Positions 1 to 64,000 of a stretch of DNA of 64,000 nucleotides are shown here, one piece after another. This DNA is from Synechococcales cyanobacterium VAR_4_metabat_354. Its GTDB lineage: Bacteria; Cyanobacteriota; Cyanobacteriia; Cyanobacteriales; Chamaesiphonaceae. The position numbers and the translations under genes were made by a program. The stretch spans positions 116,116 through 180,115 of the forward strand of contig JANOQI010000046.1 of NCBI GenBank assembly GCA_031414775.1, in the 5' to 3' direction. How positions within the stretch are numbered: the stretch's first letter is position 1; each line of letters opens with the position of its first letter. Below the pieces are notes generated by a model. It did no database searches and was not told where the DNA came from. It saw only the letters and a list, made by a program, of their open reading frames with translations.

Positions 1-850
1 TAATTCCCGAAAAGATCGATGGCCGAATTCCTTCCGCTGTCATTGGATCAACCACACAAGCTGCTTCGCCAGCCAGCACCGCTCGATCGGTATGTAGCTT
101 TTGATCGCCGTCCCACAGACAGAGGGGATGGATGTATTGCTTGGCCGTGCTGAGATCAATGTTGAACATGCTTTGAGCGTAGTTCTCAATAATTTTTTTC
201 AAATCTTGGCCTTCGCCACCTCGGAAAGTACCGATGCCGATCGAATAACCATTATCTTTAGGGAAATTCCAAATGTAGCCATTCTTGACCATCCCAAATT
301 CAAAATTAATCACTGGCGACACATTCTCAGCCATGCCCTCTAACTCTAACGCCCCTGCCAATCGCCGTTTTCGATCCTTAAAGCCCAAAAACTTGGCCAT
401 TGGCCCTTTAGCGCCATCGGCAGCAATCAAATACTTGCCACTGACCGTGCCGTTACTGGTGCTAACCTGCCAGGTTTCACCCACCAGTTCCGCCCCAGTT
501 ACCTCGGTACCATCCATCAATTCGGCTCCTTGACCTTGAGCTTTTTGAATTAGGAAGTGATCAAAAACATCCCGCCGCACCATCCAGATCGGTTCAGTCC
601 CAGCTAGCTGGGCTTCCACTTCATCGGACATGTCCCAGGTGTAGCGCAGGACATCGACCTTGGTCGAAATAGCCGGACTAAAATCGAAATCAAACCATTT
701 AGCAACAATCGGCGAAACACCACCGCCACAAGGCTTATAGCGGGGAAGAGTTTCTTTCTCAATGATTACAACTTTGTGCCCCTGCTTAGCGAGATGATAC
801 GCTGCCGCACCTCCAGCTGGGCCAGAACCCACCACAATACAATCAAACAT
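1..850 (-). CDS. Geranylgeranyl reductase family FAD-dependent oxidoreductase (runs off the window start)
   Basis: Absent from ORF track; manual translation from ATG at 850 gives MFDCIVVGSGPAGGAAAYHLAKQGHKVVIIEKETLPRYKPCGGG (GxGxxG Rossmann motif plus the KPCGGG family motif). Confidence 0.85.
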   Translation of the reverse strand, partial: MFDCIVVGSGPAGGAAAYHLAKQGHKVVIIEKETLPRYKPCGGGVSPIVAKWFDFDFSPAISTKVDVLRYTWDMSDEVEAQLAGTEPIWMVRRDVFDHFLIQKAQGQGAELMDGTEVTGAELVGETWQVSTSNGTVSGKYLIAADGAKGPMAKFLGFKDRKRRLAGALELEGMAENVSPVINFEFGMVKNGYIWNFPKDNGYSIGIGTFRGGEGQDLKKIIENYAQSMFNIDLSTAKQYIHPLCLWDGDQKLHTDRAVLAGEAACVVDPMTAEGIRPSIFSGI

Positions 851-931
851 TGCCGATAATCTCCTGGAGCTAAATCGTTACTATCTTAGCAAGACCTTTT
901 CTTTTAAAGCATTGCTACCCGCTTATTGAGC

Positions 932-2222
<1,291 letters not shown>

Positions 2223-2377
2223 TCAAGATACCAGAGATTCGGTACTGACGGCTGAGTGGGATTTTTTTGGTGTGCTTTAATTGGTTAACTAGAAATTTAG
2301 TTAATAGGGATCGATCACCGTCCGGCTTTGTCGTACTGTTGTCGTCATAAGTACTGTTCGTAATGCCCTTTTAACCA

Positions 2378-3181
2378 ATGTCCTTTCACACCAGCGGTGT
2401 CAGCCAAGCGATTGTCCACACTATTGATTCTCAATTTTTCACCTACCAACCACCAGCCGCTGCCCACCACGCCCAACGCATTCTAGTCAAACCTAATCTC
2501 GGCTACCCCGTGGCTCACCCTGTCACCGTCAGCATCCCAATTCTTAAAGCGATTCTCATGGCTCTCCGCCAAGCCAGCCCCCAGGCAGAAATCTTGATCG
2601 TTGAAGGAGTCTGTTCCCCCGTCAGCCTGCCAGATATTGCCAGCAAACTTGGTCTCCATAGCATGTTGGATGAAGGAATGCAGCTCTTCGATGCTGACAC
2701 TCTGCCAATGATCGAATATCCCAACCTATCGCCAAAACCAGTGCGCTTCCAGACCATGTGGGCACCAGCCCTGCTCCAAGAAGTTGATTGCCGAATTAGC
2801 GTCGGCACCTTCAAACGCACAATCCTCAAGGATGAAGCCCTAATTTCGGCATCGCTAAAAAACCTGTATGGCTTGTTTCCTCGATCGCATTACCAAGCCC
2901 GTAGCCCTAACTCCCGTGGTCAACTCCATCGACCCTCGGTTCCTCAGGTCTTGCAAGATGTCTATTTTTGTGTTGGGCATTTATTTGACGGTGCCGTAGT
3001 CGATGCCCATCAACGCTTACTTAGCCCCGGCTGGCAGCCAGACAAAGGCCAAAAAATCGACTTTGGCAAGGTATTTTATGGAGATGATTTGGTGACTGTC
3101 GATCGAACGGCTTGTGCTGCTGCTGGCGAAAAAATTCCAGATTACATTGATGAGATCGAACAATTACGTTTACGCTTGTAA
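2378..3181 (+). CDS. DUF362 domain protein
   Basis: ILVKPN, IVEG, SLKNLYG and C-terminal DLVTVD motifs typical of DUF362. Confidence 0.75.
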   Translation: MSFHTSGVSQAIVHTIDSQFFTYQPPAAAHHAQRILVKPNLGYPVAHPVTVSIPILKAILMALRQASPQAEILIVEGVCSPVSLPDIASKLGLHSMLDEGMQLFDADTLPMIEYPNLSPKPVRFQTMWAPALLQEVDCRISVGTFKRTILKDEALISASLKNLYGLFPRSHYQARSPNSRGQLHRPSVPQVLQDVYFCVGHLFDGAVVDAHQRLLSPGWQPDKGQKIDFGKVFYGDDLVTVDRTACAAAGEKIPDYIDEIEQLRLRL

Positions 3182-5344
3182 CCGCTCCTGTAAGCGCGTG
3201 TTGCGGCGGACTGACTTAGTACTATTCACGGCCTGTTGCATGGCTCGTTCCTCACCAACCAATATCACTAGATGACGACCTCTGGTGATCGCTGTATACA
3301 GCAAGTTGCGTTGCAACATCATGCTGTGCTGAGTACTGATCGGAATCACCACCACTGGAAACTCCGATCCTTGGCTCTTGTGAATAGTAATCGAATAGGC
3401 CAACATCACATTATCCAGCTGGGCAAAGCTATATTCAATCAGCTTGCCAGCGGGTTCCTGCCAATCGGGATAACGGATCTGGGTGATTATTTCCTCATCT
3501 TTAGTGGCGATCGATTCTACCACCCCAATATCACCATTAAAGACCAACTGGGTATAGTCATTACTGGTTTGAATCACTCGATCGCCAACTCTAAATTGTT
3601 TGATTTTCCGCTGACCAGGTACCTCTGGATTCCAGAGTTTTTGCACCAATTGATTGGTGGCAATATTGCCGCTATCAGACTTGTGCATTGGCGCTAGATA
3701 CTGAACATCCGCCGGGGCATAACCCAATTGGGGCAGTTTTTCTTGGAACAACCATTCGATCGCTTTCGGAATGATCGCCGAGTTGCATTTCAGCCACAGA
3801 CAATCCGTTTCAAATTTTTCGGTAACTTTGGTAATTACTTCCAACGCGGGCATTTGACCAGCATTAATCGCATAAGAACATTGGGTAATTTTAGAAGCAG
3901 CAGCTTGCCGAAACACCTCGGTCAGTTCCGCCACCGGAAACACCCGCGATTGAATCATGTCGCGCAGCACGTTCCCCGCCGCAATCGAGGGTAACTGATT
4001 CACATCGCCAATTAGCAATACCTGGGCTGACAGCGGCATGGCCGCAATCAAAGAGTCGGCGATCGATAGATCCAACATCGAAGTTTCATCAATAATAAAA
4101 CAGTCCCCCTCTAACGGATAGCGACTATTGTGACTAAAGCCACTCCCCGTCCAACCCAATAGCCGGTGAATAGTTTGCGCCTCTAAGCCAGTACTTTCTT
4201 GAATCCGCAGCGCAGCTTTACCAGTAGGTGCACAAGCGACCACCCGGCGTTTTTGATCGAGCCAGAATTGGACAATCGCTTTAGCAGTAGCCGTCTTACC
4301 CACCCCCGCACCGCCCGTCATAATCGTCACGCCTTGGGTCGCCGCCATCACCAATGCGGCTTTTTGCCCCGCCGCTAGCTCGATATTGTTGTCGGTTTCG
4401 TAATCTGTGATCCAAGCATCCAGGTCGGTCTTTAGCTCAAAGCTACCGCACAAACCTTGCAGATTATCGGCTAACCGACATTCGGCCTGGTGGGCGCGGT
4501 ATAGATAAACATCTTCCGACTCCACTACTAACTTTCGCCGTTCCGGAGCAGTGGCTGCACACAAAGATTTGATATGAGCGGCAATGGACTCAGTAGTCGG
4601 TTGATGACTGGGTAGTCTTAAGACATCCGCACAAATTCGGATGAGCACTACTTGCGGTAAATAACAATGCCCCTGCTGCTGGGCGGCTTGGCGCAGGGTA
4701 TCGGCAATTGCTGCTTGGTAACGAGCTGCGCTATTAATCGCAATTCCCGTCTTTAGGGCAATGTCATCGGCTCGCTTAAAGCCAAAGCCCCGCACCCGCT
4801 CTATTAAAACGTAGGGATCTTCTTTGATGGTTGCGATCGACTCATCCCCAAATTCGCGGTAAATTTTAGCCGCATAGGTCGCCGAAATTCCCAAACCAGC
4901 CAAAAAAGCAATCAGGTGTTGCAGCTTGCGGCTCTCAGAATAGGACTGCACCATTTTATCTAGTTTATTGATGGTGATGCCACTCACTTCCAGCAACCGT
5001 TCTGGCTCGCGCTCCAGAATCTGGAAGGTATCATCACCAAAATGATCAACCATCCGCGCCGCCATTTTTTTGCCAATACCTTGGAGCGTGATCAAAAATC
5101 CAATCACCGACTCCCGCCCCACCGGTTCCGCGATCCGATAACTGGTGAAATTGAACTGGTTGCCATAACTGGGATGCTGCCGCCAATCGCCATAAAGAGT
5201 CACTGCCAAGTCTTTTTGGGGGGCGGGCATCACGCCTACGGCTTTAAAAGATTGAAAATCGGCGTCAGCCATCTGGATCACCACGTAGTGATCATCACTA
5301 TTTTGATGCATGACTTGAGCGATCGTCCCGTTGATTTCGGCCAT
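3170..5344 (-). CDS. recD2: ATP-dependent RecD2-like SF1B DNA helicase
   Basis: N-terminal HPSYGNQF and HhH repeats, Walker A GGAGVGKT, DETSM, TIHKSQGSEF, LYTAITRG. Confidence 0.92.
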   Translation of the reverse strand: MAEINGTIAQVMHQNSDDHYVVIQMADADFQSFKAVGVMPAPQKDLAVTLYGDWRQHPSYGNQFNFTSYRIAEPVGRESVIGFLITLQGIGKKMAARMVDHFGDDTFQILEREPERLLEVSGITINKLDKMVQSYSESRKLQHLIAFLAGLGISATYAAKIYREFGDESIATIKEDPYVLIERVRGFGFKRADDIALKTGIAINSAARYQAAIADTLRQAAQQQGHCYLPQVVLIRICADVLRLPSHQPTTESIAAHIKSLCAATAPERRKLVVESEDVYLYRAHQAECRLADNLQGLCGSFELKTDLDAWITDYETDNNIELAAGQKAALVMAATQGVTIMTGGAGVGKTATAKAIVQFWLDQKRRVVACAPTGKAALRIQESTGLEAQTIHRLLGWTGSGFSHNSRYPLEGDCFIIDETSMLDLSIADSLIAAMPLSAQVLLIGDVNQLPSIAAGNVLRDMIQSRVFPVAELTEVFRQAAASKITQCSYAINAGQMPALEVITKVTEKFETDCLWLKCNSAIIPKAIEWLFQEKLPQLGYAPADVQYLAPMHKSDSGNIATNQLVQKLWNPEVPGQRKIKQFRVGDRVIQTSNDYTQLVFNGDIGVVESIATKDEEIITQIRYPDWQEPAGKLIEYSFAQLDNVMLAYSITIHKSQGSEFPVVVIPISTQHSMMLQRNLLYTAITRGRHLVILVGEERAMQQAVNSTKSVRRNTRLQERLQA

Positions 5345-5372
5345 GACCCGTGGGAAGCAAGGATGCTGGCCA

Positions 5373-6614
5373 TTATACTTTCAAGTTGACCGTCGTGAAG
5401 CCCTGTCGGAGGGTTTGCTGCCGGATCAACCACGATTTTTTGATGCGCTGGCCAATTACTGGCGCTAACTGCCTGACGAGCTGCCGCAAGAGCGGGTATT
5501 TTCGCAGCAACTGAGCCTGCCCCATTTCGGCCTGTTGGAGAGCTTGTATTTGCAAAATTTCTGGCTCTCGATCGGCTTGAATTTGAGGTAGTAGTCGATC
5601 GATCTCTATCCCACTCAAATTGTTTTGCAGAGCTGGCACCAGATAATTAGCCGCCACAATCACATCCCGCAGCGCCATATTAATGCCCTGAGCGCGGATC
5701 GGCGACATCGGATGGGCAGCATCGCCCAACAGTAATAAACCCTGGGTATGCCAACGAGGGCAATAACCAACTAATACCGATAGCAGCACTGGTCTCTCGA
5801 TCGAGGCTGCTGCCGACCGAAAATGAGCAGCCAACCAAGGGGGAGCAGCAGTGGCTAAAATCTCCGGCCAGTCGGCATTTTTCCAATCGATCGGATCATC
5901 GGCATGTAAGCTCCAACCCACTTGCAATTGACCAGTAGCACTCCGAAATACCCCAAAGGAATGTTGACCACGAACGAACGAATAGAATACATTCTCCATC
6001 GTTGGCAAATCCGCCATCTTGAACCACAAAATATCAAAATCTTGGGGCTGTTCTATCAATGGCAAATTAGCCTGCGCCCGGACTTGAGAATTCTGGCCAT
6101 CGCAGCCAATCACTAAATCGGCGGTCAGGGTTCGATTTCCCGACAATTTCACTCCCACCACCCGATTCTTTTGCGTCCTTCGGGCAGGCTCAGCCAACAG
6201 AGATGCTTCGTTCCCGCCATCCCACCACAAATCCTGCACCGCAGTACCAGCCAGAAATTCAAAATTTGGATAGGCACTAGCTTGAGCTATTAACTTTGGG
6301 AGTAGAGCCGGTTGTGAAACCAGAGTACAAGGCTGACCACCAGCTTCCATCGGTTCATCTACTCGAAATAGCGACTGGTTTTCAATAAATACTTCCCAGG
6401 CAGCTAAAGACTGGTGCGGAATACTAGTTATCATCTCCGCTAAACCCATTTGACTCAGAGCACCCCAACCATTGGGCATCAGTGCCTCCCCGCGAAAGAT
6501 TCGTTGAGATTTGGTGGCGGCTTCGATAAGCTGCACCTTGATGCCACGTCGAGCGAGTAACAGCGATAGAGTGACCCCGGTCGGGCCAGCACCAACAACA
6601 ATAACTTGAGCCAT
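5373..6614 (-). CDS. FAD-dependent monooxygenase/oxidoreductase
   Basis: VVGAGPTG, VIGCDG, LLGDAAHPMSPIRAQGINMALRD. Confidence 0.9.
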   Translation of the reverse strand: MAQVIVVGAGPTGVTLSLLLARRGIKVQLIEAATKSQRIFRGEALMPNGWGALSQMGLAEMITSIPHQSLAAWEVFIENQSLFRVDEPMEAGGQPCTLVSQPALLPKLIAQASAYPNFEFLAGTAVQDLWWDGGNEASLLAEPARRTQKNRVVGVKLSGNRTLTADLVIGCDGQNSQVRAQANLPLIEQPQDFDILWFKMADLPTMENVFYSFVRGQHSFGVFRSATGQLQVGWSLHADDPIDWKNADWPEILATAAPPWLAAHFRSAAASIERPVLLSVLVGYCPRWHTQGLLLLGDAAHPMSPIRAQGINMALRDVIVAANYLVPALQNNLSGIEIDRLLPQIQADREPEILQIQALQQAEMGQAQLLRKYPLLRQLVRQLAPVIGQRIKKSWLIRQQTLRQGFTTVNLKV

Positions 6615-6810
6615 TGTGAATATTAGAAGATCATCCCTACTCTAGAATGAATGCTAGTCATTCTCAACCTTACACTGGTTGCCGCCTGACTGCCGGACAC
6701 AATTAGTTCAAAACTAGAACTAAAGACAAAGATGGAAAATCAGGGAGAAGTTTATGAGAAGCTGGAGTTTACGACAAAACCTACTCCTCATGAAATCTCC
6801 TACCCCCATC

Positions 6811-6992
6811 TATAGAACCCATTTGGTGTCTTTTATTGCAATGCAAGGGATTCACGAAAGTCGTTTTAATCAACCCAGCAGCCAAAGGGGTTAAACAGCT
6901 GAGGAATTATGAGAATTTGCTGCAAGGGATAATGAGATCCATGTGGGCAAAGAGCTTCTAAGCAAGGAATTAGATACCAAATGGGTTCTATA
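6811..6992. mobile_element. MITE (~180 bp) with terminal inverted repeats, probably IS630-derived
   Basis: TCTATAGAACCCATTTGGTGTC (6809-6830) vs GATACCAAATGGGTTCTATAGA (6973-6994), 21/22 inverted match; TA at both ends; no internal ORF. Confidence 0.75.
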
Positions 6993-7080
6993 GAAATTGA
7001 AGACGGAGATTAAGATTTAATTTGATTGCTGGAATTTAAAATTATAAGATTTCCTCATCATCCAAACAGGTGATTATTTG

Positions 7081-7100
7081 AGACTTTTGCAAGAGATCTA
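7081..7100 (-). mobile_element. Isolated IS terminal repeat (right end)
   Basis: Reverse complement TAGATCTCTTGCAAAAGTCT matches 13046-13065 at 17/20 and resembles common cyanobacterial IS ends. Confidence 0.5.
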
Positions 7101-7352
7101 TTGATTAAATAAGTGTGTAATATCGAACGCTTTTATGTGTGGGATGAACAAGCTATTCGCAATCATTTGTTCTGTGCGTTGAGTGCTTTTTACAAGCTGC
7201 AAACGATGTGCATTAAGGGGATGATCAACAATTGCTATGAGATATCGCGCCAACTGTTTATACCGGTCATTCGTCAGTTTATTCTGGATAACTTGACCGA
7301 ATTTATATTTTTCTCTCAGCATTAGGGTACTTTTGTCAATGCATAACTTCTA
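7101..7352 (+). pseudogene. IS701-family transposase 3' remnant with right end
   Basis: CNIERFYV..AIRNHLFCAL..FIPVIRQFI is a transposase C-terminus; followed by TGTCAATGCATAACTTCTA, resembling IS701-type ends. Confidence 0.65.
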
Positions 7353-7445
7353 TGATTATCAATATGACTCTGGGTATGTTCCTGGATATTTTTCAGTCTG
7401 ATATGGTAGAGGGATGAAATCTAATAATTTAGAGAATTTAAATCC

Positions 7446-8270
7446 ATGCCCAAGCTCGAAGATAATAAAACAAGATGGGATGGTGAATATCATTGGCGCG
7501 ATCAAGGTGATGAGTGGTCAGCCTTATGGGGCGATCCCTCGATGCAGTGGCATGGTACCATCCTGCCCAGAATCAAGGCACACATTCCAGCTAATCGGAT
7601 AGTAGAAATTGCCTGTGGTTATGGCCGCTGGACACAATACCTCAAAGATCTTTGTCAAAATCTAATTGCGATCGATCTTTCCGAGGAATGTATTAAAGCC
7701 AGCCAACAACGCTTTGCCGATTGCTCAAATATCGAATACCACGTCAATGATGGCCGATCGCTGGATATGATCCCAGATTCTTCAGTGGATTTTGTGTTCA
7801 GTTTTGATTCGCTGGTTCATGCCGATGAATCCGTGATCAACGCTTACCTGTGTCAATTCAAAAGAATACTGACTAAAGATGGCGTGGCTTTCATTCACCA
7901 TTCCAATTTTGGTGAATACGCTCCGGTCTATGCCAAAATTCGCGATGTACCTAATCTCGAAGAAATTTTGATCCAGTCGGACATCCTGGAGCAGTCTACC
8001 CACTGGCGAGATGCTAGTGTCGATGCCCAAAAGGTCGAAACGTTGGCTACCAAAAATGGTTTGAGCTGCATCAGCCAAGAAATCGTCCCTTGGTCAACCA
8101 AGAAAATGTTTATTGATTGCATGTCTACGATCGTCAAAAACGATTCATCACTGGCTAGGACTAACCGCGTCTTGAGAAATGCCAATTTTATGGAAGAAGC
8201 CCATAATCTCTTGCAGCTTTCTCGGCTATATGATGCAGGCCAGGACTTAAAGGAGGCTAATCGATTATGA
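7446..8270 (+). CDS. Class I SAM-dependent methyltransferase
   Basis: IVEIACGYGRW motif I, AIDLS, SVDFVFSFDSLVH, RILTKDG. Confidence 0.85.
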   Translation: MPKLEDNKTRWDGEYHWRDQGDEWSALWGDPSMQWHGTILPRIKAHIPANRIVEIACGYGRWTQYLKDLCQNLIAIDLSEECIKASQQRFADCSNIEYHVNDGRSLDMIPDSSVDFVFSFDSLVHADESVINAYLCQFKRILTKDGVAFIHHSNFGEYAPVYAKIRDVPNLEEILIQSDILEQSTHWRDASVDAQKVETLATKNGLSCISQEIVPWSTKKMFIDCMSTIVKNDSSLARTNRVLRNANFMEEAHNLLQLSRLYDAGQDLKEANRL

Positions 8271-8303
8271 TCAAAAAGAATTTTTTCTGCCCAGGGTAAT
8301 TCG

Positions 8304-9224
8304 GTGCAACTAAAAAACGTAATTATTGCCCACAAAGCACACGACCAGTTTAGCCGGAGCTTCGCTGAGAAATCGGCCAAAGAACTAGAAACATTGGGCT
8401 GCAAGGTGATGATGGGACCGAGTGGCGCTAAGGATAATCCTTTTCCGGTCTTCTTAGCCTCTACCCATGAACCGATCGATCTCGCTATCATCTTCGGTGG
8501 CGATGGCACTGCCTTAGCTGCTGCTCGGCAAGTTTCCCCCGATGGCATTCCCATCTTGGCAATCAATGCTGGTGGCCACCTGGGGTTTTTGACCGAATCC
8601 TTAGATTTCATGGATGACTCCATGAGTATCTGGGAGCGGCTGACCAGCGACAGATTTGCGATCGAACGGCGGATGATGCTCCAGGCCACTGTATATGAAG
8701 GTGATTCTAGTAACCGCGAACCAGTCAGCGACACCTTTTTGGCCTTAAACGAAATGTGTATCAAACCGGCCGCCGCCGATCGAATGCTCACCTCGATTCT
8801 GGAAATGGAAATTGACGGTGAAGTTGTTGATCAATATCAAGGTGACGGCCTGGTAATTTCTACGCCCACTGGTTCCACCTGCTATAACCTTTCGGCCAAC
8901 GGTCCGATCGTCCATTCTGGCATGGAGGCAATTAGCGTTACCCCGATCTGTCCGCTCAGTTTATCGAGCCGTCCGATCGTCATTCCGCCTGGTGCGATGG
9001 TGGGGGTGTGGGCGCTGGGCGACTATGAGTTAAACACCAAGCTGTGGATGGATGGTGTGATGGCCACGGCCATCTGGCCAGGGCATCGGGTGGAAGTGCG
9101 CAAGGCCGACTGCCAAGCCCAATTTATTATCCTGCGCGAAGACTATTCTTACTATCGCACTCTGCGCGATAAGCTGCTGTGGGCAGGGGCACGGATTCGT
9201 TACAACAATCACCATCGTAACTAG
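8304..9224 (+). CDS. nadK: NAD(+) kinase
   Basis: GGDGT, GHLGFL, ALNE, GDGLVISTPTGSTCYNLSANGP. Confidence 0.95.
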   Translation: MQLKNVIIAHKAHDQFSRSFAEKSAKELETLGCKVMMGPSGAKDNPFPVFLASTHEPIDLAIIFGGDGTALAAARQVSPDGIPILAINAGGHLGFLTESLDFMDDSMSIWERLTSDRFAIERRMMLQATVYEGDSSNREPVSDTFLALNEMCIKPAAADRMLTSILEMEIDGEVVDQYQGDGLVISTPTGSTCYNLSANGPIVHSGMEAISVTPICPLSLSSRPIVIPPGAMVGVWALGDYELNTKLWMDGVMATAIWPGHRVEVRKADCQAQFIILREDYSYYRTLRDKLLWAGARIRYNNHHRN

Positions 9225-9233
9225 GATGAATCC

Positions 9234-10583
9234 ATGCTTCCTTGGCACTGGCGATCACTGCCTCTCGATAATCGGAGTGGTTCACAGGTATTTAGCACTT
9301 TATTTTGGGCGGCATCGATCGCAACTTTATTAGAAAGTCCGGCGCAGTCTAGGCTAGCCATGTCTCGCTATTCGATCTGTGCTGGATCGCCAAGAGTTAT
9401 TAATGGAAAACAGCAGCTCTGGACACCACCGCTGGGCGAAATCATGCCTTTTTTGCGGCGGCTATTAGAGCGGGGACAGCCGCTAGCCCCCGATCTGAAT
9501 TTACCATTTACCGGTGGCTGGTTGGGCTGGCTGGGTTATGAAACAGCTTGGGAACTGGAAAATCTGCCCCTACAACGCCCTGATTCTTTACCTTTTCCGG
9601 TGGCTTATTGGTATGAACCAGCCAATTTTGCTGTTTTAGATCACCAACAACAGCAACTGCATCTAGCAGCTACCGATCCAGATGATTTAGTAGTGATGGC
9701 AGCTAAAATTACCACTGCGCATCAACCTACAACTATAGATTTGCTAGCAAATTTATCTAAATCACCACTAAATGTTAGCTTCTTAACTACCGCTAAAGAT
9801 TATCAACAATCTGTACTCCAGGCCAAAGAATATATTCAGGCCGGAGATATTTATCAGGCTAATCTTTCGATGCGTTTTACTGCTCAGATCGAGCAAAATA
9901 GTTGGTCGATCTACAAAAAATTGCATCAGATTAATCCTTCCCCCTTTGCTAGTTACTGGCAAACACCTTGGGGCGCGGTAATTAGTTGTTCACCGGAACG
10001 ATTGGTGCGGCTGGATAGCCAACTGGCTCAGGTGCGTCCGATCGCTGGTACTAGACCACGAGGTGCCGATCTGCTCCAGGATCAAAAATTAGCTGAAATC
10101 TTACGAACCAATCCTAAAGAAATCGCTGAGCACATTATGCTAGTGGATTTAGAACGGAACGATTTGGGCAAAGTTTGTCAGTGGGGCACAGTTGAGGTGG
10201 ATGAGTTGCTATCGATCGAACGTTATTCCCACGTCATGCATTTAGTCAGCAACATCCGAGGCAAACTAGCCGTCGGGCAAGATGCGATCGATCTGATTCA
10301 AGCGACTTTTCCCGGCGGCACCATTACCGGCTGCCCGAAGTTACGCTGCCTGGAAATCATTGCTGAATTAGAACCCAGTCCCCGCAACCTGTTCTATGGT
10401 TCCTGCGGTTACTTGGATCAACGTGGTCAGCTAGATTTGAATATTTTGATTAGAACTTTGCTCTATTATCAAGGACAAATTTGGGGGCAGGTAGGAGCTG
10501 GAATTGTGGCTGATAGCGACCCGGTACAAGAATGGGCAGAATCTTTACAAAAAGCTAAAGCACAAATTCAGGCCATTGGATAG
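9234..10583 (+). CDS. pabB: Aminodeoxychorismate synthase component I / anthranilate synthase component I family
   Basis: SPERL, PIAGTRPRG, EHIMLVDLERNDLG, FPGGTITGCPK, GAGIVADS. Confidence 0.8.
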   Translation: MLPWHWRSLPLDNRSGSQVFSTLFWAASIATLLESPAQSRLAMSRYSICAGSPRVINGKQQLWTPPLGEIMPFLRRLLERGQPLAPDLNLPFTGGWLGWLGYETAWELENLPLQRPDSLPFPVAYWYEPANFAVLDHQQQQLHLAATDPDDLVVMAAKITTAHQPTTIDLLANLSKSPLNVSFLTTAKDYQQSVLQAKEYIQAGDIYQANLSMRFTAQIEQNSWSIYKKLHQINPSPFASYWQTPWGAVISCSPERLVRLDSQLAQVRPIAGTRPRGADLLQDQKLAEILRTNPKEIAEHIMLVDLERNDLGKVCQWGTVEVDELLSIERYSHVMHLVSNIRGKLAVGQDAIDLIQATFPGGTITGCPKLRCLEIIAELEPSPRNLFYGSCGYLDQRGQLDLNILIRTLLYYQGQIWGQVGAGIVADSDPVQEWAESLQKAKAQIQAIG

Positions 10584-10677
10584 TGTTAAAGATGACAGAA
10601 CGTCAGATAATTAGGCATTGACTATTTGATGTTGACTTCCAAAAGCATCAAAAATTTCCATCATTCTGTAATCTACA

Positions 10678-10947
10678 ATGACCGCTGAAAGTTATCTAAA
10701 TCACCCCACTTTTGGTTTACTCTATCGCATTTGCGATCTGGGAGACGACCAAGAACTATTTACCACCCTCTACGCCCAGCGGATGTTTTTCCTGGTAAAA
10801 AACAGTGATGATGGCATCGCTTTTCAACCAATGACCCGCGCCGAATCGAGGATGATGGTGGATAACAGATTACGGATATTGCGTCGAGATGGCAATCTAG
10901 TAGAGCATGGCAAAATTCAGGCGATCCACAAACAAACATTTAGCTGA
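10678..10947 (+). CDS. pipX: PII-interacting protein X (NtcA coactivator)
   Basis: ESYLNHPTFGLLY, ELFTTLYAQRMFFLV, 89 aa. Confidence 0.95.
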   Translation: MTAESYLNHPTFGLLYRICDLGDDQELFTTLYAQRMFFLVKNSDDGIAFQPMTRAESRMMVDNRLRILRRDGNLVEHGKIQAIHKQTFS

Positions 10948-11537
10948 TGGCTCCAGAAAAAAAGACAATCCGCCAACAACTGCTAACTGAACGCCAGAAC
11001 TTAAATAACTCTTTACACCAACAGCTCAGCTACAGGATCTGCCAACATTTAGAAGATTTTCTAGAACATCATCTCTCTAACAATCAAATAATACTGGCCT
11101 ACTATCCTTATCGCCAAGAGCCAGACTTGTCACCGCTACTGCGACTTAGTAAATATCGGTGGGGTTTGCCACGTTGCTTGCCCGATAATGCCACTGCTAC
11201 CAAAATCGATCGACAGTTAGCTTGGCATCTTTGGCACGACGGAGAGCAGTTGATAACCAATCGTTATGGTTTGATGGAGCCAGCTGCCACCTCACCCGTC
11301 ATTGATGTTGCTCAGGTTGGGGTGATTTTGATACCAGCGGTAGCGATCGATCAGCGGGGTTATCGATTGGGTTATGGGGGTGGATATTTCGATCAGCTGT
11401 TGAGTCAGCAAAATTGGCAGCTGGTCATGACGATCGGGGTGGTGTTTGATTTTGCATATGTACCCAAACTACCGGTAGATAAGTGGGATCAGCCGTTGGT
11501 TGCTATTTGTACAGAGTCCGGGCTAGTTAGTTTTTAG
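10947..11537 (+). CDS. 5-formyltetrahydrofolate cyclo-ligase
   Basis: KKTIRQQLL, IPAVAIDQRGYRLGYGGGYFD, WDQP; TGATG overlap with pipX. Confidence 0.92.
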   Translation: MAPEKKTIRQQLLTERQNLNNSLHQQLSYRICQHLEDFLEHHLSNNQIILAYYPYRQEPDLSPLLRLSKYRWGLPRCLPDNATATKIDRQLAWHLWHDGEQLITNRYGLMEPAATSPVIDVAQVGVILIPAVAIDQRGYRLGYGGGYFDQLLSQQNWQLVMTIGVVFDFAYVPKLPVDKWDQPLVAICTESGLVSF

Positions 11538-11682
11538 GCCAAGATTTTAAGAAACGATACCAGTCGCATGGATACCCTAGCGATGACTGGCTTTCCGCGA
11601 TATCATCAAAAGATTGTTAAGCTTGTTCGATATTTTTAAAAGTTTCTTGCCCTAAGCCTTAATAATTTTCAGGAGATAAAAT

Positions 11683-12984
11683 TTGGTTACTACAAATATG
11701 CTAAACACCACTAAGTCTGAGGAGATTTTTGCCTCCGCCCAAAAACTCATGCCCGGTGGAGTTAGCTCCCCAGTCCGTGCCTTCAAATCTGTGGGGGGAC
11801 AGCCGATCGTATTTGATCGGGTTAAAGATGCCTATGTTTGGGATGTAGATGGTAACCAATATATCGATTATGTTGGCAGTTGGGGACCAGCCATCTGTGG
11901 CCACGCTCACCCCGAAGTTATGGCCGCTCTCCATTCTGCCCTCGAAAAAGGCACCAGCTTTGGCGCTCCCTGCTACCTGGAAAACGTATTAGCCGAAATG
12001 GTCATTGACGCGGTGCCCAGCGTGGAAATGGTTCGATTCGTTAACTCTGGGACGGAAGCCTGTATGGCCGTCCTACGTCTGATGCGTGCTTTTACTGGTC
12101 GCGACAAAATTATTAAGTTTGAAGGCTGTTATCATGGACATGCTGATATGTTCTTGGTCAAAGCTGGTTCGGGCGTAGCCACCCTCGGTTTGCCCGATTC
12201 TCCTGGGGTGCCTAAATCAACTACTGCGGATACCCTCACCGCTCCGTATAACGACCTAGAAGCTGTAAAGGCTCTGTTTGCCGCTAATCCCGATGCCATT
12301 TCCGGGGTAATTTTAGAACCCGTCGTGGGTAATGCTGGTTTCATTACACCAGATGCCGGATTCCTAGAAGGATTACGTCTCCTTACCCAAGAAAACAATG
12401 CTCTGTTAGTCTTTGACGAAGTAATGACTGGCTTCCGGATTGCTTATGGTGGTGCTCAGGAAAAATTTGGGGTTACGCCGGATCTAACGACGCTAGGAAA
12501 AGTAATTGGCGGTGGCTTACCAGTAGGTGCATATGGTGGCCGCAAAGACATTATGTCGATGGTGGCTCCGGCTGGTCCAGTATATCAAGCTGGCACCTTG
12601 TCGGGTAATCCCTTGGCCATGACTGCAGGGATTAAGACTTTGGAGTTACTTCAAAAGCCTGGTGCTTATTCATATCTAGATCAAATCACCAAGAAACTGA
12701 GTGATGGCTTGTTACAAATAGCTCAAGAAGGCGGGCATGAGGTTTATGGTGGTCAGATTAGTGGCATGTTTGGTCTGTTTTTCTGCGCTGGCCCAGTGCA
12801 TAACTATGAAGATGCTAAAAAATCCGATTTAGCCAAGTTTGGGCGTTTCCATCGGGGTATGTTAGAGCAGGGTATTTACCTGGCTCCTTCTCAGTTTGAA
12901 GCTGGTTTTACTTCTTTGGCACATACTGAAGCTGATATTAATAAAACTCTGGCTGCTGCTCGGATTGTAATGGCTAGTTTTTAA
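11683..12984 (+). CDS. hemL: Glutamate-1-semialdehyde 2,1-aminomutase
   Basis: [49 protein letters not shown] upstream of TTG start. Confidence 0.98.
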
Positions 12985-12986
12985 TC

Positions 12987-13028
12987 AATTAATTGCCCTT
13001 TCTCAAAATTAGGAGAGGGCAATTAATT
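12987..13028. terminator. Stem-loop terminator after hemL
   Basis: AATTAATTGCCCT...AGGGCAATTAATT inverted repeat right after the stop codon. Confidence 0.7.
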
Positions 13029-13045
13029 AGTAGGCTTCCAATCAT

Positions 13046-13065
13046 TAGACCTCCTACAAAAGTCT
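13046..13065 (+). mobile_element. Isolated IS terminal repeat (left end)
   Basis: TAGACCTCCTACAAAAGTCT, 17/20 to the inverted copy at 7081-7100. Confidence 0.45.
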
Positions 13066-13264
13066 AGGAATGTATTACCCGGAGTTACTAATCTGGACTC
13101 GTTACCATTGTCGGGGTCGCTCATCGATCGATAATAGATCCAGAAGTTCTCAGACTTCAACAACTACTTGCCCAGCATCCTCCGGATAAAAAGCCCCGAG
13201 GCACCTCCCGCTTACAAATGCAAATTGGTCTTTTTCGTTTAATGAACTGAATCGACTGCGTAAA

Positions 13265-13546
13265 ATGGAGCTGAATAATGAGTTCACGCTTCCTGTTATC
13301 CCATCTGACAAAAGCATTTGTGAGACTTGTATAATTGCTCAGAATTACATCCGGGAGTTAGAAGAAGCGGTGATTGTCGGTGGTTTTCTCACCGAAATTT
13401 ACTCGTTTGACCCTGATTTGGTTAATCAAGTGCCCACCTTTACCCCCGAAGAAAAAGCATTCGCCCGCAGTTGGTGTGTTTGTGGAAACAACTTAAGACG
13501 TTATCGTCGGGGAAGATGGTCAAGATGGCTATGCTACTATGTATAA
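13265..13546 (+). CDS. Hypothetical protein (Cys-containing, possibly a fragment)
   Basis: 93-aa ATG ORF in an otherwise empty interval beside an IS end; CETC and WCVCG; no family recognised. Confidence 0.35.
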   Translation: MELNNEFTLPVIPSDKSICETCIIAQNYIRELEEAVIVGGFLTEIYSFDPDLVNQVPTFTPEEKAFARSWCVCGNNLRRYRRGRWSRWLCYYV

Positions 13547-13609
13547 TGCTCCGACCATGTTATTAATAATAATTAACGGCTGGCTAGGAGAGGCATTCAT
13601 ACTAGAAAT

Positions 13610-14401
13610 ATGATCGATCATCCTTTGGATATGCTGCGCGAACAAGAAGACGAACTGGCATTGCTAGACATCGAAGATTTGGATTTAGAAGAGGATTTAA
13701 CTAGTCCTCTAGATGCTTTTGCCGATGAACCAATCGCGGCCAAGCCCGATCCAGATGAGATGCTGGCTTTATTGCAGTCCTCTGAGCCAGGGCAAAGAAT
13801 GCTAGCAGCGAGAGCTTTTTGCGAAATCCAAGATAGTCGATCGATCCCCTTCCTCATGAGTCTGATTACGGATCCTTGTCCGCTAATTCGGGTCTCGGTG
13901 GCCTATGCCCTGGGTCGGAACACCAGCCCAGAGGTGGTATTACCTTTGATTCAGCAGTTACAAGCCGACTGGAATGGCTATGCCCGTAAAGGCATTGTCT
14001 GGGCTTTGGGTAACTGTCACGATCTACAGACGATTGTGCCTCTCATCCATGCTTTGAAAACCGATATTCCCTCCGTTCGCCTGTGGGCAGCTAGCTCTCT
14101 GGCCCAAGCGGCAAGCCTGGGCTACGAAGTGGTCTTAACCGTGATTCCACCGCTAATCGAAGCGATGGTCAACGATCCAATTTCAGCGGTACGCAGTAAC
14201 TGTGCCTGGTCGATCGGCAGATTATGTCGCGAACTTCCATCTAATGTGGTCTACGCCACTGCTGTTGATGCCCTGATTGAAGTAGTGGCCGAAGATGCTG
14301 ATTTAGGAGTCCGCGCCGACGCCAAGTCGGCCTTACTAAAGCTGGGTGATCCGCGCGGAATGCAAATTATTGAAGCCCTCGAACAACTAGAGAGTCAGTA
14401 A
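13610..14401 (+). CDS. HEAT repeat (PBS lyase-like) protein
   Basis: Acidic N-terminus then repeats such as IRVSVAYALG, ARKGIVWALG, VRSNCAWSIG. Confidence 0.85.
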   Translation: MIDHPLDMLREQEDELALLDIEDLDLEEDLTSPLDAFADEPIAAKPDPDEMLALLQSSEPGQRMLAARAFCEIQDSRSIPFLMSLITDPCPLIRVSVAYALGRNTSPEVVLPLIQQLQADWNGYARKGIVWALGNCHDLQTIVPLIHALKTDIPSVRLWAASSLAQAASLGYEVVLTVIPPLIEAMVNDPISAVRSNCAWSIGRLCRELPSNVVYATAVDALIEVVAEDADLGVRADAKSALLKLGDPRGMQIIEALEQLESQ

Positions 14402-15049
14402 AGATTTGGCCTGTTCAGCCACTTTCTCTTCAGTATCTTGAGATAATTCAGTTAATAGCGCTTGGGCTTCGGCACCACCAATATTTCCCAGAGCCTGAGC
14501 CAAGCGATAGCGCACCTGCCAGTCGGGATCGGTCATGGCCGTTTTTAGTAAATCAATGCCCGCTGGTAATTTTAGTTCGCCAATCGCCCCGATTGCTGCT
14601 GTTTGCACTAATTCTACCGACGATTGCAGGGCAATAGCTAGCAATGGCAAAGCTCTGGGGTCTCCCAGTTCTCCCAATGCCGCAATAATGCTGAATTGCA
14701 ACAGCCATTCGGTGGTGCTGTGATAAACACTTTCTAAATCGGGAAAAGCTTCAGTTAGTTTTAAGGCTCCGATCGAATCCGCCGCTGCGGCCTTAACATC
14801 ATATTCCGGATCGTTGTGCAGCCGATCTTTGAGAACCTCCAAACTAGCTGCTAAATCTTGATCGCCCAGGGTATCTAGCTGGCTGACCGCCGCATAACGC
14901 ACCCGCGCACTGCTGTCATACAAGGGATTTTGGAGTAATGGATAGCCAATAGCTGGAGCGAGCTGCCGGATTTCGTTGACCCCCCGCAATCGATCGCCTA
15001 GGTCAGCGGAAGCGAGAAGAGTTTGCACTGATTCTGGAGTAATGCTCAT
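14387..15049 (-). CDS. nblB: NblB-like HEAT repeat protein (phycobilisome degradation)
   Basis: MSITPESVQTLL..DLGDRLRGVN, RVRYAAVSQL, WLLQFSIIAALGELGD, DWQVRYRLAQAL. Confidence 0.8.
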   Translation of the reverse strand: MSITPESVQTLLASADLGDRLRGVNEIRQLAPAIGYPLLQNPLYDSSARVRYAAVSQLDTLGDQDLAASLEVLKDRLHNDPEYDVKAAAADSIGALKLTEAFPDLESVYHSTTEWLLQFSIIAALGELGDPRALPLLAIALQSSVELVQTAAIGAIGELKLPAGIDLLKTAMTDPDWQVRYRLAQALGNIGGAEAQALLTELSQDTEEKVAEQAKSLLTL

Positions 15050-15117
15050 GAGATCGATTAAGGAACGGTGATTCTTTCATGAAACCACATTTCTACCACT
15101 CAGTAACTGCTGATAGC

Positions 15118-16887
15118 TTACTGTGTACTTTGCAACCACTCATTAATGCCCTGGGCGATCGATCGCGCTAACTTTTTTTGCTCTGAAGCATTAGTGACCC
15201 ATTCAAATTCATTGGGATTAGTCATAAAACCCAATTCTAGCAACACCGCTGGGGCTGCCGTCGGACGAGTCAACGCTAAATTATTCCAAAATACCCCATA
15301 GGAAGGTCTGCTGAGCTGCTTAACTACGTGTTTTTGCATAAACACCGCGAGGCTATGGGCTTGGGTGTTATACCAAAAAGTGCCGACCCCTTTAGTTTTT
15401 TCTAAATCACCATTATCTGGCAGCGAATTATAGTGAATGGACACGGACAATACTGGTTCTTCTCGATCTATCTTAGCCATTCGCTCCACCAAAGATACAT
15501 CGCGATCATCTTCCCTGGTCATCACTACCGTCGCGCCGAGCTTGATTAATTCAGCTTGTACTAATTTTGAGACAGCCAAATTCACATCTTTTTCGAGATA
15601 GCCGTTTGGTCCTGGTGCTCCCGATTCTTTACCACCATGTCCGGCATCTACCAGTATTTTAATCCCAGTTAAGGGCTGGGGAATTTTTCCAGCTAGTACT
15701 GGCGGATGCCGTAAAGATAAAATTAGACTGGTACCTTCGTACCTTAATTTATAACCCCACTGCTGACTTTTTTTGAGGTTAAAAGTATATTGAGCTTTAC
15801 CGGGAGCCACCTGTTGCCAATCCAATCGAGAAATTAGGGGATTATCATCCAGGCGAATTACATCCGTTTGAGCAGTGGTGTTGTGGAGTGTCAGACTAAA
15901 AGAGTTACTGCTTTGCTGTACGGTCACTGGGACTGCCGTCGATAATGGAAAAGTCATTTCGGTACGATCGGCGAGTTTGCGATAACCAACACTGCGAATG
16001 ATCGCACGAGGAGGCACCGTACCAGGGGGCAGTATTTGAGTTTCTTTGCTATTGATCCAGCCACCATAGTCTAACTGCAACCATTCCCCGGCACGGCCAG
16101 TAATAGCGGCTCTAGTCGATTTGGGTAAAGGGGTGAGCCGGGAATAATCGGTGCTTGCTCCTGTTCGTGCCACCCCCGCATCGGTAGTTACTTCGGCAAC
16201 TTGCAATTGGGTTGGTGAGAGAATTGTAATTTTTCCAGCACCAGGTTGCGTAGCGGTTTTACCGTTTTGGGTTAATTGAAATTCGGGCTTACCCAAATCC
16301 AAATCTTTGTCTACGGTGGCGATCGATGTACAACCTGCATACTGGCTAATGCCGGTCTGAGAGATCGGCTGATTCTTACCAGTCAAGACGGCATTACTCG
16401 CTGGTAATTGCGCCTGGGGTGGTTGCGCCATGAGGGGAATGTTGAAATTGCCCAACTTGACAGACACCGTGGAATTGGGAGCAGCAACAGCACTAAAGCA
16501 AACTGGTTCTCCAGCTAGTTTAGCCACATCCACTGCTGGGGTGAGCGAATCTGGGGCAAAGGCTAGCCCTGGGGGCAACAAGGGCTGATTAGCAGTCCGG
16601 ATCACCTTTAGTTGAATATCTTGATTCTGATAACGGATATTGAATAAATTCTCTCCCAATTGGAGCGGAAAACTAGGGGCAAAATGACCAGATTTACTGC
16701 GATCGATCACTTTCCCGTTAAATGACACTTGTCCGGCTGGGGGCGCGGTGCCAATGAAAAATATTTTGTCAGAGACTGTTTGATGATTGGGGGGCGGATA
16801 GGCAATCTTCAAAGACTGTTCTTGGGCTACCACGATCGCCGGTACTAGTGAAGAACCTAGTATTAATAAGCCTAACAATTGTCTCAT
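15118..16887 (-). CDS. N-acetylmuramoyl-L-alanine amidase (Amidase_3) with signal peptide
   Basis: ILVDAGHGG, EKDVNL, SIHYN, LLELGFMTN; N-terminal signal peptide. Confidence 0.92.
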   Translation of the reverse strand: MRQLLGLLILGSSLVPAIVVAQEQSLKIAYPPPNHQTVSDKIFFIGTAPPAGQVSFNGKVIDRSKSGHFAPSFPLQLGENLFNIRYQNQDIQLKVIRTANQPLLPPGLAFAPDSLTPAVDVAKLAGEPVCFSAVAAPNSTVSVKLGNFNIPLMAQPPQAQLPASNAVLTGKNQPISQTGISQYAGCTSIATVDKDLDLGKPEFQLTQNGKTATQPGAGKITILSPTQLQVAEVTTDAGVARTGASTDYSRLTPLPKSTRAAITGRAGEWLQLDYGGWINSKETQILPPGTVPPRAIIRSVGYRKLADRTEMTFPLSTAVPVTVQQSSNSFSLTLHNTTAQTDVIRLDDNPLISRLDWQQVAPGKAQYTFNLKKSQQWGYKLRYEGTSLILSLRHPPVLAGKIPQPLTGIKILVDAGHGGKESGAPGPNGYLEKDVNLAVSKLVQAELIKLGATVVMTREDDRDVSLVERMAKIDREEPVLSVSIHYNSLPDNGDLEKTKGVGTFWYNTQAHSLAVFMQKHVVKQLSRPSYGVFWNNLALTRPTAAPAVLLELGFMTNPNEFEWVTNASEQKKLARSIAQGINEWLQSTQ

Positions 16888-16997
16888 GCAAACAGACCAA
16901 TCAAAGATGCGAAGGGAAGACGTGAAGCACTGGCAAGGAGTTTAACATTGATTTGTAGTTTGTCAGAAATTGTGGCCGCTGGTCTCCACCAAAATCA

Positions 16998-18284
16998 TCA
17001 CTGAGTAGTAGCCAAACGGATGCCACTGAATTGCCAGCGGGTGGCTGGTGGAAAAAAGTTCCGATAACTAGCCCGAATATGACTGTGTGCTGTGAGGCAA
17101 GAACCACCCCGCAAGACCATTTGGTTACACATAAACTTGCCATTATATTCGCCCACCGCTCCGGCAGCAGACTGAAAACCGGGATAGGGTAAGTAAGCAC
17201 TTTGAGTCCATTCCCAAACATCCCCAAACATTTGTTGCATTTGACTAGTGGCCGTTGGGGGCTGGGGATGAAGTAGGCCATTTTCTAGCAAATTGCCTTG
17301 CCGCAGGAGCTGGTTGGCGGCCACTTCCCATTCTGCTTCCGTTGGCAGTCGTTTTTGTGCCCATCGCGCATAGGCATCAGCTTCATAGAAACTAACATGA
17401 CAAACTGGCTCATTTTCGTTCAAGATCTGTAATCCAGATAATGTCATCACCCACCACTGATCATCTATTTTCTCCCAATATAAAGGAGCTGGCCATTGCT
17501 CAGTTTGCACGGTAGCCCAGCCTGCTGAGAGCCAGTATTCTGGGTTCTGGTAGCCCCCCGCTGTGATGAATTCTAAGTATTCGCCATTAGTGACTAACCG
17601 ATTGGCGATCGCATAGTCCTGAAGATAAATGGGATGACTGGGGGACTCATTATCAAAGGCAAATCCCAGATCGTGCTCGGGATGGCCGATGGTATACAAA
17701 CCGCCAGCATATGCCGACCAGGTAGTGGCCGTAATCTGATCAGTGGTTGTGGTAACTATCGGCGGCAAATCAGCACAATAGATGGGGTGGAGCGGATTGC
17801 TACCAAGGATGTGTTTAATGTCTGTTAATAACAACTCCTGATGTTGCTGTTCGTGATGTAATCCTAGCTTTACTAAGGATGCTACAGCTGGATCGATCGA
17901 TAGTTGGGAGAGGAGGGTGTTCATGGCTCGATCAATCGCTGCTCGATAGCGATAGATTTCAGCAACGGTAGGGCGAGATAGCAAGCCACGTTGAATGCGT
18001 GGATGACGTTGCCCGACGGCTTCGTAGTAAGAATTGAATAGATACCCAAACTGAGGATGAAAGACTTCGTAATCTGGCAGGTTAGGTAAGAGAATAAAAG
18101 TCTCAAAAAACCAGGTGGTGTGAGCCAGATGCCACTTGGGAGGGCTGACATCTGGCATACTCTGCACCCCATAATCTTCGATCGCGAGGGGCTGACAAAG
18201 TTTTTCACTGACTTGGCGAATATTTTGATAATGCTCGGCTAATGATTGATAACTAGTTTGTGGAATAGCTAGGAAAATGGTCAT
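16998..18284 (-). CDS. egtB: Ergothioneine biosynthesis sulfoxide synthase
   Basis: SPPKWHLAHTTWFFE, HEQQHQE iron motif, FGE-sulfatase domain (RLPTEAEWE, GEYNGKFM, RNFF). Confidence 0.93.
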   Translation of the reverse strand: MTIFLAIPQTSYQSLAEHYQNIRQVSEKLCQPLAIEDYGVQSMPDVSPPKWHLAHTTWFFETFILLPNLPDYEVFHPQFGYLFNSYYEAVGQRHPRIQRGLLSRPTVAEIYRYRAAIDRAMNTLLSQLSIDPAVASLVKLGLHHEQQHQELLLTDIKHILGSNPLHPIYCADLPPIVTTTTDQITATTWSAYAGGLYTIGHPEHDLGFAFDNESPSHPIYLQDYAIANRLVTNGEYLEFITAGGYQNPEYWLSAGWATVQTEQWPAPLYWEKIDDQWWVMTLSGLQILNENEPVCHVSFYEADAYARWAQKRLPTEAEWEVAANQLLRQGNLLENGLLHPQPPTATSQMQQMFGDVWEWTQSAYLPYPGFQSAAGAVGEYNGKFMCNQMVLRGGSCLTAHSHIRASYRNFFPPATRWQFSGIRLATTQ

Positions 18285-18349
18285 GACTGTATTTATTTTA
18301 TCTAATACCTTAATACAGGGCTATCCAGCTTTTCAACAGCTGAGCTTAA

Positions 18350-18907
18350 TTATTCGATAGTGATATTACGGCATTCATTCAGGAGCAGATTCAGTTTTTC
18401 CATTATCTGCCAGGGGTTGCGACCTTTAAAGATTGCTGCCATAACGGCTTCATGAGGATTTCGGCCAGTTTGGCGGACAGTGGCGATCGCTACTTTGTTG
18501 GATAGTCCATATTTTGCTACTAGCCAGACGGCCAAAACGTGGCCGGTGCGCCCCACGCCGCCGGAGCAATGGACGACAACTTTTTGCTGCCGTTGGTCAG
18601 CAATGGATAAAAATGGCAAAATTTGGTGAAAAAGTGCCGTGCGATCGACTAAGCCAAAATCCTCGATCGGACTCCAACAGACGGTATCAAGTCCGAAGTG
18701 CTCTTGGTAAATACCTAACAAATCTGGATAGCGGGTGAGCTGATTTTTTGATAGCAAACAGCATACTCGCTGAATGCTTTGCTGGTGCATGAACTCGATC
18801 CATTCTTTAATCTGTCGATCAGTGTATCCTGGGCGAGCTGAGCCAAACACGATCAGTTCATCTTCTGAGGCTGCCGCAAATTTGTACATGCTGTTCTGAG
18901 TTGGCAC
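18350..18907 (-). CDS. Dual-specificity / Cys-based protein phosphatase
   Basis: PIEDF acid loop and HCSGGVGRTG (CX5R). Confidence 0.9.
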   Translation of the reverse strand: MPTQNSMYKFAAASEDELIVFGSARPGYTDRQIKEWIEFMHQQSIQRVCCLLSKNQLTRYPDLLGIYQEHFGLDTVCWSPIEDFGLVDRTALFHQILPFLSIADQRQQKVVVHCSGGVGRTGHVLAVWLVAKYGLSNKVAIATVRQTGRNPHEAVMAAIFKGRNPWQIMEKLNLLLNECRNITIE

Positions 18908-19043
18908 AAGACTTGTTTTAGCTGTAGCAGCAGTCTCTACAAACTAACACTAGCATCAATGTTCATTCCCCAAAATGATTTAATTGGGAACATCTACCTA
19001 GCTTAGTAGTTCCTATGGACTATGTAGCTCTTTTTAATCAACC

Positions 19044-19499
19044 ATGCGCAAATCACTTCTGGTTTTAAACTTTTTCTTAGTAATCAGTACCGCCATTTCT
19101 GCTATCACGGCTGCCGTCAGCAGCGCCCAGATCGCTACACCGGGAGCCTCTGGCTCTCCAGGTTTCCCTGGTACCCCCAGCATGACGAATCCCCGCACCC
19201 CGGCCTCGCAGCCACTGGCTTCTGTACTGGCTGCTTTCAACTGTCAAACCCGAGGCGTAGCTACTAAAGTTGTGCTCAAGTCTGATCGCACTTATAAAAG
19301 CGGTGATAAGCCTTTTCCACCAGTTAGTGGTTTTTATCAGAAAGTAGGTGATGCTTACCGTTTCAAAGATGGGACTTTAAAGAATCAGTCGATCGTGCAA
19401 CTCCGGAACAGCTATTATTTAGTGGCAACTGCCAAAGAAGCCCGAGCGGCTTCGATCGCTGCCACTGACGCGGCCCTGGTCTGCACCAAAAAAAGATAG
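19044..19499 (+). CDS. Hypothetical exported protein
   Basis: Signal peptide, Pro/Gly linker, small domain with two Cys. Confidence 0.7.
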   Translation: MRKSLLVLNFFLVISTAISAITAAVSSAQIATPGASGSPGFPGTPSMTNPRTPASQPLASVLAAFNCQTRGVATKVVLKSDRTYKSGDKPFPPVSGFYQKVGDAYRFKDGTLKNQSIVQLRNSYYLVATAKEARAASIAATDAALVCTKKR

Positions 19500-19524
19500 A
19501 CCAAAGATGAATATGTCCGCATAA

Positions 19525-20772
19525 ATGATCATGAATAACCAACAGCTATACTGGCGATCGAATGCTCTCCTTGTTTATCAAACATTATTAGATGACGAGC
19601 CAGGTCGTTTGTGGCGGGAGCTGTTGGTCGCTGACAAGGATAATGTGCTTGTTGCTTATGGTCAGTGGTTTCGCTGCTTAGCTGATCGGCAGCTGGGTTG
19701 GCAAGATTATTTACTCCAGCAACTTCTTACTACTGATAATCCTTTCACCAGACAAGTGCAGCAAACAGCATGGGTGGAGCTGTCAGTGGAACTGCGGCAA
19801 GCGGTGCATCACGACTTACTAATTCTGAGAGAAATTTATCACTATAACTGTAACCAAATCGTCCAATGGGTGACAGCTACTACTGGTTCAGAAACTGTGG
19901 CTTGGGCCGATCACTTACTATCTAAAGATCCTAGTGATTTAGCAATAACCCTCGACCAAAGTCCTGATTGGGTAGCAGTGTTGCCGAACTTGATTAAGCA
20001 CTATCGTCAGTTTGGGACTGGTCACTTCGCCCAATTTTTGGCCTTTCGATCGCAGCAAGGAAAACTACAAGGCATTGCCGATCCTGATTCTATTAAACTC
20101 CAGCAACTAGTCGGTTATAGTTGGCAACAAGCTGCACTCATCCAAAACACTAAGGCATTGTCGGCTGGTTATCCGGCCTTAAATGTATTGCTCTATGGTA
20201 GTCGAGGTTCGGGTAAGTCTTCACTTGTAAAAGCTCTAGTACACGAGTTTGAGAATCTGCGGCTGATTGAAGTGCCCAAAAACGAACTGATTAATCTGCC
20301 TCAAATTTTAGAGCAATTGCGGCAGTTACCGCAGAAGTTTATTATTTTTGTGGATGATTTATCTTTTGAGGCCGATGAAGATAATTTCAAGACTCTAAAA
20401 GTAGTGTTAGAAGGTGGTCTGGTAGCTCGACCTGAAAATATTGTGGTTTACGCCACTTCCAATCGTCGCCACTTGATTCGAGAGTTTTTTGCCGATCGAC
20501 CGCGCCCTCAAGATAGCGACGAAATTCACAACTGGGATACAGTTCAAGAACAATTATCCTTTAGCGATCGGTTTGGCCTCACTCTGACCTTTGAACCGGC
20601 CAATCAAGAAACTTACTTACAAATTGTTCATCATCTAGCTGCCGGGATAAAAATTACACCTGAAGATTTGACTTTTCGGGCTTTGCAATGGGCAACGCAA
20701 CAAAACGGTCGATCGGGTAGAACCGCCCGGCAGTTTGTGGACTTTCTGCGATCGGAGTTGGCTGACATTTAG
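19525..20772 (+). CDS. AAA+ ATPase (DUF815 family)
   Basis: LLYGSRGSGKSS, FIIFVDDLSFE, YATSNRRHL, SDRFGL, GRSGRTARQF. Confidence 0.9.
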   Translation: MIMNNQQLYWRSNALLVYQTLLDDEPGRLWRELLVADKDNVLVAYGQWFRCLADRQLGWQDYLLQQLLTTDNPFTRQVQQTAWVELSVELRQAVHHDLLILREIYHYNCNQIVQWVTATTGSETVAWADHLLSKDPSDLAITLDQSPDWVAVLPNLIKHYRQFGTGHFAQFLAFRSQQGKLQGIADPDSIKLQQLVGYSWQQAALIQNTKALSAGYPALNVLLYGSRGSGKSSLVKALVHEFENLRLIEVPKNELINLPQILEQLRQLPQKFIIFVDDLSFEADEDNFKTLKVVLEGGLVARPENIVVYATSNRRHLIREFFADRPRPQDSDEIHNWDTVQEQLSFSDRFGLTLTFEPANQETYLQIVHHLAAGIKITPEDLTFRALQWATQQNGRSGRTARQFVDFLRSELADI

Positions 20773-20849
20773 GTTGGTACCTGCTGCCAATAAAAAAGAC
20801 TTAGTTGTTCACTATAGTCTTTGTTTTTTCAGATAAGTTATTTTATTAG

Positions 20850-21992
20850 CTAAAATCTAGCTGGAATTGCATGCATTACAGCTACCAGACTTTCCTGCTG
20901 ATACTCAAAACTCAAAAACTGCTCACGAGTTGACCGAATATCAATAAAATCGGCAGATTGAGGTAAATAGTTAGCAAAATTGTCTTGAAGCTGAAAATTA
21001 GCTTTATGTAGTCGATCGATCCATGTTGTCGCTAGTTCATGCCGCTCACTGCGTAGTTCCTCTGGATTGCCAATAATGTCTTTAATTTCTCTCCCAAAGA
21101 AAAGCTTCAAGGCTCTTTTTTCGTCTCCAGAAATTGCTAATTCATTAATTAACTTAAATACTAAATTGAAATGGTATAAACAGTTTTCAAACCGCTGAAT
21201 AAAGCTTGTCTCCAGGTGATTGCTATTGGGTTCACTGAGGAAAACAGCAAGAGGGTGAAGATCATGAAGAAAATGGAAGATATCTTCCCGGATATTAGGG
21301 TGCTGCTCATTGTTCTTGATATGGTGTAGAGCAAATGATGCATTAATTACCACGTTTTGATGCTGATACTGTTTTGCCAAGTTTGCCCAGGTTTTAGCAG
21401 AGATATTTTCAACACAATTATTAATTTGATGAAAGTTTAGAGATATTGCTGTTTCTATGCCCTGTAACTTTTTCTGAGCAGCTACTAAACTTTTGGCAGA
21501 AGGCTCAATTCCAATAATTGTAATTTCTTTTAATGTTGATGACTTTTCAGCAAGCTGTTGAATTATTTTGCTGCATTGATGAGCTGTCCCGATTCCGATA
21601 TCGAGTAGTACAACATGTTTATGAGCTAAGCACATATTAACAATCATATCGTTAACAATCTGCTGGGCAAAGGCAACGTGGGGTAATTCTTCTATTAATA
21701 ATTTAAAAAGATCAATTTGGGCAATACTACTATTTGCCAAATAAAGATTATTATCAGCTTTCTCTGAGGAGTAACAACCCAATTTCCATCGTAAAGCTTT
21801 GCTAGCAGAGTATTGGAGTGTATGAGGATTATGGCATAAACTATCATGAACCTGCTCTAGCTTAAGCATTGTTTTTGATGTCACGCTTTGATTAGCGATA
21901 TCTTGAATTATTTCTTGAAATGGATGGTCAGTTTTTGACTGAAAGTTTGATGAGATGACTTCTTTAATCGGAGAAAATTTTATTGGAGACAT
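20850..21992 (-). CDS. Bacterial GRAS-domain protein (methyltransferase-like fold)
   Basis: Collinear GRAS motifs: PHVAFAQQIVNDMI, HVVLLDIGIG (VHIID), ITIIGIE, VVINASFALHH, SEPNSNH..SFIQRFENCLYHF (PFYRE), FGREIKDII..RSERHE...W..RL. Confidence 0.85.
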   Translation of the reverse strand: MSPIKFSPIKEVISSNFQSKTDHPFQEIIQDIANQSVTSKTMLKLEQVHDSLCHNPHTLQYSASKALRWKLGCYSSEKADNNLYLANSSIAQIDLFKLLIEELPHVAFAQQIVNDMIVNMCLAHKHVVLLDIGIGTAHQCSKIIQQLAEKSSTLKEITIIGIEPSAKSLVAAQKKLQGIETAISLNFHQINNCVENISAKTWANLAKQYQHQNVVINASFALHHIKNNEQHPNIREDIFHFLHDLHPLAVFLSEPNSNHLETSFIQRFENCLYHFNLVFKLINELAISGDEKRALKLFFGREIKDIIGNPEELRSERHELATTWIDRLHKANFQLQDNFANYLPQSADFIDIRSTREQFLSFEYQQESLVAVMHAIPARF

Positions 21993-22415
21993 ATTTTTTT
22001 GGTTGGATGCCAGATTTTTGTATGTATATTCAGCTCAATTTGAAGTACGATACTACTTTCTTCTCATGATGAAATACTGGATTGATTTCTTGCTAGATAA
22101 GCATCTCAACCATTATTCGCTATTGATTTTAAATCTGAAAGAGGGTAGTAAAATATTCTCTACAGCTGAAAATATTTTTCATTCTATACTAAATTTAATA
22201 TTTCATATATGTTCTAAATAATTACAATTTTAATTGTTGCAAATGTACTATTTCAGCTTTTATGATATGAAGCCTTTTTATTATCAGAGTCTTGTAAGGA
22301 GGAAGGCTTGAACTTACTAAGAGTCATTTGTAATCTTTATGTATCTGAAAATACCAATTAAGGTAAGTTTATTTTTCAGGGTATCAAATGATACCAATAA
22401 TAAATTAGCGTAGAA

Positions 22416-25400
22416 TTAGCTATGAGTTCTATCGGCTAGTAATCGTTGAATAGTAATGGCTAGTTGCTTAAGTCGAACGGGTTTACTAAGATATTCGTTA
22501 GCTCCAGCTTTTAAGCATCTTTCTCGATCTTCTGGCATGGCCAAAGCAGTAAGGGCAATAATTGGAATATTTTTATTTTCCCTCCGAATCTCTTGAATCG
22601 CTTCTAGACCATTAACAGTGGGCATTTGAATATCCATTAAAATTAGGTGTGGAGCCTGTAATTTATATAGATCGATCGCCTCTTGTCCATTACTTGCCAA
22701 AATTAGGTGATAGCCACGACTTTCGAGGTAATTCACAAAAGTTTCAATATTGGCTTGATTATCTTCTGCTAACAAAATGAGAGGTTGCTGACGATCCGTT
22801 GTGGTCAATTTTCCTACGTCTTGTTTATGTTCTAGTAAAGATGGAATCATCTCTTCTGGTTGAATATATTGCTTAGTGTATGGTAGATGTACTGTAAAGC
22901 AACTACCTTTTCCTACTTCACTTTCTACTGTTACCCAACCGCCATGTAAATTAACAATTTGTTTTACTAAGGCTAGTCCCAATCCAGTGCCTGCATACTG
23001 GCGGCTGAGACTGCTATCAATTTGGACAAAAGGCTGAAAAAGTTTTGCTAAATCATCCGGCGCAATGCCAATACCATTATCAATGATCGAGAAACATAGA
23101 ACATTGTGAGGCTCTGCTGAATTGAACACCACTTCTTTAGCCGCTGAGCTTTCGAGGTAGGTATTTAGTAAGATCTGACCACCAGCAGGAGTGAATTTAA
23201 CAGCATTACTGAGTAAGTTAATCAATACCTGGCGGATGCGTCGTTCATCGACACAGGTTTTTTCGATACCAGGCTGACAATTACTAATTAAACGGATATC
23301 TTTTTGCTGTGCCTGTTGTCTAACAAAAGATAAGCTAGAGTTACTTAGTTGCTCAATAGCAACAGCCACTAATTCAAGTTCTAGCTTCCCGGCTTCGATT
23401 TTCGAGATTTCCAAAATATCGTTAATTAGCGACAGCAGATGTTTCCCCCCTTTTTCGATTATTTGTAGAGACTTCTGCTGACGCTCATTTATTGAGCCAA
23501 AAACTTCTTCTTGTAAACCTTCTGACATGCCCAGAATTGCATTGAGCGGAGTGCGCAATTCATGACTCATATTAGCTAAGAATGCACTCTTCGATTGATT
23601 CGCTTGATCGGCAGATTCCTTGGCTGCTTTTAGTTCGATCGTGCGTTCCGCAACTCGTTGCTCTAAAACTACTAATGATTCTTGCTGCTTGGTATAGAGG
23701 ATGGCATTCTCGATCGAGATGGCTGCTTGGGCAGTTAATAATTTTAGGAGGTCGATGCGATCATTAGTAAAGGCGCCAGATGTTAGACTATTCTCTAAAT
23801 AGATTACCCCAATTAATCTGCCCTGATTGATAATTGGACAGCACAAAATACTCAGCAATTGATGTTGCTGAATATAGAAATCGTTTGAAAATTCAGGATG
23901 CTTGTTAGCATCGTCTAATACCAATGGTTCTACACCAATTTGAACAAAGTTAACAACACTAACCGGAACATCTTGACTATCTTCTAAATTGACAGGGAGA
24001 ATAACTTGGGGTTGTTGTCCTACTTCGATCCGGGCGATTATCTGTAAGGTCTGCTTTTGTTGTAAGAGTAAAACACACTTATCAGCGCCAGCATTAGTAA
24101 TTAGAATGGTGAGTAGTGTGGCCAGGAGTTTATTCAGTTCGATGTCTTCTGAGATAGCTTGAGATGCTCTAAAGAGGGTTGATAGATCTAGTAAATTGGA
24201 ACCATTAGTAGAGAATAAAGACATTTCTGCCTTTCTCTCGGCATTAGAAATCAGAGATAGTAGTTGTGGATAACGGGCAGTGAGATCATTAACTTTAGCT
24301 GTGGCTCCCCAGTGAATGTAACAATAATAAGCCTCCGTCATATAAACCTGAGCCACTTTATCTTTGCCCCAATCTAGATAAAATTTAGCAGCCAGCTCGT
24401 TAGCGAGGGCTTCTTCATTGATAAATTGATTTACTTGAGCACCCTTAATAGCTAAATCATAGTGTTCGATCGCGATGACTCTGTTGCCCAAAACCCGCTG
24501 CTTTTCAGCTTCGATCAGATGCCACTTATGCTGATAATTAGTCGGAGCAGTTTGTGCCCACTGTGCCAGAGTGGCTTGATGGATTTCTATCTGGGTCAGG
24601 ATTTTGGCTGGTACTACTGTAATGAGTGCTAGGTGTGTCAGGGCTGTATAAAAGTGGAAAACTGGCACCAACATCATTCCTGATACTGCCAGCAAATATT
24701 GGTTGGCCTGTTGCTGGTGTGCCATTGCTGCCGGATAGTTACCAAAGTAATAGGCTAGCAATAGCTTGTAAATATAGACATAGGCACTGCCACTGAGATC
24801 ATGATCCTGTTGGTGTCTAGGTAACATCACCGTTTCATCATAGATATCTCCCTGGAGATCATCAGGTCGATTGGTGATTTCCATGAAATTCTGAACTACT
24901 TGCCTCTTAATATCTAAATGATTCCGGGCAGATTGCTGCTTCATCTGCCCTAATGCGTTGCTATAAGCTGATATTTCTTCTATCCAGTTGTCTAGTTTTA
25001 CCCCACTGAGTAAGTTAGCTTCACAGTAACAATTAATGCTGTAGCCCGCATTCAGCAAGGCTCCAGCTTCCATACCAGCTATATACCCATTTTTGAGAGT
25101 TGGCATTACTGCGCGCAAAGATTCTTGGCGATGTTGAATCCAACCACCAAAAACTAAGAGAATCGTGCTTTTGAATTCTCGGGCATCAAAGCGATCAAGC
25201 AAACTTATGGCCAATTCCCCAAAGCAATGTCCTCTTTTTACGTCACCCAGAAAAGAACTGAGTACTAGACCGTAGTTGGCATATCCTACTAAGGATGCTG
25301 GTGTATTGCCAAACTGGAGTGATAGATTCACCATCATCGCACTCATGATTGGCATCAAGCTGGGCATACCAATGAAGATAGGTGCTCCTAAAATTACGCA

Positions 25401-28232
25401 CAGTTTCATCGCCGACTGAGCATGGGGATCTTTCATGATTGGCAGATCTAAAAGATCCTGAATTGCTCGACTCTGAAGTTGGTTTGCTAGGGACTGTAAT
25501 GCTTGACCTGTCGTTGCTTCATCGGGGGAAGCCGAGAGGTTAAATCCTAATTCTTGAAGTGCTGCTCTGCCAATATCGATCGCCTTGAGCATGTCACCGT
25601 TAGCTGTTTGCGACCAGATTTGAAATTGGTAAATTTTCACTTTATCTAAAATAGTTCTAGCTTCTTGCAAGACTACCTTGCCTATCCGTTCCATGGTCTC
25701 CGGGTCGCCACTGAGGTAAGCTGTTTCGGCCGCTGCCACATACAGGCCAAGAGCCAAATCATATTGGGTTTGCCAACAGTCTGGATCCAGCAGCTCTATA
25801 CCAGTTTGCAGATAAATATTAGCAGCGGTGTAAGCAGTAGAACTCCAGGCTTTTCCACCGGCAGCTAAATTTAGTGTTGCTAGTTTTTCTCGATCGCCAG
25901 GTTGAGTAATTAATTCTTTGCCCCGATTTAAATGTCCGACAATATCAAACAGTTGCTCGTCTTGGACTGTTCCAGAAAATTTATGCTGAAGTAGTTGTCC
26001 AATTTTGAGATGAGTTACTTGTTTTTGCTGGTCGGAAACTAAGGAATAAGCCGCTTGTTGGATGCGATCATGGGGGAAACGATAAAATGGATTGGCCTGT
26101 CGCAAGGAAATAGAATAGTTTGACTCATTGATAAAGCATTGCTGATTTTCTGTTTGGGGAATAATTAAACTCTCTTTTAACAAGGGCCATAGTGCTGTGG
26201 CAGTATCATCCAGTGACCAATCCAAAACTAATGCCAGGGTTAGCAGATCGAACTGTTTTCCCATCCCAGAGGCAAATTGGAGTACTTGTTTGGTGGATAT
26301 AGGTAGTTTCTGTAATTGCAGCACCATGAACTCAACCACATCATCAGTAATCACCTGCGTAACATCCCATTGCCACTGTCGTCTTTGAGAATCAAAAAAA
26401 ATTTGCCCTTCTTGATACAAAGCTTTAAGTAGTTGATTAATAAAAAAGGGATTACCTTGAGTTTTTTGATACACCAGCGTTGTTAGGGATCTTGCTACAA
26501 ACACCGTACATTTGAGTGTGTCGGCAATTAACTGATCTATATCTGGCAGCTTTAATGGTTGCAAGCTAATTGTACTAATATTGGTTCCAGCTGCTTGGAC
26601 ATCATTCACCATTAATTTCAACGGGTGAACAGGTGAGACTTCGTGATCGCGGTAAGCACCTAATATTAGTAAATACTGTGTGTTCTGTATTAAAGTTTGT
26701 AATAACTTCAAAGATTCAGCATCTGCCCACTGCAAATCATCGAGAAATAAAACTAGGGGATGTGCGGCGGTGCTAAACACCTGTACAAACTTCTGCATCA
26801 CCAGATTAAAGTGATGTTGTGCACCACTACCTGATAATTTAGGAGGGAGAGATTGTTTACCAATAATTCTCTCTAACTCTGGAAACACCTCAATTAATAT
26901 TTGTCCATTTTCTCCCACAGCTTCCAGAATCCTAGTTTTCCACACCTGGAGTTGAGTGCTTGAGTCAGCAAGTACTTGTCTCAGTAAATTACGAAAGGCT
27001 TGCACTAATGCTGAAAATGGAATATTACGTTGGAATTGTTCGTACTTACCCTGGATAAAGTAACCTCGCTGTCCCACAATTGGCTTATGAATTTCTTGGA
27101 TGATGGCAGTTTTCCCAATTCCGGAAAACCCGGCGATGAGCATCATTTCTGTCACTCCTTTGCTTATCCTTTCAAAGGCATTTAGTAGTGTCTCAACTTC
27201 TGCTTCTCGCCCATAGAGTTTTTCTGGGATTAAGAATCGATCGCTGATGTCCTTGGTACCTAGATCAAATGCTGGGATCGTACCTGTTGTCTGTAATTGA
27301 GTCAGACAAAATTCTAGATCGTATTGTATTCCAGAGGCACTCTGGTAGCGGTTTTCCGCATTTTTAGCCATTAGTTTACTGATGATATCAGCCAAAACTA
27401 GTGGCACGGATGGTTGTAGCTGTCTAATTGGAATAGGCTGCTGGGCTAGGTGACAATGCACTAACTGCATTGGATCGTCCGTAGTAAAAGGTAACTGCCC
27501 AGTCAATAATTCATAGCAGGTTACACCAAAAGCATAAAAGTCACTGCGGTAATCAACACCCCGATTCATCCGACCAGTTTGCTCTGGCGACATGTATGCT
27601 AATGTCCCTTCTAGGGTATTGATATGATGAATGTCTTGAACTTCTCTGGGTAGTGATGAAGAAATATTAAAATCGATTAGTTTAACCTGTTTGGTTTCTG
27701 GGTTGATTAAGATGTTGGCAGGTTTTATATCTTTGTGAATTATCTGATAATGATGCAAATCATTTAAAGCGGCAGCAATTTGAATCGCTATTTGTAAAAA
27801 TGTTGTCAAATTCTGTGAATTATTACCAAATGCTTTAGTGTGATTTCGTTCTTTCCCACCCAATTTTTCAAGTACATTTTTAAGAGAAATGCCCCCATAG
27901 TCTTCCAATACTAGGGCATAAGAGTGCTGATAATCTTCAAATGCAAAGGTTTTAACAAGAGTAGGTGCATCAAAATCTTTGGCAATGGTGTATTGATGAC
28001 GAAACTGAGTAATCTCATTAAAATCAGGAAATCGATTCCGCAAAATTTTGATCACGACTGGATATTGATCATATTCTCGTATCCCTCGATAAACTAGAGT
28101 ACGAGTTCCTTGGTATATCTGTGCTGTGATTTGATATTTTGGCAATTCTGGAAAGTTATGAGACCAAAAATCAGTATTATTAGTCTCACCAAAACTACTA
28201 AATTCATTATCAATGATGAAGGAGTCTGACAT
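22416..28232 (-). CDS. Hybrid Ser/Thr kinase - AAA/STAND ATPase - GAF - histidine kinase - receiver protein
   Basis: [27 protein letters not shown] (LIGVIYLEN), [21 protein letters not shown], receiver LLAEDN..MDIQMP..KP. Confidence 0.93.
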
Positions 28233-28385
28233 TTGTATTAATCTATGTTGTTTTGGAATCCATTAGATTTAACTTTTGTCTATCCTCGGAATTTTACATA
28301 TTAATTCTGAAGATATAATGAAGCATTCTCTGTATTGCTGTGGCCAGAGCTTGGGAATTTTGATATAAATAAGTGCTGTATATTT

Positions 28386-28394
28386 AGTATTCCC
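28386..28394 (-). promoter_or_regulatory. Possible SigJ/SigF-type extended -10 (GGGAATACT)
   Basis: Exact GGGAATACT on the minus strand ~155 bp upstream of the hybrid kinase start. Confidence 0.4.
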
Positions 28395-28497
28395 AACTAT
28401 TCTATAGGAATAACCTCCTGGAGGAAACAAATTATTACTACTATATTGACTAATTTATTGATAAGTTTTGTTTAATCCTCTATCCTCAAGCAGGGCT

Positions 28498-28964
28498 ATA
28501 GTAGGTAGAGTTCTCACCGCTTGTGGAATCAAACCAATTAAGGAATGGCAATAGTTGTTTAAGGCATTCTGGCTATATGGGGCTGTGGAACCTGCTACAG
28601 GATAGTCTTTTTTTCTGCAATTTTCTCATGTCGAGACTGAGTGCTTTCAGATATTTTTGGATAAATTTTCCCAGGTTTATCCGGATAGCCTCAATATTAT
28701 TCAGGTGGACAATGGCCGTTTTCATACCAGCAAGAAGTTGGTGCTACCAGAGAATATCATTTTGTTGTTTCAGCCTCCTTATTGTCCAGAGTTAAATCCA
28801 ATTGAGCACTTGTGGCAATACCTAAAATCTGATTTACGGTGGGCTTCTTTTAAAACCCTAGAGCAACTTTTGGTGCAGTTGACTCCTGAAGTGATTGCTT
28901 CCGTTACAGGATATCCCTTTATTCTGGATGCTCTATCTGTCGTTAATACTACTTAAATTAGTAT
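28498..28964 (+). pseudogene. IS630-family transposase remnant
   Basis: GIKPIKEWQ*..WLYGAVEPATG*..VDNGRFH..FQPPYCPELNPIEHLW with in-frame stops; N-terminus absent. Confidence 0.85.
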
Positions 28965-28994
28965 AAAATTACTTTTAAAGTGGCATTCAGACCA

Positions 28995-29046
28995 AAACTC
29001 GATAAAAAAACATCAGTCTAAAGACTGATGCTTTTTTATCGAGTTT
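28995..29046. terminator. Long stem-loop, probable bidirectional terminator
   Basis: AAACTCGATAAAAAA-CATCAGTCT / AGACTGATG-TTTTTTATCGAGTTT. Confidence 0.75.
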
Positions 29047-29103
29047 CTAGATGATTGTTCCTTGTGAAAAGGATTAAACAAGAACATCTAAAATAAACTA
29101 AAT

Positions 29104-29568
29104 TTAGAAGCGGAAAGCACCACCAAGGGTGACACTAGTACCACCATCAGCACTGTTAAAAGGAATGTCAACAGTACCATTCAAAGCAAATTCTCTGGTG
29201 AAGTTCCAGTCAGCACCAGCTAGGAATGAGCCAGTTGTTGCTGTTGCACCACCGCCGGTAGCGAAGTTGATACCAGCTCCGACGAATGGAGTGAGTGGTG
29301 ATCTACGACCTAAATCCCAGTCATAAGTAAGGCCACTACCAAAAACAGTACCGCCAGCAGGAAAGGTAATGAAAGGTCGCAGAGATAAGTTATCAGCAAT
29401 ACCTAACTTACTATTGATACCAAAAACGGAGTTACCATTACCGAAGGTGACAGTAGGACCAACTTGGTTGAATCCTCTACCACCAGCTTGTGCAGCATTA
29501 GGCATTTGAGTAACTGCGGCGGCAGCTGCTGCAACAGTGATTACAGTCGTTAATAAAATTCTTTTCAT
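29104..29568 (-). CDS. Small outer-membrane beta-barrel protein
   Basis: Signal peptide (AQA), amphipathic strands, TPFVGAG, C-terminal GGAFRF. Confidence 0.8.
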   Translation of the reverse strand: MKRILLTTVITVAAAAAAVTQMPNAAQAGGRGFNQVGPTVTFGNGNSVFGINSKLGIADNLSLRPFITFPAGGTVFGSGLTYDWDLGRRSPLTPFVGAGINFATGGGATATTGSFLAGADWNFTREFALNGTVDIPFNSADGGTSVTLGGAFRF

Positions 29569-29732
29569 AGTTCGGTCACTCCCAAAATTTTCATTTCTAC
29601 TATACTACATAGTCCGATGCGCTTGCCATCTTCCTTGACTAGGCATTGGCCTGCATATCTTCCTTGACAGCGAACATCAAGAAATGTTCCCAAAATTGTT
29701 TCAATTCTCAGCAAAACATTATCCTAATCACT

Positions 29733-30962
29733 TCAAAAAGTTTGATGGTTTATCAAAGTTGGATAATCCTCGCGGGTTCTGATGAGCCGATAGTTGTGGC
29801 CATCAATCAAGACTTCCGCTGGCCGGGGTCGGTGAAGGAAGTGTGAAGACATGGCGTAACCATAAGCTCCCACATCTGATATGGAAACAATGTCATCAAT
29901 GGCGAGGCGGGGCAACAGGCAATTGCGCCCCAGATAATCGCGGGAATAAGTAGTGTTGCCGCAAACATCAGTAGTGAATAACTTCTGATCTAGTGTAGTT
30001 GCAGTAGGATCATTCCAGGTAAAGATTTGACGATAACCACCATGCACTGATGGTACTGATAGATTAGCTACTGTGGTATCGACTCCAATAATTTGTTTCT
30101 GTCCTTGCCACTTGGTGGATACTACTCGGGCTAATAAAACAGCACACCCAGCAATCACTGCTCGACCTGGTTCTATTGCTAACTGGATGGGGAAATCTAG
30201 CTGTAATAGTCGGTTACTTAAGGTTGCTCCAAACGCTGGCCAGTCGAAGGCCATCCCATCAGACTGATAGGGATAGCCAAAGCCACCACCAAAGTCTATA
30301 TAAGACCAATCTGGTAATTGAGTAGCCAAGTTCAAGACGGTATCGATCGCATCGGTAAAGGCTTTGGTGGCATTGGTGCCGGTGCCACGATAAAAATGTA
30401 AACCATCTAAGGTCAAACCAGCAACTTGGGTGATATCGATCGCTTGACTAAATTCATCGGGATGTACGCCAATTCGGCTATTACCAGTCAAGGTGGGATA
30501 ATTCAACCGCAATCCCAGCTGGGGTTTGGCATAATCTTTACAGTAGAGATCGCACAGTAATTGCAATTGACTTAAACTATCGAGATTAACCGTGCGAATA
30601 CCCCAGGCCAAAAGTTGGCGCATCTCTTCCCGGTTAAGATTACTACCGCTATAGACAATTTGATGAGGGTTAAAGCCAGCCTGAAGACCTAAATAGATAT
30701 CGCCGGGCGTGTTGGCATGTAAGCCCCAACCCCGCTCTCGAAAAATTTGGAGGAGGGCAATATTGCCATTGGTCACGCTGGCGAAATGGAACTGGGTGTG
30801 GGGGTAGGAAATAGAATTAGTAATATGGTCGATAGTAGACAACAATTGATCGCGCTGATAAACATACAGGGGTGATCCGTAGGTATTTAATAGTGTTTTG
30901 GCTATATCGATCGAGAATGGTACTGAATTCTTATTAGTCACTGGCGCAGCTGATTCAGTCAT
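29733..30962 (-). CDS. Diaminopimelate decarboxylase-like fold-type III protein, non-canonical active site
   Basis: YGSPLYVY, DFGGGFG, IEPGR, DVGAYG present; FASVTN replaces YAVKAN. Confidence 0.8.
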   Translation of the reverse strand: MTESAAPVTNKNSVPFSIDIAKTLLNTYGSPLYVYQRDQLLSTIDHITNSISYPHTQFHFASVTNGNIALLQIFRERGWGLHANTPGDIYLGLQAGFNPHQIVYSGSNLNREEMRQLLAWGIRTVNLDSLSQLQLLCDLYCKDYAKPQLGLRLNYPTLTGNSRIGVHPDEFSQAIDITQVAGLTLDGLHFYRGTGTNATKAFTDAIDTVLNLATQLPDWSYIDFGGGFGYPYQSDGMAFDWPAFGATLSNRLLQLDFPIQLAIEPGRAVIAGCAVLLARVVSTKWQGQKQIIGVDTTVANLSVPSVHGGYRQIFTWNDPTATTLDQKLFTTDVCGNTTYSRDYLGRNCLLPRLAIDDIVSISDVGAYGYAMSSHFLHRPRPAEVLIDGHNYRLIRTREDYPTLINHQTF

Positions 30963-30998
30963 TATTCCTTGATACGTATTGAATGTTTATGAATGTTT

Positions 30999-32663
30999 TT
31001 AGCGATCACCAGTTCGGGAGTTAATAGCTTTCCATAGCGGCTGTGGCCACCAAAAAGGGTGATTCCAACTGTGTGGAGGATCAGATTGTCCTAAGACTTG
31101 AGTGCGCCAGCGCTCCCACATAACAATTAACCACAAAATCTCGCCCATCCGCCGTCCTTGTATCACACCACCAAATTTGCCACTCACCAATCGATCCGCT
31201 AAATCCGGCTGCCAGCAACCAGCTTGCTTTAACACATGGGGATTGAGCCAAGTGCCTAGTTCTGACCATAATCCTGGTACTAGCCAGGGCGTGAGCGGCA
31301 CGCCCATCCCGCGTTTGGTACGCCAAACAATTTCGGGCGGTAGTAAGTTATCTATGGCTTTTTTGAGGATATATTTTTCACAAGAGCCTTGCAAATGCAG
31401 GGTGCCGGAAACTCCAAATGTCCATTCAGCTAGGGGCAAGTCACAGAATATCGATCGAACTCGTAAACCATGCCAACTAGCCAAATTACTAGCACGAGGC
31501 TGGATATTTTGGGCACCTTTCAGCATCAAGGTCGCTCGGCGCAGGCGGTGGAGCAAATCATTTGTCCAGCCTGGATCTAAAGCAGCATCAACCCAATCAT
31601 GAGGTTCCGGCAACTGGGAGATAATTTGTGGCTGGAAAACTTGGGCTGTGTAGCCGTATAAACGATGAAAAGTCTGAAGATAATGCTGAGTAAAATCGGC
31701 AGCACCACCGTAGATACTGGCTGCAATCAGGGGTTTATTTGTCCAGCCTCCAAACAACTGGTCACCACCTTCACCATTAAAAATTACTGATACTTCAGAA
31801 CTGGCTGCTTGGCATAATAAATAGAGTGGAACCGTCACCCCATCGCCAAAAGGCAGATCTAGTGCTTGAGCCGTGGCATCGATCGATCTCTTCACTAACT
31901 GTGGATTGACCGGTACTTTGCGAAGGGGAATTTTCAGATGGGTGGCGACTTGGGCGGCGTAGGGCAGTTCGGAAACACCGTATTCACCAAAATCTAGGGT
32001 GTAGGCCAAGAGTTTGATGCCGTTCTTGACCAATAGTGCTGCGGCGATCGAAGAATCTAAACCACCGGATAGTAATACTCCTACCGGTTCGTCTGGTAAA
32101 TCCTGAATTTGACGTTGGATCGCTAGCTGCAATAGATTTTGCAGTTGATCGATCGCTATATTTTCATCAGTTAGCTGGGTCGGGGATTGTTGCCACTGCT
32201 GTTGATGGATAATTATGGGTGGTTGATTGGTTGCCGACCATTGTAATTCTTGTCCGGCTGGCACTGAGTGAATACCGGCGATCGGAGTCAACGGATTGGG
32301 GACGTAGGAAAAGCAGCTATAGCCGTAGAGGGCTGCGTGATCGATCATTGGCTGTGCCAGTAGTGGCAACAGTAGCCGGATATGAGACGCAAAGTAGATG
32401 GTGGTATCAATTTCTGTCCAATACAGAGTCAGACAACCAAACGGTTCCCGCCCCAGAATCAAACGATTGTCTTGTTGCCGCACCCAGATATTCGAAGCCA
32501 GTCCTGATGACGAAAGACCCTGCGGCTGGTTGGTAAGAGGCTGAATATTTTTTGCTTTTATTCCAGCTCGCTGGTATAAAAGCTGCACAGATGGGGCTTG
32601 CCCCCAATAGCCCACTAGTTGCTGAGCTGTAATTACTACACCACTACAAATCTCTTGCCCCAT
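30999..32663 (-). CDS. Asparagine synthetase-family ATP-dependent amide ligase with degenerate glutaminase domain
   Basis: LLSGGLDSS PP-loop, GEGGDQLFGG, EKYILK, WRTKRGMGVP; no N-terminal Met-Cys. Confidence 0.85.
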   Translation of the reverse strand: MGQEICSGVVITAQQLVGYWGQAPSVQLLYQRAGIKAKNIQPLTNQPQGLSSSGLASNIWVRQQDNRLILGREPFGCLTLYWTEIDTTIYFASHIRLLLPLLAQPMIDHAALYGYSCFSYVPNPLTPIAGIHSVPAGQELQWSATNQPPIIIHQQQWQQSPTQLTDENIAIDQLQNLLQLAIQRQIQDLPDEPVGVLLSGGLDSSIAAALLVKNGIKLLAYTLDFGEYGVSELPYAAQVATHLKIPLRKVPVNPQLVKRSIDATAQALDLPFGDGVTVPLYLLCQAASSEVSVIFNGEGGDQLFGGWTNKPLIAASIYGGAADFTQHYLQTFHRLYGYTAQVFQPQIISQLPEPHDWVDAALDPGWTNDLLHRLRRATLMLKGAQNIQPRASNLASWHGLRVRSIFCDLPLAEWTFGVSGTLHLQGSCEKYILKKAIDNLLPPEIVWRTKRGMGVPLTPWLVPGLWSELGTWLNPHVLKQAGCWQPDLADRLVSGKFGGVIQGRRMGEILWLIVMWERWRTQVLGQSDPPHSWNHPFWWPQPLWKAINSRTGDR

Positions 32664-33281
32664 CTATTTCACGTCGAAGGGCGCTTGTTTAATTAATCGA
32701 TCGCCAGTTTTGATTTGAACTTGCCAAGCACCATTAGCGGCATCCAATGGCAATTGATAGCGACACTGGGTATTCCAGACCGGAGTAGTAATATTTTTGG
32801 TCTCGAAGCGATTACTGTGGGCGATTTGACCAGCGGGATCTAGCCAATTGCAGTTGAGGGCTAGTTTTTCGCCCACCGGGGCATCATTCAGCGTAACGAG
32901 GTAAGCCAGATTATTACCCTTGTTGACTACTTTTAAATTTGCGCCCTGATCAGGTGTCAAAGTGATCCGATCGCTACTAGCGCGAACTTTACTAATGGTC
33001 TGAGATTTGTTTTGCAGCCACAGCAAGGGAGCAATTACCAACAAAGACCCGACGACAGCCCCGGCGATCGCCATTCTAATAGTACGTTGACGCTGCTTGA
33101 CTAAAGCTTCTTGGCGACTGATCTGGATCATGGCATCATCCAGCAATTCCGGTGGCAGATTGAGTTCGATCAGAATTTTTTGAACTTCCGACTTATCTAA
33201 TTCATCTTGTTCGCGGTTAGCCAATCTCTCGACTTCACCGACGATCTGCGTGAGTTGTTGAGTGGTTAAGCGCTTTTCCAT
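32664..33281 (-). CDS. Single-pass membrane protein with C-terminal Ig-like domain (DUF3859-like)
   Basis: LTQIVGEVERL..ELNLPPELLDDAM, TM helix, CNWLDPAG..C..GAWQV. Confidence 0.7.
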   Translation of the reverse strand: MEKRLTTQQLTQIVGEVERLANREQDELDKSEVQKILIELNLPPELLDDAMIQISRQEALVKQRQRTIRMAIAGAVVGSLLVIAPLLWLQNKSQTISKVRASSDRITLTPDQGANLKVVNKGNNLAYLVTLNDAPVGEKLALNCNWLDPAGQIAHSNRFETKNITTPVWNTQCRYQLPLDAANGAWQVQIKTGDRLIKQAPFDVK

Positions 33282-33398
33282 GATGTTTGTATTCTGCTGG
33301 TGCTTTCATTATAGATCTGCACCACCGAGTCCCACCAATGTAATGGATTTGCTAGACTGGGAAGTGCCCAGGATGCCGAATTTTTGCAGGTTATTTTT

Positions 33399-34907
33399 AT
33401 GACACTCTCGATAGCTTCGCTTGCGCCTCAGGCGATCGATCACAAAACCCTCCTCCGCTCCCAAGAATTATCTAATCTGCAATACCAGGCTAATTCTGTC
33501 CATTTTGATGAAACCTGGCGAGCGCCGTTAGCCACATTACTGGGCTTAGGTCGTTCAGCGGGGGCGGACTTGGTGGAATTCTTTTTAGAAAAAGTCAATT
33601 ACATTAGCTGCATGGCTGAAGATGACACCATTACCAGCGTTAGCCCCCGCTTATCGACTGGAGCCGGGGTGCGGGTATTTGTGGGTAAATCTGATTGCTA
33701 TGTCAGTACTAACGATCTGTCGTTTAAGGGTTTAAAGCTAGCGCTGGAGAAAGCTTTGGGCATTATGGGTCTACATTTGCCCACCCCTCAAGCTTATATC
33801 CCAGAAATCAATTTGGAATGGCTGCGCGACTATGCCGTGAAGGGCAAAAAAGAAAGCTGGATTGCGGCTTGTAGCCCCATGCGCGAGATTGGCGATGTGC
33901 TGCTGTCTGCTAATGCCCAATTGCAAAAGGAAGCCAGCCATACTCAATCCCGGCGGGCTGTTTACTTCCGCGACTGGCAAGAGATTTTGGTCGCCGCTAG
34001 TGACGGCACTTTTGCTCGGGATATTCGCCTGACGCAATCGGTCGGTTATAACTTGCTCTGTGCCGATGGTGCTAATCGATCGAGCATTGGTCAAAGAGTT
34101 GGTAATACCAGCGACCCCCAGTTTTTGCTGAACTGGAAATACGACGAAACAGCGGCGGATGTCGCCGAGTCAGCGGGTAAGATGCTCTATGCCGACTATG
34201 TAGAATCCGGCAGCTATCCAATTATCATGGCCAATAAGTTTGGCGGCGTAATTTTCCATGAAGCCTGTGGTCATTTGCTCGAAACCACCCAGATTGAGAA
34301 GCAAACTACGCCGTTTATGGACAAGAAGGGTGAAAAAATTGCCCACGAAAGCCTAACAGCTTGGGATGAGGGTTTATCGGGTCAGGAATTTGGTTCGATC
34401 GAAGTCGATGATGAGGGAATGCCCGTCCAAAGGACGTTGTTGATTGAGAAAGGAATTTTGAAGAATTTCATCTCCGATCGAGCGGGTTCAGTGCGGACAG
34501 GTCATCCTCGGACGGGCAGCGGTCGGCGGCAGGGTTTCAACTATGCGGCAGCCAGCCGGATGCGCAACACTTATATTGCCCCTGGGGACTTCAGCCTTGA
34601 TGAATTGTTTGCTTCAGTAGACAAAGGCATTTATTGCAAAAAGATGGGCGGCGGGAGCGTTGGTGCTACTGGGGAGTTTAATTTCTCGGTAGATGAAGCT
34701 TATTTGGTGGAGAACGGCAAAGTGACCAAGCCATTGAAGGGAGCAACTTTGATCGGGGAGGCCAAGGAAATCATGACCAAAATCTCGATGTGTTCGCAGG
34801 ATCTGGGTTTGGCAGCAGGTTTCTGTGGTTCAGTCAGTGGCAGTGTTTATGTAACTGTTGGTCAGCCCCATATTAAGGTTGATGAAATTACGGTGGGCGG
34901 CAGATAG
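33399..34907 (+). CDS. tldD: TldD/PmbA family metalloprotease
   Basis: [17 protein letters not shown] (HExxxH), DDEG, RMRNTYI, CGSVSG, GQPH. Confidence 0.92.
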
Positions 34908-34916
34908 GGTTTCAGC

Positions 34917-34950
34917 TGCGCTCAGCCTAATAAACTGATGTCTGAGCGCA
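34917..34950. repeat. REP/SDR-like palindrome between convergent tldD and tamB
   Basis: TGCGCTCAG (34917-34925) ... CTGAGCGCA (34942-34950). Confidence 0.5.
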
Positions 34951-34990
34951 ATAATTTCTGGAGGTCAGGTCGGTATTATTACGCCAACCA

Positions 34991-37900
34991 TTAAAACCGC
35001 TGCTCAAACTCCATCAGGATCCGGCCATCACCACTAAAATTAGAAGAACCGCGCAGTAATAGCTGATTATCAAGCTGGTAACGAACACTATATTGTGGTG
35101 GATCCGAACCGGTGAGAATCTGGAATAGAGATAGCGACAGCTTGTCACTAACATTAATGCCAACTTCTCCAGCTAAACCCAGGGTAGAAGTTGTGCTACT
35201 TTTACTCTGAGAAAAACTGGGGTACAACCGGAAATCGCTTAACCCCAACAAATCCCCCACAGAAGCTTGTAAATCCCCAAAAGAACTTAGCAGTGAAGTA
35301 CCAGCTAAGCTTAGCAAACCATTGCCCACTGCTTCTTCACCAGCAGTAATCTTACCCAAACCATTGCTGAGTAGCAATAATATTTCGTCTTTACTGCGGG
35401 GTGGTTTACTCCGTAAAAATTCGGCATCATCTAGCTTCAGTTGGCTCAGCGGTAAATCTTTGATTGTTGCTTCAATCTGGACACTTTGCACTTGCCCTAA
35501 GCTAGTAGAGAAAGTATCACTGACTTCGCGGCGTTCATTTCCCACCGTTACTGGCAAGCGCGAAGTTTCTAACACTTTCGTCGATAGGTTGAGATTAACA
35601 TTGGCATCGGTACTACCATTGAATTTTGCAACATTATTGTCGCCTGTTAACCTAAACTTATTCGTAAATAAATTAAACTGGCCTCGAGGTAAATTCAACT
35701 TGCCGGTGGGTATCGGTCGATCGATCGTACCATTGAGATTCAGTTCGCCATTGGCCAGCAAACTAAGTAAGCCAAATTGTTCAAGAGCTACTTCTTCACC
35801 CAAAACCACCTTCAAATCTTGGAACTGTACCGGGTTATTTTCGTTTGATGTAGTTGTGCTAGATGAATTAGCTGTAGTTGTGTTTTGGGAGTCATCATCA
35901 CTACTGCCACTCTGGCTGGGCAAGATTACTTTACCCTTAGCTAGTTTGATATTCCCCCCAATGATAGGCTTGGTAATACTACCTTGTCCTAAAACTACAC
36001 AACCACTAACTCCTCCTTCATATTTGTCTTTGAGGTTGACCTGTACATTATCAAAAGAAACAGCTAAAGGCTGTTCTGCGGATGGAATTGGAACATTAGC
36101 TGACTTGTCTAGACAAGTTGCTGGTTGATTGAAGGATAGTAGGTTGTTAATGGGAATACTGCCTACCGCTGTCACTGGAGTATTACCATACTTACCGTTT
36201 AGCTTATCTACTTGCACTCGATCGAAGTCAAATATGACATTGCTATTGAGAGCGGTGACGTTATCCGAAAGTGAGTCAAACTTGATTACGGCATCTTGCA
36301 AGTTAGCCGATCCATTAGCACTCTTCCAGGTCAGATTTTGCTGATTGAGTCTACCTTTAGCTGCTAAGTCAACCTGACCACTACCACCCATCCACAGTGC
36401 CTGCTGTTGGGTCAAGACATCTAGCATTTTCATGCCTTGATCTTGGAGGTGAAGATTGAGAGAAACTTCATTGTTAGTTGGTGCTACCGAGGCAAAAGGT
36501 AATTGATAGGGAATGCTCCCAGAAATCTTAATCGGTGATTCACTAATCCCACTAGCAGTATTATTGGTATTTATAGTGTTATTTGCTACTACACCATTGC
36601 TATCAAACTGGAGTCGAGATTTAGCATATGAAAAATCGGTGTTGATGACCGGTACATCAGATTGATTGAACTTGCCATCAACAATTGAGGCTGTGCCAGA
36701 TAGCTGTGGATCGAACCAGCTACCACTTAGCTGTGCTTTCAGATTTATATCCCCAGAAATTTCTACTGGTAGTTGGAAAGCGGTGGAGAGCCGCTCGATC
36801 GGGAATTTTTCGACTTCGATTTGAGCCGCCTGTCGATCGATCCCAAAATCCCCTTTCACTTTGATCTTGGCATTGGTAGATAGTAAATCTAAAGCGGCTA
36901 AACTCAATGCCCCATTCTGCCATTTGCCTTGCATATTGACTTTGGCAAGTTGGTATTGATCGACAATCCACCGATCACCCTTGATATTAAAGCTGGCATA
37001 GGAGCCAGCTTGCGGTGTATCGCTAACGACAATTGTGCCAGTAAAATCTCCATCTAATTTACGCAAATCTGGTAGCGGGTTGTCCTGTTGCAGTTCTGAT
37101 TGAGCCACTTGCAATCGCTTGATTTCCGATAGTCGATCGATCTGCTCCTGAAGGCTAGTCAATTCCGAGCCAGCTGATTGGGGTTGTAAATCGCTGGCGC
37201 GGCCATAATCTCGATCGCTAAAAGGATTGATCAGATCGCTGATTGAAGAGATTTGAAAGAGGTTACTCACATCAGCTAACTGACCATGGGGCACTTGGAC
37301 TGTTACTTGATATTCAGGCTGTTTGCTAGTGGTGGATACCCGCGCCGTGATCAGATATTGGTTGCTGCCGCGCCGAAACTCTCCACCATCAACTTCCAAT
37401 AGCCCATTAACATATTTCAAACTGCTACTTTGCAGTCGATCACCAACTACATTACCAATGCGGGGCTGATCAACCACAATATTTTTGCCAGTAACGGCTC
37501 CACTAGCCAAATTAACGCTCATGCTACCACCGATCAAACCACTCAATCGATAGTTGTCAATTTGGGGCATGGGGGGCAAGAAGCTAATTAGTAAGCCCAC
37601 TGGAATATTTTGGGTGGTGACTTGCAAGTCATTGCCAACCATTTGACCTTGAGCAATGGCATCAGCTAGGCGAGCAGCGAATCGGAGGGGCTGATTATTT
37701 TCACCCAAATTCAGTTCTAGGCGATCACGCTGACCAGCTAAGAGCAAATTTAATCCCTGTCCAGGTATAGTTTGGATTTGACCAGTTAAATTTGGCTCTA
37801 GGTTCAATTTCGCTAGGCTAAGACCAGTCAAACTAATTTGACTATTCACCTGCCAGTTGGCCGGATTAAAAGAGTCAAAATTGCCTGCTATTTGACCAAC

Positions 37901-40900
37901 GGCATTGAGTTTCCCGGCTTGTAGCTGTTGACTCAACATACTATTAGGCAACAATTTAGCTACAGTAGGTAGGTCTAGCTGCTCGGCACTAAATTGCCCT
38001 TGCCAAGCTCCGTTAGCTACCTGTCCGGCCGTTAGCTGAATACGACCATTACTTAACTCTAGTTGGCCGGAGCCAGAGCCAGTTAACTGCTTGGTATCAA
38101 AGGATTTCAAGTTGCCACTTAATTCAAAATCGCTGGTCAGTTTGGCACTTTTCCAACCAGGTGGTAATGGTAATGGCAGTTGGGCGAGGGATACGGCCTT
38201 GGTTTGAAATTCACCATGCCACTGATCGCCAGTTAGTTGGAGGTTTTTAGCAACAATCTCACCACTAGGTAACCGAAAACGGGCACTGCCTTGTGCTGTT
38301 TCGACGCTGGGTTGTTGTAGTTGACCAGCTAACTGAAATTGGCCATCCATTTGAGCTGAAGATAAATTGTCAGAGAGATTCAAGGGCAACTGCTGGAGTT
38401 CGATCGAACTCAATCCAAACAAGCCCTGCCATTTACCACCATTGACTCTCAGACCCTGAGCCGTCATAACGCCCTTGCCTAGGTTTAAGCGACCATTGCC
38501 TACCAGATTCAGACTATCGGGTGTAAAGCGATCAATCTGTCCACTAGCTTGAAAATTACCAGTAACCGTGGCCGCTGACCAAGGTTTCGGCAAATCGGCA
38601 TCAATACTACCCAAGCGTAAGGCCGCTAGTGATAAATCGCTTTGCCAACGACCAGCCTGGAGCTGAAACTGCTTGGCGACTAGTTGGCCACCACCAGCAT
38701 TTTGCAGCTGACCGCTGCCAGTAGCTTGCAAGTTAGCGGCATTCATTTTTTGTAAGTCACCAGCCAGATTGAACTTACCACTCAATTTACCGCGCACGTT
38801 GGGAGTAAATTGGCTAACTTCTAAATTTTCGGGAGTAAATTCACCTTGCCATTTTCCACCGCGCAGTTTGACATTACTAGCCACCACCTGACCAATTGGC
38901 AAATGGAGAATGCCGTTACCCTGTCCCTGAATAGCGTTGGGAGTCAGCTTTTGAATATCACCATTGAGGTTGAACCGTCCACTTAGCTGGCCTTTAGTTC
39001 GGGGATTAACCTGACCCAGATCGAACCTATCGGAACTAAATTCGCCTTGCCACTTGCCCTGGGCGAGCTGGATATTTTGGCCAGTAATTTTTCCTTGACC
39101 CAGCACGATCGATCCATTCCCGATCGCTTGCACTGTCTCGGGGCTAGTCTTATTCAAATTTCCCGTTACCCGAAATTTACCGCTGAGCTTGCCAGGTAAT
39201 TTCGGATCGATCTGCGCTAGCAGCAGCTCATTAGTTTGGATATCGCTCTGCCACTGGCCTTGTCCGAGCCGGAAATTAGTAGCTTGGATGATACCAGCTT
39301 TAGTCTGGAGCTGAAGTTGACCTTGGCCTTGCAGGCTATCACTATTTCCTTTGGTGAGGCCACTGATCAGCATCTGGCCGCTGACTTGCCCCGCTAAGAA
39401 AGCCGGTAGTTTCGGCGCTTGGCCTGGGGCTGCTGGTGCCAGATTTGCTAATGTTTGACTATTGAGCTTGGGGATCTGGACATTCATCCGCCAGCGCTCT
39501 CGATCGACATTCCCCACGCCCACGATTTCCTGACCAGCAACCTTGACCCGAGCCTGTTGAATTTGGACATTACCCTGAGGCGAGATCCGCAGATTGGCAC
39601 TACCGGGATAGGCTGCTTGCGGCGCATTAATCTGGAGGTCGGTGGTTAGTTGATCGATACTACCAAAAACTTGACCAGTGACACTGGTAAGACCCATGGC
39701 GATCGGCAGCTGCTGACCATAGGTTTTCGCCAAGACATTGGCCGGTAATTGATTGCCCTGGATATTAAAGCGGAGTTGGGGCTGCCCGGTAAGAGTGATT
39801 TCACCATTGCCGATGATGGCACCGCCCAAATTTGGCAAAGCCGAAATACCACTAAGTAAGCATTTCTTGTCTTGAAGAATAAAATTACTAGCAACTTGCT
39901 TAAACTGTAATCGATCGATCTGTGCCGCTCCGATAGTTTGTACCTGACCAGAAAGAACTGGCTCGGTGAGTTTACCCTTCAAAGCTAAGTTGGCTATTAC
40001 CTGACCAGCGATCGGAACTGGCGATCGAACTTTCAGTGCTTGAGCTGCCAGCGCTACTGGTACCGGGGCGATTTGGGCTTGGAGATCGTAGCCCTGTTGG
40101 AAATCGATGGTGCCAGCAATCCTCCCAGGTAATTGACCGTAAAGTGTAGTTACATTTTGGAGCTGCACGGCTTGGGGCAAAATCTTGACCGTGCCACTAG
40201 CCTGTTGAAACAACTGTGGCACCTGATTAACTTGAAAAGTAGCTTGGTGAACTTGAACTGTCCCCTGCACCACTAGTGGCTTTTGCGGCTGGATATCGAT
40301 GTTAATATTGCCATCTACTAGGCCGCTTTGAAAATCCACTGCCGGAATTTTCATTAGACCCCGCGCTTGAGCAACATTAAGCGCTTGACCATTAATTTCT
40401 ACATGCGTAGCTTGAGTAACTAAAGAGCTATTACCCTTGATCGCAATTGTGGATTTTTGATTATTTTTAGTACCTTCTAAACTATCAACTTGCCCAGTGC
40501 CATTAAAGTTGACTACCTGAATTTTGCCATCTTTACTTTGAAAATTAGTGCTCAGATCGGTGTCTCGAAAACTGATTGGCTTTTTAGTACTAAATGGCAC
40601 TACCGTGCCCCGGGCTTTCTGAATATGGACAGCCTGAATTTCGGTTTTTATTAATCCCGGTTTTTCGGGTGGTTGAGTAGGGATTTTCAGCCAGTTGCCC
40701 TGGGCATCTTGTTCTAAATATAAATCTGGTTCCAGAATAGTAATATCTGGCTTTAGTGTGCGCTGCCAAAGGACTGCAAGGGGGTCAAAACGGATGTTAA
40801 CGCCCTTAATGGCAACTTTACTGGCACTGGTTCGATTAGCGGCCAGACTGGATGCCCCAAAATTAATTTCGTTGAGACCGATATTTTGAAGTTGGCCGAG

Positions 40901-41125
40901 GCTGACATCTCGATCGAGAGATTTACTCAGTTCCTTAGCGATTGTGGGGGATAAATTTCGGGCAACCCAGGTGCTTAGTCCTAAAAAGCTGATCGCCCCA
41001 ACTCCCAGCACACTCGCCGTCGCAATACCACCAATTTTCCACCAATTTCGATCAGCAGGAGACGATCGATCGGCACTACTATTTTCTGGATTAGGGGAAT
41101 TGACTTGTTTACGGAAGATGCTCAT
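34991..41125 (-). CDS. tamB: Translocation/assembly module TamB (AsmA-like) protein
   Basis: 2044 aa, N-terminal TM anchor, all-beta Gly-rich body, DUF490-type C-terminus (SKPPRSKDEILLLL, YSVRYQL, MEFEQRF). Confidence 0.88.
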   Translation of the reverse strand: MSIFRKQVNSPNPENSSADRSSPADRNWWKIGGIATASVLGVGAISFLGLSTWVARNLSPTIAKELSKSLDRDVSLGQLQNIGLNEINFGASSLAANRTSASKVAIKGVNIRFDPLAVLWQRTLKPDITILEPDLYLEQDAQGNWLKIPTQPPEKPGLIKTEIQAVHIQKARGTVVPFSTKKPISFRDTDLSTNFQSKDGKIQVVNFNGTGQVDSLEGTKNNQKSTIAIKGNSSLVTQATHVEINGQALNVAQARGLMKIPAVDFQSGLVDGNINIDIQPQKPLVVQGTVQVHQATFQVNQVPQLFQQASGTVKILPQAVQLQNVTTLYGQLPGRIAGTIDFQQGYDLQAQIAPVPVALAAQALKVRSPVPIAGQVIANLALKGKLTEPVLSGQVQTIGAAQIDRLQFKQVASNFILQDKKCLLSGISALPNLGGAIIGNGEITLTGQPQLRFNIQGNQLPANVLAKTYGQQLPIAMGLTSVTGQVFGSIDQLTTDLQINAPQAAYPGSANLRISPQGNVQIQQARVKVAGQEIVGVGNVDRERWRMNVQIPKLNSQTLANLAPAAPGQAPKLPAFLAGQVSGQMLISGLTKGNSDSLQGQGQLQLQTKAGIIQATNFRLGQGQWQSDIQTNELLLAQIDPKLPGKLSGKFRVTGNLNKTSPETVQAIGNGSIVLGQGKITGQNIQLAQGKWQGEFSSDRFDLGQVNPRTKGQLSGRFNLNGDIQKLTPNAIQGQGNGILHLPIGQVVASNVKLRGGKWQGEFTPENLEVSQFTPNVRGKLSGKFNLAGDLQKMNAANLQATGSGQLQNAGGGQLVAKQFQLQAGRWQSDLSLAALRLGSIDADLPKPWSAATVTGNFQASGQIDRFTPDSLNLVGNGRLNLGKGVMTAQGLRVNGGKWQGLFGLSSIELQQLPLNLSDNLSSAQMDGQFQLAGQLQQPSVETAQGSARFRLPSGEIVAKNLQLTGDQWHGEFQTKAVSLAQLPLPLPPGWKSAKLTSDFELSGNLKSFDTKQLTGSGSGQLELSNGRIQLTAGQVANGAWQGQFSAEQLDLPTVAKLLPNSMLSQQLQAGKLNAVGQIAGNFDSFNPANWQVNSQISLTGLSLAKLNLEPNLTGQIQTIPGQGLNLLLAGQRDRLELNLGENNQPLRFAARLADAIAQGQMVGNDLQVTTQNIPVGLLISFLPPMPQIDNYRLSGLIGGSMSVNLASGAVTGKNIVVDQPRIGNVVGDRLQSSSLKYVNGLLEVDGGEFRRGSNQYLITARVSTTSKQPEYQVTVQVPHGQLADVSNLFQISSISDLINPFSDRDYGRASDLQPQSAGSELTSLQEQIDRLSEIKRLQVAQSELQQDNPLPDLRKLDGDFTGTIVVSDTPQAGSYASFNIKGDRWIVDQYQLAKVNMQGKWQNGALSLAALDLLSTNAKIKVKGDFGIDRQAAQIEVEKFPIERLSTAFQLPVEISGDINLKAQLSGSWFDPQLSGTASIVDGKFNQSDVPVINTDFSYAKSRLQFDSNGVVANNTINTNNTASGISESPIKISGSIPYQLPFASVAPTNNEVSLNLHLQDQGMKMLDVLTQQQALWMGGSGQVDLAAKGRLNQQNLTWKSANGSANLQDAVIKFDSLSDNVTALNSNVIFDFDRVQVDKLNGKYGNTPVTAVGSIPINNLLSFNQPATCLDKSANVPIPSAEQPLAVSFDNVQVNLKDKYEGGVSGCVVLGQGSITKPIIGGNIKLAKGKVILPSQSGSSDDDSQNTTTANSSSTTTSNENNPVQFQDLKVVLGEEVALEQFGLLSLLANGELNLNGTIDRPIPTGKLNLPRGQFNLFTNKFRLTGDNNVAKFNGSTDANVNLNLSTKVLETSRLPVTVGNERREVSDTFSTSLGQVQSVQIEATIKDLPLSQLKLDDAEFLRSKPPRSKDEILLLLSNGLGKITAGEEAVGNGLLSLAGTSLLSSFGDLQASVGDLLGLSDFRLYPSFSQSKSSTTSTLGLAGEVGINVSDKLSLSLFQILTGSDPPQYSVRYQLDNQLLLRGSSNFSGDGRILMEFEQRF

Positions 41126-41491
41126 CCAAATTTACAGCCAAATGACGTTACAACCTCACACATCAGTGGGTTTAAGAATAAACTACATGCCCAACTGGTA
41201 TTGAAATTTATTAGGAGTCTTGATCGTTGCTAATTAAAATAGCATTGACTTAGTCCTCTCTCCAGGATACCCACTTTTGGCGACAGTAACCTATTTTCAC
41301 TAGTTTATATCTTTTATGGGCGGCAGTTTTCTCTAAAGTATTACTACTTCTGGTAATGGGCAAATTCAGCCACATACTGCATTCTTGAGCTAGCCATTCT
41401 AATTCTGGTCTTGTTGGATTTTCGCTGCTTCAGTATTGAATGATGACTAGAATTTATCGTATCGCTGAATTCATGTTTTTTGCACAAGCCG

Positions 41492-41527
41492 CAAAGAATC
41501 CCCTGTGTTTGTACAGGGGATTCTTTG
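41492..41527 (-). terminator. Stem-loop terminator after secreted protein A
   Basis: CAAAGAATCCCCTGT / ACAGGGGATTCTTTG perfect 15-bp stem. Confidence 0.75.
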
Positions 41528-41591
41528 TTGATTAAGAATTGGCTAGTCTTAACTTATCAACGACAGATAGTGTTAGCCATTTGCCTAATAG

Positions 41592-42275
41592 TTACTTTAC
41601 TAAGCCAGGCAAGAACTTTAGGCCAGCAGAAGAACCGGTGTAAGTATAAGCCGTGTTAGTAGAATTCACAGTGGCGCTACTAGAACCTTTACCAGTAGCA
41701 TTGTGAGTAGCACTGGCTTTACCGCTAACATTGAGTGAAATATTGCTGCTGCTGCCGCTAGCATTTTCTTTAGAAGATTGACTAGATAGGGAAGCATTCA
41801 AAGATTTTTTGTATTTTTCAACAGTTACATCTTTGGAAGACTGTGTAGAACCAGACTTATATTGATTCTGGTTAGCTGCAAATGCGATAGCAGCTTCTTG
41901 CTGATATGTACCAGCAGCAGTGTATTCATGAGAATTCTGTTCAGCTGTATGCATTGTAGTAGCTGCGTAACCAAAGCTTACCGGGGTGCTGAAACCATCA
42001 GCATTAGCTGTAGTGCCATTTTTGCTGCTAGAAGAATTAGCCTTGGCTGAGGTTTCGCCAGTGGCGACAGCTGCCGAAAGTTCACTAATGCCAGTACCAC
42101 TACCACTAGCATTGCCACCAGGAGTAATGGAGAACTGACCTTGAGTGTCAGAGTGCTTGTTGAATTTGATTGATACAGCAGCAGCAGTAGAACCAGTGTC
42201 AGCTAAGGCAGCGATGGGGCTGAAGATAGCGCCAGCAGCAATAACGATCAAAGCAATTTTAGTAGAGAAAGACAT
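41592..42275 (-). CDS. Secreted Ser/Thr/Ala-rich protein A (paralog of 45457-46137)
   Basis: Sec signal (ALA-DTG), no Cys, near-identical N-terminal domain to the paralog. Confidence 0.85.
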   Translation of the reverse strand: MSFSTKIALIVIAAGAIFSPIAALADTGSTAAAVSIKFNKHSDTQGQFSITPGGNASGSGTGISELSAAVATGETSAKANSSSSKNGTTANADGFSTPVSFGYAATTMHTAEQNSHEYTAAGTYQQEAAIAFAANQNQYKSGSTQSSKDVTVEKYKKSLNASLSSQSSKENASGSSSNISLNVSGKASATHNATGKGSSSATVNSTNTAYTYTGSSAGLKFLPGLVK

Positions 42276-42842
42276 GATTTTTATGTTCCTAGTTTTCAGT
42301 AAGTAATTGTGTGTTCTAGAGAGAAGTGTTTTAGCTCTAGCTCGTTAATCAAGCAGACTCTTAAAGCAATGGCTTCATCCTAGTTTTAGATTAGCCATTT
42401 CATTAGGTCTGGTTAGTGAGACTAACAGATGTTTCGGTGGAGTTTCTGAATCTGCTCACCGAGTTTTATTTTGCAATTTATTACACCAAATTTAAAATAT
42501 TTAAGGTGTAGCTACTTGCTATAAAGCTCAGTCAGAAGTGATTTATTCTTTCCACATTTCTAATATTACAGGTTGATTTCAGGGCTGGCAATAGAAAAAT
42601 ATTTCTTAAGTAATAAGACGGACATTTGTCAGCAACAATACTAAAATAGACAGAAAATAAAAAATTGTGAGTTAATACAAATTTCGTACTAATAAATAAA
42701 CAACGTTCATAGTCCAATCTCTGAAAGCTTTGTAGATTGGGTAATCAAAAATCCTAAATGCTTGGTTTTCACGAAGCTAACAATGGCTTTTATCTATCAA
42801 TTTAGATTGCTTGAATAAATAAATATGTAGATGACCAATTAA

Positions 42843-42869
42843 ATACCCCACCACAAATTGGTAGGGTAT
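42843..42869 (-). terminator. Probable terminator after the 790-aa gene
   Basis: ATACCCCACCA..TGGTAGGGTAT imperfect stem followed by T-rich tract on minus strand. Confidence 0.5.
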
Positions 42870-42904
42870 GGCAATATATATTTTGGAATACAGACATTTT
42901 TAGA

Positions 42905-45277
42905 CTAAAATTGATGACGAAAAGAAACGTTAAAAGTATTGTCACGGAAAATATTTGCCTTCGTACCTAGTGTCCGACGAAAATCTATTTCCGCTGCATT
43001 CCAGCTCATATAAATCTTAGAATTCGATTCTGGATCGACGACAAAGCTCAGACTAGCACCAAAAGGAGATGTTGATACACTCTGGTCAAAGGCCGTATAA
43101 AAAGCCCCCAGGTTCAGACGATCATTGATTTTCCAGCCAACATTAAACAGTGTTTTACTTTCAACAGCATCTGGTAGCAAATTACCAACAAACTGCGTAC
43201 CGCCCACGGAAACATTACCAAAATTAGCAGTTACACCCACATTGACAAAACTTTGAGCTGATCGTACCGGCAGAGACTGAATGGTCATTAAGCCATCAGC
43301 AACATAGTTAGCATTGACTCCAATTACCAAATTGTCCCGGTTATTATCACCAAGAGAGATCGCCTGAGTAGCATTAGCAAATAGTTGAGTATAATGTTCA
43401 GGATCAGGATTAAGATAACCAACCCCACCCGCGCTAAAACTAAAACCGTAGGGATTAACGATCGAGTAATCAGTCCCGATATAGGCTTTGATATCTTGGG
43501 TGGTTTGGGGTTGCAGACCCACATTGAAAATCGTACCGGCAAAATACCGCCATAAAGTATTTTCAGTCAGACTAGTACCGGTAAAACTGATGTGTGGGTA
43601 ATAGTCTGTGCGTTGACGAATGGTTTCTACATCGTATCGATCGACATCCCGGTTATAAACCGTAACATAACCTTGGGCATAGGCATTTTGTAACGCCCCG
43701 GAGGTAAAGTTCACACCATTGAGATTGATATCGACGGGAACGTTCCCACCCTCACCGCCACCACTATTCACGATAACCGGTGCGCGGAGAGTTTTATAGT
43801 AATAGTCTCGTTCAAATTTTCGCTCAATGACTGGAGATAGACCGATCCATAAAGCCTGATGACTAGCCCCCGGCGGAATTCTCGGGTCATCGCCCCGACT
43901 AGCTGCTGAACCGGTTCCCCCTTGATAAACAGTCAGGCTCTGATCGGGAATGCGGAGCGCATTGGCTGCCCGAAAAAGATTGGGATTAACTACAATTTGG
44001 GCACCCGGTTGACCAGGAGCAATGTTAAGCTGAAATTTGGGCAAGACTTGCCCGAGGGCTTGTACCGCCAAATTAACTAGCTGATTGCGATCGCCATTAA
44101 TATAGTTGACAGATCTGATGGTGCGGCCCAGAGTTGATTCTACACCGTTGGTGGCAAAATCTTGGTTTAACCGGGTATGGTTCACGGCAATCTCGGTACT
44201 GAGATCTTCTCGCCGTCCCCCAGTCAAAATGGGAGGTGGGGCACCTTCTGTTTTGACAATACCCACTGCTGGAAAATATAAATCTAGTCCATAACTTGAT
44301 TTATTCTTGCCATTAGCGCCACCTTGAAATCCTGGTTTTCTGATCGCCGTTACCGATGCTGGGGAAATTACATCACCGAATTGGGAGGTCACTTTAACGT
44401 TAAATGGCTGCAATTTGCGTTGATCGATCACACTGTCGTCAATTGTCAGCCCCGGCAGATAAGTACAAACTCGCCCAGAATTGTCTAAACAGTTGGCATC
44501 TAAACTAATTTGTTGACGTACACCCAGTAGGGTTTGGGGCTGCGATACGGAAACAGCAATATCATGACTTTTACTAATACTACGCGCTCCACCTACTTCC
44601 AATTGGGTGTTGACTCTTAATACCCGGTCAGCAGTAACACTTTGAATATTCTTGGCTTGAAACAGTTGATAAATATTAAAATTGAGATCACTCGTCCGAA
44701 AATTCCCCGACTCATAACCAGATTTGACGTTGGTTGTACTTAAATGGGATACCCGATCGCCATTCAGCACAAATTGGGTTGAAAACGGATCAACTTCTTG
44801 CGGTGCTAGTTCCTGTGGCGTGATTAGATAACGGGGGTCTTGAGATGATTCCTGCTGGGGCGAAATAGGTGCAGATTTTAAAGGAACGGCTGGTGCATTA
44901 CTAGGAGTTGGAATTAATATGGATCCTAAATTGGAACTTAGCGGCCTAATCTCGGTACTTTGTGGCGATATAATACTTGGCAGATTAGGAATAGAAATAG
45001 AAGGGATCGGTATTGCTATTTGAGCAATTTTGATAGGGCGATCAAGATCATTTTCTTCCACGCTAATATTTTGTTTAGCTTCTCGATCGAATGCCCCCAA
45101 TTTTATTAGTTGGGTAGAAGATATGTCATCAAAGTCAAACAAATCCTGATTAGTCTTGGTTGCTTGCTCATATGCTTGAACACCACTACAAACAAATAAA
45201 GAATAACTAGTAACTGCGACGAAGTAATAGACCAACTTATGTACGTTCTTAAGAGAATCTAATAGTCGCAAATACAT
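42905..45277 (-). CDS. Large predicted outer-membrane beta-barrel protein of unknown family
   Basis: Signal peptide (VQA), Pro/Ser linker, CLDNSGRVC Cys pair, many amphipathic strands, C-terminal FNVSFRHQF beta-signal. Confidence 0.75.
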   Translation of the reverse strand: MYLRLLDSLKNVHKLVYYFVAVTSYSLFVCSGVQAYEQATKTNQDLFDFDDISSTQLIKLGAFDREAKQNISVEENDLDRPIKIAQIAIPIPSISIPNLPSIISPQSTEIRPLSSNLGSILIPTPSNAPAVPLKSAPISPQQESSQDPRYLITPQELAPQEVDPFSTQFVLNGDRVSHLSTTNVKSGYESGNFRTSDLNFNIYQLFQAKNIQSVTADRVLRVNTQLEVGGARSISKSHDIAVSVSQPQTLLGVRQQISLDANCLDNSGRVCTYLPGLTIDDSVIDQRKLQPFNVKVTSQFGDVISPASVTAIRKPGFQGGANGKNKSSYGLDLYFPAVGIVKTEGAPPPILTGGRREDLSTEIAVNHTRLNQDFATNGVESTLGRTIRSVNYINGDRNQLVNLAVQALGQVLPKFQLNIAPGQPGAQIVVNPNLFRAANALRIPDQSLTVYQGGTGSAASRGDDPRIPPGASHQALWIGLSPVIERKFERDYYYKTLRAPVIVNSGGGEGGNVPVDINLNGVNFTSGALQNAYAQGYVTVYNRDVDRYDVETIRQRTDYYPHISFTGTSLTENTLWRYFAGTIFNVGLQPQTTQDIKAYIGTDYSIVNPYGFSFSAGGVGYLNPDPEHYTQLFANATQAISLGDNNRDNLVIGVNANYVADGLMTIQSLPVRSAQSFVNVGVTANFGNVSVGGTQFVGNLLPDAVESKTLFNVGWKINDRLNLGAFYTAFDQSVSTSPFGASLSFVVDPESNSKIYMSWNAAEIDFRRTLGTKANIFRDNTFNVSFRHQF

Positions 45278-45400
45278 ATAAATACTTCCATGAGTTTAGC
45301 AATCTGGCCAGAACAAAATGTCCACCCCACGAATCCAATTCAAATTGAATCGAACTAGGAATGAATATTTGTTCTCTTTGGTTTAATTTGGTTCAATAAA

Positions 45401-45443
45401 GAGCTGATAACACTAGTTTGGATTTGGCTAGTGTTGTCAGCTC
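45401..45443 (-). terminator. Stem-loop between secreted protein B and the barrel gene
   Basis: GAGCTGATAACACTAG / CTAGTGTTGTCAGCTC 16-bp stem with one mismatch, then TTTATT on minus strand. Confidence 0.65.
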
Positions 45444-45456
45444 TGCATACTATTTA

Positions 45457-46137
45457 CTACTTGACGATGGCAGGAAGAAATTTCAAGCCAGTAGCAGGAC
45501 CACTATAGTGATAAGTAGTTTTAGTTTCTTTGCCAGTGGATGCCGTAGAGCCACTACCAGTCTCATTCTTGGTAGCACTTGCTTTGAGGCTAGCATTAAG
45601 TGAAACGCTGCCATTGCTGCCACTAGCACTTTGGCTAGCAGATTGCTTGTCAACAGATGCATTCAAAGACTTTTTCTTGATTGCCAGGGTTGCATCTTTG
45701 GTAGATTGTCCAGAACTGTGGTGATATTGGCTTTGATTAGCCGCAAATGCTAAAGCAGCTTGCTCTTCGTATTTACTGGCGGCAGTATACTGATACTTGC
45801 TTTGGTCAGACGTATTGGCTGTGACTGCTTCATAACCAAACTCTACAGGAGCGCTCCAACCATCAGCATTAGCAGTAGTACCATGCTTGCTGCTAGAAGA
45901 ATCAGCCTTAGCTGAGGTTTCACCAGTCGCTACAGCCGCTGAAAGCTCACTGATGCCAGTGCCACCACCACTAGCATTACCACCAGGAGTAATGGAGAAC
46001 TTACCAGCAGTAGCAGAATGGCTATTAAACTTGATGGATACAGCAGCAGCGGTAGAACCAGTATCAGCGAAAGCAGCAACTGGGCTGAAAATAGCAGCAG
46101 TGGCGATAATTACAGCGATTTTAGTAGAAAAAGACAT
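45457..46137 (-). CDS. Secreted Ser/Thr/Ala-rich protein B (paralog of 41592-42275)
   Basis: Sec signal (AFA-DTG), collinear with paralog A with no indels in the mature region. Confidence 0.85.
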   Translation of the reverse strand: MSFSTKIAVIIATAAIFSPVAAFADTGSTAAAVSIKFNSHSATAGKFSITPGGNASGGGTGISELSAAVATGETSAKADSSSSKHGTTANADGWSAPVEFGYEAVTANTSDQSKYQYTAASKYEEQAALAFAANQSQYHHSSGQSTKDATLAIKKKSLNASVDKQSASQSASGSNGSVSLNASLKASATKNETGSGSTASTGKETKTTYHYSGPATGLKFLPAIVK

Positions 46138-46534
46138 ATCGTTGATCTTCCTAATTTTTGGTTAGTAGTGTATGATTTGAGGCAAGTGTTTTAGATCTAG
46201 CTCGTTAACCAAGCAACCCCTAAAAACGATGGTTTTTAGTTCCAATTTCGGATCTACCTTCGTCTTTAGACTGGTAGGTGAAGTTGATGGGCTGTTTTGT
46301 TGCAATAATTCAGAGCTATTCGTTGACTGTTTTTGCATGTAGCTGGTTGCTTGGTGTCTCTGTGCAGAGCCATCTGGGTGCTTCCATGTTTCAATACTAT
46401 TCACTAGCTTTTGGTATGGCAAGAGAGCAATCTGGCTTTAAGCGATAAGACGGATAGAGCGTCAGCAACAATACTCAGGCTAGCTAAAACCATTGCCGAC
46501 GAATTAAGTAAACTGAAAATTATCGCTATAAACA

Positions 46535-47227
46535 TTGCAACGCATCACGATCGATCCTCACCAAATCCAAGCTGATCAGCTCACCCTGACCACCGAGCAA
46601 CAGCATTATCTCAGTCGAGTATTGCGTCTAGTTCCTGGTGGACAATTTCAAGTAATTGATGGACGAGGTGCTATTTATCTAGCTAGCCTCCAGACTACGG
46701 GAGCTAAGATCTTAGAAAAGCTAGACCTGTGGCACGGTGAACTACCAGTGTCGGTAAATTTGGTTTTGGCCATTCCCAAAAATGGCTTAGATGATGTAAT
46801 TCGAGCCTGTACTGAACTGGGAGTAAAAGCAATTTACCCAGTCACTAGCGATCGAACTATCCCTAAACCAAGTAGTCACAAGCAGCAACGCTGGCAGAAG
46901 ATTGCCCAAGAAGCTGCTGAACAGTGCGAACGGCTAATTATTCCTGTTGTTCACGATCTACAGACTTGGCCACAAATATTACCTCCATCTACCGATCAAA
47001 AATTTATTTGTGCAGCCAGGGGGACAACTACCCATTTCATTAAATGTGATCTGGCTGCAGCTCCCATATGGGTGTCGATCGGACCAGAAGGCGGTTGGAC
47101 AAATCGTGAACTAGAACAGGCGATCAGCCAAAATTGGCAGCCAGTTTCACTCGGTTCTAGAATATTGAGAGCCGTCACGGCACCCATTGTGGTCATGTCG
47201 ATTGTTAGTAGCATCTTAGAGTCTTGA
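46535..47227 (+). CDS. rsmE: 16S rRNA m3U1498 methyltransferase
   Basis: HYLSRVLRL, TELGV, EAAEQCER, IGPEGGW, SLGSRILRAVTA. Confidence 0.95.
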   Translation: MQRITIDPHQIQADQLTLTTEQQHYLSRVLRLVPGGQFQVIDGRGAIYLASLQTTGAKILEKLDLWHGELPVSVNLVLAIPKNGLDDVIRACTELGVKAIYPVTSDRTIPKPSSHKQQRWQKIAQEAAEQCERLIIPVVHDLQTWPQILPPSTDQKFICAARGTTTHFIKCDLAAAPIWVSIGPEGGWTNRELEQAISQNWQPVSLGSRILRAVTAPIVVMSIVSSILES

Positions 47228-47496
47228 TCATCTTTAATGTTCGCCACAAACAATTCTTAAACACTGGCCGGCATGTTACACAACCTTATCAGAACTACAT
47301 GAATTCTCGGAGTTGCTTTTCCCCAAGGTTTGATTTACCGTAGATATATATGATGGTGTATCTTACTTGCAGTTATATTTGTTAGTATTTTGTCTTACTG
47401 ATTGGACGAGAACATTTCATCGATTATTACCGTCCGTGGACTTACACAAGTTAATTCAGTAAAGATAAATTCAATTACTTGCCTTTTCTTCTAGAA

Positions 47497-47526
47497 AGGT
47501 TAAAATTGGATTAAGCAAAGGTTAAG
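47497..47526 (-). promoter_or_regulatory. Pho box-like triple direct repeat (SphR type)
   Basis: Minus strand CTTAACCT-TTG-CTTAATCC-AAT-TTTAACCT, 11-bp period. Confidence 0.55.
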
Positions 47527-47650
47527 TAGAGGGAATTCTTGTACTAAGCATCTTCGATGGTTAGTTATGAGTTGAAAAATAGCCCAAAGCTCTGACATTA
47601 ACTTAATTTTTCCATGTATCCGGCTGAGAAAGCCACACTAAGGGTAAATT

Positions 47651-47920
47651 GTGATTAATCGTTCGGACTTCATATATCATCGTAATAATTATTCTGGTAC
47701 CGTACAGCCGGAAAACTTATTATTTAACGCGAACATGCAAGAGTTTTCCCAAAAGGTTGGTTATATTACCAGCCTAGAGACAGCGGGAAAGATTTCCCCT
47801 CAAGAGTCTTATCGCCAGATTAAAGCTTTATGGAAAGACTTGAAAAGTAGTAAGAAGCAGCTGGGAATTGGTAAACATCCATTTACTCCGGACGCAAATT
47901 CCAATCCGGAAGCGGAGTAG
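47651..47920 (+). CDS. Conserved small cyanobacterial protein
   Basis: YSGTVQPENLLFNANMQEFSQKVGYITSLETAGKISP..IKALWKDLK recognised as a widespread cyanobacterial hypothetical. Confidence 0.85.
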   Translation: MINRSDFIYHRNNYSGTVQPENLLFNANMQEFSQKVGYITSLETAGKISPQESYRQIKALWKDLKSSKKQLGIGKHPFTPDANSNPEAE

Positions 47921-47978
47921 TATTTATTGTTTGATAGCAAAGATGCAGTATCTAGCTAGATATGGCATCTTTTACTAT

Positions 47979-48965
47979 TTATTTACGAGACTGCATCCGC
48001 AGGACATTCAGTAATTTATCAAAAAATGGTGGTGGATCGGCTTGTACCATTACCAACTCGCCAGTTACAGGATGTATTAATTGCAACTGCCAAGCATGTA
48101 ACGCGTGTCCTGGCATATTGACTTTTACCCCCCGACCAGAGCCATACATAGCATCACCAACGATCGAATGTCCTAAGTGGTTACTATGTACCCGAATTTG
48201 ATGAGTACGTCCAGTTTCTAACCTAAACTGGAGCAGGCTGTAATTTCCCAGTCTTTCTAAAACTTGCCAGTGCGTCACCGCTTCACGCCCACCGTTTTCA
48301 ACATCAACAATTGCCTGTTTTTGGCGTTCTACTGGATGTCGTCCAATCGGTAGATCGATCGTACCGCCTTCAACTTTTGGCGAGCCGTAGACTACTCCTA
48401 AATATTCGCGCCGGGCTGTTTTAGCTTGGAGCTGGGCTTGCAAATGTTGATGGGCGAAGTCCGTTTTAGCAACCATGATTGCTCCGGTGGTATCGCGGTC
48501 TAGCCGGTGGACAATACCGGGTCGATGTACACCGCCAACACTAGAAAGTGGACAGTGAGCCAGCAGAGCATGAACTAGGGTGCCACTGTGATGTCCTGGT
48601 GCTGGATGTACTACCATTCCTACTGGTTTATTTACAATCAATAGCTGGTCGTCTTCATAGAGGATATCTAGTGCGATCGGCTCGGGAATTAAATCTAAAT
48701 CAGTCGGTGGCGGAATTTGGATGGTTAACCTGTCGCCTACCTGTAACTTTTGCTTTTTGTTGTCACACAGTCGATCGTTGAGTTGTACTTGGCCTTGAAC
48801 GATCAGTTTTTGCAGGCGCGATCGAGAGAAGTCGGATAGCTGTAGGGCCAGCCAAGCATCAATCCGGAGGTCAGTGGTTGGTTCGGTAACGGTGAGGTCA
48901 ATGGTCTGAGGGGTCAGCGCAGCGATCGGATCGGGAGTCATGTAAAATTCTGAAAGTACAGTCAT
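47979..48965 (-). CDS. rluD: RluA/RluD-family 23S rRNA pseudouridine synthase
   Basis: S4 domain (RIDAWL..SRSRLQKLI), NKPVGMVVHP, VHRLDRDTTG, LETGRTHQIRVH. Confidence 0.9.
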   Translation of the reverse strand: MTVLSEFYMTPDPIAALTPQTIDLTVTEPTTDLRIDAWLALQLSDFSRSRLQKLIVQGQVQLNDRLCDNKKQKLQVGDRLTIQIPPPTDLDLIPEPIALDILYEDDQLLIVNKPVGMVVHPAPGHHSGTLVHALLAHCPLSSVGGVHRPGIVHRLDRDTTGAIMVAKTDFAHQHLQAQLQAKTARREYLGVVYGSPKVEGGTIDLPIGRHPVERQKQAIVDVENGGREAVTHWQVLERLGNYSLLQFRLETGRTHQIRVHSNHLGHSIVGDAMYGSGRGVKVNMPGHALHAWQLQLIHPVTGELVMVQADPPPFFDKLLNVLRMQSRK

Positions 48966-49189
48966 CGAAGCTCATTGAGCCTAATTAGTTCTAGTCGAAC
49001 CATATCAACATTATGGCTCGTTTGAACTGGCAATTACACGATGTGTTTCGCTACTACCTAGATCTTATTACTGGGATGCCGTCGAATCAGTAGCGGAAAA
49101 TGTATTTTGTCCAAAGCTAAAAGAGTAATATTGATACTTTTGAGCTTGGAATAAAATAAGAAATTATCTTGAAAATCAGCAACGCTTTA

Positions 49190-49241
49190 TTTAATCTTAA
49201 CTTAATCTTTATTTTATTTTGATTTAATTAAAGCTTAATCC
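49190..49241 (+). promoter_or_regulatory. Pho box-like phased repeat array
   Basis: TTTAATCT, CTTAATCT, (TTTTATTT), TTTAATTA, CTTAATCC at an 11-bp period; AT-rich context weakens significance. Confidence 0.35.
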
Positions 49242-49348
49242 AAACTCTGGCAAATATTCTATGTATTTTTTTGTTGTTGGAACACTTTCTTTGACAATTA
49301 GCTCTTCGGAAATCTCCACTTTTTTGGAATAAGATGAGTTACTCTAGC

Positions 49349-50095
49349 TTAGTTAAGCTCATTACTATCTTGTTCCGCCAAATCTTGTTCGATCGTTCGC
49401 CAACTTACAGATGTTACGCCAGATTCTAGACTGAGGCGGCTGACCATTTGCTCTAAAAAAGCGTCATCACGTTCTTGGGTCACAAAATTAGCCTTCACCC
49501 CAATGTGGTCAGGATTTTCTAGATCCTCACTGCGGAGAGAGCGCAACTGCATATTGCCATTGTTGAGAGCCTGAAGCAAAAGAGCGCGGATCCGGGCTTG
49601 TTTTTTGCTGCGACAAACCACTGAACATTGGTAGACCAGCTCGAGTTCAGTTCCCTGAAGGGATTCTTGATTAATCCGTCGTCCGATGGGGCGCAACAGA
49701 ATATTTGTGGTCAAGATGCCAATGGCTCCAATAAATGCATAACTGAGCAATCCCGCCCCACAGAGGGAACCGATCGCTGCGGCACACCAAATTGTAGCCG
49801 CAGTGTTCAAGCCCCGAATACTAATTCCTTCCCGTAAAATGACCCCGCCACCGAGAAAACCAATTCCAGAAACGATTTGAGCGGCGATGCGAGTAGGGCT
49901 AGCATCTCCTGGAGTCAACACCGAAAGCATCACAAATAGGGATGCACCCGTTGCCACGAGGGTATTGGTTCGTAGTCCGGCCATCCGTTGTCGCCACTGA
50001 CGTTCTAACCCAATGGCTGAGCCAAGTGCAAAGGCCATAACCAATCGAATTGTAAACTCCACCTCGGTTATGTACGTAAATTCTGTCACAACCAT
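49349..50095 (-). CDS. mgtC: MgtC/SapB family membrane protein
   Basis: IGLERQWRQRMAGLRTNTLV, RIAAQIVSGIGFLGGG, GLNTAATIW, C-terminal ACT-like domain. Confidence 0.93.
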   Translation of the reverse strand: MVVTEFTYITEVEFTIRLVMAFALGSAIGLERQWRQRMAGLRTNTLVATGASLFVMLSVLTPGDASPTRIAAQIVSGIGFLGGGVILREGISIRGLNTAATIWCAAAIGSLCGAGLLSYAFIGAIGILTTNILLRPIGRRINQESLQGTELELVYQCSVVCRSKKQARIRALLLQALNNGNMQLRSLRSEDLENPDHIGVKANFVTQERDDAFLEQMVSRLSLESGVTSVSWRTIEQDLAEQDSNELN

Positions 50096-50506
50096 GTTGT
50101 TGTTCCTTTTCCGCCGCCTAGCTTGCCGATATGAATGGCAAAAGAATTACAGAGTAACAGTCGCATATTGCCGTCTAAATTCCTAAAGATAATATTGTTA
50201 AATTCCAACTAAAATAATCTAACAATTCTATAGTCTAACCAATTCTGTTGCAATAAAGAAATAAAGTTCTAGTTTAAAAAATGCTGCTAAGTAATACGCG
50301 AGATTTTCAAAATTAGGAGTAGCATATATATTTCAATTCTTTTTCTTTTTTCTAGAGAAGCTAGTGCAATTTATAGATAAAACAACATGGCTAAATAGAT
50401 ATCGCTAGGGTTTGGACGAATCCATCCATTCGGATGCTTGGATGCGGACGATGAGTATTAGTTTGCCTGAACTATCTGGTTTGAACACTGAAGATTCTCC
50501 TTCCTT

Positions 50507-50596
50507 GAGTTTCTGGGGGTTGACTTTAATCACCAGGCTCTAGAACTAGCTAGTGCTAGTCTAGATGGCACGGTCAAAATATGGAATGCCCCATAA
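50507..50596 (+). pseudogene. WD40 repeat gene 3' remnant
   Basis: Manual translation EFLGVDFNHQALELASASLDGTVKIWNAP*, with an in-frame stop just upstream. Confidence 0.6.
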
Positions 50597-50727
50597 ATTA
50601 TCTACCAACAACTCTGGGCAGCAAGAGCAGCTAGCCATCACCAGTGGGGGTATTGTCAGTAATTTCATAGTAGTTTTACTATTTAATAGAACAATAGATT
50701 TAATGTCATTTGGCAACATAGCGGCTC

Positions 50728-51108
50728 ATGCATTTCCCCAGTCTGGCGCGGGTGCTTACACGCACAGAACTCATCAAACTAACTGCTTCTTTTCTTCTTT
50801 TAGTTTCTCCATTAGTTGAGGCTCATGGTGGTCATGGCAACGAGTTTGCTGGCCAAGATAACCAAGGCGAACAGAAAAGTACTAACGTGCCGATCGATCG
50901 AGAAACTGCCCAACGCATCGGCATTCAAGTAACGGCTGCTAAAAAACAAAGATTGAATGTAGAAATTGCCGCCACTGGCCAAATCGAACTATTACCCAGC
51001 AAAAAAGTAGAAGTCACGGCTCCCATTAAAGGCAAGTTGGTGCAACTATTTATCCAACCCGGCAGTAAAGTAAATGCCGGTCAAGCTTTAGCGATGCTCA
51101 TGGAGTAA
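50728..51108 (+). pseudogene. Truncated heavy-metal RND efflux membrane fusion protein (CzcB/CusB-like N-terminus)
   Basis: AHGGHGNEF, RIGIQV, ATGQIE, VTAPIKGKLVQLFIQPGSKVNAGQAL (first lipoyl half) then stop at 126 aa. Confidence 0.75.
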
Positions 51109-51203
51109 AAACATGAAGCGCAATACTCAGTTCGGGCTACCTCCTTAGGCTCCCTGAATGCAAACAAAATATCTATTTAATTATTTAGCTAGGAATTGAA
51201 AAC

Positions 51204-51926
51204 ATGAAATCATTAACTATCGGAATTTTTGCTGTCGCTAGTATTGGACTATCCCTCGGTGCCTGTGGCAATAATCCTTCCACTAGTAGCAATAGTAACG
51301 AATCGGCGATTGCTGCCAGCTCGTCAGCTAATAAATTGCAACCAGCCGCTGCCCCTAAGAATATTGCGCAAATGGATCATGGTGGAATGAAGAATGGCAG
51401 GATGAATCACAACAATATGGATGTTGGGCCGGCGGATGCCAACTACGATCTGCGTTTTATCGACAGCATGACTCTCCATCATCGGGGTGCGTTAGTAATG
51501 GCTCAAGAAGCATTACAAAAGTCTAAACGCCCCGAACTAATTAAACTTGCGAACGGAATCGTGACCGAGCAGAAAAAAGAAATAGCCCAGATGCAGCAGT
51601 GGCGGAAGCAATGGTATCCGAAAGCATCAGCGACGCCGGTAATGTGGCACGCTGCCATGAATGGTGAAATGCCTATGACAGCTGAACATAAACAGTCCAT
51701 GATGATGAATATGTCTCTAGGTAAGGCCGATGCTGGGTTCGATCGAAGATTTCTAGATGGTATGATTCCTCATCATCAAGGTGCGGTGACTATGGGACGA
51801 GATTTATTGCAGAAATCTAAACGCCCCCAGATGAAGAAACTGGCTCGAAATATCATTACGTCCCAACAATCGGAAATTGATTTGATGACTAAATGGCGGA
51901 AAGAATGGTATGAAAATAAAAAATAG
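51204..51926 (+). CDS. DUF305 CopM-like Met/His-rich copper-binding lipoprotein
   Basis: LGAC lipobox; two DxRFxDxMxxHHxGAxxM repeats; Met-rich. Confidence 0.88.
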   Translation: MKSLTIGIFAVASIGLSLGACGNNPSTSSNSNESAIAASSSANKLQPAAAPKNIAQMDHGGMKNGRMNHNNMDVGPADANYDLRFIDSMTLHHRGALVMAQEALQKSKRPELIKLANGIVTEQKKEIAQMQQWRKQWYPKASATPVMWHAAMNGEMPMTAEHKQSMMMNMSLGKADAGFDRRFLDGMIPHHQGAVTMGRDLLQKSKRPQMKKLARNIITSQQSEIDLMTKWRKEWYENKK

Positions 51927-52142
51927 TTAGATAGAATAGCAGAAGGGGAATGAATGCTGTGGTTGTAATTTCAGCTCTTTGATTTGACTGTGGGTTAAAT
52001 GAATGATAGTTGTTTGGCTATCTACTAATGCGAGTTCAACCTGTACCTCGCCGTTTCGTAAAACAGTGTGGCTGACTTTGGCCGTAATTGAATAACTACT
52101 AGAGTTTTCTGTTGTTTTATTTTGAAGTTGGCTAGCTGACAT
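51927..52142 (-). CDS. Stand-alone TOBE-like small protein
   Basis: AGGAG 8 nt upstream; EVQVELALVDSQTTIIHLT..LKLQPQ resembles the C-terminal TOBE-like domain of CysA. Confidence 0.55.
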   Translation of the reverse strand: MSASQLQNKTTENSSSYSITAKVSHTVLRNGEVQVELALVDSQTTIIHLTHSQIKELKLQPQHSFPFCYSI

Positions 52143-52263
52143 TATGCTTTCTCCTATTTAGTTGATGACGAATGTAAACTTTGTCTGTTTCGCTGAGTAG
52201 AGGGTTCCAGATTTTATTTAAAACCCTCTATGTACTAAACCAAATCTTAATAAATAACTGTTC

Positions 52264-52413
52264 TTATTTTTTGGGCATTGGCATGGGCATATCCATTTTT
52301 TTACAACAACCACAACCGCCGCCATCTGCTGCAAAAGCAGCTCCAGTTGTTAGCATGAGGATGGCAGCAGCCGCGAACACTGAACCCACCAAAACTTTGA
52401 CTTGCTTTGACAT
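52264..52413 (-). CDS. 49-aa exported Cys/Met-rich putative metal-binding peptide
   Basis: Below ORF-track cutoff; MSKQVKVLVGSVFAAAAILMLTTGAAFAADGGGCGCCKKMDMPMPMPKK*; AGAGG RBS; MerR-type promoter upstream. Confidence 0.85.
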   Translation of the reverse strand: MSKQVKVLVGSVFAAAAILMLTTGAAFAADGGGCGCCKKMDMPMPMPKK

Positions 52414-52449
52414 GACTAATTACCTCTGAAATATTTTGAATCTGCTGCC

Positions 52450-52481
52450 ACTATAAACTCTCTAGTTAGCTTGAGAGTCAA
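52450..52481 (-). promoter_or_regulatory. MerR-type promoter/operator
   Basis: TTGACT-20 bp-TATAGT with dyad ACTCTCAAG-ctaa-CTAGAGAGT across the spacer; adjacent divergent MerR gene. Confidence 0.85.
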
Positions 52482-52501
52482 GGCGTACAAATGAATTACA
52501 T

Positions 52502-52948
52502 GTGAGTGAGAAAATGCTAAAAATCGGAGAGCTGAAAAAACAGACAGGGGTATCAGTTAGTACATTGCGTTACTATGAAAGCCTGGGGCTGCTGCAATCG
52601 GCACTCAGAAGTGATAGCGGCTATCGCTATTTTACTGATAGTGCAGTGCAGCGAGTGCTGTTCATTAAAAAAGCACAAACACTCAATTTGTCTCTAACTG
52701 AGATTCAGGAAATCCTGGATTCGCACGACCGAGGTAGGGAAGTTTGCTCAGTTGTCAAAGACTTACTCAATCAAAAAATTAATCAATTAAATACCGAGAT
52801 TCAAAAGCTTATAGAATCAAAAAAAAAATTGGAAGGTCACCGCGCTCGATGGTCTTCTTATCCGACGGATATTCCTAATAGCGAAAGTGTTTGTACTCTC
52901 ATTGAAGAACTAACATCATTAAGAATTGATGAAAATCAATTGAATTAA
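52502..52948 (+). CDS. MerR-family heavy-metal-responsive regulator
   Basis: KIGEL..TLRYYE..GLL..SGYRYF, FIKKAQ..SLTEIQEIL, Cys in EVCS and SVCT. Confidence 0.92.
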   Translation: MSEKMLKIGELKKQTGVSVSTLRYYESLGLLQSALRSDSGYRYFTDSAVQRVLFIKKAQTLNLSLTEIQEILDSHDRGREVCSVVKDLLNQKINQLNTEIQKLIESKKKLEGHRARWSSYPTDIPNSESVCTLIEELTSLRIDENQLN

Positions 52949-53023
52949 TGGTCCATAACATATCCACCTGGATAAGACTGAGTTGGTAGTAAGGTAAACG
53001 TTACTTCGTGAGTAAATAGAGTT

Positions 53024-55288
53024 ATGGAAGAGCTAGATCTAAAACTCAAGGGTATGAGTTGCGCCTCATGTGCTAACAGTATTGAGCGGGCACTTCTGAA
53101 TGTGCCAGGGGTAGTGGAAGGTAATGTCAACTTTAGCAGCGATCGAGCAACTGTACGCTACGATCCCAAACAGACTAATATCAATATCATCACGAAGGCA
53201 GTTGTTGATATTGGCTATGAAGCCCAAATCATCCCCGCAGATCTGGGCATTAAAGATGACACCGGAAATATACAACAACAACGAGAAGAACGAAATTTTC
53301 AGCGCAGAGTTTTAGCCGGTGCAATTCTCAGTATCCTGCTCGTCATCGGCAGTCTGAGCCATTTCAATCTCAACTTACCATCCTGGTTATCCCAACTAGA
53401 AAATCCCTGGGTACAGCTAGTGCTGGCATCACCCGTCCAGTTTTGGGTGGGTAGGGAATTTCAAATATCGGCATGGAAGGCATTTCGTCACCGTACCGCT
53501 GATATGAATACCCTAATTGCCCTCGGTACGAGTATCGCTTTTTTCTATTCACTGTGGGTGACGATCGATCCTCGTTACTTTACAACCCAGGGATTATCCG
53601 CAGCAGTCTATTACGAAGCGATGGCGATGATTATTACCTTGACGCTATTGGGGCGGTGGTTGGAAAATCGCGCCAAGGGTGCCACCTCCACGGCAATTCA
53701 AGCACTGATGGGGTTACAGGCGAAAACGGCGCGGGTAGTGCGTGATGGTGGCGAAATCGATATTCCAATTTCAGAAGTCGCCCTCGCAGACATTGTAATA
53801 GTGCGCCCTGGTGAAAAAATCCCTGTCGATGGTGAAGTTGTATCGGGATATTCAACTGTGGATGAATCGATGCTCACAGGCGAAAGTTTTCCCGTCACAA
53901 AGCAAGTCGGCGATGAAGTTGTCGGCGCAACTCTCAACAAGATGGGGAGCTTTCAGTTTCGGGCGATGAAAATCGGTAAAGATACCGTGCTGGCGCAGAT
54001 CGTCAAGTTAGTACAACAAGCCCAAAATTCTAAAGCCCCGATCCAAAAATTAGCCGACAACATCACGAGCTGGTTCGTGCCAGTAATTCTAGCGATCGCT
54101 GTGACAACCTTTGTAGTCTGGTTTCTAGCGATCGGTAATTTCACGCTATCGATCGTCACAATGGTCAGCGTATTAATTATCGCTTGTCCCTGTGCTTTGG
54201 GTCTAGCAACGCCTACATCGGTAACTGTCGGCATCGGCAAAGGGGCAGAACATGGCATTTTGATTAAAGGTGCGGAAAGTCTCGAATTAGCCCGTCAAAT
54301 CCAGACGATCGTGATGGATAAAACAGGTACGATTACGCAGGGTAAACCAGTTGTCACCGATACGTCCTCAATCCTAGATCTCGTTCCTAACAGTCCGAAT
54401 ATTTTAGCTCCGCTGGCTTTATGGCGATCGATCGGTGCGTTAGAAAGCAACTCCGAACATCCCCTCGCTGAAGCTTTGCTGCAACACGCCCGCGATCGAA
54501 CTAAGGATGCCCAATTACCGACTGTCGAACAATTTGAAGCGATCGCTGGAAGTGGTGTCAAGGGGATCGTGGAAGGGCGACAGATTTGGATTGGTACCCA
54601 ACGCTGGTTCGATGAAATGAACATCAATTCCTCGGTATTCCAAGCACAAAAAGCCGAATTAGAAGATGCCGGAAAAACTGTGGTTTTTGTTGCTGTCGAT
54701 GGTTATCTCCAAGCAGCGATCGCAATTGCCGATACTGTCAAACCTACCTCTACTAAGGCGATTCACACCTTACAGAAAATGGGCATCGAAGTAGTGATGC
54801 TCACTGGTGACAATCAGCGTACTGCCAAAGCGATCGCCGATCGAGTCGGGATTAAGCGCGTTCTCGCCGAAGTCCGTCCCGACCAAAAAGCGCAGACTAT
54901 TCAGACTTTGCAGGTGCAAGAAAAAAAGGTGGTCGCAATGGTCGGAGATGGGATTAATGATGCTCCGGCTTTGGCTCAGGCCGATGTCGGCATGGCGATC
55001 GGCACGGGTACGGATGTCGCGATCGCCGCCAGTGACATCACGCTGATTTCGGGGGACTTACAGGGCGTTGTGACGGCAATTCGGCTCAGTCGGGCGACGA
55101 TGGCAAATATTCAGCAGAATCTGTTTTGGGCACTTGGTTATAATGTGCTGGGCATCCCGGTCGCGGCGGGGATTCTGTTCCCCTTTACAGGTTGGTTGCT
55201 CAATCCGGCGATCGCTGGCGCGGCAATGGCATTTAGTTCGATTTCGGTTGTCCTCAACGCTTTGAGATTAAAAGGAGCGAAAATATGA
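53024..55288 (+). CDS. copA: Cu(I)-translocating P1B-1 ATPase (PacS/CopA type)
   Basis: [32 protein letters not shown] and MAFSS motifs. Confidence 0.92.
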
Positions 55289-55782
55289 ATCTTGCAGCAA
55301 TTATGGTCGGGACAATGCTTTCATTAGCGCAAATGGGTGGAGAATCTCCAATGCAAATGCCAGGCTCGTCTTCAGATCGCTCGTTTCGTCAGATCGAGCA
55401 GCCTTTACCCGTCAAAGTAGGTGTAGTACTTTGTGGACTGACGCTAGTTGGTGCCGAACTCTGGTGGTTTCTGGGACGCAAACAACAGAAACAGCAAGCT
55501 ACCCAAACTAATGGGGTACAAGAGGTACTAATTACGGTTGATGGCGGCTATCGTCCAGATCGAGTTATTGTTAATAGTGGTGAACCTGTGCGGTTATCAT
55601 TTCATCGTTTGGATAGCAATTCTTGTCTCGATGAAGTATTAATTCCCGACTTTGGGATTAGCACCCGTTTACCTGTCGGACAGACAACAACTGTTGAATT
55701 TACCCCGACTAAGATAGGCGAATATGCTTTTACTTGTGGGATGAGGATGTTTCGGGGTGTAATTGAGGTCAAACTCCATTAG
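55285..55782 (+). CDS. Membrane-anchored cupredoxin-domain protein
   Basis: ELWWFL TM, VDGGYRP, SCL, FTCGMRM; ATGA overlap with the ATPase. Confidence 0.85.
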
Positions 55783-55802
55783 AGATGCTAAGTCAATAAG
55801 GA

Positions 55803-57998
55803 TTATTTCATGACTCTAGTTGCATTGAAAATTGCGACTAATGCTACCCCAACATCAGCAAATACAGCCTCCCACATTGTGGCTAATCCTAACAAACCCA
55901 GACCAATAAAAATAACTTTAATAACTAGGGCGAAGATAATATTTTGCATCACAATCGCATGAGTTTTTCGCCCCATTTGAATTGCTTCAGCGACTTTGGA
56001 GGGGTGATCTGTCATCAACACGATGTCAGCAGTTTCAATCGCTGCATCCGTACCCAATCCGCCCATCGCAATCCCAACATCCGCTCTGGCAATTACAGGC
56101 GCATCGTTGATACCATCTCCCACAAAAGCCACCTTGCCTTTTTTATGAAAATCCCAGATTAGCTTCTCTACCGCAGCTACCTTATCCTCTGGCAACAACT
56201 CCGCCGCAAAAGCATCTACTCCCAAAGTTTTTGCCATCCGTTGTGCCACAGCTTGAGAATCCCCTGTCAGCATCATCACATGCTCGACACCTGCTGCTCT
56301 AAGATCGCGAATTGCCTGCACTGCATCGTCCTTAATTTCATCGGCAATAATGATATACCCAGCGTAAACTCGATCGACTGCTAAATGCACTACTGTACCC
56401 TCGACATTACAAGTATCATGAGCGATATTCTCGCGGTGCATCAATCGATCGTTACCCGCTAAAACGAGCTTTCCTTCAATCGTTGCTTGAATCCCGTGAG
56501 CAGCAATTTCGGTGTAATTCGAGATAGTAGATTCATCAATGGGTCGATTGTAAGCTACTCGAATTGATTTAGCGATCGGATGATTAGAATTTGCTTCCGC
56601 CTCCGCTGCGATGCGTAACAAGTCATCTTGCTTAAATCCATTGTGCGGAACAATTTCAGTGACTTTAAACACGCCCTTGGTCAGCGTCCCTGTCTTATCA
56701 AAAGCAATCGCTTTCACTCCGGCTAAAGTATCGAGAAAAGTCGATCCCTTGACTAATATTCCCAGTTTAGCTGCTCCACCAATGCCACCAAAATAACCCA
56801 GGGGAATACTAATTACCAATCCACAAGGACAAGAAATTACTAACAGAACCAGAGCTCGATACACCCATTCAGCGTGGGTTCCCCCGGGAATTACCAGCGG
56901 TGGAATCAATGCCACGGCTAATGATGAAATTACCACAATCGGCGTATAACGACGGGCGAATTTAGTAATAAATTTCTCAGTTTCAGCTTTCTTAGCACTC
57001 GCATTTTCTACCAAATCAAGAATCCGGGCGATCGATGATTCCCCGAATAATTTAGTAACGGTGACAGTTAATACCCCAGTTTGGTTGATCGTTCCGGCTA
57101 ACACAGTTTCACCTACATTCACCGTGCGCGGTACTGATTCCCCAGTTAGTGCCGATGTATCGACTTGAGAATTACCCTCGATTACTTGACCATCTAGCGG
57201 TACCTTTTCTCCTGGCTTGATGATAATTGTATCGCCGACTTTGACCCACTCTGGAGTAACAACTTCAATTCCATTGGCTGTTTTAAGATTGGCAGCATCG
57301 GGACGAATTTCGAGTAGTGACGAAATCGATCGCCGCGATCGACTGACAGCAGTTTCCTGAAACAACTCGCCTATTTTAAAGAATAACATTACACCCACAG
57401 CTTCTGGTAGCTTGTGAATCGCGATTGCCCCGACAGTCGCGATTGTCATCAGGAAGTTTTCATCAAACACTTGTCCGCGCAAAATATTGCGTCCGGCAGT
57501 AGTTAATACCGTCCAGCCACTCAATAGATAAGCTGGAATGAATACCAAATATTCCCCGATCGAATAAGGCGTGTTGTGCAGTGTTTCCTCAAATACTGAA
57601 CCCAACAAAAACAGTGCAACGACTACCGCAACTAATCCACCTTCACGTTTTAAGCTAAATTCTCCCCCACCATGATTATGAGCATGGTCATCTTCATGGC
57701 CGTCATTATTACTACTGTGGTCGTGACCGCTATGATCATGGCTACTGCGTTTAGCTGAAGACTTGGACTTCTCTTCCTCAATGGTATAGCCCAATGCTGT
57801 CACTCGTTGTTTAATATCGGCCTCACTTACCTGATCGGGTTCATAGGTGACAGTTAATCGTCCAGTTGCTACCACCACAGATATCTCAGCTACCCCTGCT
57901 AGCTTCTCTACAGCACCTTCAATCTTCATGGCACAGCTTGTGCAGTCCATCCCACCAACTTGCAGCCGTTGGGTTTTGATCGTAGGTACTTTAGTCAT
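55803..57998 (-). CDS. ziaA: Zn/Cd-translocating P1B-2 ATPase (ZiaA/CadA type) with His-rich linker
   Basis: GMDCTSC, HDHSGHDHS..HAHNH linker, SCPC, DKTGT, TM Lys (VIKV), FADVG. Confidence 0.88.
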   Translation of the reverse strand: MTKVPTIKTQRLQVGGMDCTSCAMKIEGAVEKLAGVAEISVVVATGRLTVTYEPDQVSEADIKQRVTALGYTIEEEKSKSSAKRSSHDHSGHDHSSNNDGHEDDHAHNHGGGEFSLKREGGLVAVVVALFLLGSVFEETLHNTPYSIGEYLVFIPAYLLSGWTVLTTAGRNILRGQVFDENFLMTIATVGAIAIHKLPEAVGVMLFFKIGELFQETAVSRSRRSISSLLEIRPDAANLKTANGIEVVTPEWVKVGDTIIIKPGEKVPLDGQVIEGNSQVDTSALTGESVPRTVNVGETVLAGTINQTGVLTVTVTKLFGESSIARILDLVENASAKKAETEKFITKFARRYTPIVVISSLAVALIPPLVIPGGTHAEWVYRALVLLVISCPCGLVISIPLGYFGGIGGAAKLGILVKGSTFLDTLAGVKAIAFDKTGTLTKGVFKVTEIVPHNGFKQDDLLRIAAEAEANSNHPIAKSIRVAYNRPIDESTISNYTEIAAHGIQATIEGKLVLAGNDRLMHRENIAHDTCNVEGTVVHLAVDRVYAGYIIIADEIKDDAVQAIRDLRAAGVEHVMMLTGDSQAVAQRMAKTLGVDAFAAELLPEDKVAAVEKLIWDFHKKGKVAFVGDGINDAPVIARADVGIAMGGLGTDAAIETADIVLMTDHPSKVAEAIQMGRKTHAIVMQNIIFALVIKVIFIGLGLLGLATMWEAVFADVGVALVAIFNATRVMK

Positions 57999-58050
57999 AT
58001 ATGTTTTGGATAGTGTCGAGCTAACATCTCAAATTGTAGACCAAATGTCA

Positions 58051-58078
58051 TAACACCTGAAAGTATATTCAGATATAT
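58051..58078. promoter_or_regulatory. SmtB/ZiaR operator
   Basis: TAACACCTGAAAGTATATTCAGATATAT closely resembles the smt operator (ACATGAACAGTTATTCAGATA); lies between divergent ATPase and repressor. Confidence 0.85.
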
Positions 58079-58141
58079 AATGATTCTCATTCTTGCCGCT
58101 ATAATTTGAGGAGAGCTAATCTTCTTCAACAAATACTTTTC

Positions 58142-58564
58142 ATGACCGAGCAGGAATATTCAGACCAACTAGCCAAAGGCGACGCTACGCGAACAATTGA
58201 GGATACTCAGACACCTAGTTGTGATGATCGATTGGTGCATTTAGATAATGTCCGTCAACTGCAACTAGAAATTCTGCCAATGGATCAAGCTCAACGCCGG
58301 GCAGAACTGTTTAATGTCTTGGCAGATCCCAATCGACTGCGGTTGCTGTCTGTACTAGCAAAGCAAGAATTGTGCGTTTGCGATTTGGCAGCAGGCTTAA
58401 AAATGGGTGAATCGGCGGTATCTCACCAATTGCGAGTGTTGAAATCGATGCGGATGGTCAATTATCGCAAGGAAGGGCGGAATGTCTACTATAGTTTGGC
58501 AAATAGTCAGGCGATCGAATTATACCTGTCGATCGGATTAAGCTTTGAGTCCATCTCCTCCTGA
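58142..58564 (+). CDS. SmtB/ArsR-family metalloregulator (ZiaR/AztR-like); ATG at 58142 preferred over TTG at 58106
   Basis: CDDRLVH, LADPNRLRLL, ELCVCDLA, SAVSHQLR, GRNVYYSL. Confidence 0.9.
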   Translation: MTEQEYSDQLAKGDATRTIEDTQTPSCDDRLVHLDNVRQLQLEILPMDQAQRRAELFNVLADPNRLRLLSVLAKQELCVCDLAAGLKMGESAVSHQLRVLKSMRMVNYRKEGRNVYYSLANSQAIELYLSIGLSFESISS

Positions 58565-58600
58565 AGCTACAATTCAGGTTTAATGATTCAGATCTAAATT

Positions 58601-59776
58601 TTGTTTACTGCACTCCGAAGATTACCACCCAATGTTTGGCTGATTGGTGTAATTAGCTTACTAAATGATACAGCCAGCGATATGCTATATCCGCTCATCC
58701 CTTTGTATCTATCTTCTGTCTTAATGGCTGGCCCCAGAGCTTTAGGGCTGATTGAAGGGATGGCCGAAGCCACTAGTAGTGTTTTGAAGCTGGTATCGGG
58801 GATAATAGTCGATCGAACTAACCGCACAAAGCCTTGGATTGTCTGGGGCTATGGTTTAGCGGGGTTTAGCCGTCCAGTACTAGCGATTGCCAGTAGCTGG
58901 GTGGGAGTGCTGGGGATTAGAATGCTCGACAGGGTCGGTAAAGGCTTCCGGAGTTCGCCTCGCGATGCACTATTAGCAGCTAGTGTACCGCCAGAACGTC
59001 GTGGTTTGGCATTTGGTTTGCATCGATCGATGGACAATGCTGGTGCGGTGTTGGGGCCAATTTTAGCTGCTGTACTGCTGGGTTATGGTCTTAAAGTTCG
59101 AGATCTTTTTGTTATTTCCATCATCCCAGCGATTCTATGCTTAGGAATGTCACTACTGATTAAAGAACCAAAAAATGTTCTGACTGATACTCGCTGTAGT
59201 AGTTTTAGCTGGAATCTCCAGGGTTTGCCAACCAATTTCAAGCGCTATCTTTTGGCTGTAGTAATCTTTAATCTAGGTAACTCTTCTAATATGTTCTTGT
59301 TGCTCCGTGCCCAAGAATTAGGTTTATCAGAAGCTCAAGTACCCCTAGCCTGGGCGACAATTTCGGCGATCGCGATGATATTTGGCACGCCATTATCGGC
59401 ACTATCTGACAGATTTGGGCGGATTCGATCGATCGCCGCTGGTTGGTTAGCCTATGGGCTATTTTACTTATCCCTGGGATTTTTATCCCCTGGCAATCCA
59501 ATTTTACTGTTTGGTTTGTTTGCCTGCTATGGTCTATTTCTAGCAGCTACAGAAGGAGTAGAAAAGGCATTAGTAGCCGATTTAGCCCCATCAGCAATGT
59601 TGGGGACTGCTTATGGCTGGTTCAATCTAGCAAGTGGGATGATGTTACTACCTGCTTCGATCGTGTTTGGTTGGTTCTATGAAAATGCTGGAGCTACCAT
59701 TGCTTTTGAATTTTCAGCAGCTTGTGCGTTGATATCAGCTGTTTTGCTGCTGAGAGTTAAGCAAAAAGTGGATTAG
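58601..59776 (+). CDS. MFS transporter
   Basis: About 12 hydrophobic segments; DRVGKGFRSSPRDA, LSDRFGR. Confidence 0.88.
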   Translation: MFTALRRLPPNVWLIGVISLLNDTASDMLYPLIPLYLSSVLMAGPRALGLIEGMAEATSSVLKLVSGIIVDRTNRTKPWIVWGYGLAGFSRPVLAIASSWVGVLGIRMLDRVGKGFRSSPRDALLAASVPPERRGLAFGLHRSMDNAGAVLGPILAAVLLGYGLKVRDLFVISIIPAILCLGMSLLIKEPKNVLTDTRCSSFSWNLQGLPTNFKRYLLAVVIFNLGNSSNMFLLLRAQELGLSEAQVPLAWATISAIAMIFGTPLSALSDRFGRIRSIAAGWLAYGLFYLSLGFLSPGNPILLFGLFACYGLFLAATEGVEKALVADLAPSAMLGTAYGWFNLASGMMLLPASIVFGWFYENAGATIAFEFSAACALISAVLLLRVKQKVD

Positions 59777-59803
59777 CCTTTTGATTCTTATCAGCCATGT
59801 CAC

Positions 59804-61105
59804 TTAATTATCACCAAGAATCTCAGCTTTCGATCGCCAACTATAAAATAGATAACCGATTTCCATTATTCCCCCCAGACTCATCCCAATGGCCGCAGCG
59901 ATGGCTCCATTTTGCCCGAATTTTACACCCAAAGACGCTGTGCTTAACATCACTATTGCCCCCACCCAAGCAGCATGATTTACACCCCAAGTACGTCCTT
60001 CACTTACTAAAAAACCTTGCATAGCATTTTGAATTGATACCAATAGTGGCACCACTGCACAAATTAATAACACCGGACGCACTCGCGAAATTAGTTCTTG
60101 ATCATCACCAATAAACCAACCGATCGCATCTTCACTCATCGGTGTCCCACTAACTAATAATAAAATTAACGAGCATACAATCCCAACGGTAATTGCAAAT
60201 GTAATTAACAATTGATCGGGCATTAACTTCCGATTACGAATAATTATTTGTTGTACCATGCGCGTTGAATTTGCAATTACTAATACTAAACCCCAAGCTG
60301 CTGGCCAAGCCGCCAAAGCAATTTCTCCATCGTTAGCTCGTGCCACAACGCCGACTAGAGCTGCCCGCGCTCCCCATACCAGCATCATCGTTCCGCCCAA
60401 CGGTGCGTAAAATTTCCATACTCCTATTAAATCTTGAGGTAATTCTGGTACAGATATTACCTCTGGTAATTTTGTAGCTCCTAACTTGCGGGCTAGATAG
60501 GTGACAGCTATAGCTTCGGTGATTACGCCCCAAACTAGACTCAGACCAGCGACTACCGCGCCGTTTGTTTTGAGGATAAATCCGCCAACAAGAATTATTC
60601 CTACTGATAACAACCTCACAACACCTGCTTGCGCTACCGCATAACTTTGCCCATTATGAATTAATAAGCCTTGAAAATATCTACGCCAGCCGATCGCCAA
60701 TGGCCATAGAATAACAATCATCAACACCGATCGCACTCTATTACTCAAACTCGGCGAAACTCCTAACCACCCTTCGCCAACAATTGCAAAGACCATCGGT
60801 ATAGTTGTCAGAGCTAGTAATAAGCTCATTGCTCCACTAGCAATTAAAGCGAATTTCCATAATGCCTGACGAGATGAGCGAGTGGGAGCAAGGGCATTGC
60901 TGGCATGGAGCAACATAATAATGGGACTTTCACAGAAAATGGCGATCGCTTTGGCTACACCGATGGCGGCAATATTAGTTCTCGGATCTGGTAAATGAGC
61001 GAGGGTCGTAGTTGTCAAAGGATCTCCCAGTGCCATTGTCACATCAGACAACGATAAAGGGATGAATTGCTGCCACAGTTGAATTAATTGGCGATTGCGA
61101 GACAT
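59804..61105 (-). CDS. MATE/MOP-like multi-pass membrane exporter
   Basis: Two-fold internal repeat (FIPL../FYAPL..; RRYFQGLL/QNAMQGFL), about 12 TMs. Confidence 0.65.
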   Translation of the reverse strand: MSRNRQLIQLWQQFIPLSLSDVTMALGDPLTTTTLAHLPDPRTNIAAIGVAKAIAIFCESPIIMLLHASNALAPTRSSRQALWKFALIASGAMSLLLALTTIPMVFAIVGEGWLGVSPSLSNRVRSVLMIVILWPLAIGWRRYFQGLLIHNGQSYAVAQAGVVRLLSVGIILVGGFILKTNGAVVAGLSLVWGVITEAIAVTYLARKLGATKLPEVISVPELPQDLIGVWKFYAPLGGTMMLVWGARAALVGVVARANDGEIALAAWPAAWGLVLVIANSTRMVQQIIIRNRKLMPDQLLITFAITVGIVCSLILLLVSGTPMSEDAIGWFIGDDQELISRVRPVLLICAVVPLLVSIQNAMQGFLVSEGRTWGVNHAAWVGAIVMLSTASLGVKFGQNGAIAAAIGMSLGGIMEIGYLFYSWRSKAEILGDN

Positions 61106-61162
61106 TAAAATTTTAGTACTTAGAAGAGTGTAATATTGTCTAGCCGATCGCTAGACTACAAA

Positions 61163-62254
61163 TTATGACTTGTTTTTGGTGAATTTAATCGGAGCAAGCG
61201 CCCGAACTTCTACTTCAAGTTGTTGTTTGGAAAATAACTCGATCTGATTGGCTTTGAGCCAGCCTTGATTGTAAACTGTTTCTAGATAACGATCACCGCG
61301 ATCGGGATTCAACATTAAAATTGACAAGTGACGGCTTGAATTCGCCTGAGCATAGGCCAATCCACCAGCTAAAATTGCTCCAGTAGAGGCACCCAGTAAT
61401 AAACCTTCGCGTTGGGCAATTTGATGACAGAAAGAAAAGGCCATTTGATCGCTTACAGTATAAGCAACATCTAGTAAGCTCGGATCGAAATTAGGTGGGA
61501 CAAAAGATAAACCCAATCCCGTCATTTTGTAGGAAGACTTGGGGGTTCCAAATACCGCTGAACCGGCTACATCGACACCAATAATTTTGGTATTGGGATA
61601 GCGTTGTTTGAAGTAGCGACTAATTCCAGCTATTTGCCCTGCTGTACTCACGCCAATCACAATTGCATCTGGCGCACCATTAAAAGCTGATTCAATCTCG
61701 CGTGCTGTATAAATCTCATGCGCGTCGGGATTGTGAGGGTTGAGGTGTTGACAGGGATACCAAGCCCCAGGAATATTTTCAGCTACTGCTTTCGCTCGTT
61801 CCATGCGGGCTACCTGCATGGAACCATTGCTATCCGCAGCACTGAGGGAAACCTCGACTAATTCTGCTCCATGAGCAGACAATATCCGCCGCATAGTGGG
61901 GCTGGTTTTGGCATCAATCACAATTTTCACCTGATACCCGCGCACCGCACCTACCATGGCCAACGCAATACCAAAATTACCGGAACTAGATTCGACAATC
62001 GTACCGCCTGGTTGAAGTAATCCGGCTGCTTCAGCTTGATTCACTAAACAGACTGCATTTTTTTCTTTAATACTCCCACCTGGATTGCAAGATTCGAGTT
62101 TGAGATAAAGATTGTGTTGTTGACACTGTGGGCTGACTTGATTTAATCTGACGATCGGCACTGAACCAACCGCTTGCATGAAATCTTGGGCAATGCGCGG
62201 CGATGCAGGAGCAGCGATTTTTTTAACTGGCGACCGAGTTGGTGTGAGAATCAT
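61163..62254 (-). CDS. Cysteine synthase-family PLP enzyme (SbnA-like)
   Basis: LKLESCNPGGSIK, ESSSGNFG, GVSTAG, EGLLLGASTG, PDRGDRYL. Confidence 0.85.
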   Translation of the reverse strand: MILTPTRSPVKKIAAPASPRIAQDFMQAVGSVPIVRLNQVSPQCQQHNLYLKLESCNPGGSIKEKNAVCLVNQAEAAGLLQPGGTIVESSSGNFGIALAMVGAVRGYQVKIVIDAKTSPTMRRILSAHGAELVEVSLSAADSNGSMQVARMERAKAVAENIPGAWYPCQHLNPHNPDAHEIYTAREIESAFNGAPDAIVIGVSTAGQIAGISRYFKQRYPNTKIIGVDVAGSAVFGTPKSSYKMTGLGLSFVPPNFDPSLLDVAYTVSDQMAFSFCHQIAQREGLLLGASTGAILAGGLAYAQANSSRHLSILMLNPDRGDRYLETVYNQGWLKANQIELFSKQQLEVEVRALAPIKFTKNKS

Positions 62255-62378
62255 TTTCTGCGGTGCTTACTGTATTAGTTGCCATTGCTATCGTAGGTAC
62301 TAATAGTAAAACCTCAATGAAAGCCGCCAGCTAAAAGAATCAGTCAAAAAGGCTATCTAGTGAGGGGCAACTTTACTA

Positions 62379-62700
62379 TAAGGGACTTGCAATCGAATAG
62401 ATTACCGGTCATTCTAGAATAATACGTCTAGAATTTTACGGCTCTAGATGCTGTCCCTCCCCAGAATACCAAGATGCTAAGCGAGCAGATCAAAGCCACG
62501 TTAAAAGATGCGTGCCAAAAACTAACTGGGCCGAAGAAGCGGGCGTTTATAGCCAAGGTGGCCGAAGATTACTTTGACGCTTCCGCTCGGAAGACAGAAA
62601 CCCATCTGGGATGGGGTCGTAAAAGCATTCAGTTTGGGCTTCACGAAAGTCGCACAGGGATTTTGTGCAAAGACAACTATCAAGCCAGAGGGAACCACAA
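62379..62700 (+). pseudogene. ISAzo13-family transposase 5' remnant
   Basis: LKDACQKLTGPKKRAFIA..ETHLGWGRKSI..GLHE.RTGILC.DNY.ARG, then abrupt loss of similarity; TAAGGGACTTGCAA end-like sequence upstream. Confidence 0.75.
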
Positions 62701-63031
62701 GATCATTGTAATTAACCTTGTATACCTTCTTCCTATCCTTGCCTCCTCCCAGCACATCATCAAACCTTTGCACTTCCACCCCATTCAAGCGTTCGAGCTG
62801 CTCCACATCCTTTCGATCGATATTCAGCCAGCCAACTGGTTCCCACTTACCATCCCCCGTCCTCCTAGCTTTGAGCATCAGCCGATCGGGTCGTATCCGA
62901 AAAAAGACTGCGAAGAGAGAACAATTATTAGACCTTGCTCAAACCCAACAAACTTAAAACGTTGCGATTATTGCGAATAATCCGTTAAAATTTAACCAAT
63001 CCCCCAATATTGGATTGCCAACAGTTAAATT

Positions 63032-63487
63032 ATGGGCAACCTCAATTACCCTGCCTACATCCCTAGTGAAGACGACACCAAACTCTCCCAAGAGAGCAGC
63101 CGCATCTTAACTACTTACCTCAGTCCCAACGTCCACCAGATTGAGATTGTCGAAGCAGATGGTAATAAACATTCAGCCACCATCCCCGCTGCCGCCTACC
63201 GCTTACTCGTCGATGCTTTAACCCAAATGGCTCAGGGTAATGCCGTCAGCCTGATCCCGATTCATGCCGAACTGACTACCCAAGAAGCGGCAGATTTACT
63301 CAATGTCTCCCGACCATACTTAATCAAACAAATCGAACTAGGCGAAATCCCCCATCATAAAATCGGCAAACACCGCCGGATAAATTTCAACGATCTGATG
63401 GTTTATAAAGACCGGATCGATCTCGCGACAGCGAAAGGTTTCGATGAAATGGTGGCAATTTCTCAAGAGCTAGGATTGTACGACTGA
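63032..63487 (+). CDS. Excisionase-type HTH DNA-binding protein (putative antitoxin)
   Basis: MAQGNAVSLIP..ELTTQEAADLLNVSRPYLIK..GKHRRI..SQELGLY. Confidence 0.88.
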   Translation: MGNLNYPAYIPSEDDTKLSQESSRILTTYLSPNVHQIEIVEADGNKHSATIPAAAYRLLVDALTQMAQGNAVSLIPIHAELTTQEAADLLNVSRPYLIKQIELGEIPHHKIGKHRRINFNDLMVYKDRIDLATAKGFDEMVAISQELGLYD

Positions 63488-64000
63488 TGGCTGCTAATAT
63501 CGCCGTAGTCTATGACGCTTGCGTTCTATATCCTGCTCCCGTACGCGATCTGTTAGTCCAATTGGCGACAACCGGAATTTTTCGCGCCAAATGGACAGAG
63601 CTGATTCATGATGAATGGACGCGAAATCTATTAATCAAACGTCCTGATTTGAACGCTGACAGACTCGCACGGTTGAGAGTTTTGATGAATCAGAATGTGC
63701 CTGATTCTCTAGTCACAGACTTCGAGGATTTAATTCCCACTCTTGAGTTGCCCGATCCTGATGATCGCCACGTTCTAGCTGCCGCCATTGGCGCAGATGC
63801 TAAAATTATCGTCACTTTTAACCTCAAGGATTTTCCAGATCCAATCCTTGCCAAACATAAAATAGTCGCCCAACACCCAGATGTGTTTGTTGGCGATCTC
63901 ATTGAGCGATACCCACAGCAAGTCTTGCAAGCTGTTGACATGATTTTAGCTCGCCTGAAGAATCCACCTCAGACTTTCGAGAATCATCTGGCAATTTTAG
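63487..64000 (+). CDS. PIN-domain (VapC-like) putative toxin, runs off the window end
   Basis: Absent from ORF track; MAANIAVVYDACVLYPAPVRDLL..WTELIHDEW..LPDPDDRHVLAAA..IVTFNLKDFP; TGATG overlap with the HTH gene. Confidence 0.9.
   Translation, partial: MAANIAVVYDACVLYPAPVRDLLVQLATTGIFRAKWTELIHDEWTRNLLIKRPDLNADRLARLRVLMNQNVPDSLVTDFEDLIPTLELPDPDDRHVLAAAIGADAKIIVTFNLKDFPDPILAKHKIVAQHPDVFVGDLIERYPQQVLQAVDMILARLKNPPQTFENHLAIL

Follow-up and report, generated by a model that had tools for sequence, protein, structure and literature searches.

Chaperone-usher operons combine several secreted paralogous subunits with a large outer-membrane barrel. A closer counterpart of the locus considered here is the cyanobacterial tubular (CT) pilus that Microcystis aeruginosa builds from the pilin MrpC (PDB 9BTQ); according to the accessible part of its description, the hairpins are long, antiparallel and laterally packed, with strands near the axis (PMC12397347). 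The same part of the report mentions a paralogous pilin-like gene, proposes an outer-membrane porin (BH695_0836) as the assembly platform, and names no chaperone (PMC12397347). As far as that part allows a comparison, the CT pilus is the nearest described system, and the locus presented below, known from sequence alone, appears to represent another pilin family and another gene cluster.

The analyzed stretch of 64,000 nucleotides of cyanobacterial DNA (the window) carries a gene for a secreted protein of 227 aa, subunit A (41592..42275, minus strand; all features of the window given below are on the minus strand). Its paralog, subunit B (226 aa, 67% identical to A; 45457..46137), is encoded 3 kb upstream, and the gene of a 790-aa outer-membrane beta-barrel protein of no named family (42905..45277) is located between them. 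None of the three proteins matched Pfam or NCBIfam, and no PDB match was obtained for the subunit and barrel families. The genome contains only these two subunit copies. A homolog search found 134 proteins; among the 120 listed, those carrying an organism name belonged to Chamaesiphon. The neighbors of the set in the window are an RNA methyltransferase gene and a TamB-family gene (34991-41125, 2044 aa) directly downstream of A, which adjoins in 5 of 43 neighborhoods and could be a helper of barrel insertion or a bystander. The window also contains a 1938-aa ORF (22416-28232) within a low-GC stretch (37–43%).

In addition, an identical conserved non-coding 13-mer is present 5' of A (42336..42348) and 5' of B (46196..46208). 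In 34 upstream regions, the motif appeared as an imperfect inverted pair approximately 60 bases apart with a recurrent C-A mismatch, and the second arm is located 63–82 bases before the start codon of long-subunit genes. The motif pair of these genes had no Rfam match and is a putative 5' leader stem or paired operator.

In subunit A, a putative Sec-type signal peptide, read from the sequence (residues 1–25, with ALA at its end; 42201..42275), is followed by a conserved head with short Ala/Ser/Gly/Val strands (residues 26–98; 41982..42200) and by a predicted long antiparallel beta-hairpin of approximately 55 residues per strand (residues 99–214; 41634..41981), which has the direct register i+j=313 and a Lys-rich tip at residues 154–158 (41802..41816). 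In B, the long hairpin covers residues 98–213 (45499..45846), with the register 311 taken from the alignment to A. No lipobox was detected in 135 subunit homologs.

The hairpin was proposed in an earlier note from hydrophobic pairs between positions 41640 and 41975, which correspond to residues 101–212 of A. All the residue pairs named there were found in the sequences, and proline is indeed absent from residues 99–222 of A (prolines are at 20, 52, 98, and 223 in A and at 19, 51, 97, 214, and 222 in B). The absence of indels between the paralogs over the hairpin, despite their divergence, was also confirmed: the alignment is gapless, with 62 of 116 residues identical in the hairpin and 64 of 73 in the head. 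The pairs exist, but the best register in one sequence was not above chance when compared with shuffles (p = 0.11 for A and p = 0.48 for B). With only FYWILVM residues counted, registers 313 and 311 of A gave 5 and 6 hydrophobic pairs, and registers 311 and 309 of B gave 4 and 5; two pairs quoted in the note rely on Ala. Opposite-charge pairing within single proteins was significant (p < 0.05) in 6 of the 11 tested, with 32 of 33 charged residues paired in the long L017 subunit and 34 of 39 in the long L006 subunit; A (p = 0.07), B (p = 1.0), and three others did not reach significance. The symmetry of the hairpin becomes significant across homologs only, A or B alone being insufficient. The monomer model agreed with the proposal in part. 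AlphaFold2 places strands at 100–125 and 188–213 of A next to a short-strand head, but the distal half is not a hairpin, with a helix at 128–135, pLDDT below 50 for residues 137–203, and a mean pLDDT of 48. One short helix in the C-terminal region (216–221) was also modeled with low confidence.

For the comparison of homologs, 145 distinct subunits were gathered; 135 with both anchor motifs (equivalents of F101 and Y212) were kept and 10 were dropped. Mean-field DCA of 120 sequences (effective number 58) placed the top anti-diagonal at i+j=313 (z 10.5), with side bands at 311 and 315; this is the one long anti-diagonal anticipated in the earlier note. The best parallel diagonal, at near-neighbor spacing, was below it (z 5.5). 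After removal of the indel-rich tip, the stem-only analysis (115 of 120 rows) gave z 6.8 for 313, with contributions of both faces; this value exceeds all 2000 column permutations (maximum 4.6).

Charges, hydrophobic residues, and turns were counted in 30 representatives with an arm similarity of <50%. Opposite charges faced each other at the register in 114 cases versus 23–53 at 24 other offsets, and the mutual information of residue pairs was maximal at the same register. Hydrophobic pairs were maximal two residues off register (87, with a null maximum of 43.6), as expected for diagonal contacts; one inherited motif supplies a third of this signal, and the hydrophobic pairs of 10 long representatives favor no one register (18 at −2 and 19 at +1). 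In 16 of the 30 representatives (3.0 expected), a glycine turn dipeptide is found no more than three residues from the midpoint, and the tip turn in many homologs is KG, NG, or DG. Only 11 prolines occur among 17,406 arm residues, and 8 of them are at the tip. The two faces of the hairpin are unequal (21% versus 8% hydrophobic).

The anchor-to-anchor span of the 135 homologs varies from 61 to 312 residues (10–52 nm at 0.33 nm per residue), which gives strands of 30–156 residues and a fivefold range within the family; by the same measure, the hairpin of A would be about 18 nm long if straight. The expected symmetry of indels about the tip was found between the L018 and L020 subunits, with arms of 126/126 and 156/156, which differ by separate internal insertions and have a common tip motif at the exact midpoint, but not in P0112, where 33 residues are missing from one arm only. 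In one subfamily (the L006–L008, L017, L021, and L040 subunits), a repeat block is present in direct orientation in both arms, so that this block apparently forms an antiparallel pair with its own copy. The shortest span, that of P0120 (61), may result from a deletion between such arm repeats or from an assembly collapse.

Because the homologs are related, the shuffle tests overstate significance; nevertheless, the separate lines of evidence agree. Coevolution, paired changes of arm length, charge pairing, and turn position support one long hairpin with the register 313 in A, and the same evidence supports the view that a Lys-rich tip projects from a conserved head. Neither a beta-solenoid, a short-strand sandwich, disorder, nor a missing anti-diagonal turned up. 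Judging from this comparison of sequences, the single long antiparallel hairpin of the A/B family is very probably real.

As for the barrel protein, its AlphaFold model (pLDDT 94) contains about 18–20 strands; two strand pairs of approximately 40 residues and a Cys-containing cap extend beyond the barrel, and the strand pattern suggests that these extensions point outward. The barrel gene adjoins a subunit gene in 28 of 34 subunit loci, the remaining six holding no more than 612 downstream bases, and only the barrel and the subunit recur widely in the 43 neighborhoods. The barrels that accompany long hairpins group in a single clade. A partnership of the subunit and the barrel can be proposed with high confidence. 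A second, orphan copy of the barrel without a subunit neighbor was also found (G000:C36:98633-100564, minus strand; L100:4239-6158; 643-aa frame), with matches in the G001 and G007 genomes; both extensions are deleted in it.

Related barrels are also encoded by other cyanobacteria and by Cereibacter plasmids, where the adjoining genes specify short subunits that have the same head; both families co-occur across cyanobacteria and into Alphaproteobacteria. Outside the long-hairpin family, the hairpin at the equivalent place is very short in most relatives, and in 8 of 20 loci the barrel is preceded by a tandem array of 3–5 short-subunit paralogs. The link between the heads of long and short subunits is moderate (hhalign 93.5%, with the signal peptide contributing in part), and A itself scored E 2.6 on the seed profile. 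Other proteins were observed near the short-subunit systems. A protein of ~300 aa with a helix-turn-helix-like N-terminus (by eye) occurs in 9 of 43 neighborhoods (e.g., L083:9223-10131), and in the L062, L063, L071, and L072 loci the genes of the short subunit and the barrel are separated by that of a secreted protein of ~560 aa with RTX-like Gly-Asp repeats. In Cereibacter operons (L079:8950-9321 and L080:9020-9385), the barrel gene is followed by that of a third secreted protein (~120 aa, four Cys, no Pfam match); the second of these operons adjoins a cellulose synthase gene.

Since the A and B genes flank an outer-membrane barrel gene, the subunits probably build a surface fiber or stalk, and we consider these two readings jointly to be likely. 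The pilin-like A and B have, in our judgment, an even chance of being part of an undescribed two-family surface system. The best single reading, for which the case for and against is about balanced, is a barrel-anchored, chaperone-free surface fiber with length-tunable hairpin subunits. In such a fiber, Sec would carry the subunits over the inner membrane, and they would then traverse the barrel or dock on its outward extensions. Without a chaperone, the subunits would polymerize as the small-residue strands of their heads pair edge to edge. The hairpins would stick out from the head and pack on neighbors via their more hydrophobic face; this lateral packing is proposed because a ribbon of only two strands would probably be unstable on its own at such a length. 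The product would be a sheathed or tubular fiber attaching to surfaces or other cells, and paired insertions in both arms would set the hairpin length. The oligomer may take the form of a polar hairpin barrel, a tube wall, or a ribbon fiber.

Only one subunit gene is visible in most long-hairpin loci, so a finite complex fits them equally well as a fiber. Such a complex would be a stalk in which a closed ring of a few subunits sits on the barrel and the hairpins close into a long polar beta-barrel or needle, their length (10–52 nm) serving as a ruler for the stand-off of the tip from the cell, e.g., through a sheath. This is a serious but rather unlikely alternative, given that the relatives outside the family mostly have very short hairpins and often form arrays of 3–5 paralogs, as is typical of pilus operons, and that the side bands 311 and 315 have about the same strength, which is what a single strand pair would give. 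The paralog arrays also argue against subunits that stay inside as periplasmic struts, connecting the barrel in the outer membrane with the cell wall or the inner membrane. The scale of the cyanobacterial envelope, 10–50 nm, and the tamB genes adjoining in five neighborhoods would suit a strut, but the subunits have no peptidoglycan-binding domain or membrane anchor, and the extensions lost in the orphan barrel lie on the long-loop side; this arrangement is improbable.

A matrix protein of amyloid-like or disordered character, with short cross-beta strands formed by its Ser/Asn/Ala-rich region and a symmetry that is a side effect of repeat duplication, is very improbable. It would account for the composition of the arms (21% Ser, 13% Ala, 12% Asn, and 10% Thr), the 10- and 14-residue repeats of the long forms, and the low pLDDT, but the anti-diagonal stands above every parallel diagonal, insertions are matched in both arms, and CsgG is absent from the genome. 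The earlier note had also likened the hairpin to stems of beta-pore-forming toxins, and this analogy was not upheld as a function: the tip is charged, no membrane-facing hydrophobic face is present, and the context is a barrel-plus-subunit operon. Aerolysin-type pores top the Foldseek list, yet with E 2.7 and TM 0.15 for a low-confidence model. A membrane pore is made unlikely by the mean of 7.4 charges per 25 residues at the tip, with at most 6 of about 13 residues hydrophobic on the better face, and we regard a toxin with a hairpin inserting into a target membrane as extremely improbable.

Taken further, the surface fiber or stalk reading tentatively suggests a new class of bacterial pili or stalks that occurs across cyanobacteria and is carried on Cereibacter plasmids. 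A barrel with outward extensions would nucleate chaperone-free assembly, the loop tips of a small beta-head subunit would take hairpin extensions, and in one lineage the single hairpin would have lengthened to a maximum of 156 residues in each strand (about 50 nm), yielding a genetically tunable ruler. If the fiber is true, it would be a surface-appendage system not found in the literature searched, where neither family is described (subscription journals are mostly outside its coverage). The host organisms build stream biofilms and soil crusts. To our knowledge, the long forms would rank among the longest single beta-hairpins. With these length variants, and with cross-strand charge pairing that is nearly complete in some subunits, the rules governing very long two-stranded ribbons can be tested directly, and the hairpin family offers a tunable nanoscale spacer.

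In its proposed mode of action, the present system resembles a barrel-anchored pilus, and the comparisons below did not place it in the CT, chaperone-usher, curli, type IV, or aerolysin-type family. Among known systems, curli (CsgA/CsgG) and Fap resemble the present one in having small-residue, Asn/Gln-rich secreted subunits and a dedicated outer-membrane channel, whereas their contacts are those of stacked short repeats and the contacts here form one long anti-diagonal; two or more QxGxxN motifs were found in 4 of the 135 homologs. Ring-oligomer hairpin barrels (the phi29 lower collar, aerolysin and anthrax PA pore stems, and the T4 gp37 needle), which were sub-threshold fold neighbors, likewise have one long hairpin per subunit extending from a compact head; they differ in that the subunits show no significant structural or sequence match to them and no amphipathic tip. 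Such barrels reach roughly 10–17 nm, which is exceeded by spans of up to 156 residues per strand. His-x-His was detected in 4 of the 135 subunit homologs. An aerolysin-type assignment was not supported: the amphipathic membrane-spanning tip is absent, the best alternating hydrophobic window being at 179–187, away from the tip. As regards the aerolysin/ETX-MTX2 core fold, no Pfam match was obtained, and Foldseek gave E 2.7 on a low-confidence model. A type IV pilin was not supported either: in place of a class III signal peptide with a retained hydrophobic N-terminal helix, the sequence has a signal of the cleaved AxA type followed by beta strands, with no Pfam match.

Chaperone-usher pili (FimA/PapA, PapD, PapC) share the combination of several secreted paralogous subunits with one large outer-membrane barrel. 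In contrast to them, the barrel has no Usher match (TM 0.24 to PapC), and the low-confidence subunit model (pLDDT 48) does not resemble an Ig fold, the fold search giving no significant match. PapD_N was not detected in the one genome searched (99.96% complete; the E. coli control was positive), and no chaperone-sized neighbor recurs in the 43 neighborhoods. As for the CT pilus, long, short, and mixed profiles had no PDB sequence match indicating MrpC/TEK-like homology at E up to 1–10, in a database copy that may not include 9BTQ, and no NCBIfam match. [quoted passage not shown] The O-GlcNAc transferase, FkbM, and adhesin genes mentioned in the accessible part of the CT pilus report do not recur beside the barrel and subunit in the 43 neighborhoods. 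As far as the same part extends, both systems share secreted cyanobacterial long-hairpin subunits, a paralog, and a proposed role of an outer-membrane barrel protein, and no chaperone is named for the CT pilus.

Follow-up and report, generated by a model that had tools for sequence, protein, structure and literature searches.

The combination of small exported subunits with a dedicated pore is familiar from curli, Fap and chaperone-usher pili; curli and Fap loci, which are ATPase-free, encode small Sec-exported subunits, often a major and a minor paralog, adjoining a dedicated outer-membrane pore (a CsgG nonamer for curli, the 12-stranded barrel FapF for Fap). The novelty claimed below concerns the parts, the subunit-plus-pore logic itself being already known. 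In the cyanobacterial tubular (CT) pilus (MrpC, PDB 9BTQ), an O-glycosylated tubular filament of 11 nm, the pilin is a secreted beta-hairpin protein of ~150 aa encoded in tandem pairs, and the cluster contains an outer-membrane porin put forward as the assembly platform, along with an O-GlcNAc transferase and an FkbM methyltransferase (PMC12397347).

The locus considered here lies within a window (the whole 64,000-nt stretch analyzed) from Synechococcales cyanobacterium VAR_4_metabat_354, and the reading favored, at roughly even odds (about 0.5), is that its proteins A and B are the blocks of an undescribed surface fibre, for which a predicted barrel would be the dedicated export/assembly pore. 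The features on which this reading rests are:

41592..42275, minus strand: subunit A (227 aa), the duplicate of B (ORF list and sequence comparison), with a core at residues 26-103, an insert at 104-209 and a C-terminal motif at 210-227
42276..42650, minus strand: upstream DNA of A, homologous to B's and carrying TTGCCA-17-TAATAT at 42591-42563
42905..45277, minus strand: 790-aa gene, a predicted outer-membrane beta-barrel (ORF list and AlphaFold2 model)
45457..46137, minus strand: subunit B (226 aa), with an insert of 106 aa (ORF list)
46138..46480, minus strand: upstream DNA of B, carrying a promoter-like TTGCCA-17-TAGTAT at 46422-46394

The three co-oriented genes described in the original prediction are indeed three minus-strand ORFs, with A and B either side of the 790-aa gene, and its account of A and B as Cys-free and Ser/Thr/Ala-rich holds as well (no Cys in either, Ser+Ala+Thr making up 45-46% of each). 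The two proteins are 67% identical (E 3e-76, sequence comparison), and the near-invariant N-terminal domain and more variable distal half ascribed to them are recovered as 87% identity over residues 26-103 vs 52% over residues 104-209 (61% over residues 210-227); the motif quoted at the time is found in the A and B sequences. Subunit B, which fills the usual subunit position directly upstream of the barrel gene, consists of a presumed Sec signal, a conserved beta core of small residues, the 106-aa insert and a conserved C-terminal motif, the putative signal peptides of the locus all having been recognized by eye from a basic start, a hydrophobic stretch and an AxA-like site. Neither A nor B matched a family in the local copies of Pfam and NCBIfam, a Pfam scan of nine short subunits gave no match, none of the listed subunit homologues bears a Pfam family, and PDB sequence searches returned no significant match. 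The nearest neighbors in the window scan encode TamB, an RNA methyltransferase, DUF7219, a pseudouridine synthase and MgtC, and no ATPase, chaperone or usher genes were seen adjoining the locus.

The AlphaFold2 model of the 790-aa protein is confident (pLDDT 93.5, pTM 0.84) and supports the outer-membrane barrel that had previously been assumed, the predicted barrel having ~20 strands (count and sidedness as read from the strand list of the model), two strand pairs that are long and project (residues 220-262/352-376 and 471-496/533-570), as well as a helical loop near residues 394-447; of the domains inserted on barrel strand pairs, one contains Cys263-Cys271 and one GGGEGG. The presumed signal is followed by a Pro/Ser linker extending to about residue 146 (Pro+Ser 41% over residues 86-146), which, together with Cys263/Cys271, bears out the linker and the single Cys pair described earlier, Cys30 being an additional cysteine inside the presumed signal peptide. 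The supposed C-terminal Phe beta-signal stands for the protein itself, which does end in Phe, but only in part for the family, where just 55 of 114 rows longer than 600 aa do so. The GGGEGG loop as a built-in copy of the subunit was considered and found no support (E 0.069 vs 0.068 for the reversed control).

As suspected from the outset, the barrel falls outside recognized families (the local copies of Pfam and NCBIfam gave no match). All 120 barrel homologues listed, which are up to 94% identical, carry a precomputed PF28436.1, an entry known here by accession alone (it is missing from the local Pfam copy), and the literature search found no mention of that accession. The best structural match to solved barrels covers 280 of 651 residues at Z 15 and is a generic likeness only: the wall is nearest to Occ/OprD porins (OccD2, Z 15.0, rmsd 4.4, 280 aligned), whereas identity is 8-12%, over half of the model (both projecting domains included) is unmatched, and Pfam gave no OprD match. 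Chaperone-usher pili (FimD/PapC) likewise have subunit genes adjoining a large outer-membrane barrel, but ushers rank 41-45 in the structure search (Z 9.3-9.8, vs 15 for porins), no usher, PapD-like chaperone or Ig-pilin family was matched, and no chaperone is encoded by the 11 window neighbors scanned. Two-partner (type Vb) secretion differs in that BamA/Sam50 chains align at Z 9-11 with the barrel part only, and no Omp85 barrel/POTRA or TPS domain was matched in Pfam or NCBIfam. The ESM Atlas yielded leads of 0.91 or less with low recognition scores, among them a feature match of 0.89 to Slam/type XI (cluster 44% PF04575), a lead only, the barrel having no Pfam match. With curli and Fap, the locus shares small paralogs bearing presumed Sec signals beside a predicted outer-membrane barrel gene, and the lack of an ATPase gene, whereas the barrel is modeled as one chain of ~20 strands that also bears projecting domains, serial amyloid repeats are replaced in the subunit by a compact core into which a probable hairpin is nested, and neither A, B nor the barrel matched the curlin, CsgG or Fap families in Pfam and NCBIfam.

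The genes for barrel and subunit are tightly linked across genomes, keeping in mind that related genomes are not independent samples in these counts. With a subunit profile built independently of the gene neighborhoods, the gene immediately preceding the barrel gene is a same-strand subunit gene in 25/25 scorable relatives (31 loci, six of which were dropped for want of upstream DNA), and 26 of the 27 genomes outside profile building that have a short-subunit match also have the barrel (24 within ~4 kb), its background frequency being 68/401 genomes. The genes stay linked where their order or orientation differs, in upstream, downstream, divergent and convergent layouts. The original prediction had named barrel homologues usually lacking subunit-like neighbors among the observations that would count against it and had called for a neighborhood survey, and what such a survey finds is a small secreted subunit-like gene almost always beside the barrel. 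Its view of the system as a cyanobacterial one is too narrow, since barrel relatives occur in Rhodobacterales as well, on plasmids and again adjoining small secreted genes. Tandem arrays of 3-5 subunit paralogs and many divergent variants were also seen, both being typical of pilins. Among the 68 genomes with the barrel, 12 have neither a short-subunit match nor a long-type barrel (the long-subunit barrels forming a single clade, SH-aLRT 100, in a quick tree); in five of them the barrel is fragmentary, either broken or at the end of a contig, and in the other seven it is apparently intact, including one genome with neither subunit type whose barrel retains its projecting domains. The second barrel of the genome studied here has no subunit, and both projecting inserts are absent from it. 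Subunit and barrel genes are often separated by DUF4347/RTX adhesin-like genes, and cellulose synthase genes adjoin one Cereibacter locus. A literature search, in which sources were represented mostly by titles and the openings of abstracts, found the barrel-subunit gene pair described nowhere.

The arrangement of two paralogs flanking the barrel, as it was first put, is better described as a local duplication, seen in the window and in 2/25 scorable relatives. The ~400 bp preceding A are homologous to the DNA upstream of B, which indicates that A was copied along with its leader and probable promoter, and because of this B-like DNA, A, the barrel gene and B probably do not form one simple operon. 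The promoter-like sites are consensus matches only (nine found vs 12.4 in shuffles), their positions before A and B being conserved. Three RNA stem-loops accompany the genes:

41492..41527, minus strand: 15-pair stem-loop after A (z -5.1), terminator-like by eye
42843..42869, minus strand: weaker stem-loop after the barrel gene (z -2.4; equally stable shuffles 4/200)
45400..45444, minus strand: strong stem-loop in the gap separating B from the barrel gene (z -7.0; equally stable shuffles 0/200)

The last of these may favor the subunit mRNA over that of the barrel. The stem-loop after A was not among the sites of the terminator scan, and an Rfam search of 41100-46600 with an E cutoff of 1 found nothing.

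The distal half of the subunits is an insert of 56-307 aa, both arms of which change length equally, indicating a paired hairpin; in one subfamily, the arm lengths co-vary exactly in 6/6 members (130/106 four times, 150/126, 160/136). The two arms bear different repeats, whose blocks are mirror-ordered and nested rather than serial, and the insert likely forms a hairpin arm whose length varies genetically. The monomer model of A is poor (pLDDT 48.6): strands 100-125 and 188-213 can be read in it as a hairpin at low confidence, it contains one short, low-confidence C-terminal helix (216-221), and it hints weakly at a beta core with a long hairpin. Fold searches with this poor model (best E 2.5, best Z 2.6) gave evidence neither of a known fold nor of a novel one. 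Compared without signal peptides, the long and short subunit types show weak homology (probability 2%, E 0.023; reversed control 0.18), and the small Rhodobacterales proteins give E 0.05-0.07; an A1-A3 profile match of 94.8% was discounted, as it was due mainly to the signal peptide. In most clades the subunits are short and lack the long hairpin while the barrel is the same, and in other clades variable inserts are placed at other loops.

Under the favored fibre reading, Sec would take the subunits into the periplasm, and the porin-size barrel would pass them singly, unfolded or as narrow hairpins, and not as an assembled tube, while its projecting domains might seed the growing fibre or keep hold of it. 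Subunits would join through the Ala/Gly/Ser core, sheet packed on sheet, with the hairpin lying along the fibre or projecting from it; if fully extended (0.33 nm per residue), it would measure ~17 nm in A/B, with relatives reaching as much as ~50 nm. As no ATPase, chaperone or usher gene was seen at the locus, growth would presumably proceed by self-assembly, like that of curli or Fap, and the likely role would be adhesion, or cell-cell and matrix cohesion. A more ambitious proposal, put forward tentatively and with the odds somewhat against it, is that of a new ATP-independent appendage/secretion class of cyanobacteria and Rhodobacterales, in which a single-chain barrel of ~20 strands, with a projecting scaffold built in, would export a pilin of new fold and act as its template, the subunits of a Chamaesiphon-related clade each having a paired beta-hairpin arm whose length (~10 to 50 nm) is tuned genetically through the gain of matching repeats on the two strands.

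The same hairpins could instead belong to a finite spike or needle, where a subunit ring sits on the barrel, the hairpins zip into a multi-stranded beta needle and the insert sets its length. The exact co-variation of the arms and the mirror order of their repeat blocks would suit such a structure, as would the alternating polar residues, the similarly extending strands of the barrel model, and the weakest fold matches of the A model, which are long-hairpin pore or tail stems (none significant); it is nevertheless unlikely, as the same barrel occurs in the majority of clades, which lack a long hairpin, variable inserts occupy other loops elsewhere, and the stem-loop after B would suggest an excess of subunit. 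Repeats rich in Ser/Thr/Asn/Ala, and the adhesin-like and cellulose synthase neighbors mentioned above, are what one might expect of a flat coat, a sheath or an amyloid-like matrix exported via the barrel without any discrete fibre, a reading made distinctly unlikely by the nested repeats and fixed compact core, which speak against a curli-like solenoid, and by S-layer and curlin families giving no match.

That the barrel is an uptake channel, with the small proteins as soluble lids or binding partners, seems very doubtful: its best structural matches are Occ/OprD-type porins and TonB-dependent receptors, and some barrels have no subunit, but the porin likeness is the generic one described above, the partners, beta proteins of small residues, occur in tandem copies, have hypervariable inserts and show no evident conservation for ligand binding, and no recurrent transport or catabolic genes were noticed by eye near the loci. 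A relation to the CT pilus seems the most improbable of all, even though both systems are found in cyanobacteria and combine small Ser/Thr-rich beta-hairpin subunits, paralog pairs and an outer-membrane channel gene. The barrel system extends to Rhodobacterales and its insert varies in length, CT pilins end in a helix-turn-helix, and neither the O-GlcNAc transferase nor the FkbM methyltransferase of the CT cluster was found among the scanned window neighbors. In database copies that may lack it, 9BTQ was absent from the PDB sequence results of three queries (E up to 10) and from the fold-search results with the poor A model, and 22 regions of five genomes held no CT-like pilin beside FkbM or O-GlcNAc transferase genes, type IV pilin-like genes being present there.

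Neither component could be assigned to a characterized family, yet the pair co-occurs through many cyanobacterial families, and, if it does form a fibre, this would be a novel appendage, with its own route of export, in phototrophs that form mats, crusts and biofilms, as well as a natural beta-hairpin element of tunable length. The cyanobacterial carriers include Microcoleus, Arthrospira/Limnospira, Planktothrix, Picosynechococcus and Chamaesiphon, and a pair is found on plasmid pC of the laboratory strain Cereibacter sphaeroides 2.4.1 (DQL45_RS22000-22010), which makes knockout and cryo-EM feasible directly.

All three minus-strand open reading frames of the original prediction, two secreted paralogues flanking an outer-membrane barrel, are present where it had placed them:

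45457-46137, minus strand, open reading frame of subunit B
42905-45277, minus strand, open reading frame of the barrel protein
41592-42275, minus strand, open reading frame of subunit A

The paralogy and unusual composition of the subunits were borne out too: both are Cys-free, Ser, Ala and Thr make up 45-46% of each, and they are 67% identical overall (87% over residues 26-103, 52% over 104-209 and 61% over 210-227). The signal peptides of A, B and the barrel are by-eye calls, and none of the three proteins had a match in the Pfam and NCBIfam copies searched. Since about 400 bp of the 628-bp barrel-to-A spacer are homologous to the DNA upstream of B, a promoter-like site is placed identically upstream of both A and B (such sites overall showing no excess versus shuffles), and stem-loops lie 3' of B (z -7.0), of the barrel gene (z -2.4) and of A (z -5.1), the usual unit is B plus the barrel, A being a duplicate, probably with its own promoter. 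Neighbours scanned with Pfam/NCBIfam are unrelated (TamB, RNA methyltransferase, DUF7219, pseudouridine synthase, MgtC). The TamB-family gene (2044 aa, 34991-41125) lies on the same strand directly downstream of A, and is retained in locus L001 and absent there in L002. At 29104-29568, a 154-aa secreted protein with a C-terminal Phe resembles a small outer-membrane barrel; it has no Pfam family and only a sub-threshold NCBIfam match. At 50728-58564 lies what we take to be a metal-handling cluster, with a MerR-like and an ArsR-like regulator and two P-type ATPase-like ORFs.

The feature is real and conserved. Among 31 barrel loci on genome contigs, six have no upstream DNA, and in all 25 scorable ones the gene immediately upstream is a subunit on the same strand. 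In 24 of them it is of the long, A/B-like type, whereas L031 has three short subunits in this position. The downstream second copy is shared with the two closest relatives only. The barrel occurs in 23 of 401 genomes sampling the phylum, and its distant forms adjoin secreted proteins of 119-214 aa, mostly starting GEGG, such short subunits lying upstream, downstream, divergent or convergent. A short-subunit profile (A3, 28 rows, drawn from barrel-neighbour loci) matched in 21 of the 401 genomes, every one of them with a barrel, a test that is circular for presence beside barrels and not for absence elsewhere. In a second sample, 401 genomes of the order, the short subunit was found in 45, of which 17 had already been used and one (G491) is the L031 record; of the 27 fresh genomes, 26 have the barrel (background 68/401), within ~4 kb in 24, two being unplaced because only two barrel candidates were scored per genome, and the sole one without is a 44-position fragment. 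Viewed in reverse, the 68 barrel genomes comprise 44 with a short subunit, 12 with long-type barrels (this search used the short-subunit profile, long subunits falling outside it), 5 fragments, broken or contig-end cases, and 7 that look intact with no detected subunit. As related genomes are non-independent, we attach no P value to these counts. The Cereibacter barrel is flanked by secreted genes of 169-174 and 121-123 aa, and on a marine contig a 127-aa secreted gene lies downstream of it.

Several side observations concern these neighbourhoods. Arrays of 3-5 short subunit genes are frequent in the window's family (G443:C276, G598:C345, G612:C267, G617:C179, G633:C261, G651:C101), several genomes also having a long-type barrel elsewhere. 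Between a distant barrel and its subunit there is often a gene that combines DUF4347 with RTX repeats and varies in length (several genomes, L067-L082); L070 and L072 also have a gene for an ECF-type sigma factor immediately upstream. In Cereibacter azotoformans (L092:1992-12298) the subunit-barrel-subunit trio and a cluster for cellulose synthase (bcsA, bcsB, GH8) are divergently arranged, and in C. sphaeroides 2.4.1 the trio has a BLUF-domain gene nearby.

Barrel homologues numbered 140 among 7999 scored candidates (all 120 listed with PF28436.1), and a profile run against 1.84 billion cluster representatives found 137 matches; a distant named match, from Rhodobacteraceae, retrieves 10 Cereibacter plasmid records when used as query. 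AlphaFold2 modelled residues 140-790 (127 alignment rows) at pLDDT 93.5 and pTM 0.84, with an inferred ~20 strands, counted from the C-terminus on the strand list rather than the coordinates. Two predicted strand pairs of 25-43 residues far exceed a membrane span and bear inserted domains, one with a Cys pair and the other with a GGGEGG motif; parity would place them extracellularly. With this whole model (residues 140-790) as query, Foldseek returned large barrels in general only (TM 0.17-0.28, rmsd >20), and VIA-align put Occ porins and mitochondrial barrels on top (Z 15.0, rmsd 4.4, 280/651 aligned), ushers reaching Z 9.3-9.8. A result on the negative side is that a C-terminal Phe is present in only 55 of the 114 long family rows. 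In a quick tree, rooted at midpoint only, long-subunit barrels form one clade (100*) nested in the short-subunit cyanobacterial barrels, with alphaproteobacterial rows apart.

A/B-type homologues (134 among 4545 candidates) have a nearly invariant core, then a variable insert, then a conserved C-terminal motif. Both anchors could be located in 131 of 139 distinct sequences, and in these the insert spans 56-307 aa. In an Asn-rich subfamily of six, the two arms around a central motif have lengths of 130/106 in four members and of 150/126 and 160/136 in the others, gaining residues equally, yet with 10-residue repeats that differ between arms; the six are related, representing about two independent length changes, and include a frameshifted copy (L030) whose reading frame was checked. 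This co-variation, the mirror-ordered repeat blocks seen by eye in other long forms, and the model of A, which is of low confidence (pLDDT 48.6) and shows a core of four strands plus two long ones (100-125 and 188-213), point to a paired antiparallel hairpin that varies in length. Used as the query in fold searches, the model of A gave no significant match. At L030:6343-9820, both genes are apparently broken, the subunit by a frameshift near its start and the barrel by being split up, which suggests either decay or an error of assembly. Short ENA metagenome contigs (P0413-P0499) hold dozens of divergent variants of the short subunit, a hint of its strong diversification.

Long, short and Rhodobacterales subunits show by eye a common strand pattern, with variable inserts at different loops. 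Long versus short profiles scored 94.8% with signal peptides and 2% (E 0.023; reversed control 0.18) without them, the Rhodobacterales pair gave E 0.05-0.07, and genome-wide the short-type profile matched one long subunit (E 9e-6, signal peptide included). With statistics this weak, synteny and pattern make shared ancestry likely, short of proof.

The best reading, to which we give a probability of roughly one half, is a self-assembling surface fibre with dedicated barrel export and a length-variable hairpin arm, every step beyond the gene linkage and barrel model being one that we infer: subunits would be exported by Sec, pass through the dedicated porin-sized barrel, nucleate on its projecting scaffold and polymerise via their small-residue core, each bearing the arm. 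Curli and Fap share this working outline, but A, B and the barrel failed the family tests for both. In the literature covered, with subscription journals largely outside it, no account of the gene pair was found, and as a system it is apparently undescribed.

That the same parts build a finite needle instead is a possible but distinctly less probable alternative, and a coat or amyloid-like matrix is unlikely; somewhat more doubtful still is an uptake channel with a partner protein. The account describing the tubular pilus (CT pilus) in cyanobacteria (PMC12397347) places an outer-membrane porin, a proposed assembly platform, in its cluster; membership is so far unsupported, and a remote CT pilus is possible but the least probable of these. 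Barrels without subunits bear on the fibre reading in both directions: that of G273, with no subunit found, keeps the projecting inserts and does not fit, whereas the second barrel of the window's genome (G000:C36:98633-100549, equal to L038:8634-10550; 638 aa), for which neither subunit type turned up close by or elsewhere, lacks both inserts and fits. This second barrel has a lipoprotein-like signal (by eye), and similar copies occur in two genomes of the same genus.
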